From Anaeramoeba ignava BMAN (taxonomy: Eukaryota; Protista; Anaeramoebae), in the NCBI GenBank assembly GCA_028826165.1, contig JAPDFW010000064.1:1-64000 (forward strand): 64,000 nt of DNA. The letters are read 5' to 3'. The notes beneath the pieces are model-generated. The model worked only from the letters and a program-made list of their open reading frames with translations. It was not told where the DNA came from and did not search any database. How positions within the stretch are numbered: the first letter of the stretch is position 1; each line of letters opens with the position of its first letter. Below, in pieces: positions 1 through 64,000 of this stretch. The position numbers and the translations under genes are program-made.

Positions 1-340
1 CCTTTAGCCTTTGTCGATGGATCCATCTTTTGCTCTCCTTTGGCCAAGCTTACGATTTTATTCACCTGAGCTCAAGACTTGATCTCTGACTGCTCATCAG
101 ACCCTCAAGCATCCCAGGATCTCAAATCTGCAGTTAAGTTGAGCACCATCCTTTTCTTGGGAATCAACTGCACTCTTGTCCATAACATACCTGTTAACTG
201 TTTTCAAAATGATTTGAATTCTCCATTACTTCAGAAAACCACCAGATCTTTTAACCTTGACTTCCCATAAATTCTTAGTAGATGCTTGGCCTTCTCCTCT
301 TCACTTCTTTTGATGAATTTATTCTGTCAATTTTAACTTG
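1..340 (-). mobile_element. Possible degenerate non-LTR retrotransposon reverse-transcriptase fragment
   Basis: Visibly GC-richer than the rest of the window. The minus strand reads, with stops and frameshifts, W-T-RVQLIPKK-(K)DGAQ..TADLR..GMLE, resembling the 'W..a.v.LIPKK.....DLRPI..L' segment of non-LTR RTs. Truncated by the window edge. Confidence 0.3.
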
Positions 341-749
341 GACTTTTGGACACAAATTTACAAATTAGAAAATTATCGTTCAATTCAACACTGGAACGAA
401 TCACAAATATCAAAATAAAGAAAACTCGTGTGGATGGCTCAACTCTCAACAACTTCACGATGATTTTAAATGAACAGAATATTGTTATTGATCAAGTTAT
501 CCTGAATATATGTTAATTTGGAAAGAAATTGTTTACTTGATTTGTCTTTTTACTGGTAGTTTAGATTTTGATAGTAGAAATACTGAATTTGGTAGAATAA
601 TAATATGTGTAGTAATTATATGGATTATTATTCTTATTTCATATTCACTTATTCAAAAATGGATGATGAAAAATTATGAAGATTAAATACTTTTTATTAC
701 CTTTCTTCTTTTTGATGAATAAAAATCTTTATTTTTCTTTCTTTCTTTT

Positions 750-1876
750 TCCATTTATTTTTCTTTTGAATCAACAATTTTTCTAATTCTGGATCATTAA
801 AAATTTTTAATTATTGGAAATTTGAAGTAAGAACTTCACATTTCTTTGTAAGTTCTTTATTAGATTTTAAACTGTTTGAGATGTTCTTCAAGATCAAAAT
901 ATTTTTCACTATTCTTCTTTTTGAGTTTTGAATTCTTTGAGTTAATTTGTTCAATTTGTTCTTGAAGAAGTAAATTTGAATGAGTAAATAAAGATTTAGC
1001 TTGATTAAGTGCATCAACAATTTTTCTTTTCTAATTTGGGGTTTTTCATGAGAACAGATAAGTGAGTTTAATATAATCAATTTTTCATCAAATTCCATTT
1101 CAGATCATCATTTGGAAAAACAATAATTGATTTTCTAACTTCATGAGTTGGTTTTTCTTCTTTTTATATTTGTTTCAGAATCTGTTTGAGGTGATGATTT
1201 TTTTTTGTTCGATTTTGTGATTCTGTTTCTGTATCAAAGTGTACTTTTTATTTTATCTGAAAACGGTTTAACAAAAATATGTTGCATCAAATCCAAGATC
1301 TTAATGTTGTTACCATTCCTCTTCCTGGAATTAATCTTATTAATCCTTGTATAAATTTTCCACCCCATATTAATAGGTGTTGCCCCAAACCTAATAATAA
1401 ATATTTAATATTTTTGGATAATATTTATTATTTAATATTTTAATATTTATTTAATATCTGAAAAATACATGAACCCAAAAATCTTTTTCCATCTAAATCT
1501 CTACCAACCAATCAAAATCAAAGAAACCTTCAGGAGAACTTTAATAAAAATAATAAAATATAAAATTAAAATTAATCCTAAAACAAAAAGGAATTGCAAA
1601 CTTAAAAGCAGATTGAATAGCTAAAGGAGCTGCTTTTTTTAGTGGGGAAGATTGAAAGCAGGTTGAAAATCTGCACAGAAAGACCATTTTGGACCTTTTG
1701 AACAAATTTGTTTTTGATTTTGCTTTTAAATAATGAAATTGCAGCTGGATTTGCATCAATAAATCAACTTTTTCATCACAAGAACTATTGGTTCATAATA
1801 AGCTTGAATTTTCTTTTATATATTGTTTTGATTGTTTCTTAGTTATTTTTCGCTGATTGATTTCGACTGCTCCCAT
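750..1876 (-). pseudogene. Frameshifted tandem duplicate of the PAS-domain gene at 2083-3774
   Basis: Same exon order and near-identical sequence (MGAVE.., PEGFFDFDW.., MEFDEK..) with many indels. The upstream flank (1877-2020) is also duplicated. Intron 2 is short here. Confidence 0.8.
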
Positions 1877-2082
1877 TATTATTCTTTTTAAATTTATTTT
1901 TGAAATAAAATCAATTAGTTTATTTTTCTGAAAATTTAGTTTTATTGCTTGTAAATTAAAGAAAAGAATGTAAAAATATTCTTTTTGTGAAAGAAAAATG
2001 GAAATTAAATTGGTAAATTTTTGAGATAAGAAAAATTAATTTAGAAATGGCTGGATGAGAATTAGATTTCTATTAAAATAGT

Positions 2083-3774
2083 TCAATTATTAATTAAATT
2101 GTTTGTAATTAATTTAATTGGAATTTTCCATTTATTTTTCTTTTGAATCAACAATTTTTCTAATTCTGGATCATTAAAAAGTTTTCTAATTATTTGGAAA
2201 TTTGAAGTAAGAACTTCACATTTCTTTGTAAGTTCTTTATTAGATTTTAAACTGTTTTGGAGATGTTCTTCAAGATCAAAATATTTTTGTCTGTTTTTCT
2301 TTTCTTGAGTTTGAATTCTTTGAGTTAATTGTTCAATTTGTTCTTGAAGAAGTAAATTTGAACGAGTAAATAAAGATTTAGCTTGATTAAGTGCATCAAC
2401 AATTTTCTTTTCTAATTTAGGGTTTTCATGAGAACGAATAAGTGATTTAATATAATCAACTTTCTCATCAAATTCCATTTCAAGATCATCATTCGGAAAA
2501 ACAATAATTGATTTTCTAACTTCATGAGTTGGTTTTTCTTCTGCTTTTGTACTTGTGTTTGGACTTGATTCTTTTTTTGGATCTGTTTTTGGATCTGTTT
2601 TTGGATCTGATTTGGATTCTTTTTTTATATTTGGATCTGTTTTTGTATTTGTTTCAGAATCTGTTTGAGGTGATGATTTTGTTTGTTCGATTTGTGATTC
2701 TGTTTCTGTATCAAGTGCACTTTTTATTTTATCTGAAAGTGGTTTAACAAAATATGCTGCATCAACTCCAAGATCTAATGTTGTTACCATTCCTCTTCCT
2801 GAAACTGGTCTTGTTAATCCTTGTATAACTAATTTTCCACCCATATTAATAGGTGTTGCCCAAACCTAATAATAAATATTTAATATTTTTGGATAATATT
2901 TATTTTAATATTTAATATTTTTGGATAATATTTAATATTTATTTAATATTTAATATTTATTTAATATTTAATATTTAATATTTATTTAATATTTAATATT
3001 TAATATATAATATATAATATTTAATATTTATTTTAATATTTAATATTTAATATTTAATATTTAATATTTAATATTTAATATTTAATATTTAATATTTTTA
3101 TTTAATATTTAATATTTATTATTTAATATTTAATATTTTAATATTTATTATTTAATATTTAATATTTAATATTTATTTTAATATTTAATATTTATTATTT
3201 AATATTTAATTATTTGATCAGTATTATTTAATATTTATTATTTAATTATTTGATCAGTATTATTTAAATAAGAAAAAGTGATCAAAAATAAACAAAATTA
3301 ATTTGATCAATTAAAAAATTTAAAAATAGATTTAATTGAAAAATAAAGAAAAATACATGAACCCAAAAATCTTTTCCATCTAAATCTCTATGTAACCAAT
3401 CAAAATCAAAGAAACCTTCAGGAGAACTTTAATAAAATAATAAAATATTAAATTAAAACAAAAAAAGGTGAAAAAAAAGGTGAAAAAAAAGGAATTGCAA
3501 ACTTAAAAGCAGATTGAATAGCTAAAGGAGCTGCTCTTGAAGTAGGAAGATTGAAAGCAGGTTGAAAATCTGCTGAAAGACCATTTGGACCTTTTGAACA
3601 AATTTGTTTTTTTGATTTTGCTTTAAATAATGAAATTGCAGCTGGATTTGCATCAATAAAATCAGCTTTTTCATCACCAAGAACTATTGGTTCATAATAA
3701 GCTTGAACTTTCTTTATATATTGTTTTGATTGTTTCTTAGTTATTTTTTTTTTCGCTGATTCGACTGCTCCCAT
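2083..3774 (-). CDS. PAS/PAC-domain protein with C-terminal coiled coil (~374 aa, 3 exons: 3774-3503, 3426-3357, 2865-2083)
   Basis: GT-AG splicing keeps frame and yields FIDANPAAISLF..LSADFQP..FDFDWLHRDLDGKDFWVHVWATPI..KLVIQGLTR, a PAS+PAC fold. Then a KTDP-repeat linker and a heptad-rich tail. The MGAVES start fits N-myristoylation. Confidence 0.85.
2870..3270. repeat. (ATTTAAT)n tract inside PAS gene intron 2
   Basis: Visible tandem 7-mer variants. Confidence 0.9.
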
Positions 3775-4289
3775 TATTATTCTTTTTTAAATTTATTTTT
3801 GAAATAAAATCAATTAGTTTATTTTTGGAAAATTTAGTTTTATTACTTTGTAAATTAAAGAAAAGAATGTAAAAATATTCTTTTGTGAAAGAAAAATGGA
3901 AATTAAATTGGTAAATTTTTAAAAAGTTTAATTTAAAAATGCGATCACAATTAATTTTTAATTAATTTTTAATTAATTTTTATTTAATTTTTATTTAATT
4001 TTTATTTAATTAATTTTATTTAATTTTTGGATGAGTTGTTCTTATATTTTTAAACAAAAGTTATTTAAAAAAAAAAATTTTTTTTCTTCTTCTTTTTTGT
4101 TGTTTAGATTTAATTTTAAAAAATAAAATTTAATTAAAAAATTATCTTTTTTTTGATCTTAAAAAGAAAAAAAAATAGGGTATAAAAAAAGGGGAATTTA
4201 AAAAATGAAATAAATAGCAAAAAAGAGATTTAATTTAAAAAGAAAAAGGAGAATAATAATGATTTTAATTTAATTAGATCTCTAATTAA

Positions 4290-5480
4290 AAATTAAATAT
4301 TGAATATTAAATATTGAATTGAATATTGAATTGAATATTAAATATTGAATTGAATATTGAATATTAAATATTGAATATTGAATTGAATATTGAATATTAA
4401 ATATTGAATTGAATATTAAATATTGAATTGAATATTGAATATTAAATATTAAATATTAAATATTGAATATTGAATTGAATTGAATTATTGGAATTGAATA
4501 TTGAATATTGAATTGAATATTGAATATTAAATATTGAATTGAATATTGAATTGAATATTAAATGAATATTGAAACAAATAATATTAAATATTGAATATTG
4601 AATATTGAACGAAATTGAATGTGGTGAATATTGAATGAATATTAAAAATTGAATATTGGTGAAATTGAATATTCAAATATTAAATATTGAATCGAAATGA
4701 ATATTGAATTAAATTAAATATTGAATTAAATTGGTAAATATTGGAATTTCATGAATCGAATATTAAACGAATTAAATCAAATATTAAATATGGAATCAAA
4801 TATTGAATTGAATATTAAAATATGAATCAAAATGAATGAATTGAAATTGAATTAAATATTGAATATTGAATATATGAATGAATATTGGGTGAATATTGAA
4901 ATGAATATTAAATGACGGAATTGAATATTAAACATTGAATTAAATATTAAATTTGAATATTAAATATTGAATTGAATATTAAAATTGAATTGAATGAATA
5001 TTAAATATTGAATTGAATTGAATATTGAATATTGAATAATCAAAATATTAAATATTGAATATTGAATTCAAATATTGAATATTAAAATATTAAATATTAA
5101 ATATTAAAATATTAAATATTGAATTGAATATTTAATATTGAATATTGAATATTGAATATTGAATATTGAATATTGAATATTGAATATTAATAAATATTGA
5201 ATATTGAATTGAATATTGAATATTGAATATTAAATATTAAATATTGAATATTAAATATTGAATTGAATATTAAATATTGAATATTGAATTGAATATTGAA
5301 TTAAATATTGAATTGAATTAAATATTGAATTAAATATTAAATATTGAATTGAATATTAAATATTGAATTGAATATTGAATATTGAATATTGAATTGAATA
5401 TTAAATATTGATTTGAATATTAAATATTGATTTGAATATTGAATTGAATTGAATTGAATTGAATTAAATATTGAATTGAG
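4290..5480. repeat. (ATTGAAT/ATTAAAT/ATTGA)n satellite, degenerate in the middle
   Basis: Visible ~1.2 kb intergenic tandem array. Confidence 0.9.
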
Positions 5481-5547
5481 TTTTTAAAAATAAAAAATTA
5501 AAATAAAATTTTTCATTTTTTTCATTTTTTTCATTTTTTTTATATTG

Positions 5548-6732
5548 ATGGCTGATAAACAATTCGAAGAAAATCTCATTTTCAAAAACATTCTCTCTCA
5601 TGGATTAGGAGTATCAAGCAAACACACAGGAAAATCCATAACAATTCATGATTTACATCAATTACCAATCGGAGAAACATTTATAACAACAACAGGAAAT
5701 GTAATTGAAAGAATCTCCGAAAATCAAGGAGTTTTAAACGAAACAAAGATATTTGAGTTTGGAATCGGAATCAACAAAAAAAGTAACGAAAACATAGGCG
5801 AGGATTCTATTAAAAAAAGCATGGGAAAAGCTCAGCAAGAAGAAGAAAAATTATCCAAGTTGGCTTGCACATTGCAGTCGAAATTCCTCGAAGAGAAATA
5901 TCTTCCAATAATTGATATCGATGAATTTTTATATCCAGAAATCAACGAAGAAAACTGGCTTTATTCCCCAAATCAAAGCTTATTACTAGAAAGAAGGACA
6001 GTAAAAGAAAATTTTGATCCACATTCTCAAAACAGACATGACCGCATGAAAACTCCTCATACTTCACATTCAAGAAGCAACAGCGCGCGGAGAAAAAGCG
6101 TAAAGAAGGATAAAAAAGAAAGAATTGCTGTTGCAAAGATGAAGGATATCTTAGTCCAAGAGAGATTGGACTCAACTTTTTCTTCAATCCCAATTGTAAC
6201 GCCAATGAAAGTTTCTGAACAAATTCAAAATGAAAATTCAAGTACAATTTTCTCGAAAAATCAGGATGATTTCCTAAAAATTCAAGAGAAGAAAATTCGT
6301 CCATCCAAAATTATGAATCCCCCTATTTTTGAACAATTTGCAAACCCAAAATCTGATTTAATTTTGGAAAAATCTCAAGAAAATAAAAAAAATTCACAAT
6401 CTTTTGAATTGGCAAATCAAACTTCAAATATTTTGACTAGTTCAAATGTCCAAAAACAAATGAATCCAAATCCTTCTGCAAAACCTAGTCTTGCAATGCC
6501 AATAAAACCTCCAACTGACGGAGAAATCAAAAATGCTCTTGAGTATTCAAACCGTTTGATTCTCATGTCAAGACAAATGAGACAAAAAGAAGAACCTGCA
6601 AAAAGTGAATCTGTTGGTGAATCAAATAAATCAAGTCTTTATCCTAAAAAAATAACAAAAACTCCAATTTCTTCTAAAAGAACAACTCCTTCTCATTCAA
6701 GAAGATCAAGTTTTTCAAAAGAAAGAAAATGA
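5548..6732 (+). CDS. Hypothetical protein (~394 aa), Ser/Lys-rich and probably disordered C-terminal part
   Basis: Long ORF with coding-like composition. ATG at 5548 is preceded by TTTCATTTT repeats. No recognisable domain. Confidence 0.7.
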   Translation: MADKQFEENLIFKNILSHGLGVSSKHTGKSITIHDLHQLPIGETFITTTGNVIERISENQGVLNETKIFEFGIGINKKSNENIGEDSIKKSMGKAQQEEEKLSKLACTLQSKFLEEKYLPIIDIDEFLYPEINEENWLYSPNQSLLLERRTVKENFDPHSQNRHDRMKTPHTSHSRSNSARRKSVKKDKKERIAVAKMKDILVQERLDSTFSSIPIVTPMKVSEQIQNENSSTIFSKNQDDFLKIQEKKIRPSKIMNPPIFEQFANPKSDLILEKSQENKKNSQSFELANQTSNILTSSNVQKQMNPNPSAKPSLAMPIKPPTDGEIKNALEYSNRLILMSRQMRQKEEPAKSESVGESNKSSLYPKKITKTPISSKRTTPSHSRRSSFSKERK

Positions 6733-7065
6733 GAATTTTGATTTTTTGATTTTTTTTTTTGATGAATGAAAAATTTATTAAAAAATTTAATTGAAAAATT
6801 TAATTGAAAAATTTAATTCAAACAAAACCCCAAAATCAAATAAGAATTCTGAGTTGTTTTTTATTACAAAAAGAATTAAAAAAAAAATAAATTGCAAACA
6901 TATGTTGAGTCATTAAAAAATTTGATCAATAAATAAAATGTAAATAAAATGTAAATAAAATATAAATAAGATAAGGGTTTTTTTTTTAAAGAATAAAATT
7001 GAGAAAAAAATCGAATTTAAAAGAAAAATAATAATAAAAAATATTTTTTTTCATTTTCTCTTAAC

Positions 7066-9229
7066 ATGCAAGTTGTTAATTGTTTAAAAGGAATTGAAAA
7101 TTCAATTACTTCTTTTTAGTAAATAAATAATAAACAATAAATTTTTTGATATTTTTTTCTATTTATAAAACTAATCTCTTTTTATTTTTTATTAACTTAG
7201 TTACGGAAAAACTCAATTAGAAATTGGTCTTGGTGCAATAAACAAGTATCCAGAAATTGTGAAGAAAGAAAAACCAAAAGTAATGGGACTTGTAACTGGA
7301 AAGGTAAAAACAAAAACAAAAACCAAAATAAAAACCAAAATAAACTCAATAAACCAAACAAAAAAAAAATTTTTTTTTGCTTTTTTTCTTTTTTGATTTT
7401 TAGTCTTCTTATAAATTAAATGGAGCTTGGGATGTTGTTAAGAAAGCATTAGATGACGAAGGAATTAAATTAGTTCATTACGATAAAATTACAACAAATC
7501 CTCTTTCTTCGACAATAGATGAATGCACAAAATTATTTTTAGATAATAAAGTAGATTATGTTACAGCAATTGGGGGTATAAATTAAAATAAATAAATAAA
7601 CAACAAAAATTCATTTTTTTTTTTAAATTGAACTAATGAAAAAAATTTTTTTTGCTTTATTTTTTTATTTTTTTTTATTTTAAAATATAAAGGTGGATCA
7701 CCAATCGATGCAGCAAAATTAGTTACAATTTTAATGAAATATCCAGGAAAAATTGCTTATGATGTTCTTCATTTAACTTTTGAAACAAAAGAAGCAGTTC
7801 CATTGATTACAATCAACACAACAGCAGGAACAGGAACTGAAGTTAACCGATTCTTTGTTGTGACAATTGATAACAAAGGACCAGTTCTCAAACCAGTTGT
7901 TGGTTCAATTGCTGCTTATCCAACTTATTCTATTGATGATCCTAATTTGTTGATGTCTTCTCCTCCAAAAATGACTATTTATACTGCGGTTGATTCTTTG
8001 AATCATGTTTTCGAAGCTGCAACAACTAAAATTAGAAATCCTTTCTCTTTGATTCTTGGAAAAGAAGTTGTTGAAATGGTTGCTCATTTCCTTCCTATTG
8101 CTAATAAAGATCCAAAGAATGGTGAAGCTCGTTATTATTTACATTATGCCTCGGCATTAGCAGGATGTGCTTTTGATTCTGCATTATTACATCTTACTCA
8201 TTCATTGGTAAATTAAACCAATCTAAATTAAATCAAATTAAATTAATATTCAATTCAAATCAAATCTAATTTAATTAAATTAAATCAAATCAAATCAAAT
8301 TTAAATCAATATTTAAATTTAAATTAAATCAAATTAAATCAAATTAAATCAAATCAAATCAAATCAATTCAAATTAAATCAAATCAAATTAAATTAAATT
8401 AAATTAAATTAAATTAAATCAATATTTAAATTAAATCAATATTTAAATCAAATTAAATTAAATTAAATTAAATTAAATCAATATTTAAATTAAATTAAAT
8501 TCAATATTTAAATTAAAATCAAATTAAATCAAATCAATATTCAAATTAAATCAATATTTAAATTAAAATCAAATTAAATCAATATTTAAATTTAAATCAA
8601 TATTTAAATTAAATTCAAATTTAAATCAATATTTAAATTAAATTAAATCAAATCAAATTTAAATCAATATTTAAATTAAATTAAATTAAATCAATATTTA
8701 AATTAAATCAATATTTAAATCAAATCAAATCAAATTAATATTCAAATTAAAATCAAATAAATTAAATCGAATCAAATTTAAATTAAATTAAAATCAAATT
8801 AATTCAAATTTAATTAAATTCATTTCTTTTTGGTTTAAATAGGAACATCCAATGGCTGCTAAGATTTGGAATTTACCACATGGACAAGGTCTTGGAATCC
8901 TTCAACCTTCAGTTATTAAAGTTGTTTATCCAGTTCTTCCAAAGATTTGTGCTTTGATTTTGGGTCCAATAATTCCAGATCTTAAAGGAGATCCTTCTGA
9001 AGCTACAATGGTTGCTGAAAAGTATGAAGAATGGCTTGCTGAAAATGGTCTTCCTGAAAAAATGGGAGATGTTGGATTTAAAGAAGAAGATATTGATGAA
9101 TTAGTTAAAAATGCAAGAGAAACTCCTGTTATTTCCAATGTTTTACTTCCAGTTTCACCAGTTGAAGCAACAGATGAATTACTCAAAGGAATTTATCTTG
9201 AATCAATGAAACCACTTCGAAAGAAGTAA
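7066..9229 (+). CDS. Iron-containing (type III) alcohol dehydrogenase, 5 exons (~7066-7118, 7201-7303, 7404-7575, 7692-8207, 8843-9229)
   Basis: Spliced product contains VTGKSSYKLNGAWDVV, AIGGGSPIDAAK, INTTAGTGTEV, D-S-L-N-H, LHLTHSLEHP and PHG motifs of Fe-ADH. Confidence 0.92.
8212..8820. repeat. (AAATT/AAATC)n tract filling Fe-ADH intron 4
   Basis: Visible 5-mer array between GTAAAT (8208) and TAG (8842). Confidence 0.9.
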
Positions 9230-9431
9230 AAAGGAATTTCTTCTTAATTTCTTTTTCAAATTTCTTCTCAATTTCTTCTTAATTTCTTTTTTAAATTTCT
9301 TTTTCAAATTTCTTTTTTAAATTTCTTTTTTAAATTTCTTCTTTAAATTTCTTTTCCGTTTTCAAAGATTTCAATTAATTAAAAAAACAAACACAAAGTC
9401 AACATTTTTTTTCCATTTTTTTTAATTTAGT

Positions 9432-10390
9432 TTATTTATTCAATTTTTTTAATCCTTTTTCTTTAATTCCTTTTTTAATTTTTTTAATTTGTTCTTTTTT
9501 ATTTGAAATTAAATATTCTAATTCTAAATTATCTTCTAAATATTCTTTAATTAATTGACTTAAAGTAATATTTTCTGCTTTTAAATTTTCATTTTCTTCT
9601 TTTATTAAATTAATTTTGTTTATTAATTCTTTTATTTGTTTTGAAATTGAATTATTATTATTATTATTGTTTAGATCAATATTTTTATTCTATTTTTAAA
9701 TTTTATTTATTAATTAAAAAAAAAAAAGTGGAATTGAAAATTAAGATTAAAATTTTAAAGAAGAATTATTTTGTTTTTTTAAATAGAAAATTTAATTAAA
9801 TATTACATTTTTGATTTGATTATTTTTTGATCCATTTTTTAAATTATTTTTTAAATTATTTTTATTTTTTTTATGAGATTTTGATTGAGGTTTTAATAAA
9901 TCATTTGAATTTCTTTCTTTTGCTTTAATCTTTTTTAACTAAAATTAAATAAAAATAAATTAATAATTCCAAAATAAAAAGAGGAATAAGAAGAATAATA
10001 ATAAGAAAAAAGCAAAAAAAATAAATTTCTTTTCTTTTTTTCTTAATAAACTTTAAAAAGAATAAATATCGAAATTTATTTATTTTAAAAAGAAAAAAAA
10101 AATTTTTTTTTTCCATTCTTTTTTCTTTTTAAAAAATAAAAAATAAAAATAAAAAATAATTTAAATAAAAATAAGGGAATAAAAATAAAAAACAATAATA
10201 AATTAAATTTTAATTTAAATTAAAATATAAAAAAATAACAAACTTTGCGATAATTATGCAATCTACATTTATTACAAATTCTATTAGAAGAACCATAAAT
10301 TGAAGATAATTCTAAAACAAGTCTAAAAGGTTTGGGTCGAGAAAATTTATCAAGTTCAAATCCACAACAACAACATTTATTTTCATTCAT
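9432..10390 (-). CDS. Small Cys-rich (CCCCG...ICNKC) + coiled-coil protein, 3 exons (~10390-10244, 9938-9807, 9689-9432)
   Basis: Not in the ORF track. MNENKCCCCGFELDK...SNRICNKCRLHNYRK is followed by GT, and in-frame AG-bounded exons encode heptad-like IKELINKINLIKEENENLKAEN. Paralog at 52926-53408. Confidence 0.65.
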
Positions 10391-11161
10391 TTAAAAAAGA
10401 AAGAAAAGAAAAAGAAAAAAAGTAATTTTCTTTTTATTTAATTTTTTTGATCGTTTTTTTTTTTCTTTTTTAAACAATAAAAAAAATAATTTTTAATTTA
10501 TAATATTTTTTAAAAAAAAAGAGTTGAGTCATAAATTTAATTTCTTTTTTAAATCTTTTATTTAATTTTATTTAAATAATCATTTCAAAAATTTTTTTTA
10601 ATTTTTTTTTAATTTTGATCGAAAAAATTTTTTTTAAAAAAGAAAATTAAATTTTAAAATAAAAAATGATTTAAAATTAGAATTAAAGTTTAAATTATTT
10701 AGATTTAGATTTAGATTATTTTTTTTCCGATTTCAATTTTTTTTCAATTATAATTTAAAAGTTAAAAAAAGTAAATTTAATTTCAAAATAATTCAAATAA
10801 AAATTTCACTTTTTCCTTTTTTTTTTGTTCCACATTTTTTTTTTAAAGATTTAAATATTTTTTTTTTTGGAATTAAATATTTTGAAAGAATTAAATTAAA
10901 AATTAATTTTTTAATTAAAAATAAATTTATTTTTTGAATAAAAAAATATTTAAAAAAATATCAAAAATAAAAAGAGAAATTAATAAATATAAGAATAATA
11001 AAACTAATCAAAAACATTTCTTATATAAATTTTTATTCAGTAATATTATTTTATTCCTAATTCATTTTAGAAATTTAATGAGAGAAAAATTTCAAACAAT
11101 TTTTTATTTTTTTCATTTTTCAATTATTCTTTTTTTTTTTTAAAAAATTTAAAATAAAAAA

Positions 11162-11698
11162 ATGATGAATAAAAAAGATGAAAAAAATGAATCAACAAAT
11201 AAAGAAGTGGAATCAATATTAACGAATCAATTACCAGAAAAACAAAATCAAGAAGATGATTTAAAAAGAAAACACAATAAAACACCAGAAATTACACCCG
11301 TTAAAAATTTACAACCTCCGCAAAAGAAGTAGTACAAGAGAATTAAAAATCACATCAAAAATACAAAAAAAAAGAATAAGAAAAATATGTCGGAAGAAAA
11401 AAAGAAAAAGAAACTAAATCTTTTGTTGATCAAGATTTAATTTCTAGAAAATTAAATTTTACTTCTAAAAATGGAGATATTGAAAAATAAAGTGGATGAA
11501 ATTGAATCGGAAAAATTGATGATAAAGAAAAGTTTTAATAAAGAGGATGAATATATTTCTGATGAGCAAGAGTCTTCTGATGAAGTTGATAAGAAGACAC
11601 CTAATAAAAATGAATCCAAAAAATCAAAACAAAGATCAAAAAAAAAGAAAAGAGATAAAAAAAGAAAAGAAATTAAAAAGAAAAAATCAAATTTATGA
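11162..11698 (+). other. Possible small Lys/Glu-rich gene or pseudogene, interrupted
   Basis: MMNKKDEKNE..PPQKK* followed by a second ORF (11471-11698) of similar composition. No clear splice joining them. Confidence 0.35.
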
Positions 11699-11859
11699 TT
11701 AATTTAACTATGTTTGGCACATGAAATATGTTTTTGTTTCATCCATTCATAACTAAAAATTGATATTCTTTTAAGTTTTTAAATGAAAAAAACTTTTAAA
11801 AACAAAATTAAAAAAAAAATTAAAAAAAAAATTAAAAAAAAAAAAGCAAAAAAAGGGAG

Positions 11860-13860
11860 TTTTCATTTTAAATTAAAAATTAAATATAAAAATATATTAA
11901 TTAGTTAATAAATTATTTATAAATTTAATTTTGAAAAAGAATTTATTATTAATATTAATTTATTATTATTAAATTTTTTGTTAAATTAAAAATATTTTCA
12001 TTTTAAATTAAAAATTAAATATAAAAATATATTAATTACTTAATAAATTATTTATAAATTTAATTTTAAAAAAGGATTTATTATTAATATTAATTTATTA
12101 TTATTAAATTTTATGTTAAAATTAAAATATTTTCATTTTAAATTAAAAATTAAATATAAAAATATATTAATTACTTAATAAATTATTTATAAATTTAATT
12201 TTAAAAAGAATTTATTATTATTATTAATTTATTATTATTAAATTTTTATTAAATTAAAAATATTTTCAATTTAAATTAAAAATTAAATATAAAAATATAT
12301 TAATTACTTAATAAATTATTTATAAATTTAATTTTGAAAAAGAATTTATTATTAATATTAATTTATTATTATTAAATTTTATATTAAATTTAAAATATTT
12401 TCAATTTAAATTAAAAATTAAATATAAAAATATATTAATTACTTAATAAATTATTTATAAATTTAATTTTAAAAAGAATTTATTATTAATATTAATTTAT
12501 TATTATTAAATTTTTATTAAATTAAAATATTTTCATTTTAAAATAAAAATTAAATATAAAAATATATTAATTACTTAATAAATTATTTATAAATTTAATT
12601 TTGAAAAGGATTTATTATTAATATTAATTTATTATTATTAAATTTTTATTAAATTTAAAATATTTTCAATTTAAAATAAAAATTAAACATAAAAATATAT
12701 TAATTACTTAATAAATTATTTATAAATTTAATTTTAAAAAGAATTTATTATTATTATTAATTTATTATTATTAAATTTTATGTTAAATTTAAAATATTTT
12801 CATTTTAAATTAAAAATTAAATATAAAAATATATTAATTAGTTAATAAATTATTTATAAATTTAATTTTGAAAAAGAATTTATTATTAATATTAATTTAT
12901 TATTATTAAATTTTTATTAAATTTAAAATATTTTCATTTTAAATTAAAAATTAAATATAAAAATATATTAATTACTTAATAAATTATTTATAAATTTAAT
13001 TTTTAAAAAGAATTTATTATTAATATTAATTTATTATTATTAAATTTTATGTTAAATTTAAAATATTTTCAATTTAAATAAAAATTTAATATAAAAATAT
13101 ATTAATTAGTTAATAAATTATTTATAAATTTAATTTTAAAAAGAATTTATTATTAATATTAATTTATTATTATTAAATTTTTATTAAATTTAAAATATTT
13201 TCAATTTAAATTAAAAATTAAACATAAAAATATATTAATTATTTAATAAATTATTTATAAATTTAATTTTAAAAAGAATTTATTATTAATATTAATTTAT
13301 TATTATTAAATTTTTGTTAAATTTAAAATATTTTCAATTTTAAATTAAAAATTAAAACATAAAAATATATTAATTATTTAATAAATTATTTATAAATTTA
13401 ATTTTAAAAAGAATTTATTATTAATATTAATTTATTATTATTAAATTTTATATTAAATTAAAAATATTTTCATTTTAAATTAAAAATTAAACATAAAAAA
13501 TATATTAATTAGTTAATAAATTATTTATAAATTTAATTTTTAAAAAAGAATTTATTATTAATATTAATTTATTATTATTAAATTTTATATTAAATTTAAA
13601 ATATTTTCAATTTAAAATAAAAATTAAATATAAAAATATATTAATTATTTAATAAATTATTTATAAATTTAATTTTGGAAAAAGAATTTATTATTAATAT
13701 TAATTTATTATTATTAAATTTTTATTAAATTAAAAATATTTTCATTTTTAAATTAAAAATTTAATATAAAAATATATTAATTATTTAATAAATTATTTAT
13801 AAATTTAATTTTAAAAAAGAATTTATTATTAATATTAATTTATTATTATTAAATTTATTA
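11860..13860. repeat. Tandem minisatellite, ~134-bp unit, ~15 copies, almost pure AT
   Basis: Unit start TTTTCA(T/A)TTTAAA recurs near 11860, 11995, 12130, 12263, 12398, 12530, 12663, 12797, 12931, 13066, 13198, 13331, 13467, 13603 and 13739. Confidence 0.95.
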
Positions 13861-14295
13861 AATTTTTTTTTTAAATTTTTTTTTTTCATTTTTTTTTTTT
13901 TTTCATTTTTTTATTTTCAAATTAATCAAGAAAAGAAAAGAAAAGAAAAAATTTTTTTTTTTTGATTTATTTTTATTATTCTTTTAATTTTTTTTTTTAA
14001 TTATTAAAAAATATTGGATTTAATTGAAAATTTTTTTTTTTTTAATAATTGTTTTGGTAAGTAAAATCAAAAAACAAAAAAAAAAAAGCAAAAAATAAAT
14101 AATAAAAATAAATAACAATTAAAAATAAATTTCAATTAACCATTTACGTTATTTTAATTAATAAAATCTAAATAAAAACCAAAATAAAAATAAAAATATA
14201 TTGTTATTCTAAATAAAATCAAAATTAATAAATAAAAATAAAAATAAAAATAAAAATTTAAAATAAAATAAAAAAGAGCAAAAAAATCCAAAAAA

Positions 14296-16929
14296 ATGGG
14301 GGCAAAATTAGTAAAAATTCAAAAAGCAATTGATCAAGAAGATTCTATAGTATTAAAAAAATTAATCACACCCAAAACAATAAATGCAACAGATGGGGAG
14401 CATGAGAGTCCACTTGTGTATTCTATAAGACAAAAAAAATATGTAGTAGTTAATTTTCTGTTAGATTTTCCAGGAATAAATATCAATATGATTGACAAAC
14501 ACACAAATTTTTCAGCACTTCAACATGCAGTCTTAGGAAAAGACACAGAAGCAATGGATATTCTTTTGAAGAAGGGAGCAGATCCCAATGTGCAGGATTC
14601 AAATGGAAGAACTCCACTTATTTTTGCTTGTGTTGGTGGAAATGAGGAAGCTTGCAATATGCTTATTAATGCTAAAGCAGATTTGAATTTAAAAGACAAG
14701 GAAGGCAAGGCTCCAATTCATGCTGCAGTTGTTAGCAGCGCAAGAAACATTAATGTTGTTAAATTGTTGTTGGAAAATGGAGCAAAAATTGAGGAAAAAG
14801 ATGTTAAAGGAAGAACTCCTTTACATCTTGCTGTTTTTTTATCTAATTTTCAAGTTGTCAAATTGCTTTTAGATAAAGGAGCTGTTTTTAATTATAAAGA
14901 TTATACTTTGATTCATGTTGTTTGTTTGGGTGGTAAATTAATAAAAGATTGGGTTACTTTAGAATTTAATAGAAAACCAAAAGATGAAGAAAAACCGAAA
15001 GAGAATGAAAAAGAGAATGAAAAAGAGAATGAAAAAGAGAATGAAAAAGAGAATGAAAAAGAGAATGAAAAGAAAGATGAAAAAGAAAAAGAGAAGAAAG
15101 ATGAAAAAGAAAAAGAAAAGAAAGATGAAAAAAAAAAATCAAAATCAAAATCAAAGTCAAAATCAAAGTCAAAATCAAAATCAAAATCAAAATCAAAATC
15201 AAAATCAAAATCAAAATCAAAATCAAAATCAAGTGATTCAGATTCATCAGATAAAGAAAAGAAAAAGAAGAAAAAGAAAGATGAAAAAAAAGATGAAAAG
15301 AAAGATGAAAAGAAAGATGAAAAGAAAGATGAAAAGAAAGATGAAAAAAAAGTTGAAAAGAAAGATGAAAAGAAAGATGAAAAGAAAGTTGAAAAGAAAG
15401 TTTCAATCCATCAAGAAAAAATGGAAATTTTGGATCTTCTTTTCCAAAAGGGAATACCAATTGATACATTTGATCAAAATGGAGAAATGCCAATTCACAT
15501 TGCATGCAGTTCAGGAATGTTAGAAATTGTTGAATGGCTTGTTTCTCACAAAATTGATGTAAACGCACTTGATCAACAAAAAGTATCCCCAATTCATAAT
15601 GCTTGTTTATATGGACATCTTGATATTGTTAAATATCTTTTGGCAAATGGTGCTAAACCTGAACTTGAAGATCCAAAACATGGAACTGCACTTGAAACTA
15701 CACTTAGATCACAAAAACATTTTGAAAACAAATGGAAATATTCAAATCAATTATTCGAACAAATTGCTGAAATTATTAGTCAGAAAACTAAGGAAGATAT
15801 TCAAGATTTACGCAAAAAAATTCTTCAACCAAAATTTGATATTAAAGAAAATAGTTCAATTGAATTCCAAAAGAAAATGAAATTGAAAAGAGAAGAATCT
15901 CTTAAAAAAAGAAAAGAAAGAGAGAAGAAAAAAAAACAAGGAAGAAAAAAACTTTCTAAAATTGAAAAACAAAAAAAGAAAGAAAACCAAAAAAAGAAAG
16001 AATTAGAAGCAAAAAAAGCAAAAGAATCTCAAGAGCAAGATGAAAAACCAAAAGATGAAAAACCAAAAGATGAAAAACCAAAAGATGAAAAGCCAAAAGA
16101 TGATAAAAAGAAAGATGATAAAAAGAAAGATGAAAAACCAAAAGATGAAAAGCCAAAAGATGATAAAAAGAAAGATGAAAAGCCAAAAGTTGATAAACCA
16201 AAAGTTGAAAAACCAAAAGATGAAAAACCAAAAGTTGAAAAACCAAAAGATGAAACAAAGAAAGATGAAAAACCAAAAGTTGAAAAACCAAAAGATGAAA
16301 AACCAAAAGATGAAAAACCAAAAGATGAAAAACCAAAAGTTGAAAAACCAAAAGTTGAAAAACCAAAAGTTGAAACAAAGAAAGATGAAAAACCAAAAGA
16401 TGATAAAAAGAAAGATGAAAAACCAAAAGTTGAAAAACCAAAAGATGAAAAACCAAAAGTTGAAAAACCAAAAGTTGAAACAAAGAAAGATGAAAAACCA
16501 AAAGTTGAAAAACCAAAAGATGAAAAACCAAAAGTTGAAACTCCAAAAGTTGAAAAACCAAAAGTTGAAAAACCAAAAGTTGAAAAACCAAAAGTTGAAA
16601 CAAAGAAAGATGAAAAACCAAAAGTTGAAAAACCAAAAGATGAAAAACCAAAAGTTGAAAACAAAAAGATGAAAAGATGAAAAGTTGAAAAAAGATGAAA
16701 AACCAAAAGATGAAAAACCAAAAGTTGAAACTCCAAAAGTTGAAACTCCAAAAGTTGAAACTCCAAAAGTTGAAAACCAAAAGTTGAAACAAAGAAAGAT
16801 GAAAAAAAGAAAGATGAAAAAAAGAAAGATGAAAAAAAGAAAAAAGAAAAAAAGAAAAAACATCATAATTCAGATTCAACTTCAACTTCAACTTCAACAA
16901 GTACATCAAGTTTTTCTGATACTGATTAA
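14296..16929 (+). CDS. Ankyrin-repeat protein with charged inserts and a long KDEKP/KVEKP repeat tail
   Basis: Multiple GRTPL/TPLH-type ankyrin repeats, split by EKEN/KS/KKDE tracts. Frameshifts in the repeat tail (~16660-16790). Likely true stop ..SSFSDTD* at 16927-16929. Confidence 0.88.
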
Positions 16930-17262
16930 TCAATCATTAAAAACAAATCAAATAATTTGATTTTGGTGTTACCTTTTCTTTTTCTTCTTTCTTTTTCATT
17001 TGAAGTTTTTTTTTTTTTTTGAAATTTTTTTTTCTCAACATTTTCATTTTAAGAAAAAGGATAATTAATTAAAAATTGATTGGAAAACAAAAAATAAAAA
17101 ATATTTTTCTTTTCTTTTATTTTATTTAAAATAAAAAAGTGGAATAAAAAGTGGAATAAAATTTATTTTTTTTTTGATTTATTTTTTATTGATTTATTCA
17201 AAAAAGAAAATTGTTTTTAAAACAGAAATGAAATGAAAAAAAAAGAGAATTTGAAATTTAAA

Positions 17263-18197
17263 TTAATTTCCACCTCTTAACCTTAAAACTAAATGAATTG
17301 TTGAATCTTTTTGAACTGAATAATCATTTAATGTTCTTGAATCTTCTAATTGTTTTCCTGCAAAAATTAATCTTTGTTGTTCAGATGAAATTCCTTCTTT
17401 TTCTTGAATTTTTGATTTAATATTCTCAATAGAATCATTTGGATCAACATCAAGTGTAATTGTTCTTCCAGTTAATGTTTTAACAAATATTTGAAAATTT
17501 CCACCTCTTAATCTTAAAACTAAATGAATTGTTGAATCTTTTTGAACTGAATAATCATTTAATGTTCTTGAATCTTCTAATTGTTTTCCTGCAAATATTA
17601 ATCTTTGTTGTTCAGGTGAAATTCCTTCCTTTTCTTGAATTTTTGATTTAATATTCTCAATAGAATCATTTGAATCAACATCAAGTGTAATTGTTCTTCC
17701 AGTTAATGTTTTAACAAATATTTGGAAATTTCCACCTCTTAATCTTAAAACTAAATGAATTGTTGAATCTTTTTGAATTGAATAATCATTTAAAGTTCTT
17801 GAATCTTCTAATTGTTTTCCAGCAAATATTAATCTTTGTTGTTCAGATGAAATTCCTTCTTTTTCTTGAATTTTTGATTTAATATTTTCAATAGAATCAT
17901 TTGGATCAACATCAAGAGTAATTGTTCTTCCAGCTAATGTTTTAACAAATATTTGAAAATTTCCAATTTTAATCTTAAAACTAAATGAATTTTTGATTTT
18001 TTTAAATTGAAAAATCATTTAAAAAGATAAAATGTTTTAATAAAATTTGTTTTCCACCTCTTAAAAAAAAAACTTTTGTTGAATGAAATTTAATGTTCTA
18101 TTTTTTTTTTGAACCTTTGTTGTTTTTTTTTTTTAATATTATATTTTCAATAGAATCAAATTCCAGTTAATGTTTTAACAAATATTTGAAAATTCAT
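17263..18197 (-). CDS. Divergent polyubiquitin-like gene: three intact 77-aa units, with a scrambled 5' unit
   Basis: Three [15 protein letters not shown] units ending RGGN*. ATG AAT TTT CAA at 18197 and the same 5' and 3' flanks as the copies at 41299, 45425 and 52297. 17960-18170 is degraded. Confidence 0.85.
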
Positions 18198-18199
18198 AA

Positions 18200-18640
18200 T
18201 TAATTTTTGGTTTTTGATTTTTAAAAATAAAAAGATAAAAAGATAAAAAGATAAAAAGATAAAAAGAATGAAAATAATCTATTTTTCAATTTTTAATTTT
18301 TCTTTTATATTATTTTTAATTGATTAAATATTTAAATTTATTTTATTAAAAATTGAGATTAACAAATATTTTTCTTTTTGTTTAACTTTTTATTTTTATT
18401 TTATTAATTAAATAATTCGATTTTTATTTTTTATTTTCCCTAATTCCTGTAACAAATTAAATTAATTTTAAATTATCAATTATTTTTATTTTAATTTCCA
18501 TTTTCTTTTCTTTCCTTCTTTTATTTTTTCTTTTTATTTTCAAAACAAAAACAAAATTCCAATTTTTATTTATTTAAATATAAAAATAATAAATAATATT
18601 TTAATAATTATTTACTTTTTATTTTTATTTATTAATTTAA
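18200..18640. promoter_or_regulatory. Inverted partial copy of the Ub / GTPase-RING shared intergenic region
   Basis: Reverse complement of ~44985-45424 (e.g. TTTTCCCTAATTCC, AAAGATAAAAAGAT, TTGAGATTAACAAATA). Confidence 0.75.
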
Positions 18641-19680
18641 TTTAAATCAAATTAAATATTAATCAAAATAAAATCAATAAATATTAATCAAATTAAATTA
18701 AATAAATATTAATCAAATTAAATCAAATAAATATTAATCAAATTAAATTAAATAAATATTAATTAAATAAATAAACCCCAATAAATATTAATCAAATTAA
18801 AAAATAAATAAATATTAATCAAATTAAATTAAATAAATATTAATCAAATTTAAACTAAATAAATATTAATCAAATCAAATCAAATAAATATTAATCAAAT
18901 TAAAATAAATAAATATTAATCAAATTAAATTAAATAAATATTAATCAAATTAAATCAATAAAAATAAATCAAAAATCAAATTAATCAAAATCAAATTCAA
19001 ATAAATATTAATCAAATTAAATTAAAATAAATATTAATCAAAATTAAGAAATCAAATAAATTAATCAAATTAAATCAATAAATATAGGTTAAATAAATCA
19101 AATCAAATCAAATAAATAAATAAATTAAATAAAATAAATAAATAAATCAAATTAATAAAATTAAAATCAAATAAATAAATATTAATCAAATTAAATCAAA
19201 TAAATAATTAATAAAATTAAATCAAAATAAATATTAATCAAATAAAATAAAATAAATTAATATCAAATATCAAAATCAAATTAAATTAAATAAATATTAA
19301 TCAAATTAAATTAAACTAAAGATTAATCAAATTAAATCAAATAAATATTAATCAAATTAAATTAAATAAATATTAATCAAATTAAATTAAATAAATATTA
19401 ATCAAATTAAATTAAATAAAAAATAAATATTAATCAAATTAAATTAAATAAATATTAATCAAATTAAAATAAATAAATATTAATCAAATTAAATTAAATA
19501 AAATTAATCAAAATTAAATAAATAAAATTAAATTAAAATATTAAATCAAATTAAATTAAATCAAATAAAAATCAAATAAATTAAATCAAATAAATAAAAA
19601 TCAAAATCAAATTAATCAAATAAATCAAATAAATCAAATTAAATTAAATAAATATTAATCAAATTAAATTAAATTAATAA
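18640..19680. repeat. (AAATAAATATTAATCAAATT)n-like satellite
   Basis: Visible ~1 kb array where the 5' half of the GTPase-RING gene would lie. Confidence 0.85.
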
Positions 19681-19683
19681 TAT

Positions 19684-20640
19684 TTTGATATTGGAAGAAC
19701 CAAGTTCAATAGAAATATTTCAAAAAGAAATGAAAAAGATTAAAAGAATTAATCAAGTTATTAAAAATAAAATCAAAAAGAAATTAGGAATTTTTTTATA
19801 ATCAATTTATTTGGATAATTTTATTTGAACTTGTTGTTAAAAATTCAAAAAAATATTAGAATGAGTTCAATTCTTTCAAAATGTTTACTTTATTATTCAG
19901 AAGAAGCTTTATATTCTTTTCATTTTTTTTTTGAAATTATAATGAAAGAAATGGAATTAGAAGATTATCTTTTATCAGAAAAAAATGCAATAAAACATCT
20001 TTCAGTAACATTTGAAGTTCAAAAAATTGAAAATTTAATTAAAATAAATATGAATACAAAATATTAGATTATCAAAATAAAAGAATGGAATTTTTTGATA
20101 AATTATATCCTCAATTATTAAATCAACAAATTTATCAATCAATTCAATCTAATTTTAGAAACTTAAGTGAAGAAAATTCACAACAAGAAGAGAAATATTC
20201 CAATATTAATTTTACTTTTTTTGAAAACAAAATTTTTTATGAGAAGATTAAAAAATATTTTCACACAAAATGAACCAATTTCATTGAAAACAAATTTAGA
20301 AGAAACTCAAGCTAAGAAAATATTTTCAGAAACAATTCTAAAATTTCAAGAATTTATTGAAAAATCAAATAATCTTCAAAATTCATTACAACAAATTTAT
20401 TTACAATATGTAGTTCTTAATAAAGAAATAAATGCAAATCATAATTTAGGTTCTTATATTCCAAATGATACTTGTTTAATTTGTTTTCATCCAATTCAAG
20501 AAAAACAATTAAAATGTGGACATTTTATTTGTGAAAAATATGATAAAATTTTTCGAAATTTATTTGATTTAATTAAATCAAATTTAAATAATGAAACAAT
20601 ACAAAATTCAATTAAATTTTGTTATTATTGAAAAGATAAA
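19684..20640 (+). pseudogene. 3' remnant of the GTPase-RING gene (no GTPase domain, degenerate RING)
   Basis: Fragments match the 49411-51396 protein (EEP.SIEIFQKE, MSSILSK, MEFFDKLYPQLLNQQ, CLICFHPIQEKQLKCGHFIC). Several frameshifts; RING Cys residues lost. Confidence 0.85.
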
Positions 20641-20731
20641 GTTTAAAATTTCAAAAAAAAAAAAAAAGATTTAAAGAAATTAATTTTTTTTTTTCATTTT
20701 TTTCTTTTTCATTTTTTTTTTTTTCAATAAA

Positions 20732-23700
20732 ATGAATAAACAATTACAAGAAAAAATAACAACATGGATTTCAACACAAATTGGAGAAACAGTAGATTTT
20801 GAAATTCAAAAAAGAAATCAATTAACAATTCAATTATGTCATCTTTTTAATAAACTTCAACCAAATAGTATTCAAATTGAAGTGTAAAAAATAAATTAAA
20901 AAATTTCTTAAATAAAATTAAATTAAAATTTTTTCTCTTTTCATTTTAGAAATAATCCTCAAAAAAATTGGGATACATTTACAAAATCTTGTTTAAAATA
21001 TGGAGTTCAAAAAGAATACATTTTGACATATAATGATTTTATTGATAAAAGATTTACATCAGCTCTTCTTATACTTGTTTATCAATTAGGTGTTATTGCA
21101 AGAACTAAAACATCTTCAATTCAATCAAAAAGACATTCAAAAACATTTTCTTCACAAGATTTTGATAATTCAATGATTCCTGATAAAAATGATATTGATT
21201 TAAACAAAACAGATCAAAATCCTTTTCAAACTCCCAAAAAAAAAACTATTCAAGAAATTATTAATGATGAAAAACTTGAATCTTATTCAAAAATCAAAAG
21301 CCCAATTTTAATTAAAAAACAAAATTTACAAGAAGAATCTTTTATTTATTCTCAAAAAACATTAAATATAAATGAATGGAAGAATAATGATGATGAATTG
21401 GATAATATTTTATTTCTAAAGAAAAATATCAACGGAAATGAAACAGAAACTGAAAACAGTCATTATTCATTTTCCCATCATTTAATAAACTATTATTCAA
21501 CTCAAAAAATTTCAACAGAAATCCAAAAAAATATTATTCAAAAATTTTTTATACTTGGAAAAGCTCGTTTCAATTTTAAATATATTGAAAACAAAACATC
21601 AGCACCAAAACTAGGAGTTATTGAATTAACAACAGAAAAGTTCACAATAAACATTTTAGGCACAGGTGTAATTGCAATATCACCTTATTTTCTTTCTCCT
21701 GAAGTTTATTTATCAGTTGAAAAAGATGATGAGCATTCGTTGTCAATTTGTTTTAATGAAGAAAAGAAAATCAAAATGAAATTTGATACCAAAAATGAAG
21801 CCTATATTTTTTCAAAAACATTTTTAATGTTTCAATGGTATAAAGGAATATTTATTGAAGAATTCCCGATAAATGGAAATATAATTGGAAAAGAATTTGA
21901 AATTGAATGTGTTGCATTAAGAACATTGATGAATAAAACAGCATCTTTCCAAATTGAAATTGAAAATCAAGACAGAAATGAATGTGGATATTGTGTGCTA
22001 AAATTGGAATTGAATCAACTAAATTTAATAACTAATTCAGGAATCATTTCTCTTTTATATCAAGCTAACATTCTTTCATTCCAAAGATTAACAAATCCCA
22101 AAAAAATGATTGTATTGAAAATTTTATACAAAGAATTTGAATATTTTATCAAACTCATTTGCAAAACAGATTTAAAGCAAGAACTAATCTTTAGAACACT
22201 TCAAATATTTCACAGAAACTCAAAAAGAAATCAAATTCCAAAAAATGAAAAAAGTATCAATTTAGATTTTATTGAACCAAATTTTGGGAATTATTACCCT
22301 AAAAACGAAGAAACAAATATTCAAGAAGAATATTTCAAAAATGATTTCCCATTTGAAAACTTGGTTTTTGCTTCATTCAATAATGATGGAACAACAGAAA
22401 CTTTTCAACAACAAAATTTACCTGATCTTATCAACACAAATATTCTCAAATCAAATTTCATTTCATTTTCAGAATCAATTCCCAAAGTTTCTAAAATTGA
22501 AGAATATTTACAAAATGGAAAAACTGATAACTTCCCAATTCTTCTTTTGGATTCAGGAATTTATTCAAACGGAACATTAACTTTTACTCAAGAAAGAATT
22601 CGTATATTTCTAACTTCAGGAAAATTATTAATGGAAAATGAATTTTCATCAATTCAAAGAATTATTTTGAATCCATTTAAACCCAAATTCTTTTCACTTC
22701 AAATTGATCAATTTTCCAATTTTATTATCAAAGTTAAATCAGAAGAATTACGAAACATTATCATTTATTCTTTCCTTCTTTTCCAAAAAAATTACTTAGA
22801 TTTAAAAACTAGCAAAATATTCCAAACAAATGATCAAAATATTAATTTATTTAAAATGGAAATGTTTCAAGATCCTAACATAAAACAATTTTTTTTACAG
22901 AACAAAACAAGAACCATATTATACAAAAACCAAAATATCAGAATAGTAAATGAACAACATAAACCAAATAAATACAAAGCCTTTTTATATAATGGATTTT
23001 ATGATTTATCTGGTGATATCACAATATCTCTTTACAGAAACCATTTTTCCTTAAATTTCCAAAATAATGTAATCAAGAAAAGATATTCAATTTATACAAA
23101 ATTACTTGAATTTTATAAAGGAATTCATGTTGTGTTTTGCAGAATAATGATTGATGAAGAAAACTTTATCAACATTTCATTCCCAAATTGCGAAATGTTC
23201 CAAATTTTCACAAGAGATTTTTATTCAAAAAGAAAAGATTATTTTAAATCACTTCAAGATAATTTCCAACCACGAAAATTAATTTTTGATTGTAAAATTA
23301 ACATCAAAGAAAATCAAAAAATCAATGGAAATATCATTTTGGCATTTGATTCATTCACTATCAAAAGTTCAGAATACAAACAATCAATATTTGAAAAAAT
23401 AAGAGGAAGTGTAACAAATGAATCTGAATATGGAGCGTTTAACGAATTATTAACATTGGAATATTCTCCAATGATCACGCTCAAAAAACCAAAAATCGAT
23501 AATTCCATTCATATTAATCTTGGAATAGAAAATGCATTTATTTCATTAGTATTTCCTTCTATTGATGAAGAAACAAAATTTATTCATAAATTTGAATCAT
23601 ACACTCAATATTATAATTCTCTTATTCAAAATTTAGAATCATTATATCCAATAAATACTATTAAATCTGAACCAAAAATGGTATATGCCAAAATTATAAT

Positions 23701-24244
23701 CAATGATTCATATATTGGTAAATGCCAAATTATGAAAGAATCCAATGATTCAAATTTATTAGCTTTCATTCAGAAAGATTTAACGAAATTTGTGTTTAAT
23801 GTTGAAAATTATCAACTTTATTTCAATAACAAATATCCAAATGAATGCAAACTTGAAACACTTAAAAATGAAATTAGTTTAACATTTTCAGATTTAAGGA
23901 AATTACAAAATTTCAAAAATTTATTACCTAAAATTACAGAAAATAATCAAGAAGAAAATATAAAACAATTTAATGGAATATTTTATTTGATACAAAGTCA
24001 AAATTTTTTAGAAGGATATATTAAAATTTTCCAAGAAAATCAAAGAATTATTATTGCATCAGGAGAAGAAAAGATTCAAAGTGAATCAATTCAAAAAACA
24101 AATATTTTTTCACATTTAACAAAACCAAAAATGATTAGAATTCAATTATCAAATGGAAATGAATTTCTTTTTTCATTTTATCACACTTTAGATAAGAATA
24201 ATTTTATTGAATTATTTCAACAAATCAAAGATGAAAATGAAAAT

Positions 24245-24285
<41 letters not shown>

Positions 24286-25482
24286 TCAAAACGAAAATCA
24301 AAATCAACCTATAAAAAATTTAGAACCAATTAGAATTGAAGAAGAAAAAGATTTATCAGTTGAAGAAACAAAACCTAAAAAACAAAGAGAATTCCGAGAA
24401 TTTCTTAATACACTTGAAAATGATATCAATAATATTACATTGGAAACAATGGAATATCAAATTATTATTTTCGATAATTCAAAAATTAGAAATGAAGGAA
24501 AAGTTGTTTTAGAAGAAGATTGTTTTATAATTGAATCTCAAAAATTGAACAAAAGATTATCTTATTTGAAAAGTAGTCTTTTTATTCATCCGAAAAATAA
24601 TGTTTTATGTAAATTTAAAATTGAAGAAGATGAAGATGAATTAAAACAAAAACAAGGAAAAGAAATTGATCTAATAGAAAATGAACCACAAACAACAGAA
24701 TTATACTTCCAATTTCTAACTTCAAATCTTGCAAAAATTTTTATAGATAAATTTAAAACTCAAAAAGAAAAGGAAATATTCCATTCAAAAAATCAAGAAG
24801 AATTAAAAAAACAACAAGAAGAACAAGAATGCAAAAAAGATACCAATATTTTTTATATTCAACTTGTTGATGAAACATTAAAACCTAAAGGAAATGGATT
24901 GTTGAAATTTACAAGAAATTGTGCAGATTTACATCTTAAAACAAATGTAGGGAAAATTAATTTAAATCAAGTAAATCATCTGTTTATTCATCCACAAAAT
25001 GATAGACTTGCAAAAATTAATATTGAAGAAGATTTAAATATTATAATTTTTCAGAAGCAAAACAAAGAAATGATTTTGAAAAATTATTTCAAAAATTTCA
25101 AGCTAGAAATCCATTTATAGAAGATGAAGATGAAAATTTGAAAAAAAATAAAATTGAAAATGAAAATAAAATATTTTCAGTTAAATTTATTAAAGGAAAT
25201 CAAGAAAATATTTCTGGAAAACAAGGTACAATTACACTTGAAAATGAAAAATGTATTATAAAAATTGGAACAGATAAAGATTTGGAATTTAAATTAAATT
25301 CTGATTCGCAATTTCTTTATAGTGAACAAAAATCAAAAGTTGGTAAAATTATTTTTGATTCTTTACATTCATTTCAATTTGAATTTATTGATACAAAAAA
25401 AAGAATTGAATTTTCAAAATTTTTTCGAGAAAGTTTACCAAAAAAAATGAGATTAAGAAGTGCTGAAAAAAATCATTTTTAA
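20732..25482 (+). CDS. Large protein with an N-terminal calponin-homology domain and multiple PH-like repeats (exon 20732-~20883, then from ~20950; apparent frameshift ~25100)
   Basis: MNKQLQEKITTWI..LCHLFNKLQPNSI..FTKSCLKYGV..NDF is CH-like. Recurring ~90-100 aa units 'G.i.L....i.I.......(i)HP......I......F.F......F...F'. Confidence 0.7.
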
Positions 25483-25531
25483 ATATGTTATTTTTAAAAA
25501 AAAATAATAAAATCAATTTAAATTAAATTTT

Positions 25532-26968
25532 TTAATTAAAATAAGTTTCAAGTTCATCAACTCTCCATGAAGAATAAGAACCAGCTAAATAACTTTTAGC
25601 TTCATTTGATTTATAAGTAATTCCATTAGGAAGATTATAACTATTCCCAAAATTTGACCAACCAGTTTTTAAATTCTCTTCTAAATGAAAATCTGGAAAT
25701 GCACTATATCCATTTCCAAAAAATGGACCAAAATATGAATAATTAAAATAAATAGAAAATTGTTCTTTTCCTTTTTGAATTGAAAATTTTTCAGGTTTTC
25801 TATCTCCTTTATCATTTCTTAATGAAAAAATAAATGCATTTGGATCATTAATATATCCATTTTGTGAATATTTAAATCCAACTTGAGTAAATCCTCCAAA
25901 AATAAAATTATCTTTTGTTTTGATAATAACTAATGTTTTTCCTTTTCCATCAACTTTTGAATGCCAATTTTTACAATCAAATCCATCTCTTTTTGCTGAA
26001 AATCCTAATTTAATTTTGAAAAAGAATTCATTATCATTTATCCATTCTTTTAATTTATTAATATGTTCTACTTCTTGAATAATTTCTGATTGAAATGTAA
26101 ATCTTGTTTTGAAAATGAATGATTTTTCTTTTTCAATGAATTGATTTAGTTCTTTTTCATTTTCATTTTCTTGAAGTTTTTGGAATTGAATTAATTTTTC
26201 TGAAATTTGATTTGGAATTAAATCTTCTTTTAAAGTATCTTTAAGTTCTTGTTTTGAAAAATCAATAAATCTAATTTTATCAATAATATTTGAAATTTGA
26301 TTTTGTAATTTCTCTTTTTCAATTTCTTTTTCTTGATTAATATTTGATTTATGTTTTCCCCATTTTATTATTGATTGAAACATTTCAAATTCATTTATTG
26401 GAATTTTATTATTTGATAATATTGAATTTAAATGATTTTCTTCAAGTTCAAGAAAAAATGAAGTTTTGATAAATTCTTCAAAATTTTGAAAAATAAAATG
26501 ATAAGAAGAATCTATTAATTGATTGAAGTTCATTGCTTCAGATAATTTAAGAACATCAACAATAGTTTCAATTTGTAAATTATTTTTGATAAATTTTAAA
26601 CAAATTTCAATTAATTCATCAATTAAATATTTTGATGAAAAAAATAAAATTTCAATAACATTTTCTAAATTAATTTCAATTTTTCCTGAATAAAAATAAT
26701 TCAAAATTGAAGATAGAATTGAGCTTGAAATATCTTTTAAAATTAATTTATTTTCTTGATATTCTTTCATTTTTGATTTAAAAAGAGATTTAAAATATTC
26801 ACTTCTTGAAGAAAGAATTGATTTATGAGTTTTAAATGAAATTTTATTTTGTTCACAAATTATTTCAAAATCAAAATAACTTTCATTTTCTTTTTCATTT
26901 TGATTTTGATTTTGAAATAAATTTTTTAAATCATTTGAAAGTTTTTCTAAATTTAAATAAGTTTCCAT
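25532..26968 (-). CDS. BTB/POZ-BACK-TLDc protein
   Basis: DFEIIC..FKTHKSILSSRSEYFKSLF..LNYFYSG (BTB), BACK-like NEFEMFQSIIKW..IRF, and TLDc FSAKRDGF..WHSKVDGKGKTLVIIKT..IFGGFT. Confidence 0.93.
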   Translation of the reverse strand: METYLNLEKLSNDLKNLFQNQNQNEKENESYFDFEIICEQNKISFKTHKSILSSRSEYFKSLFKSKMKEYQENKLILKDISSSILSSILNYFYSGKIEINLENVIEILFFSSKYLIDELIEICLKFIKNNLQIETIVDVLKLSEAMNFNQLIDSSYHFIFQNFEEFIKTSFFLELEENHLNSILSNNKIPINEFEMFQSIIKWGKHKSNINQEKEIEKEKLQNQISNIIDKIRFIDFSKQELKDTLKEDLIPNQISEKLIQFQKLQENENEKELNQFIEKEKSFIFKTRFTFQSEIIQEVEHINKLKEWINDNEFFFKIKLGFSAKRDGFDCKNWHSKVDGKGKTLVIIKTKDNFIFGGFTQVGFKYSQNGYINDPNAFIFSLRNDKGDRKPEKFSIQKGKEQFSIYFNYSYFGPFFGNGYSAFPDFHLEENLKTGWSNFGNSYNLPNGITYKSNEAKSYLAGSYSSWRVDELETYFN

Positions 26969-27009
26969 TTTATTTAAAAAATTTGAAAGGAAAAAAATGA
27001 AAAAAAATA

Positions 27010-27435
27010 AAAAATGGAATAAAGAATATTAAATAATTAAATTTGGAATTAATTCTAAATTATATATTTTATTAACATTTATTTATTTAGAATAAGATAA
27101 ACTTATTACCAATAATTAAATAAAATTAATAAAATATTTTAATTAATTTATTTCAAAAATGGAATAAAAAATATTAAATAATTAAATTTGGAATTAATTC
27201 TAAATTATATATTTTATTAATATTTATTTATTTAGAATAAGATAAATTTATTCCCAATAATTAAATAAAATTAATAAAATATTTTAATTAATTTATTTCA
27301 AAAATGGAATAAAAGAATATTAAATAATTAAATTTGGAATTAATTTTATTTTATATTTTATTAACATTTATTTATTTAGAATAAGATAAATTTATTCCCA
27401 ATAATTAAATAAAATTAATAAAATATTTTAATTAA
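27010..27435. repeat. Three tandem copies of a ~145-bp unit upstream of the BTB-TLDc gene
   Basis: AAAATGGAATAAA..TTTGGAATT..TAGAATAAGATAAA recurs at ~27010, 27156 and 27301. Confidence 0.9.
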
Positions 27436-27744
27436 AATAAAAAACGAATTTTAATAATTTTTAATAAAAATGCAATAGGAATTCAATTTTATTTCAAGTT
27501 AAATAATATTTTCATTGATTAAATTGAAATTTTTATTATCCCATTTTTTATATTTTTATGTTTAATATTTAAATAATAAAATATTTAAATCTAAAACATT
27601 AAATTAATGCTTTAAACATAAAATTAAATATTAAATTATATTTTTAAATTAATTTATAAATTAAATATTAAATTAAATCCATTTTCATTTTTTATATTTA
27701 ATAAATAAATTTCATTCAAGATTTTTTAATAATAATTTACAAAT

Positions 27745-28352
27745 TAAATTGATTTAATTTAATTTAATTTAATTTAATTTAATTTAATTTGATTTAATTT
27801 AATTTAATTTGATTTAATTTGATTTAATTTGATTTAATTTGATTTAATTTAATTTGATTTAATTTAATTTAATTTAATTTGATTTAATTTAATTTGATTT
27901 AATTTAATTTGATTTAATTTAATTTAATTTAATTTAATTTAATTTTAATTTAATTTAATTTGATTTAATTTAATTTAATTTAATTTGATTTAATTTAATT
28001 TGATTTAATTTAATTTAATTTGATTTAATTTGATTTAATTTAATTTTAATTTAATTTGATTTTATTTAATTTGATTTAATTTAATTTAATTTGATTTAAT
28101 TTAATAATTTTGATTTTAATTTGATTTAATTTGATTTGATTTGATTTTGATTTTGATTTGATTTTTTGATTTGATTTGATTTAATTTGATTTGATTTAAT
28201 TTAATTTGATTTGATTTGATTTAATTTGATTTAATTTAATTTGATTTGATTTGATTTGATTTAATTTGATTTGATTTGATTTAATTTAATTTAATTTAAT
28301 TTAATTTGATTTGATTTAATTTGATTTAATTTGATTTAATTTAATTTGATTT
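27745..28352. repeat. (ATTTA/ATTTG)n microsatellite
   Basis: Visible 5-mer array. Confidence 0.92.
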
Positions 28353-29399
28353 AAATAAAAATAAAAATAAAAATAAAAATAAGGAAGAAAAAAAATTATT
28401 TTTTTTTGAGAACATTTTAACTGAAAAGAAGAAAAGAAAGAAAAGAAAAAGAAAAGAAAAAGAAAAGAAAAGAAGAAAAAAAAAGAAAAAAAAAAAGAAG
28501 AAGAAAAGAAAAAGAAGAAGAATGATGTAATTAAATAATTTTTTAATTTTTTTTTTCAAATTTTTTTATCATTTTTCTTCCTTTTTTTAAAATTAATTAA
28601 ATTAATAAAGAGTAAGATAAAATTTATAAATACAAAATTTAAAATTTAAAATGTAAAACAATTATTAATTAATTCCTTTTTTATTATTTTTATTTTTTTA
28701 ATTAAATAGAATTTATGGAAAAAAATTGTTTTTATAAAAGATTTATAAGAAAAAAAAATAATTCACAATTTTTTTGATTTAATCAAATCAAATTTAATTT
28801 AATTTAAAAATTAAAAAAACAAAAAGTAAATTTAATTAAAAAAAAAAAATTAAAAAAAAAATTAAAATTTTATTTTTTTCAATTTTTCTTTTTCTTTTTA
28901 AATAATTTAAATTAAATAATTCTAAATTTAAAACATAAAAAATTTAAATTTAAATTAAAATTAAAAAATTTAAAACAAAATAGAAATTAAAAATTAAATT
29001 TTAAAAAGTGTTTTCTTTTTACCAACAAAAATTAAAAACAAAAAAAAAAATTTAATTAAAGAAAAGAAAAAGAAATAATTAGTAATTTTTAAAAATAATT
29101 AATAAATTAACGTTAAAAAAAATAAATTAATAATAAAAATTAACTTAAATTTAATTAAATATAATTTAAAATTAATATAAAAATATAAAAATAAAAATAA
29201 AATAATTATTATAATAAAATTAAATAATAAGAAAAAAAATTAAAAAAATTAAAAAAATAAAAAATCATTTTTTTTCTTTTATTTTTTTTTTTAAAATAAT
29301 TTTTTTTAAAAAATTAATTAAAAAAAAAAACTTTTTTTAATATTGAAAAATTTAAAAATAAAAAACCCAAAAGAAAAAGAGAAAGAGAAAGAAGAAGAA

Positions 29400-32300
29400 A
29401 TGGGAAGTACAACCCATACAACAATTCGCAATAATTCGTTTACAAATCGAGTATTTGAAACAAATATTGATCATTCACAACATTTGAAACGAGCAGAAAA
29501 CCAGTACAAAAATAACACCAACAAACACACGAATAATAAAAACCGAATAACCAAACACACACAAAAAGTTATCATGAACAACAATCCCACACTCACTGAA
29601 AATTTCTTGATTTCCAAAACGCAAAAAAGTCGACATGAACATCCGCAAAACACGCGACATTACGAGCCAAGTCGCACAACTACAAAGTCTAAGCATTCAC
29701 CAACATACAGTGTTGAGCATGAGAAGATGATTTACAAAAAACAAGAAGGCGATTTACACGGACAAAGAATGCCGCATAATAGCCCCAGTTTTGAAGAAAC
29801 GCAATTTTTAAGAGGTTCACCGAATCAACATGAAAAAAACAAATCAAAATCGAGAAGTATAGACCGATTGGAGAAGAAGACAACAAAGAAGGGAGGGATA
29901 AATCAACAGAGAGGAGAGTATGTGATTCATAAAGACACGTTTCAGAGACAGTCGCCTTATTATCAATCGAACTACGATGATGAGTATCTTGACACTAAGT
30001 ATGGTTCGCCAAGAATTTCTCCTTCACGTTCATCAAACAGACCCAGTTTTGCTAGACAATACAACAGAAAAAAGAACAAGAACGGTCAGTACAAAAAAAA
30101 GAAAAAGGATCCTTTTTCAAATCGAAAACGTAAAACTCAAGGAAATTTATTAAGTGACACAAAAACACAGAAGATGACAGGAGCTGTCGGAGGCAAATCT
30201 AAGAATAGAAGCTTTGCAAAGACAAAGAATGAAAGATCGCCTCGAACGCACTCGCCGAGTTTTGGTTTCCAGAACAGGATGTTTGATTATCGAGCAAAAT
30301 CACCGCCTCCGCAAAGACTATCTTCCAACTCAAGAACACCAAGACAGATCAGCCCTGTTATTCATGATTCGGACAGAATATATGAGTCTGGTTATCTGAG
30401 CAATGAGCATAACTTTCGTGGTCTTGTTTCGATGCAAACAAAGAATTCAATTTCTCCAAACAGCCAAATTTCCCAAAGATTTTCTTTTGAAAACATAAGG
30501 AACCCAAATATCGATAGAAACGATCCTTCTATTAATCATATTCCTTTTCTTGAGAAGAATCCCAAAAGACGTGGTAATGATTACAAAAGAGAATCTTCTC
30601 CCCCTTTTTTTACTTCAAGAGAGAAAATTCTTGAGCCTCTTCGTATTGAGTGTAAATATCCTGCTTTTCCTTCTAAAGACCAAGTTCTTAAATCTATTCA
30701 GAATATGGATTCATCGATTCTTCAGATAGAATCTACTATTGATGGTTTGAAACAATTTGATCAACTTCATAAATTTAAAGAAGAAACAAGTATTGAAATG
30801 AAAGTTAGAAATATATTGATTGAAAATCAAAAAGTAGCAAAAGAATCTAAAGAGAGATTTGAAGAAATTTGCAAACGAGCTGAAAAACCTGTAAATATTT
30901 TTTTAATTTATTTTTTTAATTTATTTTTTTAATTTATTTTTTAATTTATTTTTTAATTTATTTTTTAATTTATTTTTTAATTTATTTTTTAATTTATTTT
31001 TTAATTTATTTTTTAATTTATTTTTTAATTTATTTTTTAATTTATTTTTTAATTTATTTTTTTAACTTAAATTTAGGTTGTTCAAAATCATCAATTTTCT
31101 CTCTTTTCTTTTTCTCAAAATACTAATCATTCTGATGATTTCCTTCTTAAAATTAAATCAAAAATTGCATCAAAAATTTTGCTTAAACATCTAATTGAAT
31201 CACAATTATCAATTTATTATATTCAACTTGAAAATATTTGGCAACAAAAAAAAGAAGATTTAACCAAAAGCAAAAAATCAAATGTAATTAAAAATACAAA
31301 TAATTTTAATTTTTAATTTAATTTTAATTTTAATTTTAATTTTAATTTTAATTTTAATTTTAATTTTAATTTTAATTTTAATTTTAATTTTAATTTTAAT
31401 TTTAATTTTAATTTTAATTTTAATTTTAATTTTAATTTTAATTTTAATTTTAATTTTAATTTTAATTTTAATTTTAATTTTAATTTTAATTTTAATTTTA
31501 ATTTTAATTTTAATTTTAATTTTAATTTTAATTTTAATTTTAATTTTAATTTTAATTTTAATTTTAATTTTAATTTTAATTTTAATTTTAATTTTAATTT
31601 TAATTTTAATTTTAATTTTAATTTTAATTTTAATATTTAATTTTAATTTTAATTTTAATTTTAATTTTAATTTTAAAAAAATAGACACAAAATTATAAAA
31701 AAAGAAAAAGTAAATTGATTAATTATAATAATTTTGATGAAGATGATGATGAAGATGAACAATCAAGAATTAGAGATTATTTGGAAGTTTCAGCACCAGT
31801 TCCACCAATGATTATAATTCCAACAGAAAGAAAATTAACAAGTTTTTATGATAATAATCGATTAATAAATGCAGAAACATCAAGAGAAGTTTTTGAAGAA
31901 AGACATCCTGAATGGACAGAAGAAGAAGTATCAATTTTCCTTAAAATGTAAATATTTTTTAATTTTAATTTTAATTTTAATTTTAATTTTAATTTTAATT
32001 TTAATTTTATTTTTAATTTTAATTTTAATTTTAATTTTAATTTTATTTTTAATTTTAATTTTAATTTTAATTTTAATTTTAATTTTAATTTTAATTTAAA
32101 TTTTAATTTTAATTTTAAATTTTAATTTTAATTTTGAAATGAATTTAAATTTTTAAATAGATATTCTCAATCACCTAAAGATTTCCGTCTTATTTCTAAT
32201 TACTTACCAAATAGATCAATGAGAGAAATAATTCAATTTTATTATATAAACAGATTCAAATTAGGATTAAATAAAAATCCAACTCAAAGACAAACAAATT

Positions 32301-32857
32301 CAAAAAAGAAAGTAATTCAAGAAGGAACAACAACATCAAGAAGAAGAAGAGCAGCAAATTCAAAAAATCAATCTAAAGGAAATAACGATGAATATAAAAA
32401 AACTGAATTATCAAGAATAAAAAAAAGAAGAAGAAGAAAACAAAGAAGAAGAAAAAAATTAAATAAACCAAATCAATCACAACTTAGATTAGAAAATCCT
32501 ATTCCAAAAAATGATAGTGATATTAATACTAATAATTCAATTGATTCAAATAACAATAATATCAATAACAATGTGAATACAAATAATAACTTGGATTTGG
32601 ATAATATTATTGATCAAAAACAAAAAGTTATTAAAAATTTTTGGGATGATAATGAAAAAAAACTTTTTATTCAATTATTAAAAGAAAAAGGTAGAGATTG
32701 GGTTGAAATTGCTAATTCTATTGAAACTAAAACTCCAAAACAAGTTAAAAATTTCTTTCAAAATAATAAAAAGAAATTGGGTCTTTTAAAAATTCTTGAA
32801 TCAGGTGGTCATCCAATTAATGTAAATCCAAGAAAAAAATCTAATCAAAATTTTTAA
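29400..32857 (+). CDS. NCoR/SMRT/Snt1-like double-SANT corepressor (exons 29400-30890, 31077-31283, 31685-31947, 32161-32857)
   Basis: SKDQVLKSIQNMDSSILQIE (NCoR-type coil), APVPPMI..F.DNNRLI, SANT1 WTEEEVSIFL.IYSQSPKDF..IS.YL..IIQFYY, SANT2 WDDNEKKLF..GRDW..IA..TKTPKQVKNFFQN. Introns are filled with AT repeats. Confidence 0.82.
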
Positions 32858-33263
32858 TTTGAAATTTTGTTCATTTTATATTTTTATTTTCTTTTTTTTT
32901 TTTGTATTTAAATCAAAACAAAAAAAAAACAATTCAAATCAATTTTTCTTTCTTTCTTTCTTTCTTTATTTTTGTTTTGTTTTATTTTTTATTTTTCCTT
33001 CAAAATAAAAAAAAGGAAAAGAAACTTTTTTTATCCGATTTTTAATTTTAATTTTAATTTTAATTTTAATTTTAATTTTAATTTTAATTTTAATTTTAAT
33101 TTTAATTTTAATTTTAATTATAATTTTAAAATGAATTTGAATTTTAATTTAAATTTAATTTTTAATTTGAATTTTAATTTAAATTTTAAATGAATTTTAA
33201 TTTTAATTTTTAATTTTAATTTTAATTTTAATTTGAATTTTAATTTTAATTTTAATTTTAATT

Positions 33264-34154
33264 TTAATTTAAATTTGAATTTGAATTTCTTCTAAATTCA
33301 ATTAATGCTTCTCTTAATTCTATTGTTAATTTTCCAGGTTTTCCATCATTAATAATAAAACCATCAACATTTGTAACAGGCATAATATCTCTAGTTGTTG
33401 AAGTAATAAAAACTTCTTTTGAATTTATCAATTCATTTTTAGTAAAAGATTGTTCTAAAACTTCTAAATCTTTAAACTTTTCACAAATTTTAATCACAAT
33501 ACTTCTTGTTATTCCTTTTAAAATTTTTCCATTAAGAGGATAAGTGAGAATTTGATCATTTGAATTAATCATAAAAACATTAAAACTTGATCCTTCTAAA
33601 ATTGTTTCATTATCATTTGGATCAACAAAAATAATTCCATCTGCTTCTTGATCTTTAACTATTGTTAAATGTGCAAAAATAGCAGGTAAATAAAATGTAT
33701 ATTTCACATTTGCAAATGGTCTTTGAAAAGCAAAAGTAACTAATTTCATTCCTTCTTTAAAAAATTTATCAGGAAAATCAAAAGGTTTAACTGATAAAAT
33801 AATTAAAGTTGATAAACCTAAAGGTGTAAATCCATCTGATGAAGTTTTACCACCACTAAAAATAATATCAAATTGAATATCCCCATCATAATCTTTGTTT
33901 TTTTCAATTACTGAATCTATAATTTTATTCAAATCTGTTTTGGAATAAGGTGATTTCATTTTGATTAATTTTGCTGATTTGTACAATCTTTTAATATGTT
34001 TTTTTCTTTTAAATATTTTCTTATTCGATCCAAATCTAACACATGCTGTAAAAATTCTAAATCCTCTAAGTTGCCCAGTTATATCATCTGTAAAATTGAT
34101 TTTGAGTTCTTTTGTTGGAATTAATTCATTTTGATACCAAGAAAATAATTCCAT
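33264..34154 (-). CDS. Class IV PLP-dependent aminotransferase (D-amino-acid / branched-chain aminotransferase-like), copy 1
   Basis: HIKRLYKSA, ANVKY (catalytic Lys), EGSSFNVF, ILKGITR, EVFITST. Intronless; likely start MELFSWY. Confidence 0.9.
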   Translation of the reverse strand: MELFSWYQNELIPTKELKINFTDDITGQLRGFRIFTACVRFGSNKKIFKRKKHIKRLYKSAKLIKMKSPYSKTDLNKIIDSVIEKNKDYDGDIQFDIIFSGGKTSSDGFTPLGLSTLIILSVKPFDFPDKFFKEGMKLVTFAFQRPFANVKYTFYLPAIFAHLTIVKDQEADGIIFVDPNDNETILEGSSFNVFMINSNDQILTYPLNGKILKGITRSIVIKICEKFKDLEVLEQSFTKNELINSKEVFITSTTRDIMPVTNVDGFIINDGKPGKLTIELREALIEFRRNSNSNLN

Positions 34155-34376
34155 TTTTTGATTTTTGAAAAATAAAATTTTTTTCATTTTTTTTATAATA
34201 ATAATAATAATAAATGTATTTTTGTGTGAGAGTTTATTGTCAACAAAAAAAAAAGGAAAATCATATTTGGCTAAAAAAATTCTGATATTTCCCAAATCCA
34301 AAAAAAATTTGTCACACTTAATTCAATATTTTCTTAAAACCGAGTGAAAATTTTTCCAAATTAGATCTTTAAATGA

Positions 34377-36623
34377 TTATTTTTTCTTTTCATTTTCATT
34401 TTCATTTTCTTGAAGATCAGGATTCCAATTATCAAAATATCCTGAAAGAAAAGTCCATAAATCTGAGTTGAAATCCAGTAAAGCAGATCGATTCACAACG
34501 TAAACCGGATGTGAAGTAAAATCTGTTATATTTACATAATAGACTGGATTTGAGGTGATGTAAATATAGTATTGATTTTTAGGAAGTAAGCATATTTGTG
34601 AATTTTTTTTTGACTTTTTTTTTACAAATTTTAGATTTTTTGGGCATTCCATCCCTGATATTCTTGAATAATATCCTACAATATTTTCTTTTTTTTTTTT
34701 TCTTCTTCTTCTTCTTTTTCCTCAGAAGTTGAGAATGAGGATTCAAATAAAGCTGGATATTTAGGGCAATGACTTGAATAAGAACTTATTGAAGCTTGAA
34801 TATAAAATAATTCTTTTTCTTCAGAGAAAATAATAAAATCAACAGCAGGATGACTCCCAAAACATTGGATGAGTGTTCCTGGTTCTATTTTTGTTAACGG
34901 ATTTGATCTTTCTTGACGAATCCACTGATTCAAGTTTATTTCAAATTCAAGTGGAGACCTTGAATTACCAAAAAGATCTTTCACTTTCAAAATGCGCCTT
35001 CTTGATCCATTAAAGTAGCAGAAACAAAATTTTCAAAAGCAAATGGTTTAGTATCTTTTAAAGAAGCAAGAACTTGAAGAAAAGTTTGGATTCCCAGTTT
35101 GAAAGTATTGAAAAAAGCTTGCCTTGCCCATTTACAAATGAAATTATATGTTCTGTCATCATTTTTGATAAATATTCCTCCACTTTTCCAATAATCTGGT
35201 AAATCTGTAAATGATTTATTCAAATAAACATTTGATGCAAACAGAATATTATTGTTTGTATCTTCTGAAAAAATTGTATCTTTGGGGAATAAAGGGAATC
35301 CAGAATTTTCAATTTTTTTCTTTTTGTTTTCCGGTATTTGTGTGAGTTGAAGTGATTTATTCAAAATGTGGAAAATTCTTTGTTTGTAATACATTACTGC
35401 TTGTTCTTCAGCTTTGACTTTCCAACCTGGATGAATCTCTCTCTGACTATACGATTGATAGAAATAAAAAAACATTCGAGGAACATTGTTTGTGAATTCT
35501 TTAACCTCAGATATCTGAATTTCTTTGGGTAAATTGTTCATTTTAATTTCAAATTCCATCATTGTTTGTAATTCATCTGAATTAAAAATAGGAACTTCAC
35601 TAATAAATTCTGGATAATCATTATCTGACATTTTTCCAGTGGGACTAAAAGTTGAACTAACTGCAGTATAAAATAACCCATTCTTAACACTCGCGAAATA
35701 ATGAAAGAATTCCAAAATGTGTGTTTTATCTCTATCTGAATCATATAAAACATTCCATTGATCCAAAGCAATCAATACTTTATGTTGTGAAAAGATTCCA
35801 TCCATTAAACTTTCAAATAAATTTTTGCATTCTTTCTCCATTGCTTCCATATCTTCAATGGTTGGTTTTTTTTTTTCCCATAAATTTTTATCATAGGGAA
35901 AGTCACTATAACAAGATAATTGTTTTTCATTCAATTTATAGAATGTTGAAAAAATGTTTCTTGCAACTGAATAATTTGATTTTTGTTGAAGTTCCTCAAG
36001 ATTTGGAATATAAAGAACTAACCATTTAGGAAGATGATAACAAAAATAAGCAATATGAAAAAGTGTATAACTCTTTCCAGCTCCTGCAGGTCCTATAAAT
36101 AACTTCTTCCCAGAATCTTGATTTAGAATTTCATTCAATAACATTTGTGTTTGTTTTCGAATTAAAAATGGAGTTAAATTTCCAACAGATTTTTTTATGT
36201 TTATTCCCGGAATTTTCTTGAAAACATGTTTTAATCCAATAACTTTATTACAATTTTCTGGTTTGATATGTTCTTCAATCTCTAATTTATTATTCAAAAA
36301 AAGAAAGAATTGATTTATTAATTTTAAATTCAAAAAATGAAAAAAAAACAAAAATATTTAATATATATACTTAATTCTGTAAGAATTGGTTCTTCTTGTT
36401 CAATATTTTGTTGAAGAATTTCTTGGTTAGTTTCATTTAAATTTTGATTTTCTTGGTTACTTTTTCTGTTAGTATTTTTTTTATTCTTTTTCGTCTTAAC
36501 CCTTTTCACTTTATTTTCATTTTTTCCTGATTTTGTTTTGTTTTGTTTTTGATTTGTTTGAACTGTTTGAATTGTTTTTTTTTTCCTTTTTTTGTTTGAA
36601 TTTGAATTTTTTTTTGTAAACAT
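34377..36623 (-). CDS. Crinkler/RHS-like P-loop NTPase + PD-(D/E)xK nuclease protein (intron 36370-36282; frameshifts ~34990 and ~34690)
   Basis: Walker A GPAGAGKS, WLVLYIPN, Walker B LIALDQWN, NVPR, AFE helix, then HPAVDFII..FYIQAS nuclease-like motif. Lys-rich N-terminal exon. Confidence 0.7.
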
Positions 36624-36739
36624 GAAATCAAAAAATTAAAAGAAAAAATGAAAAATGAAAATTGAAAAATTTTTTTATCCGATTTTTAATTTTAATTTTA
36701 ATTTTAATTTTAATTTTAATTTAAATTTTAATTTAAATT

Positions 36740-37618
36740 TTAATTTGAATTTCTTCTAAATTCAATTAATGCTTCTCTTAATTCCATTGTTAATTTTCCA
36801 GGTTTTCCATCATTAATAATAAAACCATCAACATTTGTAACAGGCATAACATCTCTAGTTGTTGAAGTAATAAAAACTTCTTTTGAATTTATCAATTCAT
36901 TTTTAGTAAAAGATTGTTCTAAAACTTCTAAATCTTTAAACTTTTCACAAATTTTAATCACAATACTTCTTGTTATTCCTTTTAAAATTTTTCCATTAAG
37001 AGGATAAGTGAGAATTTGATCATTTGAATTAATCATAAAAATATTAAAACTTGATCCTTCTAAAATTGTTTCATTATCATTTGGATCAACAAAAATAATT
37101 CCATCTGCTTCTTGATCTTTAACTATTGTTAAATGTGCAAAAATAGCAGGTAAATAAAATGTATATTTCACATTTGCAAATGGTCTTTGAAAAGCAAAAG
37201 TAACTAATTTCATTCCTTCTTTAAAAAATTTATCAGGAAAATCAAAAGGTTTAACTGATAAAATAATTAAAGTTGATAAACCTAAAGGTGTAAATCCATC
37301 TGATGAAGTTTTACCACCACTAAAAATAATATCAAATTGAATATCCCCATCATAATCTTTGTTTTTTTCAACTACTGAATCTATGATTTTATTCAAATCT
37401 GTTTTGGAATAAGGTGATTTCATTTTGATTGATTTTGCTGATTTGTACAATCTTTTAATATGTTTTTTTCTTTTAAATATTTTCTTATTCGATCCAAATC
37501 TAACACATGCTGTAAAAATTCTAAATCCTCTAAGTTGCCCAGTTATATCATCTGTAAAATTGATTTTAAGTTCTTTTGTTGGAATTAATTCATTTTGATA
37601 CCAAGAAAATAATTCCAT
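36740..37618 (-). CDS. Class IV PLP-dependent aminotransferase, copy 2
   Basis: Near-identical to 33264-34154, with a handful of substitutions. Confidence 0.9.
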   Translation of the reverse strand: MELFSWYQNELIPTKELKINFTDDITGQLRGFRIFTACVRFGSNKKIFKRKKHIKRLYKSAKSIKMKSPYSKTDLNKIIDSVVEKNKDYDGDIQFDIIFSGGKTSSDGFTPLGLSTLIILSVKPFDFPDKFFKEGMKLVTFAFQRPFANVKYTFYLPAIFAHLTIVKDQEADGIIFVDPNDNETILEGSSFNIFMINSNDQILTYPLNGKILKGITRSIVIKICEKFKDLEVLEQSFTKNELINSKEVFITSTTRDVMPVTNVDGFIINDGKPGKLTMELREALIEFRRNSN

Positions 37619-37691
37619 TTTTTGATTTTTGAAAAATAAAATTTTTTTCATTTTTTTTTTCACTTTTCTTTTTTTAATAAAAATATTAAAA

Positions 37692-40600
37692 ATGAATATT
37701 ACTAATTTATTAATAGAAGCTCAAAATTCAAGTATTTAATTTAATTTTATTAATTTTATTTTAATTTTATTTATTAATTTTATTAAAAAGATTATCAAAT
37801 AAGAAATCAAGCAGAATTAAAATTAACAGAATTAAAAGAACAAGATCCTTTATTATTTATAAATCTTTTATCAAATGAACTTCAAAATGAAGAAAAACCA
37901 ACTGAATCAAGACAATTATCTGGTTTATTATTAAAAAGTATGCTTGTTTCAAAAGATAAAAAACAAAGAATTTTATTAGGAAATGAATGGATTTCTTATT
38001 CTGAAAAATTTCGTCAAGAAATTAAATCAAGTGTAAATAAAAAAAAATAATAATTTGAATTTGAATTAAAAACTGAAATAAAAAAATTTTCAAGTTATAT
38101 CAAACTTTTAACTCTTCAATTAGAATAATAAGACATACTTCTGCTTTAGTACTTGCAGAAATTATTTTGATTGAATTATATAGAGGTTATTCTCAAGATG
38201 CTATTGTTAATTTTGTTGATGAAATTCCAAAAAATATTGGAAATGATTTTTTAATTGAATCAATTTTAAAATGTGTTGGTTTTATTCTTGAAGATATTGA
38301 AGATCCCTTAAAACAAAATGAATCTGAAGTTCTTTTTCAAGTCATTTTAAAACAATCTCAATCAGAAAATATTGAAATCAAAAAATCTTCATTATTTGCT
38401 CTTTATCATTTACTTGAATTTATTGATGAGATGATATCAAATGAAGAACAATATCAAAAAGATTTATTCAATATCATTTTAAATGAAATCCAAAATCAAA
38501 ATCAAAATCAAAATGAAGAAATTTATTCATTAAGTTTTGAAATTTTAGTTAAAATTAGTTATTTATATTATGATATACTTGGGAAATATATTGATCAAAT
38601 ATTTAAGGTTTAATATTTAATTTCTTATTTTCAAATTCAACAAAAGAAAACATAAATTCATTTCATTTCAATTTATTTATTTATTATATAAAAGATTACA
38701 TCATTAATTATTCAAAAAGGAAATGATAATATATGTATTAAATCAATTGAATTTTGGTCAAGTTTAAGTGCAAAAGAAAAAGAAATTGAAGAAGTAAATT
38801 TTATAATAAGAAAAAAAAAGGAATAATTTATATTGATTTCTTATTCATTCATTTATTTTATAATGAAAAAAACACACAACAAAAGCTTGATTTTATGGAT
38901 AATGAATCTAATCAATCAAATCAACAATCTCAAAATTTTATCAGAAAATTTTCAAATGATTTAATTTCAATTCTTCTTGAAAAAATTGAAAATGAAGAAG
39001 ATATTGATTATTATGAACTTTCACCAACAGAAGTATCAATTTTATGTTTATCAGAAATTGGAGAAATTATGAAAGATGATATTTTACAACATATAACAGA
39101 TTTTATTGAAAGAAACATTTCAAGTAATAATTCGAAACAACAAAAATCAGCAATTACTGTATTTGGAACAATATTAGAAAACGTTTCAACAGAAAAAATT
39201 GGATTAGATATTCCATCAGTAATATAAAATAAATTAATAGATAAATGATTATATAATTATTGCTAATTTGGATTTGTTTCTTTTCAAATAATATAATTTC
39301 CCCTTTTTTTTATAAGATTACATCACTTCTACAACAAATGTTTTCAGATCCAAATGATAAAATCAGAGAATCAATTAGTTGGACAATTTCAAGAATATGT
39401 CAATATCATTGTTCTACAATCATTTCAATAATTAATTCAGTATTAAATCAAGTTATTCAACATCTTGATGATATTCCAAGTGTTTCAGCAAATTGTTGTT
39501 GGTCAATCAGTTTTATTCTTATTTTTATTGGGAATGAAAATCAATTTGATTTGTTAGATGTGAATATTTCAGAAATTATTGAAAAATTATTATTAACAAT
39601 ACAACGACAAGATGTTGAAGAATCAAATCTTAAACAAATTGGTTTTCAATCCATTATTATTAGTATTTCTCAAATACCAAATCAAGATCAAGATTTGTTT
39701 AATAACATATTCATTTTCATAATAGAACATTTTGAAAAAACACTTTTAGTATTAAAAGTAAATTTAAAGAATATTTAATAAATTCAAATTTAAATTTAAA
39801 TTCAAATTCCAAAAAAAAAAGAAAAGCAAATTTAGTGATATTAAACAAGATTTATATGAATATCAAACTGGATTTATTGAAATTTTACAAGGATTAATTG
39901 AAAAATTTGATAAAAATACCCTTTTGAATTATTTAGAAAGAATTATGAATGATTTTTTTGTTTGTCTTGAAGATGAAAGATCATCTCATTCTGAAATTTT
40001 ACTTTCAATTAGTTTATTAATAAATTGTAATTATTTAAAAAATCAAAAAATCAAAAAATATATAAAATTATAAAATTATAAATATATAAATTATATAAAA
40101 TTATATAAAATTATAAAGACCAAGAACTTGATTTAGGAAAATATCTCCCACAAATTGTTTTTATTCAATTTCTGGATTAAAAAATATTAATACTCTTGAT
40201 GAATTTGTTACTTCAATTTCAGTTATTGGAGATTTATATAGAGAATATCCAGATTATGAATCAATAATTCAATCAACAAATGAAATTATAGATAATATTA
40301 TTAAAATTGTTAAATCTAATGATATTGAAATGACAAAAAAACCAATTATTTTAGGATGTTTAGCTGATATTATAATTGGAGTTAATTCTTCTGTTTCTTA
40401 TAATTTTATTGAAGATATTATGATTTTATTAGATGATTTATTTAAAACTCAAACTAATTTTGTAAATTTGAAATGAAAACAATTTTTGAATAATTTTCTT
40501 TTATTTTTATTTATTTCCATTTATTTATTTGTTTATTAGAATGATGATAATGAAAATGATGAAATTTTAATAACTTCTTTTCAAAAATCAATTTTGGATA

Positions 40601-41093
40601 TTTATACATCAATTTGTCAAAGATTTTCTTCAGATGGAACAGAAAAATTAATTATAAAATTTATTCCACAAATAACAAATACAATAAATCAATATTCAAA
40701 AATATCTTTATATGAAATTGAAGAAGAAATAATTGAAAGTATTATTGGATTATTTGGGTAATTTAATTTAAAATTTAAAATTAAAATTAAAATTAAAATT
40801 AAAATTAAAATTAAAATTAAAATTAAAATTAAAATTAAAATTAAAATTAAAATTAAAATTAAAATTAAAATTTAAAATTAAAATTAAAAATTAAAATTAA
40901 AATTAAAAATTAAAATTAAAATTAAAATTAAAATTAAAATTAAAATTTTAGTGATTTAATTCAATGTTTTGGAATAGAAACTAAATCAGAAATTGATTTG
41001 GAATTTATTATAAAATTATTAGATGAAATGATAAAAAATGGAACACAAGAAAATAAAGATTTAGCTCAATGGATTTATAGATTAATAAAATAA
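37692..41093 (+). CDS. Importin-beta (karyopherin beta-1)-like, multi-exon, divergent
   Basis: MNITNLLIEAQ..IRNQAE..SLSNELQNEEKPTESRQLSGLLLK (IBN_N), SIEFWSSL, FGTILE, RESISWTISRI, KPIILGCLADI, GLFGDL; about 10 GT-AG introns. One possible frameshift near 40160. Confidence 0.85.
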
Positions 41094-41298
41094 AAATAAA
41101 AAATCAAAAAAAAAAGAAAAAAATATTTGTTAATCTCAATTTTTTAATAAAAATAAATTTAAATATTTAATCAATTAAAAATAATATAAAAGAAAAATTA
41201 AAATTGAAAAAATAGATTATTTTCATTCTTCTTTTTTTTTATCTTTTTATCTTTTTATCTTTTTTATTTTTAAAAAATCAAAAAATCAAAAATTAATT

Positions 41299-41769
41299 AT
41301 GAATTTTCAAATATTTGTTAAAACATTAACTGGAAGAACAATTACACTTGATGTTGATCCAAATGATTCTATTGAGAATATTAAATCAAAAATTCAAGAA
41401 AAAGAAGGAATTTCACCTGAACAACAAAGATTAATATTTGCAGGAAAACAATTAGAAGATTCAAGAACTTTAAATGATTATTCAATTCAAAAAGATTCAA
41501 CAATTCATTTAGTTTTAAGATTAAGAGGTGGAAATTTCCAAATATTTGTTAAAACATTAACTGGAAGAACAATTACACTTGATGTTGATTCAAATGATTC
41601 TATTGAGAATATTAAATCAAAAATTCAAGAAAAAGAAGGAATTTCACCTGAACAACAAAGATTAATATTTGCAGGAAAACAATTAGAAGATTCAAGAACA
41701 TTAAATGATTATTCAATTCAAAAAGAATCAACAATTCATTTGGTTTTAAGATTAAGAGGTGGAAATTAA
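41299..41769 (+). CDS. Divergent di-ubiquitin (2 x 77 aa, ends LRLRGG-N)
   Basis: ORF track; about 15-17 substitutions per unit versus canonical ubiquitin by manual comparison. Confidence 0.95.
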
Positions 41770-42470
41770 TTTAAATTCCAAATTTTCTTTTTTTTCATTT
41801 CATTTTTGTTTTAAAAATAAATTTTTTTTTTTGAATAAATCAATAAAAAATAAAAAAAAAATAAATTTTATTCCACTTTTTATTCCACTTTTTTATTTTA
41901 AATAAAAGAAAAGAAAAGAAAAATATTTTTTATTCCATTTTTTAATTTTAATTTTAATTTTAATTTTAATTTTGAATTTGATGAAAAAAATTGATAAAAA
42001 TATAAAAATAAAATTTAATAAATTTAATAAATTAATTAATTTAATTTTTATTTTAAATTTAAATTTTAAAATGATATTTTTTATTAAATTAAATTAATTA
42101 AATTTTTGATTTTGATTTTTTTTGATGAAATGAAATGGAAATAAAAAATATTTTTATTTTCCAAAATTATTTAATTAATTAATAAATAAATTCAAAAAAA
42201 AAATGGAAAGAAATTTAATAAACAAATAAACTAATAAATTATTCCTATTTCTTATTTTTTTTTAAAAAAGAAATTTAAATTTGAATTTGATTTTAGTTCT
42301 TATTTATTGAAAATGAAAATGAAAATGAAATTGAAAATGAAATTGAAAATGAAAATGAAATTGAAAATGAAAATGAAATTGAAAATGAAAATGAAAATGA
42401 AAATGAAATTGAAAATGAAAATGAAATTGAAATTGAAAATGAAATTGAAAATGGAATTGAAAATGGAATA

Positions 42471-44560
42471 TTAAATATTTTGAACTCCAACTTTATCTTT
42501 GCAATAAGAACAAAATCCTATTGGGTTTTGAATTGTTTCATTATTTAAATTTGATTCAATTAAATCAGGTAAATTTCCAAAAATTTCAATACATTTTCCA
42601 CAAACCAAATGTCCACATGTTAATCGTTTTTCTTGAGCTGGATGAAAACAAATTGTACAAGTATCACTTGGGAGATAAGAACGTAAAGTGTGATCATGAT
42701 CATTTATTTCTTTATTAAGAATTGCATATTGTAAATAAATTTGTTGTAATGAATTTTGAAGATTATTTGATTTTTCAATAAATTCTCGAAAATTTAAAAT
42801 TGTTTCTGAAAATATTTTCTTAGATTGAGTTTCTGTTTCTGGAAATTGAAAATTTCCTTTCCATGAAATTGGTTTAGCTTTTGAGAAAGCAGATTTTATT
42901 TTTCTCCTAAATTTTCCATCTCGATCAAAATAATAATCTGTATTACAATGTTCTTGTGTATGATTTCCTCTTGTAAATGAACATTGAATTCCTTCTTTTG
43001 GTATTTTTTTCTGTTCTTTTTGACTTAAGTTTCTAAAATTAGATTGAATTGATTGACAAGGTTGTTGATTTAATAATTGAGGATATAATTTATCAAAAAA
43101 TTCCATTCCTTTCTTTTGATAATCTAATAATGGTGTTGCATTCATATTGATTTTAATTAAATTTTCAATTTCTTGAACTACAAATGTTATTGCAAGATGT
43201 TTTATTGCATTTTTTTCTGATAAAAGATAATCTTCTAAACTCATTTCTTTCATTATCATTTCAAAAAAACGAAAAGAATATAAAGCTTCTTCTAAATCAT
43301 AAAGTAAACATCTTGAAAGAATTGAACTCATTCTAATATTTTCTTGAAATTTTTTAACAACAAGTTCAAATAAAATAATCCAAATAAATTGATTATAAAG
43401 AATTCCTAATTTCTTTTTGTTTTGATTTTGTTTTTCAATAACTTGATTAATTAATTCTTTTAATCTTTCAATTTCTTTTTGAAATATTTCTATTGAATTT
43501 GGTTCTTCAATATCAAAATTTGGTAAAGAAACACAATGAACTTCACTATACCATCTTAATAATTCTGGATTTTCAGGATCTTCAGCATGTTCATCAAAAA
43601 AAATTTTGAGTTAATTTTTCATAATCAGTTTCATATTTTTTTAAACATTTATTTTTAACTAAAATCAAAGCTGGTTTTTCTGCTGATTGAACTTTTTTAG
43701 TTGATTTTTTTGCAATTTTTAATAATTCTGAATAATATATATTATCTGCAAAATCCAAAGTTGAAATATAAACAATAACATTTGAAACCAAATAAGATAA
43801 TCTAGGAAAATGTTCTTCAACTGATTTTCTTCTTTTTTTTGCATATTTTTGTTCTTTGATTTTATTTTCTTTCAAAAAATTTTTTGTTTCAATATCAATA
43901 TCAATAGGAACTCTTGAACCAGCTGAATTTCCTTCAAAATCCAAATATCTATAATTATTATTATTTGGATCATCAATAACCCACAAATTTCCAGTTGTTG
44001 GAGGCATTGCTAAATTAGTTTCTATACCAATTTTAGGACTTATTCCAACATTTCCTGTTTTTCCATTAAATTTATTAGAAGTTAATAAAGCATTTATTAA
44101 AGTACTTTTTCCTGAATGAGTATTTCCAGTAAAAGAAATTACATTTGAAATTTCATCTTTTGGTGAATTATCACGAATATGATCAACAGCAGATTGATTT
44201 ATTTCCAAACCATAAATTTCTTTTTCCTTCTTTAATAAAACTTGGTTTTTTTTGAGTTGATATTTTGGCAATCATAAAATGTTCATTTGAATATTCAGGA
44301 TTCTGGGGTTGTTCTTGAATTCGATGAATTTGATTATTTTGATTATTTTGATTATTTTGATTATTTCGATTATTTTGGTTATTTTGGTTATTTTGAGGTG
44401 GGGTTCTCGTTTTAATTTGTTGATTGTTTTGATTATTTGGAGGATTTCTATTTGGAAATTTTGGAGGTGGTTGTCTCGATCTTGAAAGTGGTTTTTTATT
44501 TGAAGGATGATTTGAATTAAATTGTTCATTTGGAAGATTTCTTTGTTGTTTTGGATTCAT
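42471..44560 (-). CDS. GBP/atlastin-like GTPase + C3HC4 RING, copy 1 (two +1 homopolymer frameshifts, ~44222 and ~43600)
   Basis: GNTHSGKS, TTGNLW, LDFEG, SYLVSNVIVY, LILVKNK; CTIC-x10-CGH-x2-C-x2-C...CSYC. Confidence 0.85.
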
Positions 44561-45424
44561 TTTTGTTTTGTTTTGTTTTGTTTTGTAAAAGAAATTAATA
44601 AAAATAAAAATAAAAGTAAAAGTAAAAAGTAAAAGAATTGAATAAAAAAAAATTAAAAGGAATTAAAAGATGAATAAGAAATGAAAAATGATCTTCTTTT
44701 TTTAATTTAAATTTTTATTTTTTATATCTCTTTAAATTAATAAAGGAAGGCAAAAATTTTTTAATTAAATTTTTATTTAAATTTTATTTATTTAATTTTA
44801 CTTTTTTTAAAAATAAAAAGAAGAATAGAATTAAAATCAAAAAAAAGAAGAAGAAAGAAGAATTAAAAAGAAAAAAAATTATTTTTCCTCTTTTTAATTA
44901 AATTTTTTTTTTAAAAATAAATAAAAACAAAATTATAATAAAATTAATTTATTTTTAACATTTATTTTATTTTAATTTTTATTTAAATTAAATTAATAAA
45001 TAAAAATAAAAGTAAATAATTATTAAAATATTATTTATTATTTTTATATTTAAATAAATAAAAGTGGAATTTTGTTTTTTTTTTGTTTTGAAAATAAAAA
45101 GAAAGAAATAAAGAAAGAAAGAAAATGAAAATTAAAATAAAAATAATTTATAATTTAGAAATTAATTTAATTTGTGGAATTAGGGAAAATAAAAATAAAA
45201 ATCGAATTATTTAATTAATAAAAATAAAAAATCAAAAAAAAAGAAAAAAATATTTGTTAATCTCAATTTTTTAATAAAAATAAATTTAAATATTTAATCA
45301 ATTAAAAATAATATAAAAGAAAAATTAAAATTGAAAAAATAGATTATTTTCATTCTTCTTTTTTTTTATCTTTTTATCTTTTTATCTTTTTATTTTTAAA
45401 AAATCAAAAAATCAAAAATTAATT
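44561..45424. promoter_or_regulatory. Conserved intergenic region between divergent GTPase-RING and di-ubiquitin genes (candidate bidirectional promoter)
   Basis: Near-identical at 51397-52296; partial at 48590-49250, 41100-41298 and, inverted, 18200-18640. Confidence 0.65.
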
Positions 45425-45895
45425 ATGAATTTTCAAATATTTGTTAAAACATTAACTGGAAGAACAATTACTCTTGATGTTGATTCAAATGATTCTATTG
45501 AGAATATTAAATCAAAAATTCAAGAAAAAGAAGGAATTTCATCTGAACAACAAAGATTAATTTTTGCAGGAAAACAATTAGAAGATTCAAGAACATTAAA
45601 TGATTATTCAATTCAAAAAGAATCAACAATTCATTTAGTTTTAAGATTAAGAGGTGGAAATTTTCAAATATTTGTTAAAACATTAACTGGAAGAACAATT
45701 ACACTTGATGTTGATTCAAATGATTCTATTGAGAATATTAAATCAAAAATTCAAGAAAAGGAAGGAATTTCACCTGAACAACAAAGATTAATTTTTGCAG
45801 GAAAACAATTAGAAGATTCAAGAACATTAAATGATTATTCAATTCAAAAAGAATCAACAATTCATTTGGTTTTAAGATTAAGAGGTGGAAATTAA
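45425..45895 (+). CDS. Divergent di-ubiquitin, copy 2
   Basis: As for 41299-41769. Confidence 0.95.
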
Positions 45896-46556
45896 TTTAA
45901 ATTTCAAATTTTCTTTTTTTTCATTTCATTTTTGTTTTAAAAATAAATGAATTCTTTCTTATTTTTATTTTTGAATAAATCAATAAAAAATAAATAAAAA
46001 AATCAATTTTATTCCACTTTTTATTCCACTTTTTTATTTTAAATAAAAGAAAAGAAAAGAAAAATATTTTTTATTCCATTTTTAATTTTAATTTTAATTT
46101 TATTTTTTTAAAAATTTTGATTTTGATTGAAAAATTGATAAAAATATAAAAATAAAATTTAATAAATTTAATAAATTAATTAATTTAATTTTTATTTTAA
46201 ATTTAAATTTTAAAATGATATTTTTTATTAAATTAAATTAATTAAATTTTTGATTTTGATTTTTTTTGATGAAATGAAATGGAAATAAAAAATATTTTTA
46301 TTTTCCAAAATTATTTAATTAATTAATAAATAAATTCAAAAAAAAAAATGGAAAGAAATTTAATAAACAAATAAACTAATAAATTATTCCTATTTCTTAT
46401 TTTTTTTTAAAAAAGAAATTTAAATTTGAATTTGATTTTAGTTCTTATTTATTGAAAAAAGAAATTGAAAATGAAAATGAAATCGAAAATAAAATTGAAA
46501 TTGAAAATGGAAATGAAAATGAAATTGAAAATGAAATTGAAATTGAAAATGGAATA

Positions 46557-48582
46557 TTAAATATTTTGAACTCCAACTTTATCTTTGCAATAAGAACAAA
46601 ATCCTATTGGGTTTTGAATTGTTTCATTATTTAAATTTGATTCAATTAAATCAGGTAAATTTCCAAAAATTTCAATACATTTTTCACAAACCAAATGTCC
46701 ACATGTTAATCGTTTTTCTTGAGCTGGATGAAAACAAATTGTACAAGTATCACTTGGGAGATAAGAACGTAAAGTGTGATCATGATCATTTATTTCTTTA
46801 TTAAGAATTGCATATTGTAAATAAATTTGTTGTAATGAATTTTGAAGATTATTTGATTTTTCAATAAATTCTCGAAAATTTAAAATTGTTTCTGAAAATA
46901 TTTTCTTAGATTGAGTTTCTGTTTCTGGAAATTGAAAATTTCCTTTCCATAAAATTGGTTTAGCTTTTGAGAAAACAGATTTTAATCCTCTCATAAATTT
47001 TTTTTTAATCTTTAAATTTGAACATTGAATTCCTTCTTGTGAATTTTCTTCACTTAAATTTGTAAAATTAGATTGAATTGATTGACAAGGTTGTTGATTT
47101 AATAATTGAGGATATAATTTATCAAAAAATTCCATTCCTTTCTTTTGATAATCTAATAATGGTGTTGCATTCATATTGATTTTAATTAAATTTTCAATTT
47201 CTTGAACTACAAATGTTATTGCAAGATGTTTTATTGCATTTTTTTCTGATAAAAGATAATCTTCTAATACCATACCTTTCATTATCATTTCAAAAAAACG
47301 AAAAGAATATAAAGATACTTCTAAATCATAAAGTAAACATTTTGAAATAATTGAACTCATTCTAATATTTTCTTGAAATTTTTTAACAACAAGTTCAAAT
47401 AAAATAATCCAAATAAATTGATTATAAAGAATTCCTAATTTCTTTTTGTTTTGATTTTGTTTTTCAATAACTTGATTAATTAATTCTTTTAATCTTTCAA
47501 TTTCTTTTTTAAATATTTCTATTGAATTTGGTTCTTCAATATCAAAATTTGGTAAAGAAACACAATGAACTTCACTATACCATCTTAATAATTCTGGATT
47601 TTCAGGATCTTCAGCATGTTCATCAAAAAAACTTTGAGTTAATTTTTCATAATCAGTTTCATATTTTAAACATTTATTTTTAACTAAAATCAAAGCTGGT
47701 TTTTCTGCTGATTGAACTTTTTTAGTTGATTTTTTTGCAATTTTTAATAATTCTGAATAATATTTATTTGCAGCAAAATCCGAAGTTGAAATATAAACAA
47801 TAACATTTGAAACCAAATAAGATAATCTAGGAAAATGTTCTTCAACTGATTTTCTTCTTTCTTTTGCATATTTTTGTTCTTTGATTTTATTTTCTTTCAA
47901 AAAATTTTTTGTTTCAATATCAATATCAATAGGAACTCTTGAACCAGCTGAATTTCCTTCAAAATCCAAATATCTATAATTATCACTATTTGGATCATCA
48001 ATAACCCACAAATTTCCAGTTGTTGGAGGCATTGCTAAATTAGTTTCTATACCAATTTTAGGACTTATTCCAACATTTCCTGTTTTTCCATTAAATTTAT
48101 TAGAAGTTAATAAAGCATTTATTAAAGTACTTTTTCCTGAATGAGTATTTCCAGTAAAAGAAATTACATTTGAAATTTCATCTTTTGAAGAATTATCACG
48201 AATATGATCAACAGCAGATTGATTTATTTCCAAACCATAAATTTCTTTTCCTTCTTTAAAAAAACTTGATGTTTTTGAGTTGATATTTTGGCAATCATAA
48301 AATGTTTATTTAAATATTCATCATTTTGGGGTTGTTCTTGAATTCGATGAATTTGATTATTTTGATTATTTTGATTATTTTGATTATTTTGATTATTTTG
48401 ATTATTTTGGTTATTTTGAGGTGGGGTTCTCGTTTTAATTTGTTGATTGTTTTGATTATTTGGAGGATTTCTATTTGGAAATTTTGGAGGTGGTTGTCTC
48501 GATCTTGAAAGTGGTTTTTTATTTGAAGGATGATTTGAATTAAATTGTTCATTTGGAAGATTTCTTTGTTGGTTTGATTCAT
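46557..48582 (-). CDS. GTPase-RING, copy 2 (indels in the first ~350 nt; 558-aa open core)
   Basis: Same motifs. One base is missing just after the ATG and another near 48272 relative to copy 3. Confidence 0.82.
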
Positions 48583-49410
48583 GTTTCCATTGTTTTGTTT
48601 TGTTTTGTTTTGTTTTGTAAAAGAAATTAAAAAAAATAAAAATAAAAATAAAAGTAAAAGTAAAAGTAAAAGAATTGAATAAAAAAAAAATTAAAAGGAA
48701 TTAAAAGATGAATAAGAAATGAAAAATGATCTTCTTTTTTTGATTTATTTTTTTTTTTATATCTCTTTAAATTAATAAAGGAAGGCAAAAATTTTTTAAT
48801 TAAATTTTTTATTTAAATTTATTTATTTATTTAATTTTACTTTTTTTAAAAATAAAAAGAAGAATAGAATTAAAATCAAAAAAAAAAAAAGAAGAAAGAA
48901 GAATTAAAAAGAATTAAAAAATTATTTTTCCTCTTTTTAATTAAATTTTTTTTTTAAAAAATAAATAAAAATAAAATTATAATAAAATTAATTTATTTTT
49001 AACATTTATTTTATTTTAATTTTTATTTAAATTAAATTAATAAATAAAAATAAAAGTAAATAATTATTAAAATATTATTTATTATTTTTATATTTAAATA
49101 AATAAAAGTGGAATTTTGTTTTTTTTTTGTTTTGAAAATAGAAAGAAAGAAAGAAAGAAAGAAAGAAAATGGAAATTAAAATAAAAATAATTTATAATTT
49201 AGAAATTAATTTAATTTGTGGAATTAGGGAAAATAAAAATAAAAATAAAAATAAAAATAATAATCATTTCTTATTTTTTAAAAAAGAAATTTAAATTTAA
49301 ATTTGATTTTTATTAATTTTGATTTTGAAATTGAAATTGAAATTGAAATTGAAAATGAAAATGAAATTGAAAATGAAAATGAAAATGAAAATGAAATTGA
49401 AAATGGAATA

Positions 49411-51394
49411 TTAAATCTTTTTAACTCCAACATTTTGCTTGCAATAAGTGCAAAATCCTATTGGGTTTTGAATTGTTTCATTATTTAAATTTGATTCAAT
49501 TAAATCAGGTAAATTTCCAAAAATTTCAACACATTTTCCACAAATCAAATGTCCACATGTTAATTGTTTTTCTTGAGCTGGATGAAAACAAATTGAACAA
49601 GTATCATTTGGGAGATAAGAACGTAAATCATGATCATGATCATTTATTTCTTTATTAAGAATTGCATATTGTAAATAAATTTGTTGTAATGAATCTTGAA
49701 GATTATTTGATTTTTCAATAAATTCTCGAAAATTTAAAATTGTTTCTGAAAATATTTTCTTAGATTGAGTTTCTGTTTCTGAAAATTCTAAATTTGTTTT
49801 CAATGAAATTGGTTCATTTTGTGTGAAAACATTTTTTAATCCTCTCATAAAAAATTTTGCTTCCAAAAAAGTAACTTTGATGAAAATGTATGATTTCCTC
49901 TTGTAAGTGAACATTGAATTCTCTTCTTGTTGTGAATTTTCTTCACTTAAATTTGTAAAATTGGATTGATTTTGTTGATAAGGTTGTTGATTTAATAATT
50001 GAGGATATAATTTATCAAAAAATTCCATTCCTCTAATTTCGTAATCTAATAATGATGTTGTATTCATATTGACTATGATTAAATTTTCAATTTCTTGAAT
50101 TGCAAATGTTATTGCAAGATGTTTTAATGCGATTGCTTTTGATAAAAGATAATTTTCTAAACCCATTCCTTTCATTATCATTTCAAAAAAACGAAAAGAA
50201 TATAAAGATACTTCTGAATCATAAAGTAAAGATTTTGAAAGAATTGAACTCATTCTTATATTTTCTTGAAATTCTTTAACAACAAGTTCAAATAAAATAA
50301 TCCAAATAAATTGATTATAAAGAATTCCTAATTTCTTTTTGTTTTGATTTTGTTTTTTAATAACTTGATTAATTAATTCTTTTAATCTTTCAATTTCTTT
50401 TTGAAATATTTCTATTGAATTTGGTTCTTCAATATCAAAATTTGGTAAAGAAACACAATGAACTTCACTATACCATCTTAATAATTTTGGATCTTCAAGA
50501 TTTTCAGCATGTGCATCAAAAAAACTTTGAGTTAATTTTTCATAATCAGTTTCATATTTTCCTAAACATTTATTTTTAACTAAAATTAAAGCTGGTTTTT
50601 CTGCTGATTGAACTTTTTGAGTTGATTTTTTTGCAGTTTCTAATAATTCTGAATAATATATATTATCTGCAAAATTCAAAGTTGAAATATAAACAATAAC
50701 ATTTGAAACCAAATAAGATAATCTAGGAAAATGTTCTCCAACTGCTTTTCTTCTTTCTTTTGCATATTTTTGTTCATCGATTTGATTTTTTTTCAAAAAT
50801 TTTTTTGTTTCAATATCAATATCAATAGGAACTCTTGAACCAGCTGAATTTCCTTCAAAATCCAAATATCTATAATTATCACTATTTGGATCATCAATAA
50901 CCCACAAATTTCCAGTTGTTGGAGGCATTGCTAAACTAGTTTCTATACCAATTTTAGGACTTATTCCAACATTTCCTGTTTTTCCATTAAATTTATTAGA
51001 AGTTAATAAAGCATTTATCAAAGTACTTTTTCCTGAATGAGTATTTCCAGTAAAAGAAATTACATTTGAAATTTCATCAGTTGAAGAATTATCACGAATA
51101 TGATCAATACCAGATTGATTTAATACCAAATCATAAATTTCTTTTCCTTCTTTAAAAAAACTTGATGTTTTGTGAGTTGATATTTTGGCAATCATAAAAT
51201 GTTCATTTGAATATTCATTATTTTGATGATTTGAATTAATTTGGTTATTTGGAGGTGAAGTTCTACTTGGAAGTTTTGGAGGTGGTTTTGTTGGTCTTTT
51301 AGGAGGTTGTCTTGATTTTGAAAGTGGTTTTTTATTTGAAGGATGATTTGAATTAAATTGTTCATTTGGAATATTTCTTTGTTGGTTTGGATCC

Positions 51395-51396
<2 letters not shown>
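49411..51396 (-). CDS. GTPase-RING, copy 3, intact 661 aa
   Basis: Uninterrupted, intronless ORF: Pro/Asn-rich leader, GBP-like G1-G4, helical region, CSIC..CGH..C..C..CTYC. Confidence 0.92.
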
Positions 51397-51425
<29 letters not shown>

Positions 51426-52296
51426 GTTTTGTAAAAGAAATTAAAAATAAAAATAAAAGTAAAAATAAAAGTAAAAGAATTGAATAAAAAAAAAATTAAA
51501 AGGAATTAAAAGATGAATAAGAAATGAAAAATGATCTTCTTTTTTTAATTTAATTTTTTATTTTTTATATCTCTTTAAATTAATAAAGGAAGGCAAAAAT
51601 TTTTTAATTAAATTTTTATTTAAATTTTTATTTATTTAATTTTACTTTTTTTAAAAATAAAAAGAAGAATAGAATTAAAATCAAAAAAAAAAAGAAGAAA
51701 GAAGAATTAAAAAGAATTAAAAAATTATTTTTCCTCTTTTTAATTAAATTTTTTTTTTTAAAAATAAATAAAAACAAAATTATAATAAAATTAATTTATT
51801 TTTAACATTTATTTTATTTTAATTTTTATTTAAATTAAATTAATAAATAAAAATAAAAGTAAATAATTATTAAAATATTATTTATTATTTTTATATTTAA
51901 ATAAATAAAAGTGGAATTTTGTTTTTTTTTTGTTTTGAAAATAAAAGAAAATAAAGAAAGAAAGAAAGAAAATGGAAATTAAAATAAAAATAATTTATAA
52001 TTTAGAAATTAATTTAATTTGTGGAATTAGGGAAAATAAAAATAAAAATCGAATTATTTAATTAATAAAAATAAAAATCAAAAAAAAAAGAAAAAAATAT
52101 TTGTTAATCTCAATTTTTTAATAAAAATAAATTTAAATATTTAATCAATTAAAAATAATATAAAAGAAAAATTAAAATTGAAAAAATAGATTATTTTCAT
52201 TCTTCTTTTTTTTTATCTTTTTATCTTTTTATCTTTTTATCTTTTTATCTTTTTATCTTTTTTATTTTTAAAAAATCAAAAAATCAAAAATTAATT

Positions 52297-52767
52297 ATGA
52301 ATTTTCAAATATTTGTTAAAACATTAACTGGAAGAACAATTACACTTGATGTTGATTCAAATGATTCTATTGAAAATATTAAATCAAAAATTCAAGAAAA
52401 AGAAGGAATTTCACCTGAACAACAAAGATTAATTTTTGCAGGAAAACAATTAGAAGATTCAAGAACATTAAATGATTATTCAATTCAAAAAGAATCAACA
52501 ATTCATTTGGTTTTAAGATTAAGAGGTGGAAATTTTCAAATATTTGTTAAAACATTAACTGGAAGAACAATTACACTTGATGTTGATTCAAATGATTCTA
52601 TTGAAAATATTAAATCAAAAATTCAAGAAAAAGAAGGAATTTCATCTGAACAACAAAGATTAATTTTTGCAGGAAAACAATTAGAAGATTCAAGAACTTT
52701 AAATGATTATTCAATTCAAAAAGAATCAACAATTCATTTGGTTTTAAGATTAAGAGGTGGAAATTAA
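52297..52767 (+). CDS. Divergent di-ubiquitin, copy 3
   Basis: As for 41299-41769. Confidence 0.95.
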
Positions 52768-52925
52768 TTTAAATTCCAAATTTTCTTTTTTTTCATTTCA
52801 TTTTTGTTTTAAAAATAAATGAATTCTTTCTTATTTTTATTTTTGAAATTATTTTTGAAATTATTTTACTTCTTTTTATTTTTAAAAAAAAAGGAAAAGA
52901 AAAGAAAAATAATTTTTTTTTCATC

Positions 52926-53408
52926 TCATTTTTTTTCATCAAAATTTTCTTTTAATTCAGATAATTTTTTATATAAATTTTCAATTTTCTTTTCTAATTC
53001 TTTTAAATATTTCTTGTGATTTTTGTTTATAATAACCATTTCTTTTTTTTTATTTTCTAAAACAATATTTTCATCTTTTAAATCTTTATTTTCTTTTTTT
53101 GATTTTTTTAAAATATTTTCTAAAATCTTTTTTTTTTTTTTTAAAAAGAGAAAAAGAAAAAAAGATTTGAGAAAACTTTACAAATTATTTTTTTTTAAAT
53201 TTTTTTTGATTATTTTTAATTATTTAAATAATAAAATTACTTTAATTTCATTTAAAGAAAAACATTTATTACAAATTATATTTGAATCTTGATTTTTTTC
53301 AGATAAAGGAATTAATAATGAATCTGGTTTTAATTTTGAAGATTTTTCATTAGTTTCTAAACCACAACAACAACAATAATAATTATTCTTATTTATTTGA
53401 TTATTCAT
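52926..53408 (-). CDS. Small Cys-rich (CCCCG...ICNKC) + coiled-coil protein, 2 exons (53408-53241, 53126-52926)
   Basis: YCCCCGLE..SNIICNKCFSLNEIK|GT; an in-frame exon 2 reads ILENILKK..YLKELEKKIENLYKKLSELKE. Confidence 0.65.
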
Positions 53409-53624
53409 TTTTATTTAAAAAAAATGAAAAAAAAATTAAAAAAAAAATGAAAAAAACAAATTAAAAATTTTTGATCAAATTTTTCTTTTCATTCTCTTTT
53501 TTTTTTTTAATCATTTTTTTTTTTTGACATTTTCACAAATTTTTTTTATATTATATATAAAAAAAACAACTTTTTGTTTTCAATAAATCTAAATCAAAAA
53601 AATAATTATTTTTTTCATTTCATT

Positions 53625-55966
53625 TCATTTCAAATTTAACATAATTATTTCTTTTTTAATTTGATTAAATTCAAAAATTTTTTTTTGATATTCTTTAAAT
53701 AATTTTTTTGATTCTTCAAAAGAAAGTTGTTCAACTGATTTTAAATTCATGAATAAAATATTAACAAAATGTTTATCAAGATTATTTTTTGATAAATTGA
53801 TATATTTTTGATGGTCTTGTCCTTTCCACCATTTTTCTTGAAATTCTGATTGATTAATATTTAATTGATTACAAGTAATTCCTTCCAAAAAATTTGCACT
53901 TGAAACAAATGTTGTAAATAAATAACCAGATTCAGTAACAAATAATATTTTGGAATTTCTAAATTTGGAAATGTAGTAAATATTTGCTTGAATATTTTTT
54001 GGATTTGTTATTAATAAACTGTAAGCTACAATTTTAAGTAAATCATCAACTCCTGTATCTTCATCATAATCATTCAAAATAGATTGTGCTTGATGACAAC
54101 ATTCAATAATGCATTCTAGTTTATCTTGTGGTGTTTTACTTTGGTTGATTTTTTTTATTTCTTGAACTATTTTTTCAACTTTTTTTTCATCAAGATATTC
54201 TTCTTTAATTCCAAAATGTTTTGGTAATAAAAATGATAATCGATTTATTTTTTCATTGAATTTTTTATCTTGTAATAAAAATTTTTCACAAGTTAATTTG
54301 AATAAACAAGATCCAACTCTTGACATGAAGTATTGTTCAATAATATCATAAACCATTTCGCTTTGTTCTTTTTTTGGGGGTGTGATTAAATTGAAATTAT
54401 TATCGAAATTTACATTTGGATCTTCATCTAAATAATATAAATCATCACATAAATCTTCATTTGTAAATGAATGTGTAATTGAATTTGTATTAGAACTTTG
54501 ATTTTCAATTTGATTTTGAATTTGATTTTGATTTTGATTTTGATTTTGATTTTGATTTTGATTTTGATTTTCATTTTGATTTTGATTTTGATTTTGATTT
54601 TGATTTTGATTTTGATTTTCATTTTGATTTTGATTTTGATTTTGATTTTGATTTTGATTTTGATTTTGATTTTGATTTTGATTTTGATTTTGATTTTGAT
54701 TTTGATTTTGATTTTGATTTTGATTTTGATTTTGATTTTGATTTAGATTTTGATTTAGATTTTGATTTTGATTTTGATTTTGATTTTGATTTTGATTTTG
54801 ATTTTGATTTTGATTTTGATTTTGATTTTGATTTTGATTTTGATTTTGATTTTGATTTTGATTTTGATTTTGATTTTCATTTTGATTTTGATTTTGATTT
54901 TGATTTTGATTTTGATTTTGATTTTGATTTTGATTTTCATTTTGATTTTGATTTTGATTTTGAATTTTATTTTGATTTTGATTTTGATTTTGATTTTGAA
55001 TTTGATTTTGATTTTGATTTTGATTTTGATTTTGATTTTGATTTTGATTTTGATTTTGATTTTGATTTTGATTTTGAATTAAATCAAATTTTGTTTCTAA
55101 ATTGAAACTTAAATTTATATTTTCTTTCTTTTGAAATAAAATATGATTAGAATATTTTCTAGCTACTTGTTCAATAATTTCATTTACTAAATATTCTGAT
55201 TCTTCTAATGAAACATCTTTCTCTAAATAATTATTAATTGCAAAAGATAAATCACTTGATAATTCTGAATCTGGGAAATCTTCAAGAAAATTTTCTAATT
55301 CTTGATAATTACTAATAAATATATTTTTGATTTTTTGATATCTTTGTTTTTTTTGAGATGAAGAATAAATTTTCAATTTTCTATTAAGTTTATGTCTTGA
55401 TTTATGTTTATGATAAATTTCTTTTGGAATATATTCAGTTCCACTTGAATCTGAGTTTGAAAATTCTGATCTAGACCAAGAACAACCTGGAAACTTAATA
55501 GATTCAGAAAGTATTATAATAGAACAAGAAGGTATTTGTTCATTCAAAAATACAACCTTCATTAATAATATAAGGAATATTAAGCATTTTTATTGGCTTT
55601 ATATTTCCAATCTCATCAAATAATATTGTGTATTTTTTCTTTTTAACTGCTTGAATTAATATTTTCTCTTTTAATTTTGGTGGTTTTTTTATTATTTTGA
55701 GATGTTTATAATTGTTTTGCTTTTATAAATAATCCAATTGCTCCATTTATTGTAACAAAATTATTTGGATGATTTTCATTTGTGATTAAAATGTGTGTTT
55801 CTATAAATTCTCTTGTAAAACTCATTGTTCCTAATGCCATACTATGTGGAACTGCTAAAATCCCATTTTGTTGAACAATTAATTCTAATAAATCTGAAAA
55901 TGTTTTGTTGTGTCTAAGTGAATTAATTAAAAGATTATTTTGAATTTCTTTTTGGAATTTTTTCAT
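53625..55966 (-). CDS. VPS9-domain (Rab5-family GEF) protein with VARP/ANKRD27-like N-terminus and poly-(NQ) insert; frame broken at ~55560-55710
   Basis: KTPQDKLECI, GVDDLLKIVAY, NP..I.ANI.YI..F, ESGYLFTTF (VPS9); N-terminal LAVP..FIETHIL..FVTING. Confidence 0.82.
54495..55080. repeat. (TTTTGA)n coding microsatellite, poly-NQ
   Basis: In frame within the VPS9 gene. Confidence 0.95.
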
Positions 55967-56355
55967 TTTTTATTTTGAAATAATTTTAATAGTAAAGAAA
56001 AAAATGAAAAATGAAAAAAATGAAAAAAAAAATAAAAATAAAAATAAAAATAAAAATAAAAATAAAAATAAAAATTAAAAATAAAAATAAAAATAAAAAT
56101 AAAAATAGAAATTGAATTTATTCCACTTTTTTTTCCACTTTTTTTCCACTTTTTTTCCACTTTTTTTTCCTGTTTTTAAAAAATAATTCTTATTTTAAAT
56201 TCTTTTTTTTCCTGTTTTTAAAAATAAAAATTGTCTTATTTTTGGGAATAAATAAATTTTTTTTCCTTTTTTTCTTTTTCATTTTTTTTTCCTTATTTTT
56301 TTCCTTTTTTTTTCATTTTAAAACTTTTAATCAAATTAAAAATTAAAAATTAGAA

Positions 56356-58458
56356 ATGAATCCAAATAATAATAACAACAACAATAACAACAATAATAAT
56401 AACAATAACAATAATAATAATAACAATTTATTATTACAAGATCTTAAAAATCTTCTTTCTTCAAATTCTTTTCAAGATTTTACAATTTTAATTTATGAAA
56501 ACAATATCCAAAAAAAAATTAAAGTTCATAAATGTATTTTAATTTGTAGAAGTTCTTTTTTTAAAGGAATTCTTTTTGAAAATGATAATATTAATGAAAT
56601 TCTTTTAAATGATATTGATAAAGAAACAATTGATTTTATTCTCGATTTTATTTATACATCTAAAGTTAATTTTTTCCCAAATCAAAATTTAATTCCACTT
56701 TTAAAAGCTTCAAACAAATTTGAATTAAATTCTCTTTCCAAAATTTTAGAAGAACAAATTATCCAAAATTTAAATTATTCAAATGTTTTTAATCTTTTTA
56801 AAGAAATTCATTCTTTAAAAAATATTAAAATTAAAAATGAATGTTTAAATTTTATTCATTCTAATTTCTCAATTCTTAATCAAAAGGGAGAATTTTTAAA
56901 ATTAAATCAAGATCAAATTAATTTAATTATTCAAGATAAAATTTTAAGAAAAGATTTTTTTGAAATTGAATTTCTTGAAATGATTGAAAATTGGATCAAA
57001 ATGGAATTTCAAAAATTATTAAAAAATCCTAATCAAAAAAAATTAGAAATAGAAAAAAAAAGAATAAATCAAAAATTCCAAAAAAATTTTTCTCAAATTA
57101 AATCTTTTTTAATTTCTGAAAAATTTTTTCAACAAATTAATCATTTTGAAAATTTATCAAAATATTTTATCAAAAGAAACAAAATAAGAGAACATGTGAA
57201 TTTAGAACTGGAAAATAAAAAATTAAAAAAAGAAATTGATAAATTAACAAAAAATCAAAATCAAAATCAAAATCAAAATCAAAATCAAATTCAAAATCAA
57301 AATCAAAATCTAATTCAAAATCAAAATCAAAATCAAAATCAAAATCAAAATCAAAATCAAAATCAAAATCAAAATCAAAATCAAAATCAAAATCAAAATC
57401 AAATTCAAAATCAAAATCAAAATCAAAATCAAAATCAAAATCAAAATCAAAATCAAAATGAAAATGAAAATGAAAATGAAAATGAAAATCAAAATCAAAA
57501 TCAAAATCAAAATCAAAATCAAAATCAAAATCAAAATCAAAATCAAATTCAAAATCAAAATCAAATTCAAAATCAAAATCAAAATCAAAATCAAATTCAA
57601 AATCAAATTCAAATTCAAAATGAAAATCAAAATCAAAATCAAAATCAAATTCAAAATCAAATTCAAAATCAAAATCAAAATCAAAATCTAATTCAAAATC
57701 AAATTCAAAATCAAAATGAAAATCAAATTCAAATTCAAAATCTAATTCAAATTCAAAATGAAAATCAAAATCAAAATGAAAATGAAAATGAAAATGAAAA
57801 TCAAAATCAAAATCAAAATCTAAATCAAAATCAAAATGAAAATCAAAATCAAAATCAAAATCAAAATCAAAATCAAAATCAAAATCAAAATCAAAATCAA
57901 AATCAAAATTTCAAAGAATCTAAAATAATAAATGAAAATGAAAAAATTAAGAAAATAAAAGAATGGATTAAAGATGATAAATTTTTCAATTCAATGAAAT
58001 TAAGATTTTCAGCAACAAAAGATGGATTTTCTTCCAAAATTTTTCATAAAAAATGTGATAATAAAGGAGAAACATTAGTTATTATTAAAACAACTAATAA
58101 TTGTATTTTTGGAGGATTTACAAAAAAAGGATGGATACCAAATAAGGAATATAAATGGATTTCTGATTCAGAAGCTTTTTTATTTAGTCTTAAAAATCCA
58201 AAAGGAAATGAACCACAAAAATTTCCAATTAAAAAATCAGAAAAAGAACGTTCAATTTATTATGATAAAAATTATGGACCATTTTTTGGAGGAGGATTTG
58301 GACTTCCTTCTGATTTAAAAAATGGATTTTCAAATGATTTTGGAGAATATTATAAATTACCTAAAGGAATTCATTATGGTTCAAATGAATGTGAAAATTA
58401 TTTAGCTGGAGGTAAAGGTGAATGGAGAACTGAAGAACTTGAATGTTATTTCAAATGA
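56356..58458 (+). CDS. BTB/POZ-TLDc protein with poly-N and poly-(NQ) tracts
   Basis: DFTILI..KVHKCILICRSSFF..LDFIYT; FSATKDGFSSKIFHKKCDNKGETLVIIKT..IFGGFT. Confidence 0.92.
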   Translation: MNPNNNNNNNNNNNNNNNNNNNNNLLLQDLKNLLSSNSFQDFTILIYENNIQKKIKVHKCILICRSSFFKGILFENDNINEILLNDIDKETIDFILDFIYTSKVNFFPNQNLIPLLKASNKFELNSLSKILEEQIIQNLNYSNVFNLFKEIHSLKNIKIKNECLNFIHSNFSILNQKGEFLKLNQDQINLIIQDKILRKDFFEIEFLEMIENWIKMEFQKLLKNPNQKKLEIEKKRINQKFQKNFSQIKSFLISEKFFQQINHFENLSKYFIKRNKIREHVNLELENKKLKKEIDKLTKNQNQNQNQNQNQIQNQNQNLIQNQNQNQNQNQNQNQNQNQNQNQNQNQNQIQNQNQNQNQNQNQNQNQNENENENENENQNQNQNQNQNQNQNQNQNQIQNQNQIQNQNQNQNQIQNQIQIQNENQNQNQNQIQNQIQNQNQNQNLIQNQIQNQNENQIQIQNLIQIQNENQNQNENENENENQNQNQNLNQNQNENQNQNQNQNQNQNQNQNQNQNQNFKESKIINENEKIKKIKEWIKDDKFFNSMKLRFSATKDGFSSKIFHKKCDNKGETLVIIKTTNNCIFGGFTKKGWIPNKEYKWISDSEAFLFSLKNPKGNEPQKFPIKKSEKERSIYYDKNYGPFFGGGFGLPSDLKNGFSNDFGEYYKLPKGIHYGSNECENYLAGGKGEWRTEELECYFK

Positions 58459-58558
58459 AAAAAGAAAAGAAAAATATTTTAAATTGAATTTTTATTTCCT
58501 TCTTTTTTAAATTAAAAAAAAGTGGAACGAAAAAGAAAAATTATTTTAAATTGATTTC

Positions 58559-61500
58559 TTAAACTTTTAAATAATCGATAATATATCCTGGAATAAAATT
58601 TTGAAGAACTTTTTGAGGAATATCTCCAAAAACTGAAAATTGTTCTAAAAAGACAAGTAAATTAAGAGAATTTTGAGATAAATCATCAATTTTAACTTCT
58701 TTTTGATATTTTTGATAAGCATCAACTCTAATATATTGACCTAAATAATCCAAAAATCTTTCCAAATGAGAAGAATGGAATTGTTTTAAAAGAGTAAAAA
58801 TTCCAACAACAAAAGGAACACCATCCAATTTACTTTTCTTTGTGCCAACAAGAGTACACAATCTTGGATTATAACTCAATTGATTTAAGTTAGAAATGAC
58901 AAGAAATAAAATAACTAATGGGAGTTCTTGAATAGGTTCTGTTGTTACATAAATTTTCATAAGTGGATCATTCATTCCACAAGTATCAAGATACATTGTT
59001 AATTCTGATAGAAGTGAATCATTAACATATGGTTTTATTTCGGGTTTTTGATAATGAGCTTGAATATCTGATATAAATGCTTCATTCATTGATTCAAGTG
59101 CTGAAAAAAGAATATTTGAATCCAATTTGCAAATGAAATTCAATTCGTTTGATATTTGTCTTCTTAAAATTTGTAATTGTCCAATTTGCATAACAATATA
59201 AAGGAAACTATCACTTATTGTTGCTGTTTTTTGGCAATATTCTGCATAAATTTTGCTTTTATTTTCATCTTCAAATGTTTTTTCATTGAGTCTTGTTTCA
59301 ATTTCTTCATAAATTGTTTGGAATTTAGTATTTTTAGTAATTGCAGTTTTATATTCTGTTAAAAATATTTGCATTTTTCTAACAATCATAAACGCATATA
59401 ATTTATCCAATCCATAAAGACCTGCAACTCCAATTGAATCTGAAAGTAAAGAAAATGTTTTAACTCCAACAATTTCATCTCCTTTTACTTGATCAAACCA
59501 ACCTGACATTAAATGAATATAAGTTGTTTGACTTGGATCAGTTTTGCGAATTAATTCTCTTGCTAATCTTCCCATAAAATTAATTGATGCGCTATCCACT
59601 TTTTTGAATTTTGGGATTGGAACTGATTTTGATTGAAACATTGATTGTTCATCATATACTTTTTTCTTCAAAAACGAATTGCATTCTTGTTCAACATTAT
59701 AATTTACAATTCGTGAAAATTCTTCAAGCCAAATTTGCAATCCATAAATATTAAGATAATCAGAAATGTATTCAAAAGATCTTCTAAATCCATCAAGTTT
59801 AATTGATAAATCTTGTAATTTTTGTTCGAAAACATTTCCTTTTCCAGATTTCAAAAAGAAAATTGTGCTGTGGAGAATTTCTGCAATTTGCTTAACTAAT
59901 TCTCTTCGAATTCCCAATTCAAGAAGTTCTTTAGGATCGACTTGAATAACTCCAACAAGAGTTTTTTTCATTGCCAAAATTCCTTTTGTAAATCGGGAAA
60001 CTTCATTTGTTTTGGAAGATAAATGGTTTCTTGCTTCAAGTTGAACAAAATCCTTAAGTTGATCTCTTTGGATTTGTGGAGGAATTTCTTTGATATTATT
60101 GATTTGGAGATTGATAATCTCCTTGAGTTTTGAAAATACAGTTTTGGGAACAATTTCAAGTACTTTTTGAACATAACCAACAAGTTCTGAAGAATAATAT
60201 TGAGAAACAGAAACAAAATCTGTTGATTTTGATTGATTGATTCTTGATAAAGGAAGATCGAGAATTGAAGATAGTTTTAGAAATGTACTTCTTAATTTAA
60301 TAACTGAATCAGGATCTCTTGTTATGCATTCTTGCATTAAATCAATGTATTTTTCAAGAATTTCCCATCCATAACTAACATCTGAAACAATTGATAAAGT
60401 TGCAAGAGTTTCATCTTTTATGTTGATAATCTTGATCATTTGATGAAGTAAACTCTTTACAAAATCAAGAAATTGCTTGATTTGCAAACTTCCATCAATT
60501 TGATGATATCCTTTGATTGTTTCAATTCCTTCAATTAAACTTTGTATTTTTCTTCCTGCATTTTTTGTTTCCAATTCTTGAACATCTTTTGATAAATTAA
60601 CAAACCAATTTTGAATATTCTCATCCTTTTCAACTCTTGCAAGAGAACGTTCACCAGAAAAATATTCTGAAAGTTCCTTTAAACTTTGACTTGCTTCTCT
60701 TTTGTAATTTTCCCATTGCTCGTCTTTTGATTTCAATAATCTTTTCAAATGTTCTTTGAGTAAAAATTCGAATTGAGCAATATCTAATAAGAAATTCAAC
60801 ACTTGAATTCTATCGAATGTAATTAAATTGGAAACCTTTTTGTTTTGTGTTGAAGAATGCAAAAGAACCCAACGCAATGCAACATTACAACGTCTTGAGC
60901 AATCAATTAATTCTTGAACATGATCAACAACATAATTTTCAGTCATAAATCCTTCAGTAAGATATTTTTCCAAATCCTTTTTTAAATCAACAAGTTCTTG
61001 TTTTTTGGAAGAAACAATTTTCCTTATTTTTGTTGGTTTTAAAACATTTTTCAATGCTCTTTTGGCAGCTTTATAACTATCCCATTCAATACTTAAATCA
61101 ACAATTTCTCCGATATAAATTGATATAACATAATTATCATTGAAAAATTTATCAACAATTGCTCTCATAACTGAACTATTTGATTGAAGTATTTCAGGTG
61201 AAAAAAATAAAATGATATAAATCATGCTTGCTTGATTTGCATAAGCTGTTGTTTGATGTTCTGTGTGAGGATATGTTTTGAATTGTGAATAAATATCATC
61301 ACTTTGTAATTTATTTATAACAATTGAGATGACTTCTTTTGGAAGTGGTGCTCTTTCAAAGAATATTTCTGGATAATTAGGTGGTTTTTTTTCTTTATGG
61401 ATATATCCTGTATTTCTCCAAATTTCACAAATTTTATCAAAGGTTTCGATATGATTTTGACCCTTTTTAAAAATAAATATTAAATCAATATTAAAAAAAT

Positions 61501-62830
61501 CAATATAAATAAAATCAATATTAAATAAATAAATTTTAAATATAAATTTTATTTATATACTTGATATCTAAAATAAGCAACTAAAAGTCTTTCTCTAATT
61601 GGTCCTGGTATTTTTTGATCCATAAAAAGAAGCATTACACCAAATAAATATATAATTTCACACATTAATTGTTTACCATCTGCATCCATTAAAAAAGTCT
61701 TTTTAAATTATTTTTTAAATTATAAATTATTTTGTAAATTATTTTGTAAATTATTTTGTAAATTATTTTTTCTTTTACTTCTAAATTAAATTGAATAAAA
61801 ATTCCATTTTTTAAATCTTGAAAAAATTTTAAAAGATCTTTAAAATAAATGTAAATGCTTTCAAATAACCAATAAAATCTTTCAATAATTTGGAAATAAT
61901 TTTCTTGAAATTGTTCATCCATTTCTGATAAAGTCTAATAAAAATAAATTTAATTATAAATTTAATTATAAATTTAATTATAAATATAATTATAAATTTA
62001 ATTATAAATTTAATTATAAATTTAATTATAAATTTAATTATAAATTTAAGTATAATTATAAATTTAATTATAAATTTAATTATAAATATAATTTAATTAT
62101 AAATATAATTATAAATTTAATTATAAATTTAATTATAAATTTAATTATAAATATAATTATAAATTTAATTATAAATTTAATTATAAATTTAATTATATAA
62201 ATTTAATTATAAATTTTAATTATAATTATAAATTTAATATAAATTTAATTATAAATATAATTATAAATTTAATTATAAATTTAATTATAAATTTAATTAT
62301 AAATATATTATAATTATAAATTTAAAATTTAATTATAAATATAAATATTATAAATTTAAAAATTTAATTATAAATTTAAATATAAATTTAATTATAAATT
62401 TAATTATATAAATTTAATTATAAATTTAAATATAAATTTAATTATAAATAATTATAAATTTAATTATAAATTTAAATATAAATATAATTATAAATTTAAT
62501 TATATAAATTTAATTATAAATATAATTATAAATTTAATTATAAATATAATTATAAATTTAATTATAAATTTAATTATAAATTTTGTATAAATTTAATTAT
62601 AAATTTAATTATAAATTTACAGGATTTTCAGAAATTTGATTTTCAACAAAACCTGATTGAGTTAAATATTGAAAATCCATTAAAATAAATTCATGAATTT
62701 TTTCAGGTTCATTTTTATAAATTTCAGGAATATTATCAGAAAGTCTGAAAAGTTCTGCAATAATAGCATTTCCTCTACTAGAAAGTTTTAATGAAGTAAC
62801 AATAGCTAAATTTACTTCTTCAATATCCAT
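58559..62830 (-). CDS. WASHC5: Strumpellin, WASH complex subunit 5 (exons 62830-62621, 61934-61779, 61698-61561, 61462-58559)
   Basis: [91 protein letters not shown]. Confidence 0.95.
61945..62615. repeat. (TTATAAATTTAA)n tract in WASHC5 intron 1
   Basis: Visible 12-mer array; the same repeat occurs at 63560-64000. Confidence 0.9.
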
Positions 62831-62931
62831 TTAAATTTTTTTAAGAAATGAAAAAAAAAATGAAAAAAAAAATAATTTTTTTAATTTTTTTTCATTTTTC
62901 ATCTTTTCTTTTCTTTTTTTCTTTTTTTGAA

Positions 62932-64000
62932 ATGGATTCTAATTTACCTTTTGAAACAAAATCTTTATTAATTAAATTACTTTATGATCCTAATATAAAA
63001 ATTCTTCAAAAACCAAATGAAAACGTTTATAATATTGCACCACTTGATTTATTACTTAGATGGGTTAATTTTCATTTAAAAATAGAAAATCAACAACCAA
63101 TTAAAAATTTAACAACTTCTTTAAAAGTAAAAAAAAAAAAAAAGCAATTTAAAAAATTAAAAAGAAAAAGAAAAAGAAAAATTCAATTTAACGTTTTTTT
63201 TTTTAAATTAATTTTAATTATTTCTTTATTAAGGATGGAGTTGCTTTAGCTCATTTAATTCATAGATTAACTAAAGTTAAAATTGATTATGTTTTAAGTG
63301 AAAAAACAAATTTTCAAAGAATTGAAATTTTATTTCAAATTTTAAAAAATTTAGAATATCCAAATTTTATTTGTAAAACCCAAGATATTATTGATGTAAA
63401 TATTTTCTTTCTTTTTTGTTTTAAATTTTTTTTAATTTTTTTTAATTTTTTTTTTGTTTTTGCTAAATAGGGAAATGAAGCTCAAATAATTAAATTTTTA
63501 ATTAATTTATTTCTTTGGAAATCAAAACTCAAACCAAAAAATATAGAAAAAGTAAATAAATTTAATTATAAATTTTGAAATGAATTTAATTTTAAATTTA
63601 ATTATAAATTTAATTATAAATTTAATTATAAATTTAATTATAAATTTAATTATAAATATAATTATAAATATAATTATAAATTTAATTATAAATATAATTA
63701 TAAATTTAATTATAAATTTATTTTGAATTTAATTATAAATTTATTACAAATTTACTTATAAATTTAATTATAAATATAATTATAAATTTAATTATAAATT
63801 TAATTATAAATTTAATTATAAATATAATTATAAATTTAATTATAAATATAATTATAAATTTAATTATAAATTTATTTTGAATTTAATTATTAATTTAATT
63901 ATAAATTTAATTATAAATTTAATTATAAATATAATTATAAATTTAATTATAAATATAATTATAAATATAATTATAAATATAATTATAAATTTAATTATAA
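62932..64000 (+). CDS. Calponin-homology (fimbrin/plastin CH-like) protein, 5' part (exons ~62932-63126, 63234-63395, 63471-63551); probably continues past the window
   Basis: LLLRWVNFHLK..IKNLTTSLK|DGVALAHLIHRL..DIID|GNE..IL..LF. Confidence 0.8.

Follow-up and report, generated by a model that had tools for sequence, protein, structure and literature searches.

A GBP/atlastin-like NTPase-RING gene co-duplicated with a divergent polyubiquitin in Anaeramoeba ignava

Ubiquitin genes and putative GTPase-RING E3 genes alternate head-to-head in Anaeramoeba ignava, raising the question of whether the two form a self-contained, ubiquitin-based defence unit, as an earlier note on the window (the 64,000-nucleotide stretch of contig JAPDFW010000064.1 analysed here) had proposed. 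Both genes proved to be real and co-copied, while a dedicated defence role for the pair as such is not established by the sequence comparisons. On balance, we lean towards a fast-evolving membrane E3 ligase co-duplicated with a divergent, ordinarily conjugated polyubiquitin, the two being possibly co-regulated.

The array at 41299-52767 was confirmed, in the order Ub> <NTPase-RING, Ub> <NTPase-RING, <NTPase-RING, Ub> (Table 1). The claimed order and head-to-head spacers therefore stood, but a ubiquitin gene stands opposite copies 1 and 3 only, not copy 2, and the first ubiquitin gene is without an upstream partner; each gene type thus also persists unpaired. The inverted pair claimed at 17-20.6 kb does contain a variant polyubiquitin of the same type (NF, for the Asn-Phe replacing Met1), but its partner is a broken 3' half and a 1-kb AT satellite lies between them. 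This half-gene is similarly truncated in the overlapping contigs C147 and C145, and a clean NF-type 4-mer occupies the matching place in C147. In the main array, a tandem duplication with a unit of about 4.1 kb was evident (40759-45202 vs 44895-49246, 92% identity). A third head-to-head spacer, of 890 bp, was found in C147, and the three spacers (864, 900, and 890 bp) were about 95% identical to each other, with a divergence between units of just 1.7-3.2% that could reflect regulatory constraint.

Table 1. Features of the NTPase-RING and NF-type ubiquitin locus, in window coordinates
Feature	Position	Strand	Remarks
NF-type polyubiquitin, 4 units	17263..18197	-	unit 1 garbled here, the other three clean repeats of 77 aa
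Inverted ubiquitin-proximal half of shared spacer	18198..18694	.	88% identical to 44560-45430
AT satellite, 10/25-bp period	18642..19680	.	occupies place of remaining spacer and 5' half of NTPase gene
Broken NTPase-RING 3' half	19694..20643	+	residues ~320-650; stops, frameshifts, no P-loop
NF-type di-ubiquitin 1	41299..41769	+	156-aa product of two 77-aa units with GG-N at its end; lacks an upstream head-to-head partner
NTPase-RING copy 1	42471..44560	-	two frameshifts (+1) at homopolymers, close to 44222 and 43600
CCHH zinc module, basic amphipathic helix, and WxG motif of copy 1	42860..43062	-	family-conserved; most variable segment between copies
Head-to-head spacer, 864 bp	44561..45424	.	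candidate bidirectional promoter
NF-type di-ubiquitin 2	45425..45895	+	
NTPase-RING copy 2	46557..48582	-	two -1 frameshifts near 48576 and 48272, low-complexity N-terminus
Truncated spacer, ~640 of 870 bp	48583..49252	.	ubiquitin gene of copy 2 unit missing
NTPase-RING copy 3	49411..51396	-	open 661-aa frame
Head-to-head spacer, 900 bp	51397..52296	.	
NF-type di-ubiquitin 3	52297..52767	+	

Copy 3 is the only NTPase-RING copy with an open frame in the assembly; the two single-base frameshifts in each of copies 1 and 2 fall in short homopolymer runs and are probably Nanopore or assembly errors. Eleven homopolymer indels separate two contig versions of one neighbouring gene. In the NCBI model, a single 1199-aa 'RBR-type E3' spans copies 3 and 2, apparently an artefact of annotation. 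The base composition of the locus is host-like, and the absence of introns, once put forward as a distinguishing mark of the two genes, does not set them apart: on either side, the ankyrin (794 aa), VPS9 (645 aa), and 1365-aa genes each form one long ORF, and the ordinary polyubiquitin genes of A. ignava are likewise intronless, although an importin-beta-like gene at 38-41 kb is split into short ORFs.

Every copy of either gene maps to a single region or to alternative contigs that overlap it, and the pairing therefore arose once and was then duplicated. A dispersed or subtelomeric family was ruled out, the matches in C147, C145, and C74 being overlapping versions of this same region. Since one adjacency was duplicated locally, the repeated pairs do not provide the independent evidence of linkage that had been read into them. 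Linkage elsewhere was likewise not found: no ubiquitin gene adjoined the homologue at any of 18 loci from other sources, a comparison spanning mostly distant organisms and several short contigs that excludes only distant conservation. Within A. ignava, the sole divergent polyubiquitin and the sole members of the NTPase-RING family sit side by side. Because both genome-unique genes adjoin and RING genes are few (34-138 PF13639 matches, a lower bound and a small share of genes), this adjacency is somewhat unlikely to be due to chance. No E1, E2, or protease gene was recognised within the array or its flanks, and no transposase or viral gene nearby.

The NF unit is 77 aa long and carries 14 changes relative to ordinary ubiquitin, K11R among them; it does not match the standard polyubiquitin unit (76 aa, Met start, seven lysines). 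The genes consist of two to four head-to-tail units, each ending LRLRGG, with a terminal extra residue. Identity to the ordinary ubiquitin of A. ignava is 82% (62/76), and the best outside units, at 65/76, match barely better. K11R and the loss of Met1 are fixed in 14/14 units, while K48, K63, K6, K27, K29, and K33 are retained, and by sequence comparison the E1 tail, all main binding patches, and the tested E1, receptor, and deubiquitinase surfaces are unchanged. Most of the changes are conservative and are also found elsewhere; among 192 divergent ubiquitin units from other organisms, P37S (1/192) and N60S (5/192) are rare; by a rough count, 27 of the 120 ubiquitin matches listed have non-Met junctions. 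That the NF form is simply the organism's ordinary ubiquitin was ruled out by three ordinary polyubiquitin genes (C75), an L40 fusion (C60), and an S27a fusion (C126). At C75, too, the polyubiquitin gene and a neighbour are repeated in tandem as one. NF genes in A. ignava all lie at this locus and in its overlapping contigs.

ISG15 and FAT10 are uncleaved di-ubiquitin-like modifiers, about 30% identical to ubiquitin and with their own E1. The NF di-ubiquitins resemble them in that roughly 156 encoded residues hold a pair of ubiquitin folds, but the analogy drawn in the earlier note fails because GG closes every unit, identity to ordinary ubiquitin is so much higher, and the E1 tail is intact; the number of units per gene also varies. 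With its E1 tail and main binding patches kept, the variant is unlike ISG15 and FAT10 and is unlikely to be private. Polyubiquitins with junction insertions have been described from Rhizaria (PMC3014934) and Plasmodium ovale (PMC10457151), and divergent ubiquitins and such insertions have had several origins in protists (PMC10457151, PMC3014934). These share with the NF genes a 77-residue repeat, one extra junction residue, and concerted evolution of the units. In contrast, the NF form also replaces Met1 and differs at 13 further residues, and A. ignava keeps a separate, ordinary 76-aa polyubiquitin.

The 661-aa protein of copy 3 combines a GBP/atlastin-type fold with a C-terminal C3HC4 RING (AlphaFold pLDDT 84, Foldseek). 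Foldseek matched the model to hGBP1 (E 3e-7), with atlastin-1 and RNF112 (E 3e-6) close behind, and the G domain alone gave Z scores of 13.2 for atlastins (atlastin-1, rmsd 3.7 over 193 residues), 12.9 for SMG9, and 12.6 for GBP2. Its motifs comprise the P-loop (G117-S124), T160, D179-x-E181-G182, an invariant R215, and N275-K276, followed by a helical region and the RING (C600-C652); G1 (GxxxxGKS), the G2 Thr, and G3 (DxEG) are all present and the same in four full-length copies. Conservation in the family alignment is 99% for K123, 91% for T160, 100% for D179, E181, and G182, 90% for T119, and 99% for R215. In that same alignment the cis arginine finger of the P-loop is absent, residue 120 being His (family His 31%, Thr 17%, Gly 14%, Gln 9%), and so is the guanine-specifying aspartate of G4, where N-K stands without a conserved Asp. 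PF02263 fell below its cut-off for the 661-aa protein (14.4 vs 21.1 bits) and matched 1 of 54 family members (E 9e-4). The RING has all eight zinc ligands in C3HC4 order in 4/4 full-length copies (residues 600-652); PF00097 scores of 17.7-21.6 bits straddle the cut-off of 21, the family profile of the region matches many solved RINGs, and weak FYVE matches overlap it. The description 'GBP-like GTPase-RING E3' thus holds for the fold and the zinc ligands, but 'GTPase' is unproven because both the P-loop arginine and the G4 aspartate are missing. With a DFCP1-like invariant arginine instead of the P-loop one, the protein may use either GTP or ATP. Among the window copies, the Cys-Cys-His-His module with WxG is complete in copy 1 only; an in-frame deletion removed both His in copy 2, and in copy 3 module and WxG were lost through a compensated frameshift and substitutions.

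Among known proteins, the vertebrate RNF112 joins a RING to a GBP/atlastin-like GTPase and has a transmembrane helix, its E3 and GTPase activities being reported as independent (PMC12012479). It shares with the A. ignava protein the fold and a C3HC4 RING in a single chain (Atlas feature score 0.88, a lead only), and His at the P-loop arginine position has been reported for one mammalian RNF112. The two differ in that the RING is N-terminal in RNF112, identity is 12-14%, and RNF112 has the transmembrane helix whereas a CCHH zinc module with an amphipathic helix characterises the NTPase-RING family. DFCP1/ZFYVE1, an ATPase with a trans-finger R271 (PMC10329651; bioRxiv 10.64898/2026.05.27.728090), was also among the Atlas rows, by shape and by features. 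By motif spacing rather than superposition, its P-loop Thr (T189), switch-II Glu (E237), and R271 would correspond to T119, E181, and R215 of the A. ignava protein, with 34 residues from the Glu to the arginine in each. Unlike DFCP1, the A. ignava protein lacks FYVE domains, has Thr for the adenine-stacking His195 (family Phe 47%, Thr 37%), and probably has Asn275 at the His323 position. The best structural matches, hGBP1 and the atlastins, share the DxEG switch-II and the helical region after the G domain, whereas the A. ignava protein lacks their P-loop arginine finger, RD-type G4, and CaaX or transmembrane hairpin, and adds a RING.

Exhaustive protein searching recovered 207 relatives of the NTPase-RING protein, whereas word-index searches found almost none outside A. 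ignava. Their distribution is patchy, taking in amoebozoans, heteroloboseans, choanoflagellates, a metamonad, and a rotifer; fusions to patatin or kinase domains are frequent, and OTU-like fusions also occur. Pfam has no model for the family, and searchable papers contained no description of it or of Anaeramoeba ubiquitin. This is apparently a widespread, undescribed branch of the GBP/atlastin superfamily, although a quick-search tree of 54 G domains did not settle the placement of the query.

The NTPase-RING copies contain no stop codon at 135 variable sites, where 10.8 would be expected under neutrality, and family-conserved sites are less variable among them than the rest (2/43 vs 99/473, p=0.008). 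Divergence at first and second codon positions (7.3%) exceeds that of the spacer (2.4%) two- to threefold. The best-fitting models put overall omega at 0.42-0.56 and leave many sites near neutral. Of three codon models, FMutSel0 alone gave significant positive selection (M2a vs M1a, p=2e-5), F61 (p=0.81) and F3x4 (p=0.42) giving none, and a raw dN/dS above 1 was not accepted as proof, since the choice of codon model moves omega between 0.42 and 1.5. For the ubiquitin, dN/dS is 0.15 among NF units and 0.3 against the ordinary form; it is under purifying selection. Both genes look functional from these patterns.

In the reading that we favour, two functional genes would have become neighbours once and then undergone tandem and inverted segmental duplication with unequal loss of partners. 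The first would encode a membrane-acting E3 ligase, of which the fold, motifs, RING ligands, and conservation are observed. It may bind membranes through the basic amphipathic helix beside the CCHH module and dimerise through its NTPase domains upon nucleotide binding, with Arg215 probably supplied in trans, in the manner of DFCP1; dimerisation would thereby bring the RINGs together, so that they ubiquitinate proteins of a membrane that could be endosomal, phagosomal, or facing a symbiont. The second gene would yield a polyubiquitin cut after each GG by general deubiquitinases and conjugated by ordinary E1/E2 enzymes. The variant would therefore enter the common pool, with a changed N-terminus and no capacity to extend K11 chains. 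Both genes may be co-induced from the spacer that they share; no means by which the RING might choose NF over ordinary ubiquitin is evident.

A housekeeping membrane enzyme in birth-and-death turnover, doing DFCP1- or RNF112-like work that has nothing to do with defence, with extra copies drifting under relaxed selection and with the NF form as a relaxed paralogue homogenised by concerted evolution, seems to us doubtful. Zinc-module loss in copies 2 and 3, the dead half-gene, the omega estimates, and the recurrence of divergent ubiquitins and non-Met junctions in other organisms all agree with it, but it sits poorly with the absence of stops, the excess of change at the first two codon positions over the spacer, and a patchy family often fused to effector-like domains. 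The original proposal, a co-regulated, self-contained defence unit whose NTPase senses an intruder or its membrane and whose RING attaches a dedicated NF mark, we regard as unlikely: the pairing has a single origin with partners lost separately and no linkage elsewhere, NF keeps the general ubiquitin surfaces, no E1, E2, or protease gene was recognised beside it, and the selection signal vanishes under two codon models. These points have to be set against exclusive co-location in the genome, a spacer kept in three full units, copy number that varies between contig versions, fast protein change with one significant test, and the domain fusions of homologues.

That a mobile or virus-derived segment carried in the pair as a foreign ubiquitin and E3 is very improbable. 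Giant viruses do encode polyubiquitins, Hokovirus is among the ubiquitin matches, and the genes are intronless and locally repeated with one inverted copy; yet viral contigs scanned with one pattern held no relative, named homologues come from cellular eukaryotes, and neither the neighbouring genes, the base composition, nor the outside ubiquitin matches suggest a foreign source. No more credible is an NF ubiquitin that caps chains or serves as a decoy, tuning the host ubiquitin system or resisting its hijack independently of the neighbouring E3: fixation of K11R and Met1 loss and the rarity of P37S and N60S would fit, but the six other lysines are kept and the changes are mostly conservative and seen elsewhere. 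The boldest extension, which we think decidedly unlikely, is a second conjugatable ubiquitin co-induced from a shared bidirectional promoter with a diversifying, membrane-sensing NTPase-E3 that preferentially attaches it, a two-gene module of cell-autonomous immunity or symbiont control writing its own mark.

The NTPase-RING branch bears on the origin of GBP-like and RNF112-like membrane ubiquitination, and on whether it can run on ATP. In keeping, next to its ordinary polyubiquitin, one that is under selection, 18% divergent, and devoid of K11 and Met1, A. ignava offers a natural test of the extent to which the ubiquitin code can be split, and if the RING preferred the NF variant this would be a rare case of a ligase with its own ubiquitin. 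Whatever the role of the pair, the NTPase-RING branch and the NF polyubiquitin remain testable subjects.

Three 156-aa di-ubiquitin genes, all on the forward strand, are interleaved with three reverse-strand NTPase-RING genes, the gene order that the earlier note had described. Self-comparison of the window revealed a tandem unit of ~4.1 kb with copies 85-92% identical, and, in inverted orientation, a partial copy at 17-20.6 kb. The head-to-head spacers were 864 and 900 bp long and ~95% identical, gaps counted. The closest database protein was M0811_13704 of Anaeramoeba ignava. The assembly comprises 42.8 Mb in 147 contigs, and was built from Nanopore data and polished with Illumina (PMC11550330).

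Coordinates of the array and of other features observed in the window (contig C65, positions 1-64000) and on contigs C13, C64, and C75
Feature	Location	Strand	Remark
Variant di-ubiquitin genes	window 41299-41769, 45425-45895, 52297-52767	+	
NTPase-RING copies 1, 2, 3	window 42471-44560, 46557-48582, 49411-51396	-	copy 3 is the query, 661 aa
Variant polyubiquitin	window 17263-18197	-	four units
NTPase-RING 3' half	window 19694-20643	+	broken
NCBI model	window 46557-51396		a single 1199-aa "RBR-type E3" spliced from copies 3 and 2; probably an annotation artefact caused by the frameshifts
Tandem array	window 11725-13950		~134-bp units, ~3% GC; upstream of an ankyrin gene
Two class-IV aminotransferase genes and the 454-aa P-loop gene between them	window 33264-37663		P-loop gene has a weak DAP3 match; another local duplication
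BTB-(BACK)-TLDc gene	window 25532-26968		family with dozens of copies genome-wide, 75-91% identical
BTB-(BACK)-TLDc gene	window 56356-58458		
P-loop region in a 791-aa frame	C64:813904-814197		weak family-profile match (E 4e-8); possibly a distant GBP-superfamily member
Three ordinary polyubiquitin genes	C75:49784-61594		the last unit of each stops at LRLR and lacks GG, which rules out its conjugation
Small ubiquitin-fold genes	C75:53092-53490, 55605-56003, 59488-59916		Cys-rich CaaX-like ends; tandem repeats interspersed with the ordinary polyubiquitin genes; similar to membrane-anchored ubiquitin-fold proteins
701-aa ORF	C13:436494-438599		near-canonical ubiquitin unit inside, then a Gly run

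Genome-wide searches confined the variant ubiquitin and NTPase-RING to the window's contig, C65, and three others (C147, C145, and C74), which also held all 12 matches to the exact variant junction pattern; within this genome the two genes are thus found exclusively together. Overlap with the window is in its left part for C147 and C145 and in its right part for C74, with common flanking genes 98-99.7% identical. The contigs represent one region in alternative versions, which leaves only one independent pair, and the several pairs counted in the earlier note go back to one adjacency that was duplicated locally. On C147, a further full NTPase-RING stands between 4-unit and 2-unit ubiquitin genes, and the matching site in C65 and C145 holds only one ubiquitin gene and the dead half gene, reflecting either copy-number variation or assembly collapse. 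Partners were lost separately within the array, where copy 2 lacks a ubiquitin gene and has its spacer truncated, the first ubiquitin gene stands without a partner, and opposite the ubiquitin gene at 17 kb lie an AT satellite and the broken 3' half. On C75, the locus for ordinary polyubiquitin likewise repeats in tandem along with an adjacent ubiquitin-like gene, so in this genome there is nothing unusual in a gene being duplicated together with its neighbour. Since RING genes (34 strict and 138 candidate matches, a lower bound from one RING model) make up a small share of the genome, the original adjacency, a single event judged post hoc, is mildly unlikely to have arisen by chance.

The variant is not the organism's ordinary ubiquitin, a possibility that the earlier note had itself raised, as three polyubiquitin genes and two ribosomal fusions elsewhere encode the 76-aa form. 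Each variant unit has 77 aa, with Asn-Phe in place of Met1 and 14 of 76 positions changed relative to the ordinary form, including K11R, P37S, G53S, and N60S. The variant retains the Ile44, Ile36, Phe4, and Asp58 patches unchanged, as well as six lysines and the C-terminal tail, and to call this ubiquitin "private" was an overstatement. A unit with such a tail should suit both ordinary deubiquitinases, for cutting, and ordinary E1, for charging. GG ends every unit and genes contain 2-4 units, which identifies a polyubiquitin precursor and not the di-ubiquitin-like modifier of ISG15/FAT10 type to which it had been likened. With dN/dS of 0.15 among 14 variant units, ~0.3 against the ordinary form, and 0.01 among ordinary units, the variant is under selection, looser than that on the ordinary form. 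Among the 120 best matches, the junction was absent from other organisms, and the best outside unit matched the variant at 65 of 76 residues. Junction insertions have been reported in Rhizaria (PMC3014934) and Plasmodium ovale (PMC10457151), but there Met is kept as far as the texts describe, whereas the variant replaces Met1. More than 100 further ubiquitin-like matches (30-76% identity) were scattered over the genome (C56, C59, C66, C70, C84, C24, and C87), some in tandem arrays or in long ORFs.

For NTPase-RING, all P-loop matches in Pfam were sub-threshold and the RING matches close to cut-off. An exhaustive search yielded 207 relatives at ~25-39% identity, in Pharyngomonas, Salpingoeca, Mastigella, Pelomyxa, Protostelium, Naegleria, Balamuthia, Clydonella, and the rotifer Rotaria, with a strict RING pattern in 50 of 94 long matches; no A. 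flamelloides member was found among the named matches. Several relatives run on into patatin, kinase, or OTU-like domains, and the alignment with one of the patatin type, which we take to be fungal forms, spanned the entire G domain (probability 99.7). The AlphaFold model (pLDDT 84, pTM 0.80) best matched hGBP1, GBP2/5, atlastins, and RNF112, and the G domain alone matched atlastins, SMG9, and GBP2 at Z 12.6-13.2. The description "GBP-like" therefore holds at the superfamily level. The catalytic set differs: position 3 of the family P-loop is a conserved Thr, the arginine finger is missing, and G4 reads Asn-Lys but lacks the Asp. A His in place of the P-loop arginine abolishes turnover in RNF112 (PMC12012479), so NTPase-RING activity would need a second arginine; Arg215 is conserved in 99% of the family. 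The ATPase DFCP1 combines a P-loop Thr with a switch-II Glu and, 34 residues further on, an arginine that acts in trans (bioRxiv 10.64898/2026.05.27.728090). The query matches this by motif spacing, with a P-loop Thr, a switch-II Glu, and Arg215 at the same distance, and Arg215 might act likewise; DFCP1's adenine-stacking histidines are not present. In the stretch that separates the helical region from the RING, family members carry a Cys-Cys-His-His motif together with a basic amphipathic segment and WxG (46 of 93 long matches). The mean hydrophobic moment of the amphipathic segment (0.58 against a background of 0.48 +/- 0.13) and its mean charge of +1.8 are a modest sign, from sequence, that this module may be a membrane anchor.

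Copy 3 is the sole open frame in the assembly. Its zinc ligands were lost via a compensated frameshift and WxG via substitution, losses that are real because the dead half gene has the same features. Copy 2 lost both zinc-module histidines in frame, and copy 1 and the C147 copy retain the full module. Short homopolymers are the sites of the single-base frameshifts in copies 1, 2, and C147, as they are of 11 indels that separate two versions of a neighbouring gene, and these frameshifts are probably sequencing errors; the codons concerned were left out of codon analyses. Over 516 codons in the four copies, 101 residues vary, no stop occurs among the 135 variable sites (10.8 expected if neutral), and family-conserved positions are spared (p=0.003-0.024). 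Distant copies differ by 4.8-7.5% at codon positions 1+2, 2.5-4.1% at position 3, and 1.7-3.2% in the spacer. These proteins are both maintained and fast-changing. The best-fitting frequency models gave an omega of 0.42-0.56 and the others one of 1.0-1.5, and a positively selected class was significant under FMutSel0 only; diversifying selection is possible.

The earlier note observed the locus largely correctly, but it counted one adjacency as several and exaggerated how private the modifier is. Linkage elsewhere was looked for at 18 loci around homologues, with gene tables and translated searches, and none showed a ubiquitin gene; these loci came from Pelomyxa, Naegleria, Balamuthia, Rotaria, other assemblies, and contigs of metagenomes, some of them short and some sharing an organism. 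The exclusive co-location of the two genes within this genome speaks for a dedicated defence cassette, yet we regard such a cassette as improbable. Our preference, a slight one, is for a fast-evolving membrane E3 ligase from an undescribed branch of the GBP/atlastin superfamily, which would have been duplicated together with a divergent polyubiquitin, perhaps under common regulation, with that polyubiquitin being handled by the ordinary ubiquitin machinery.
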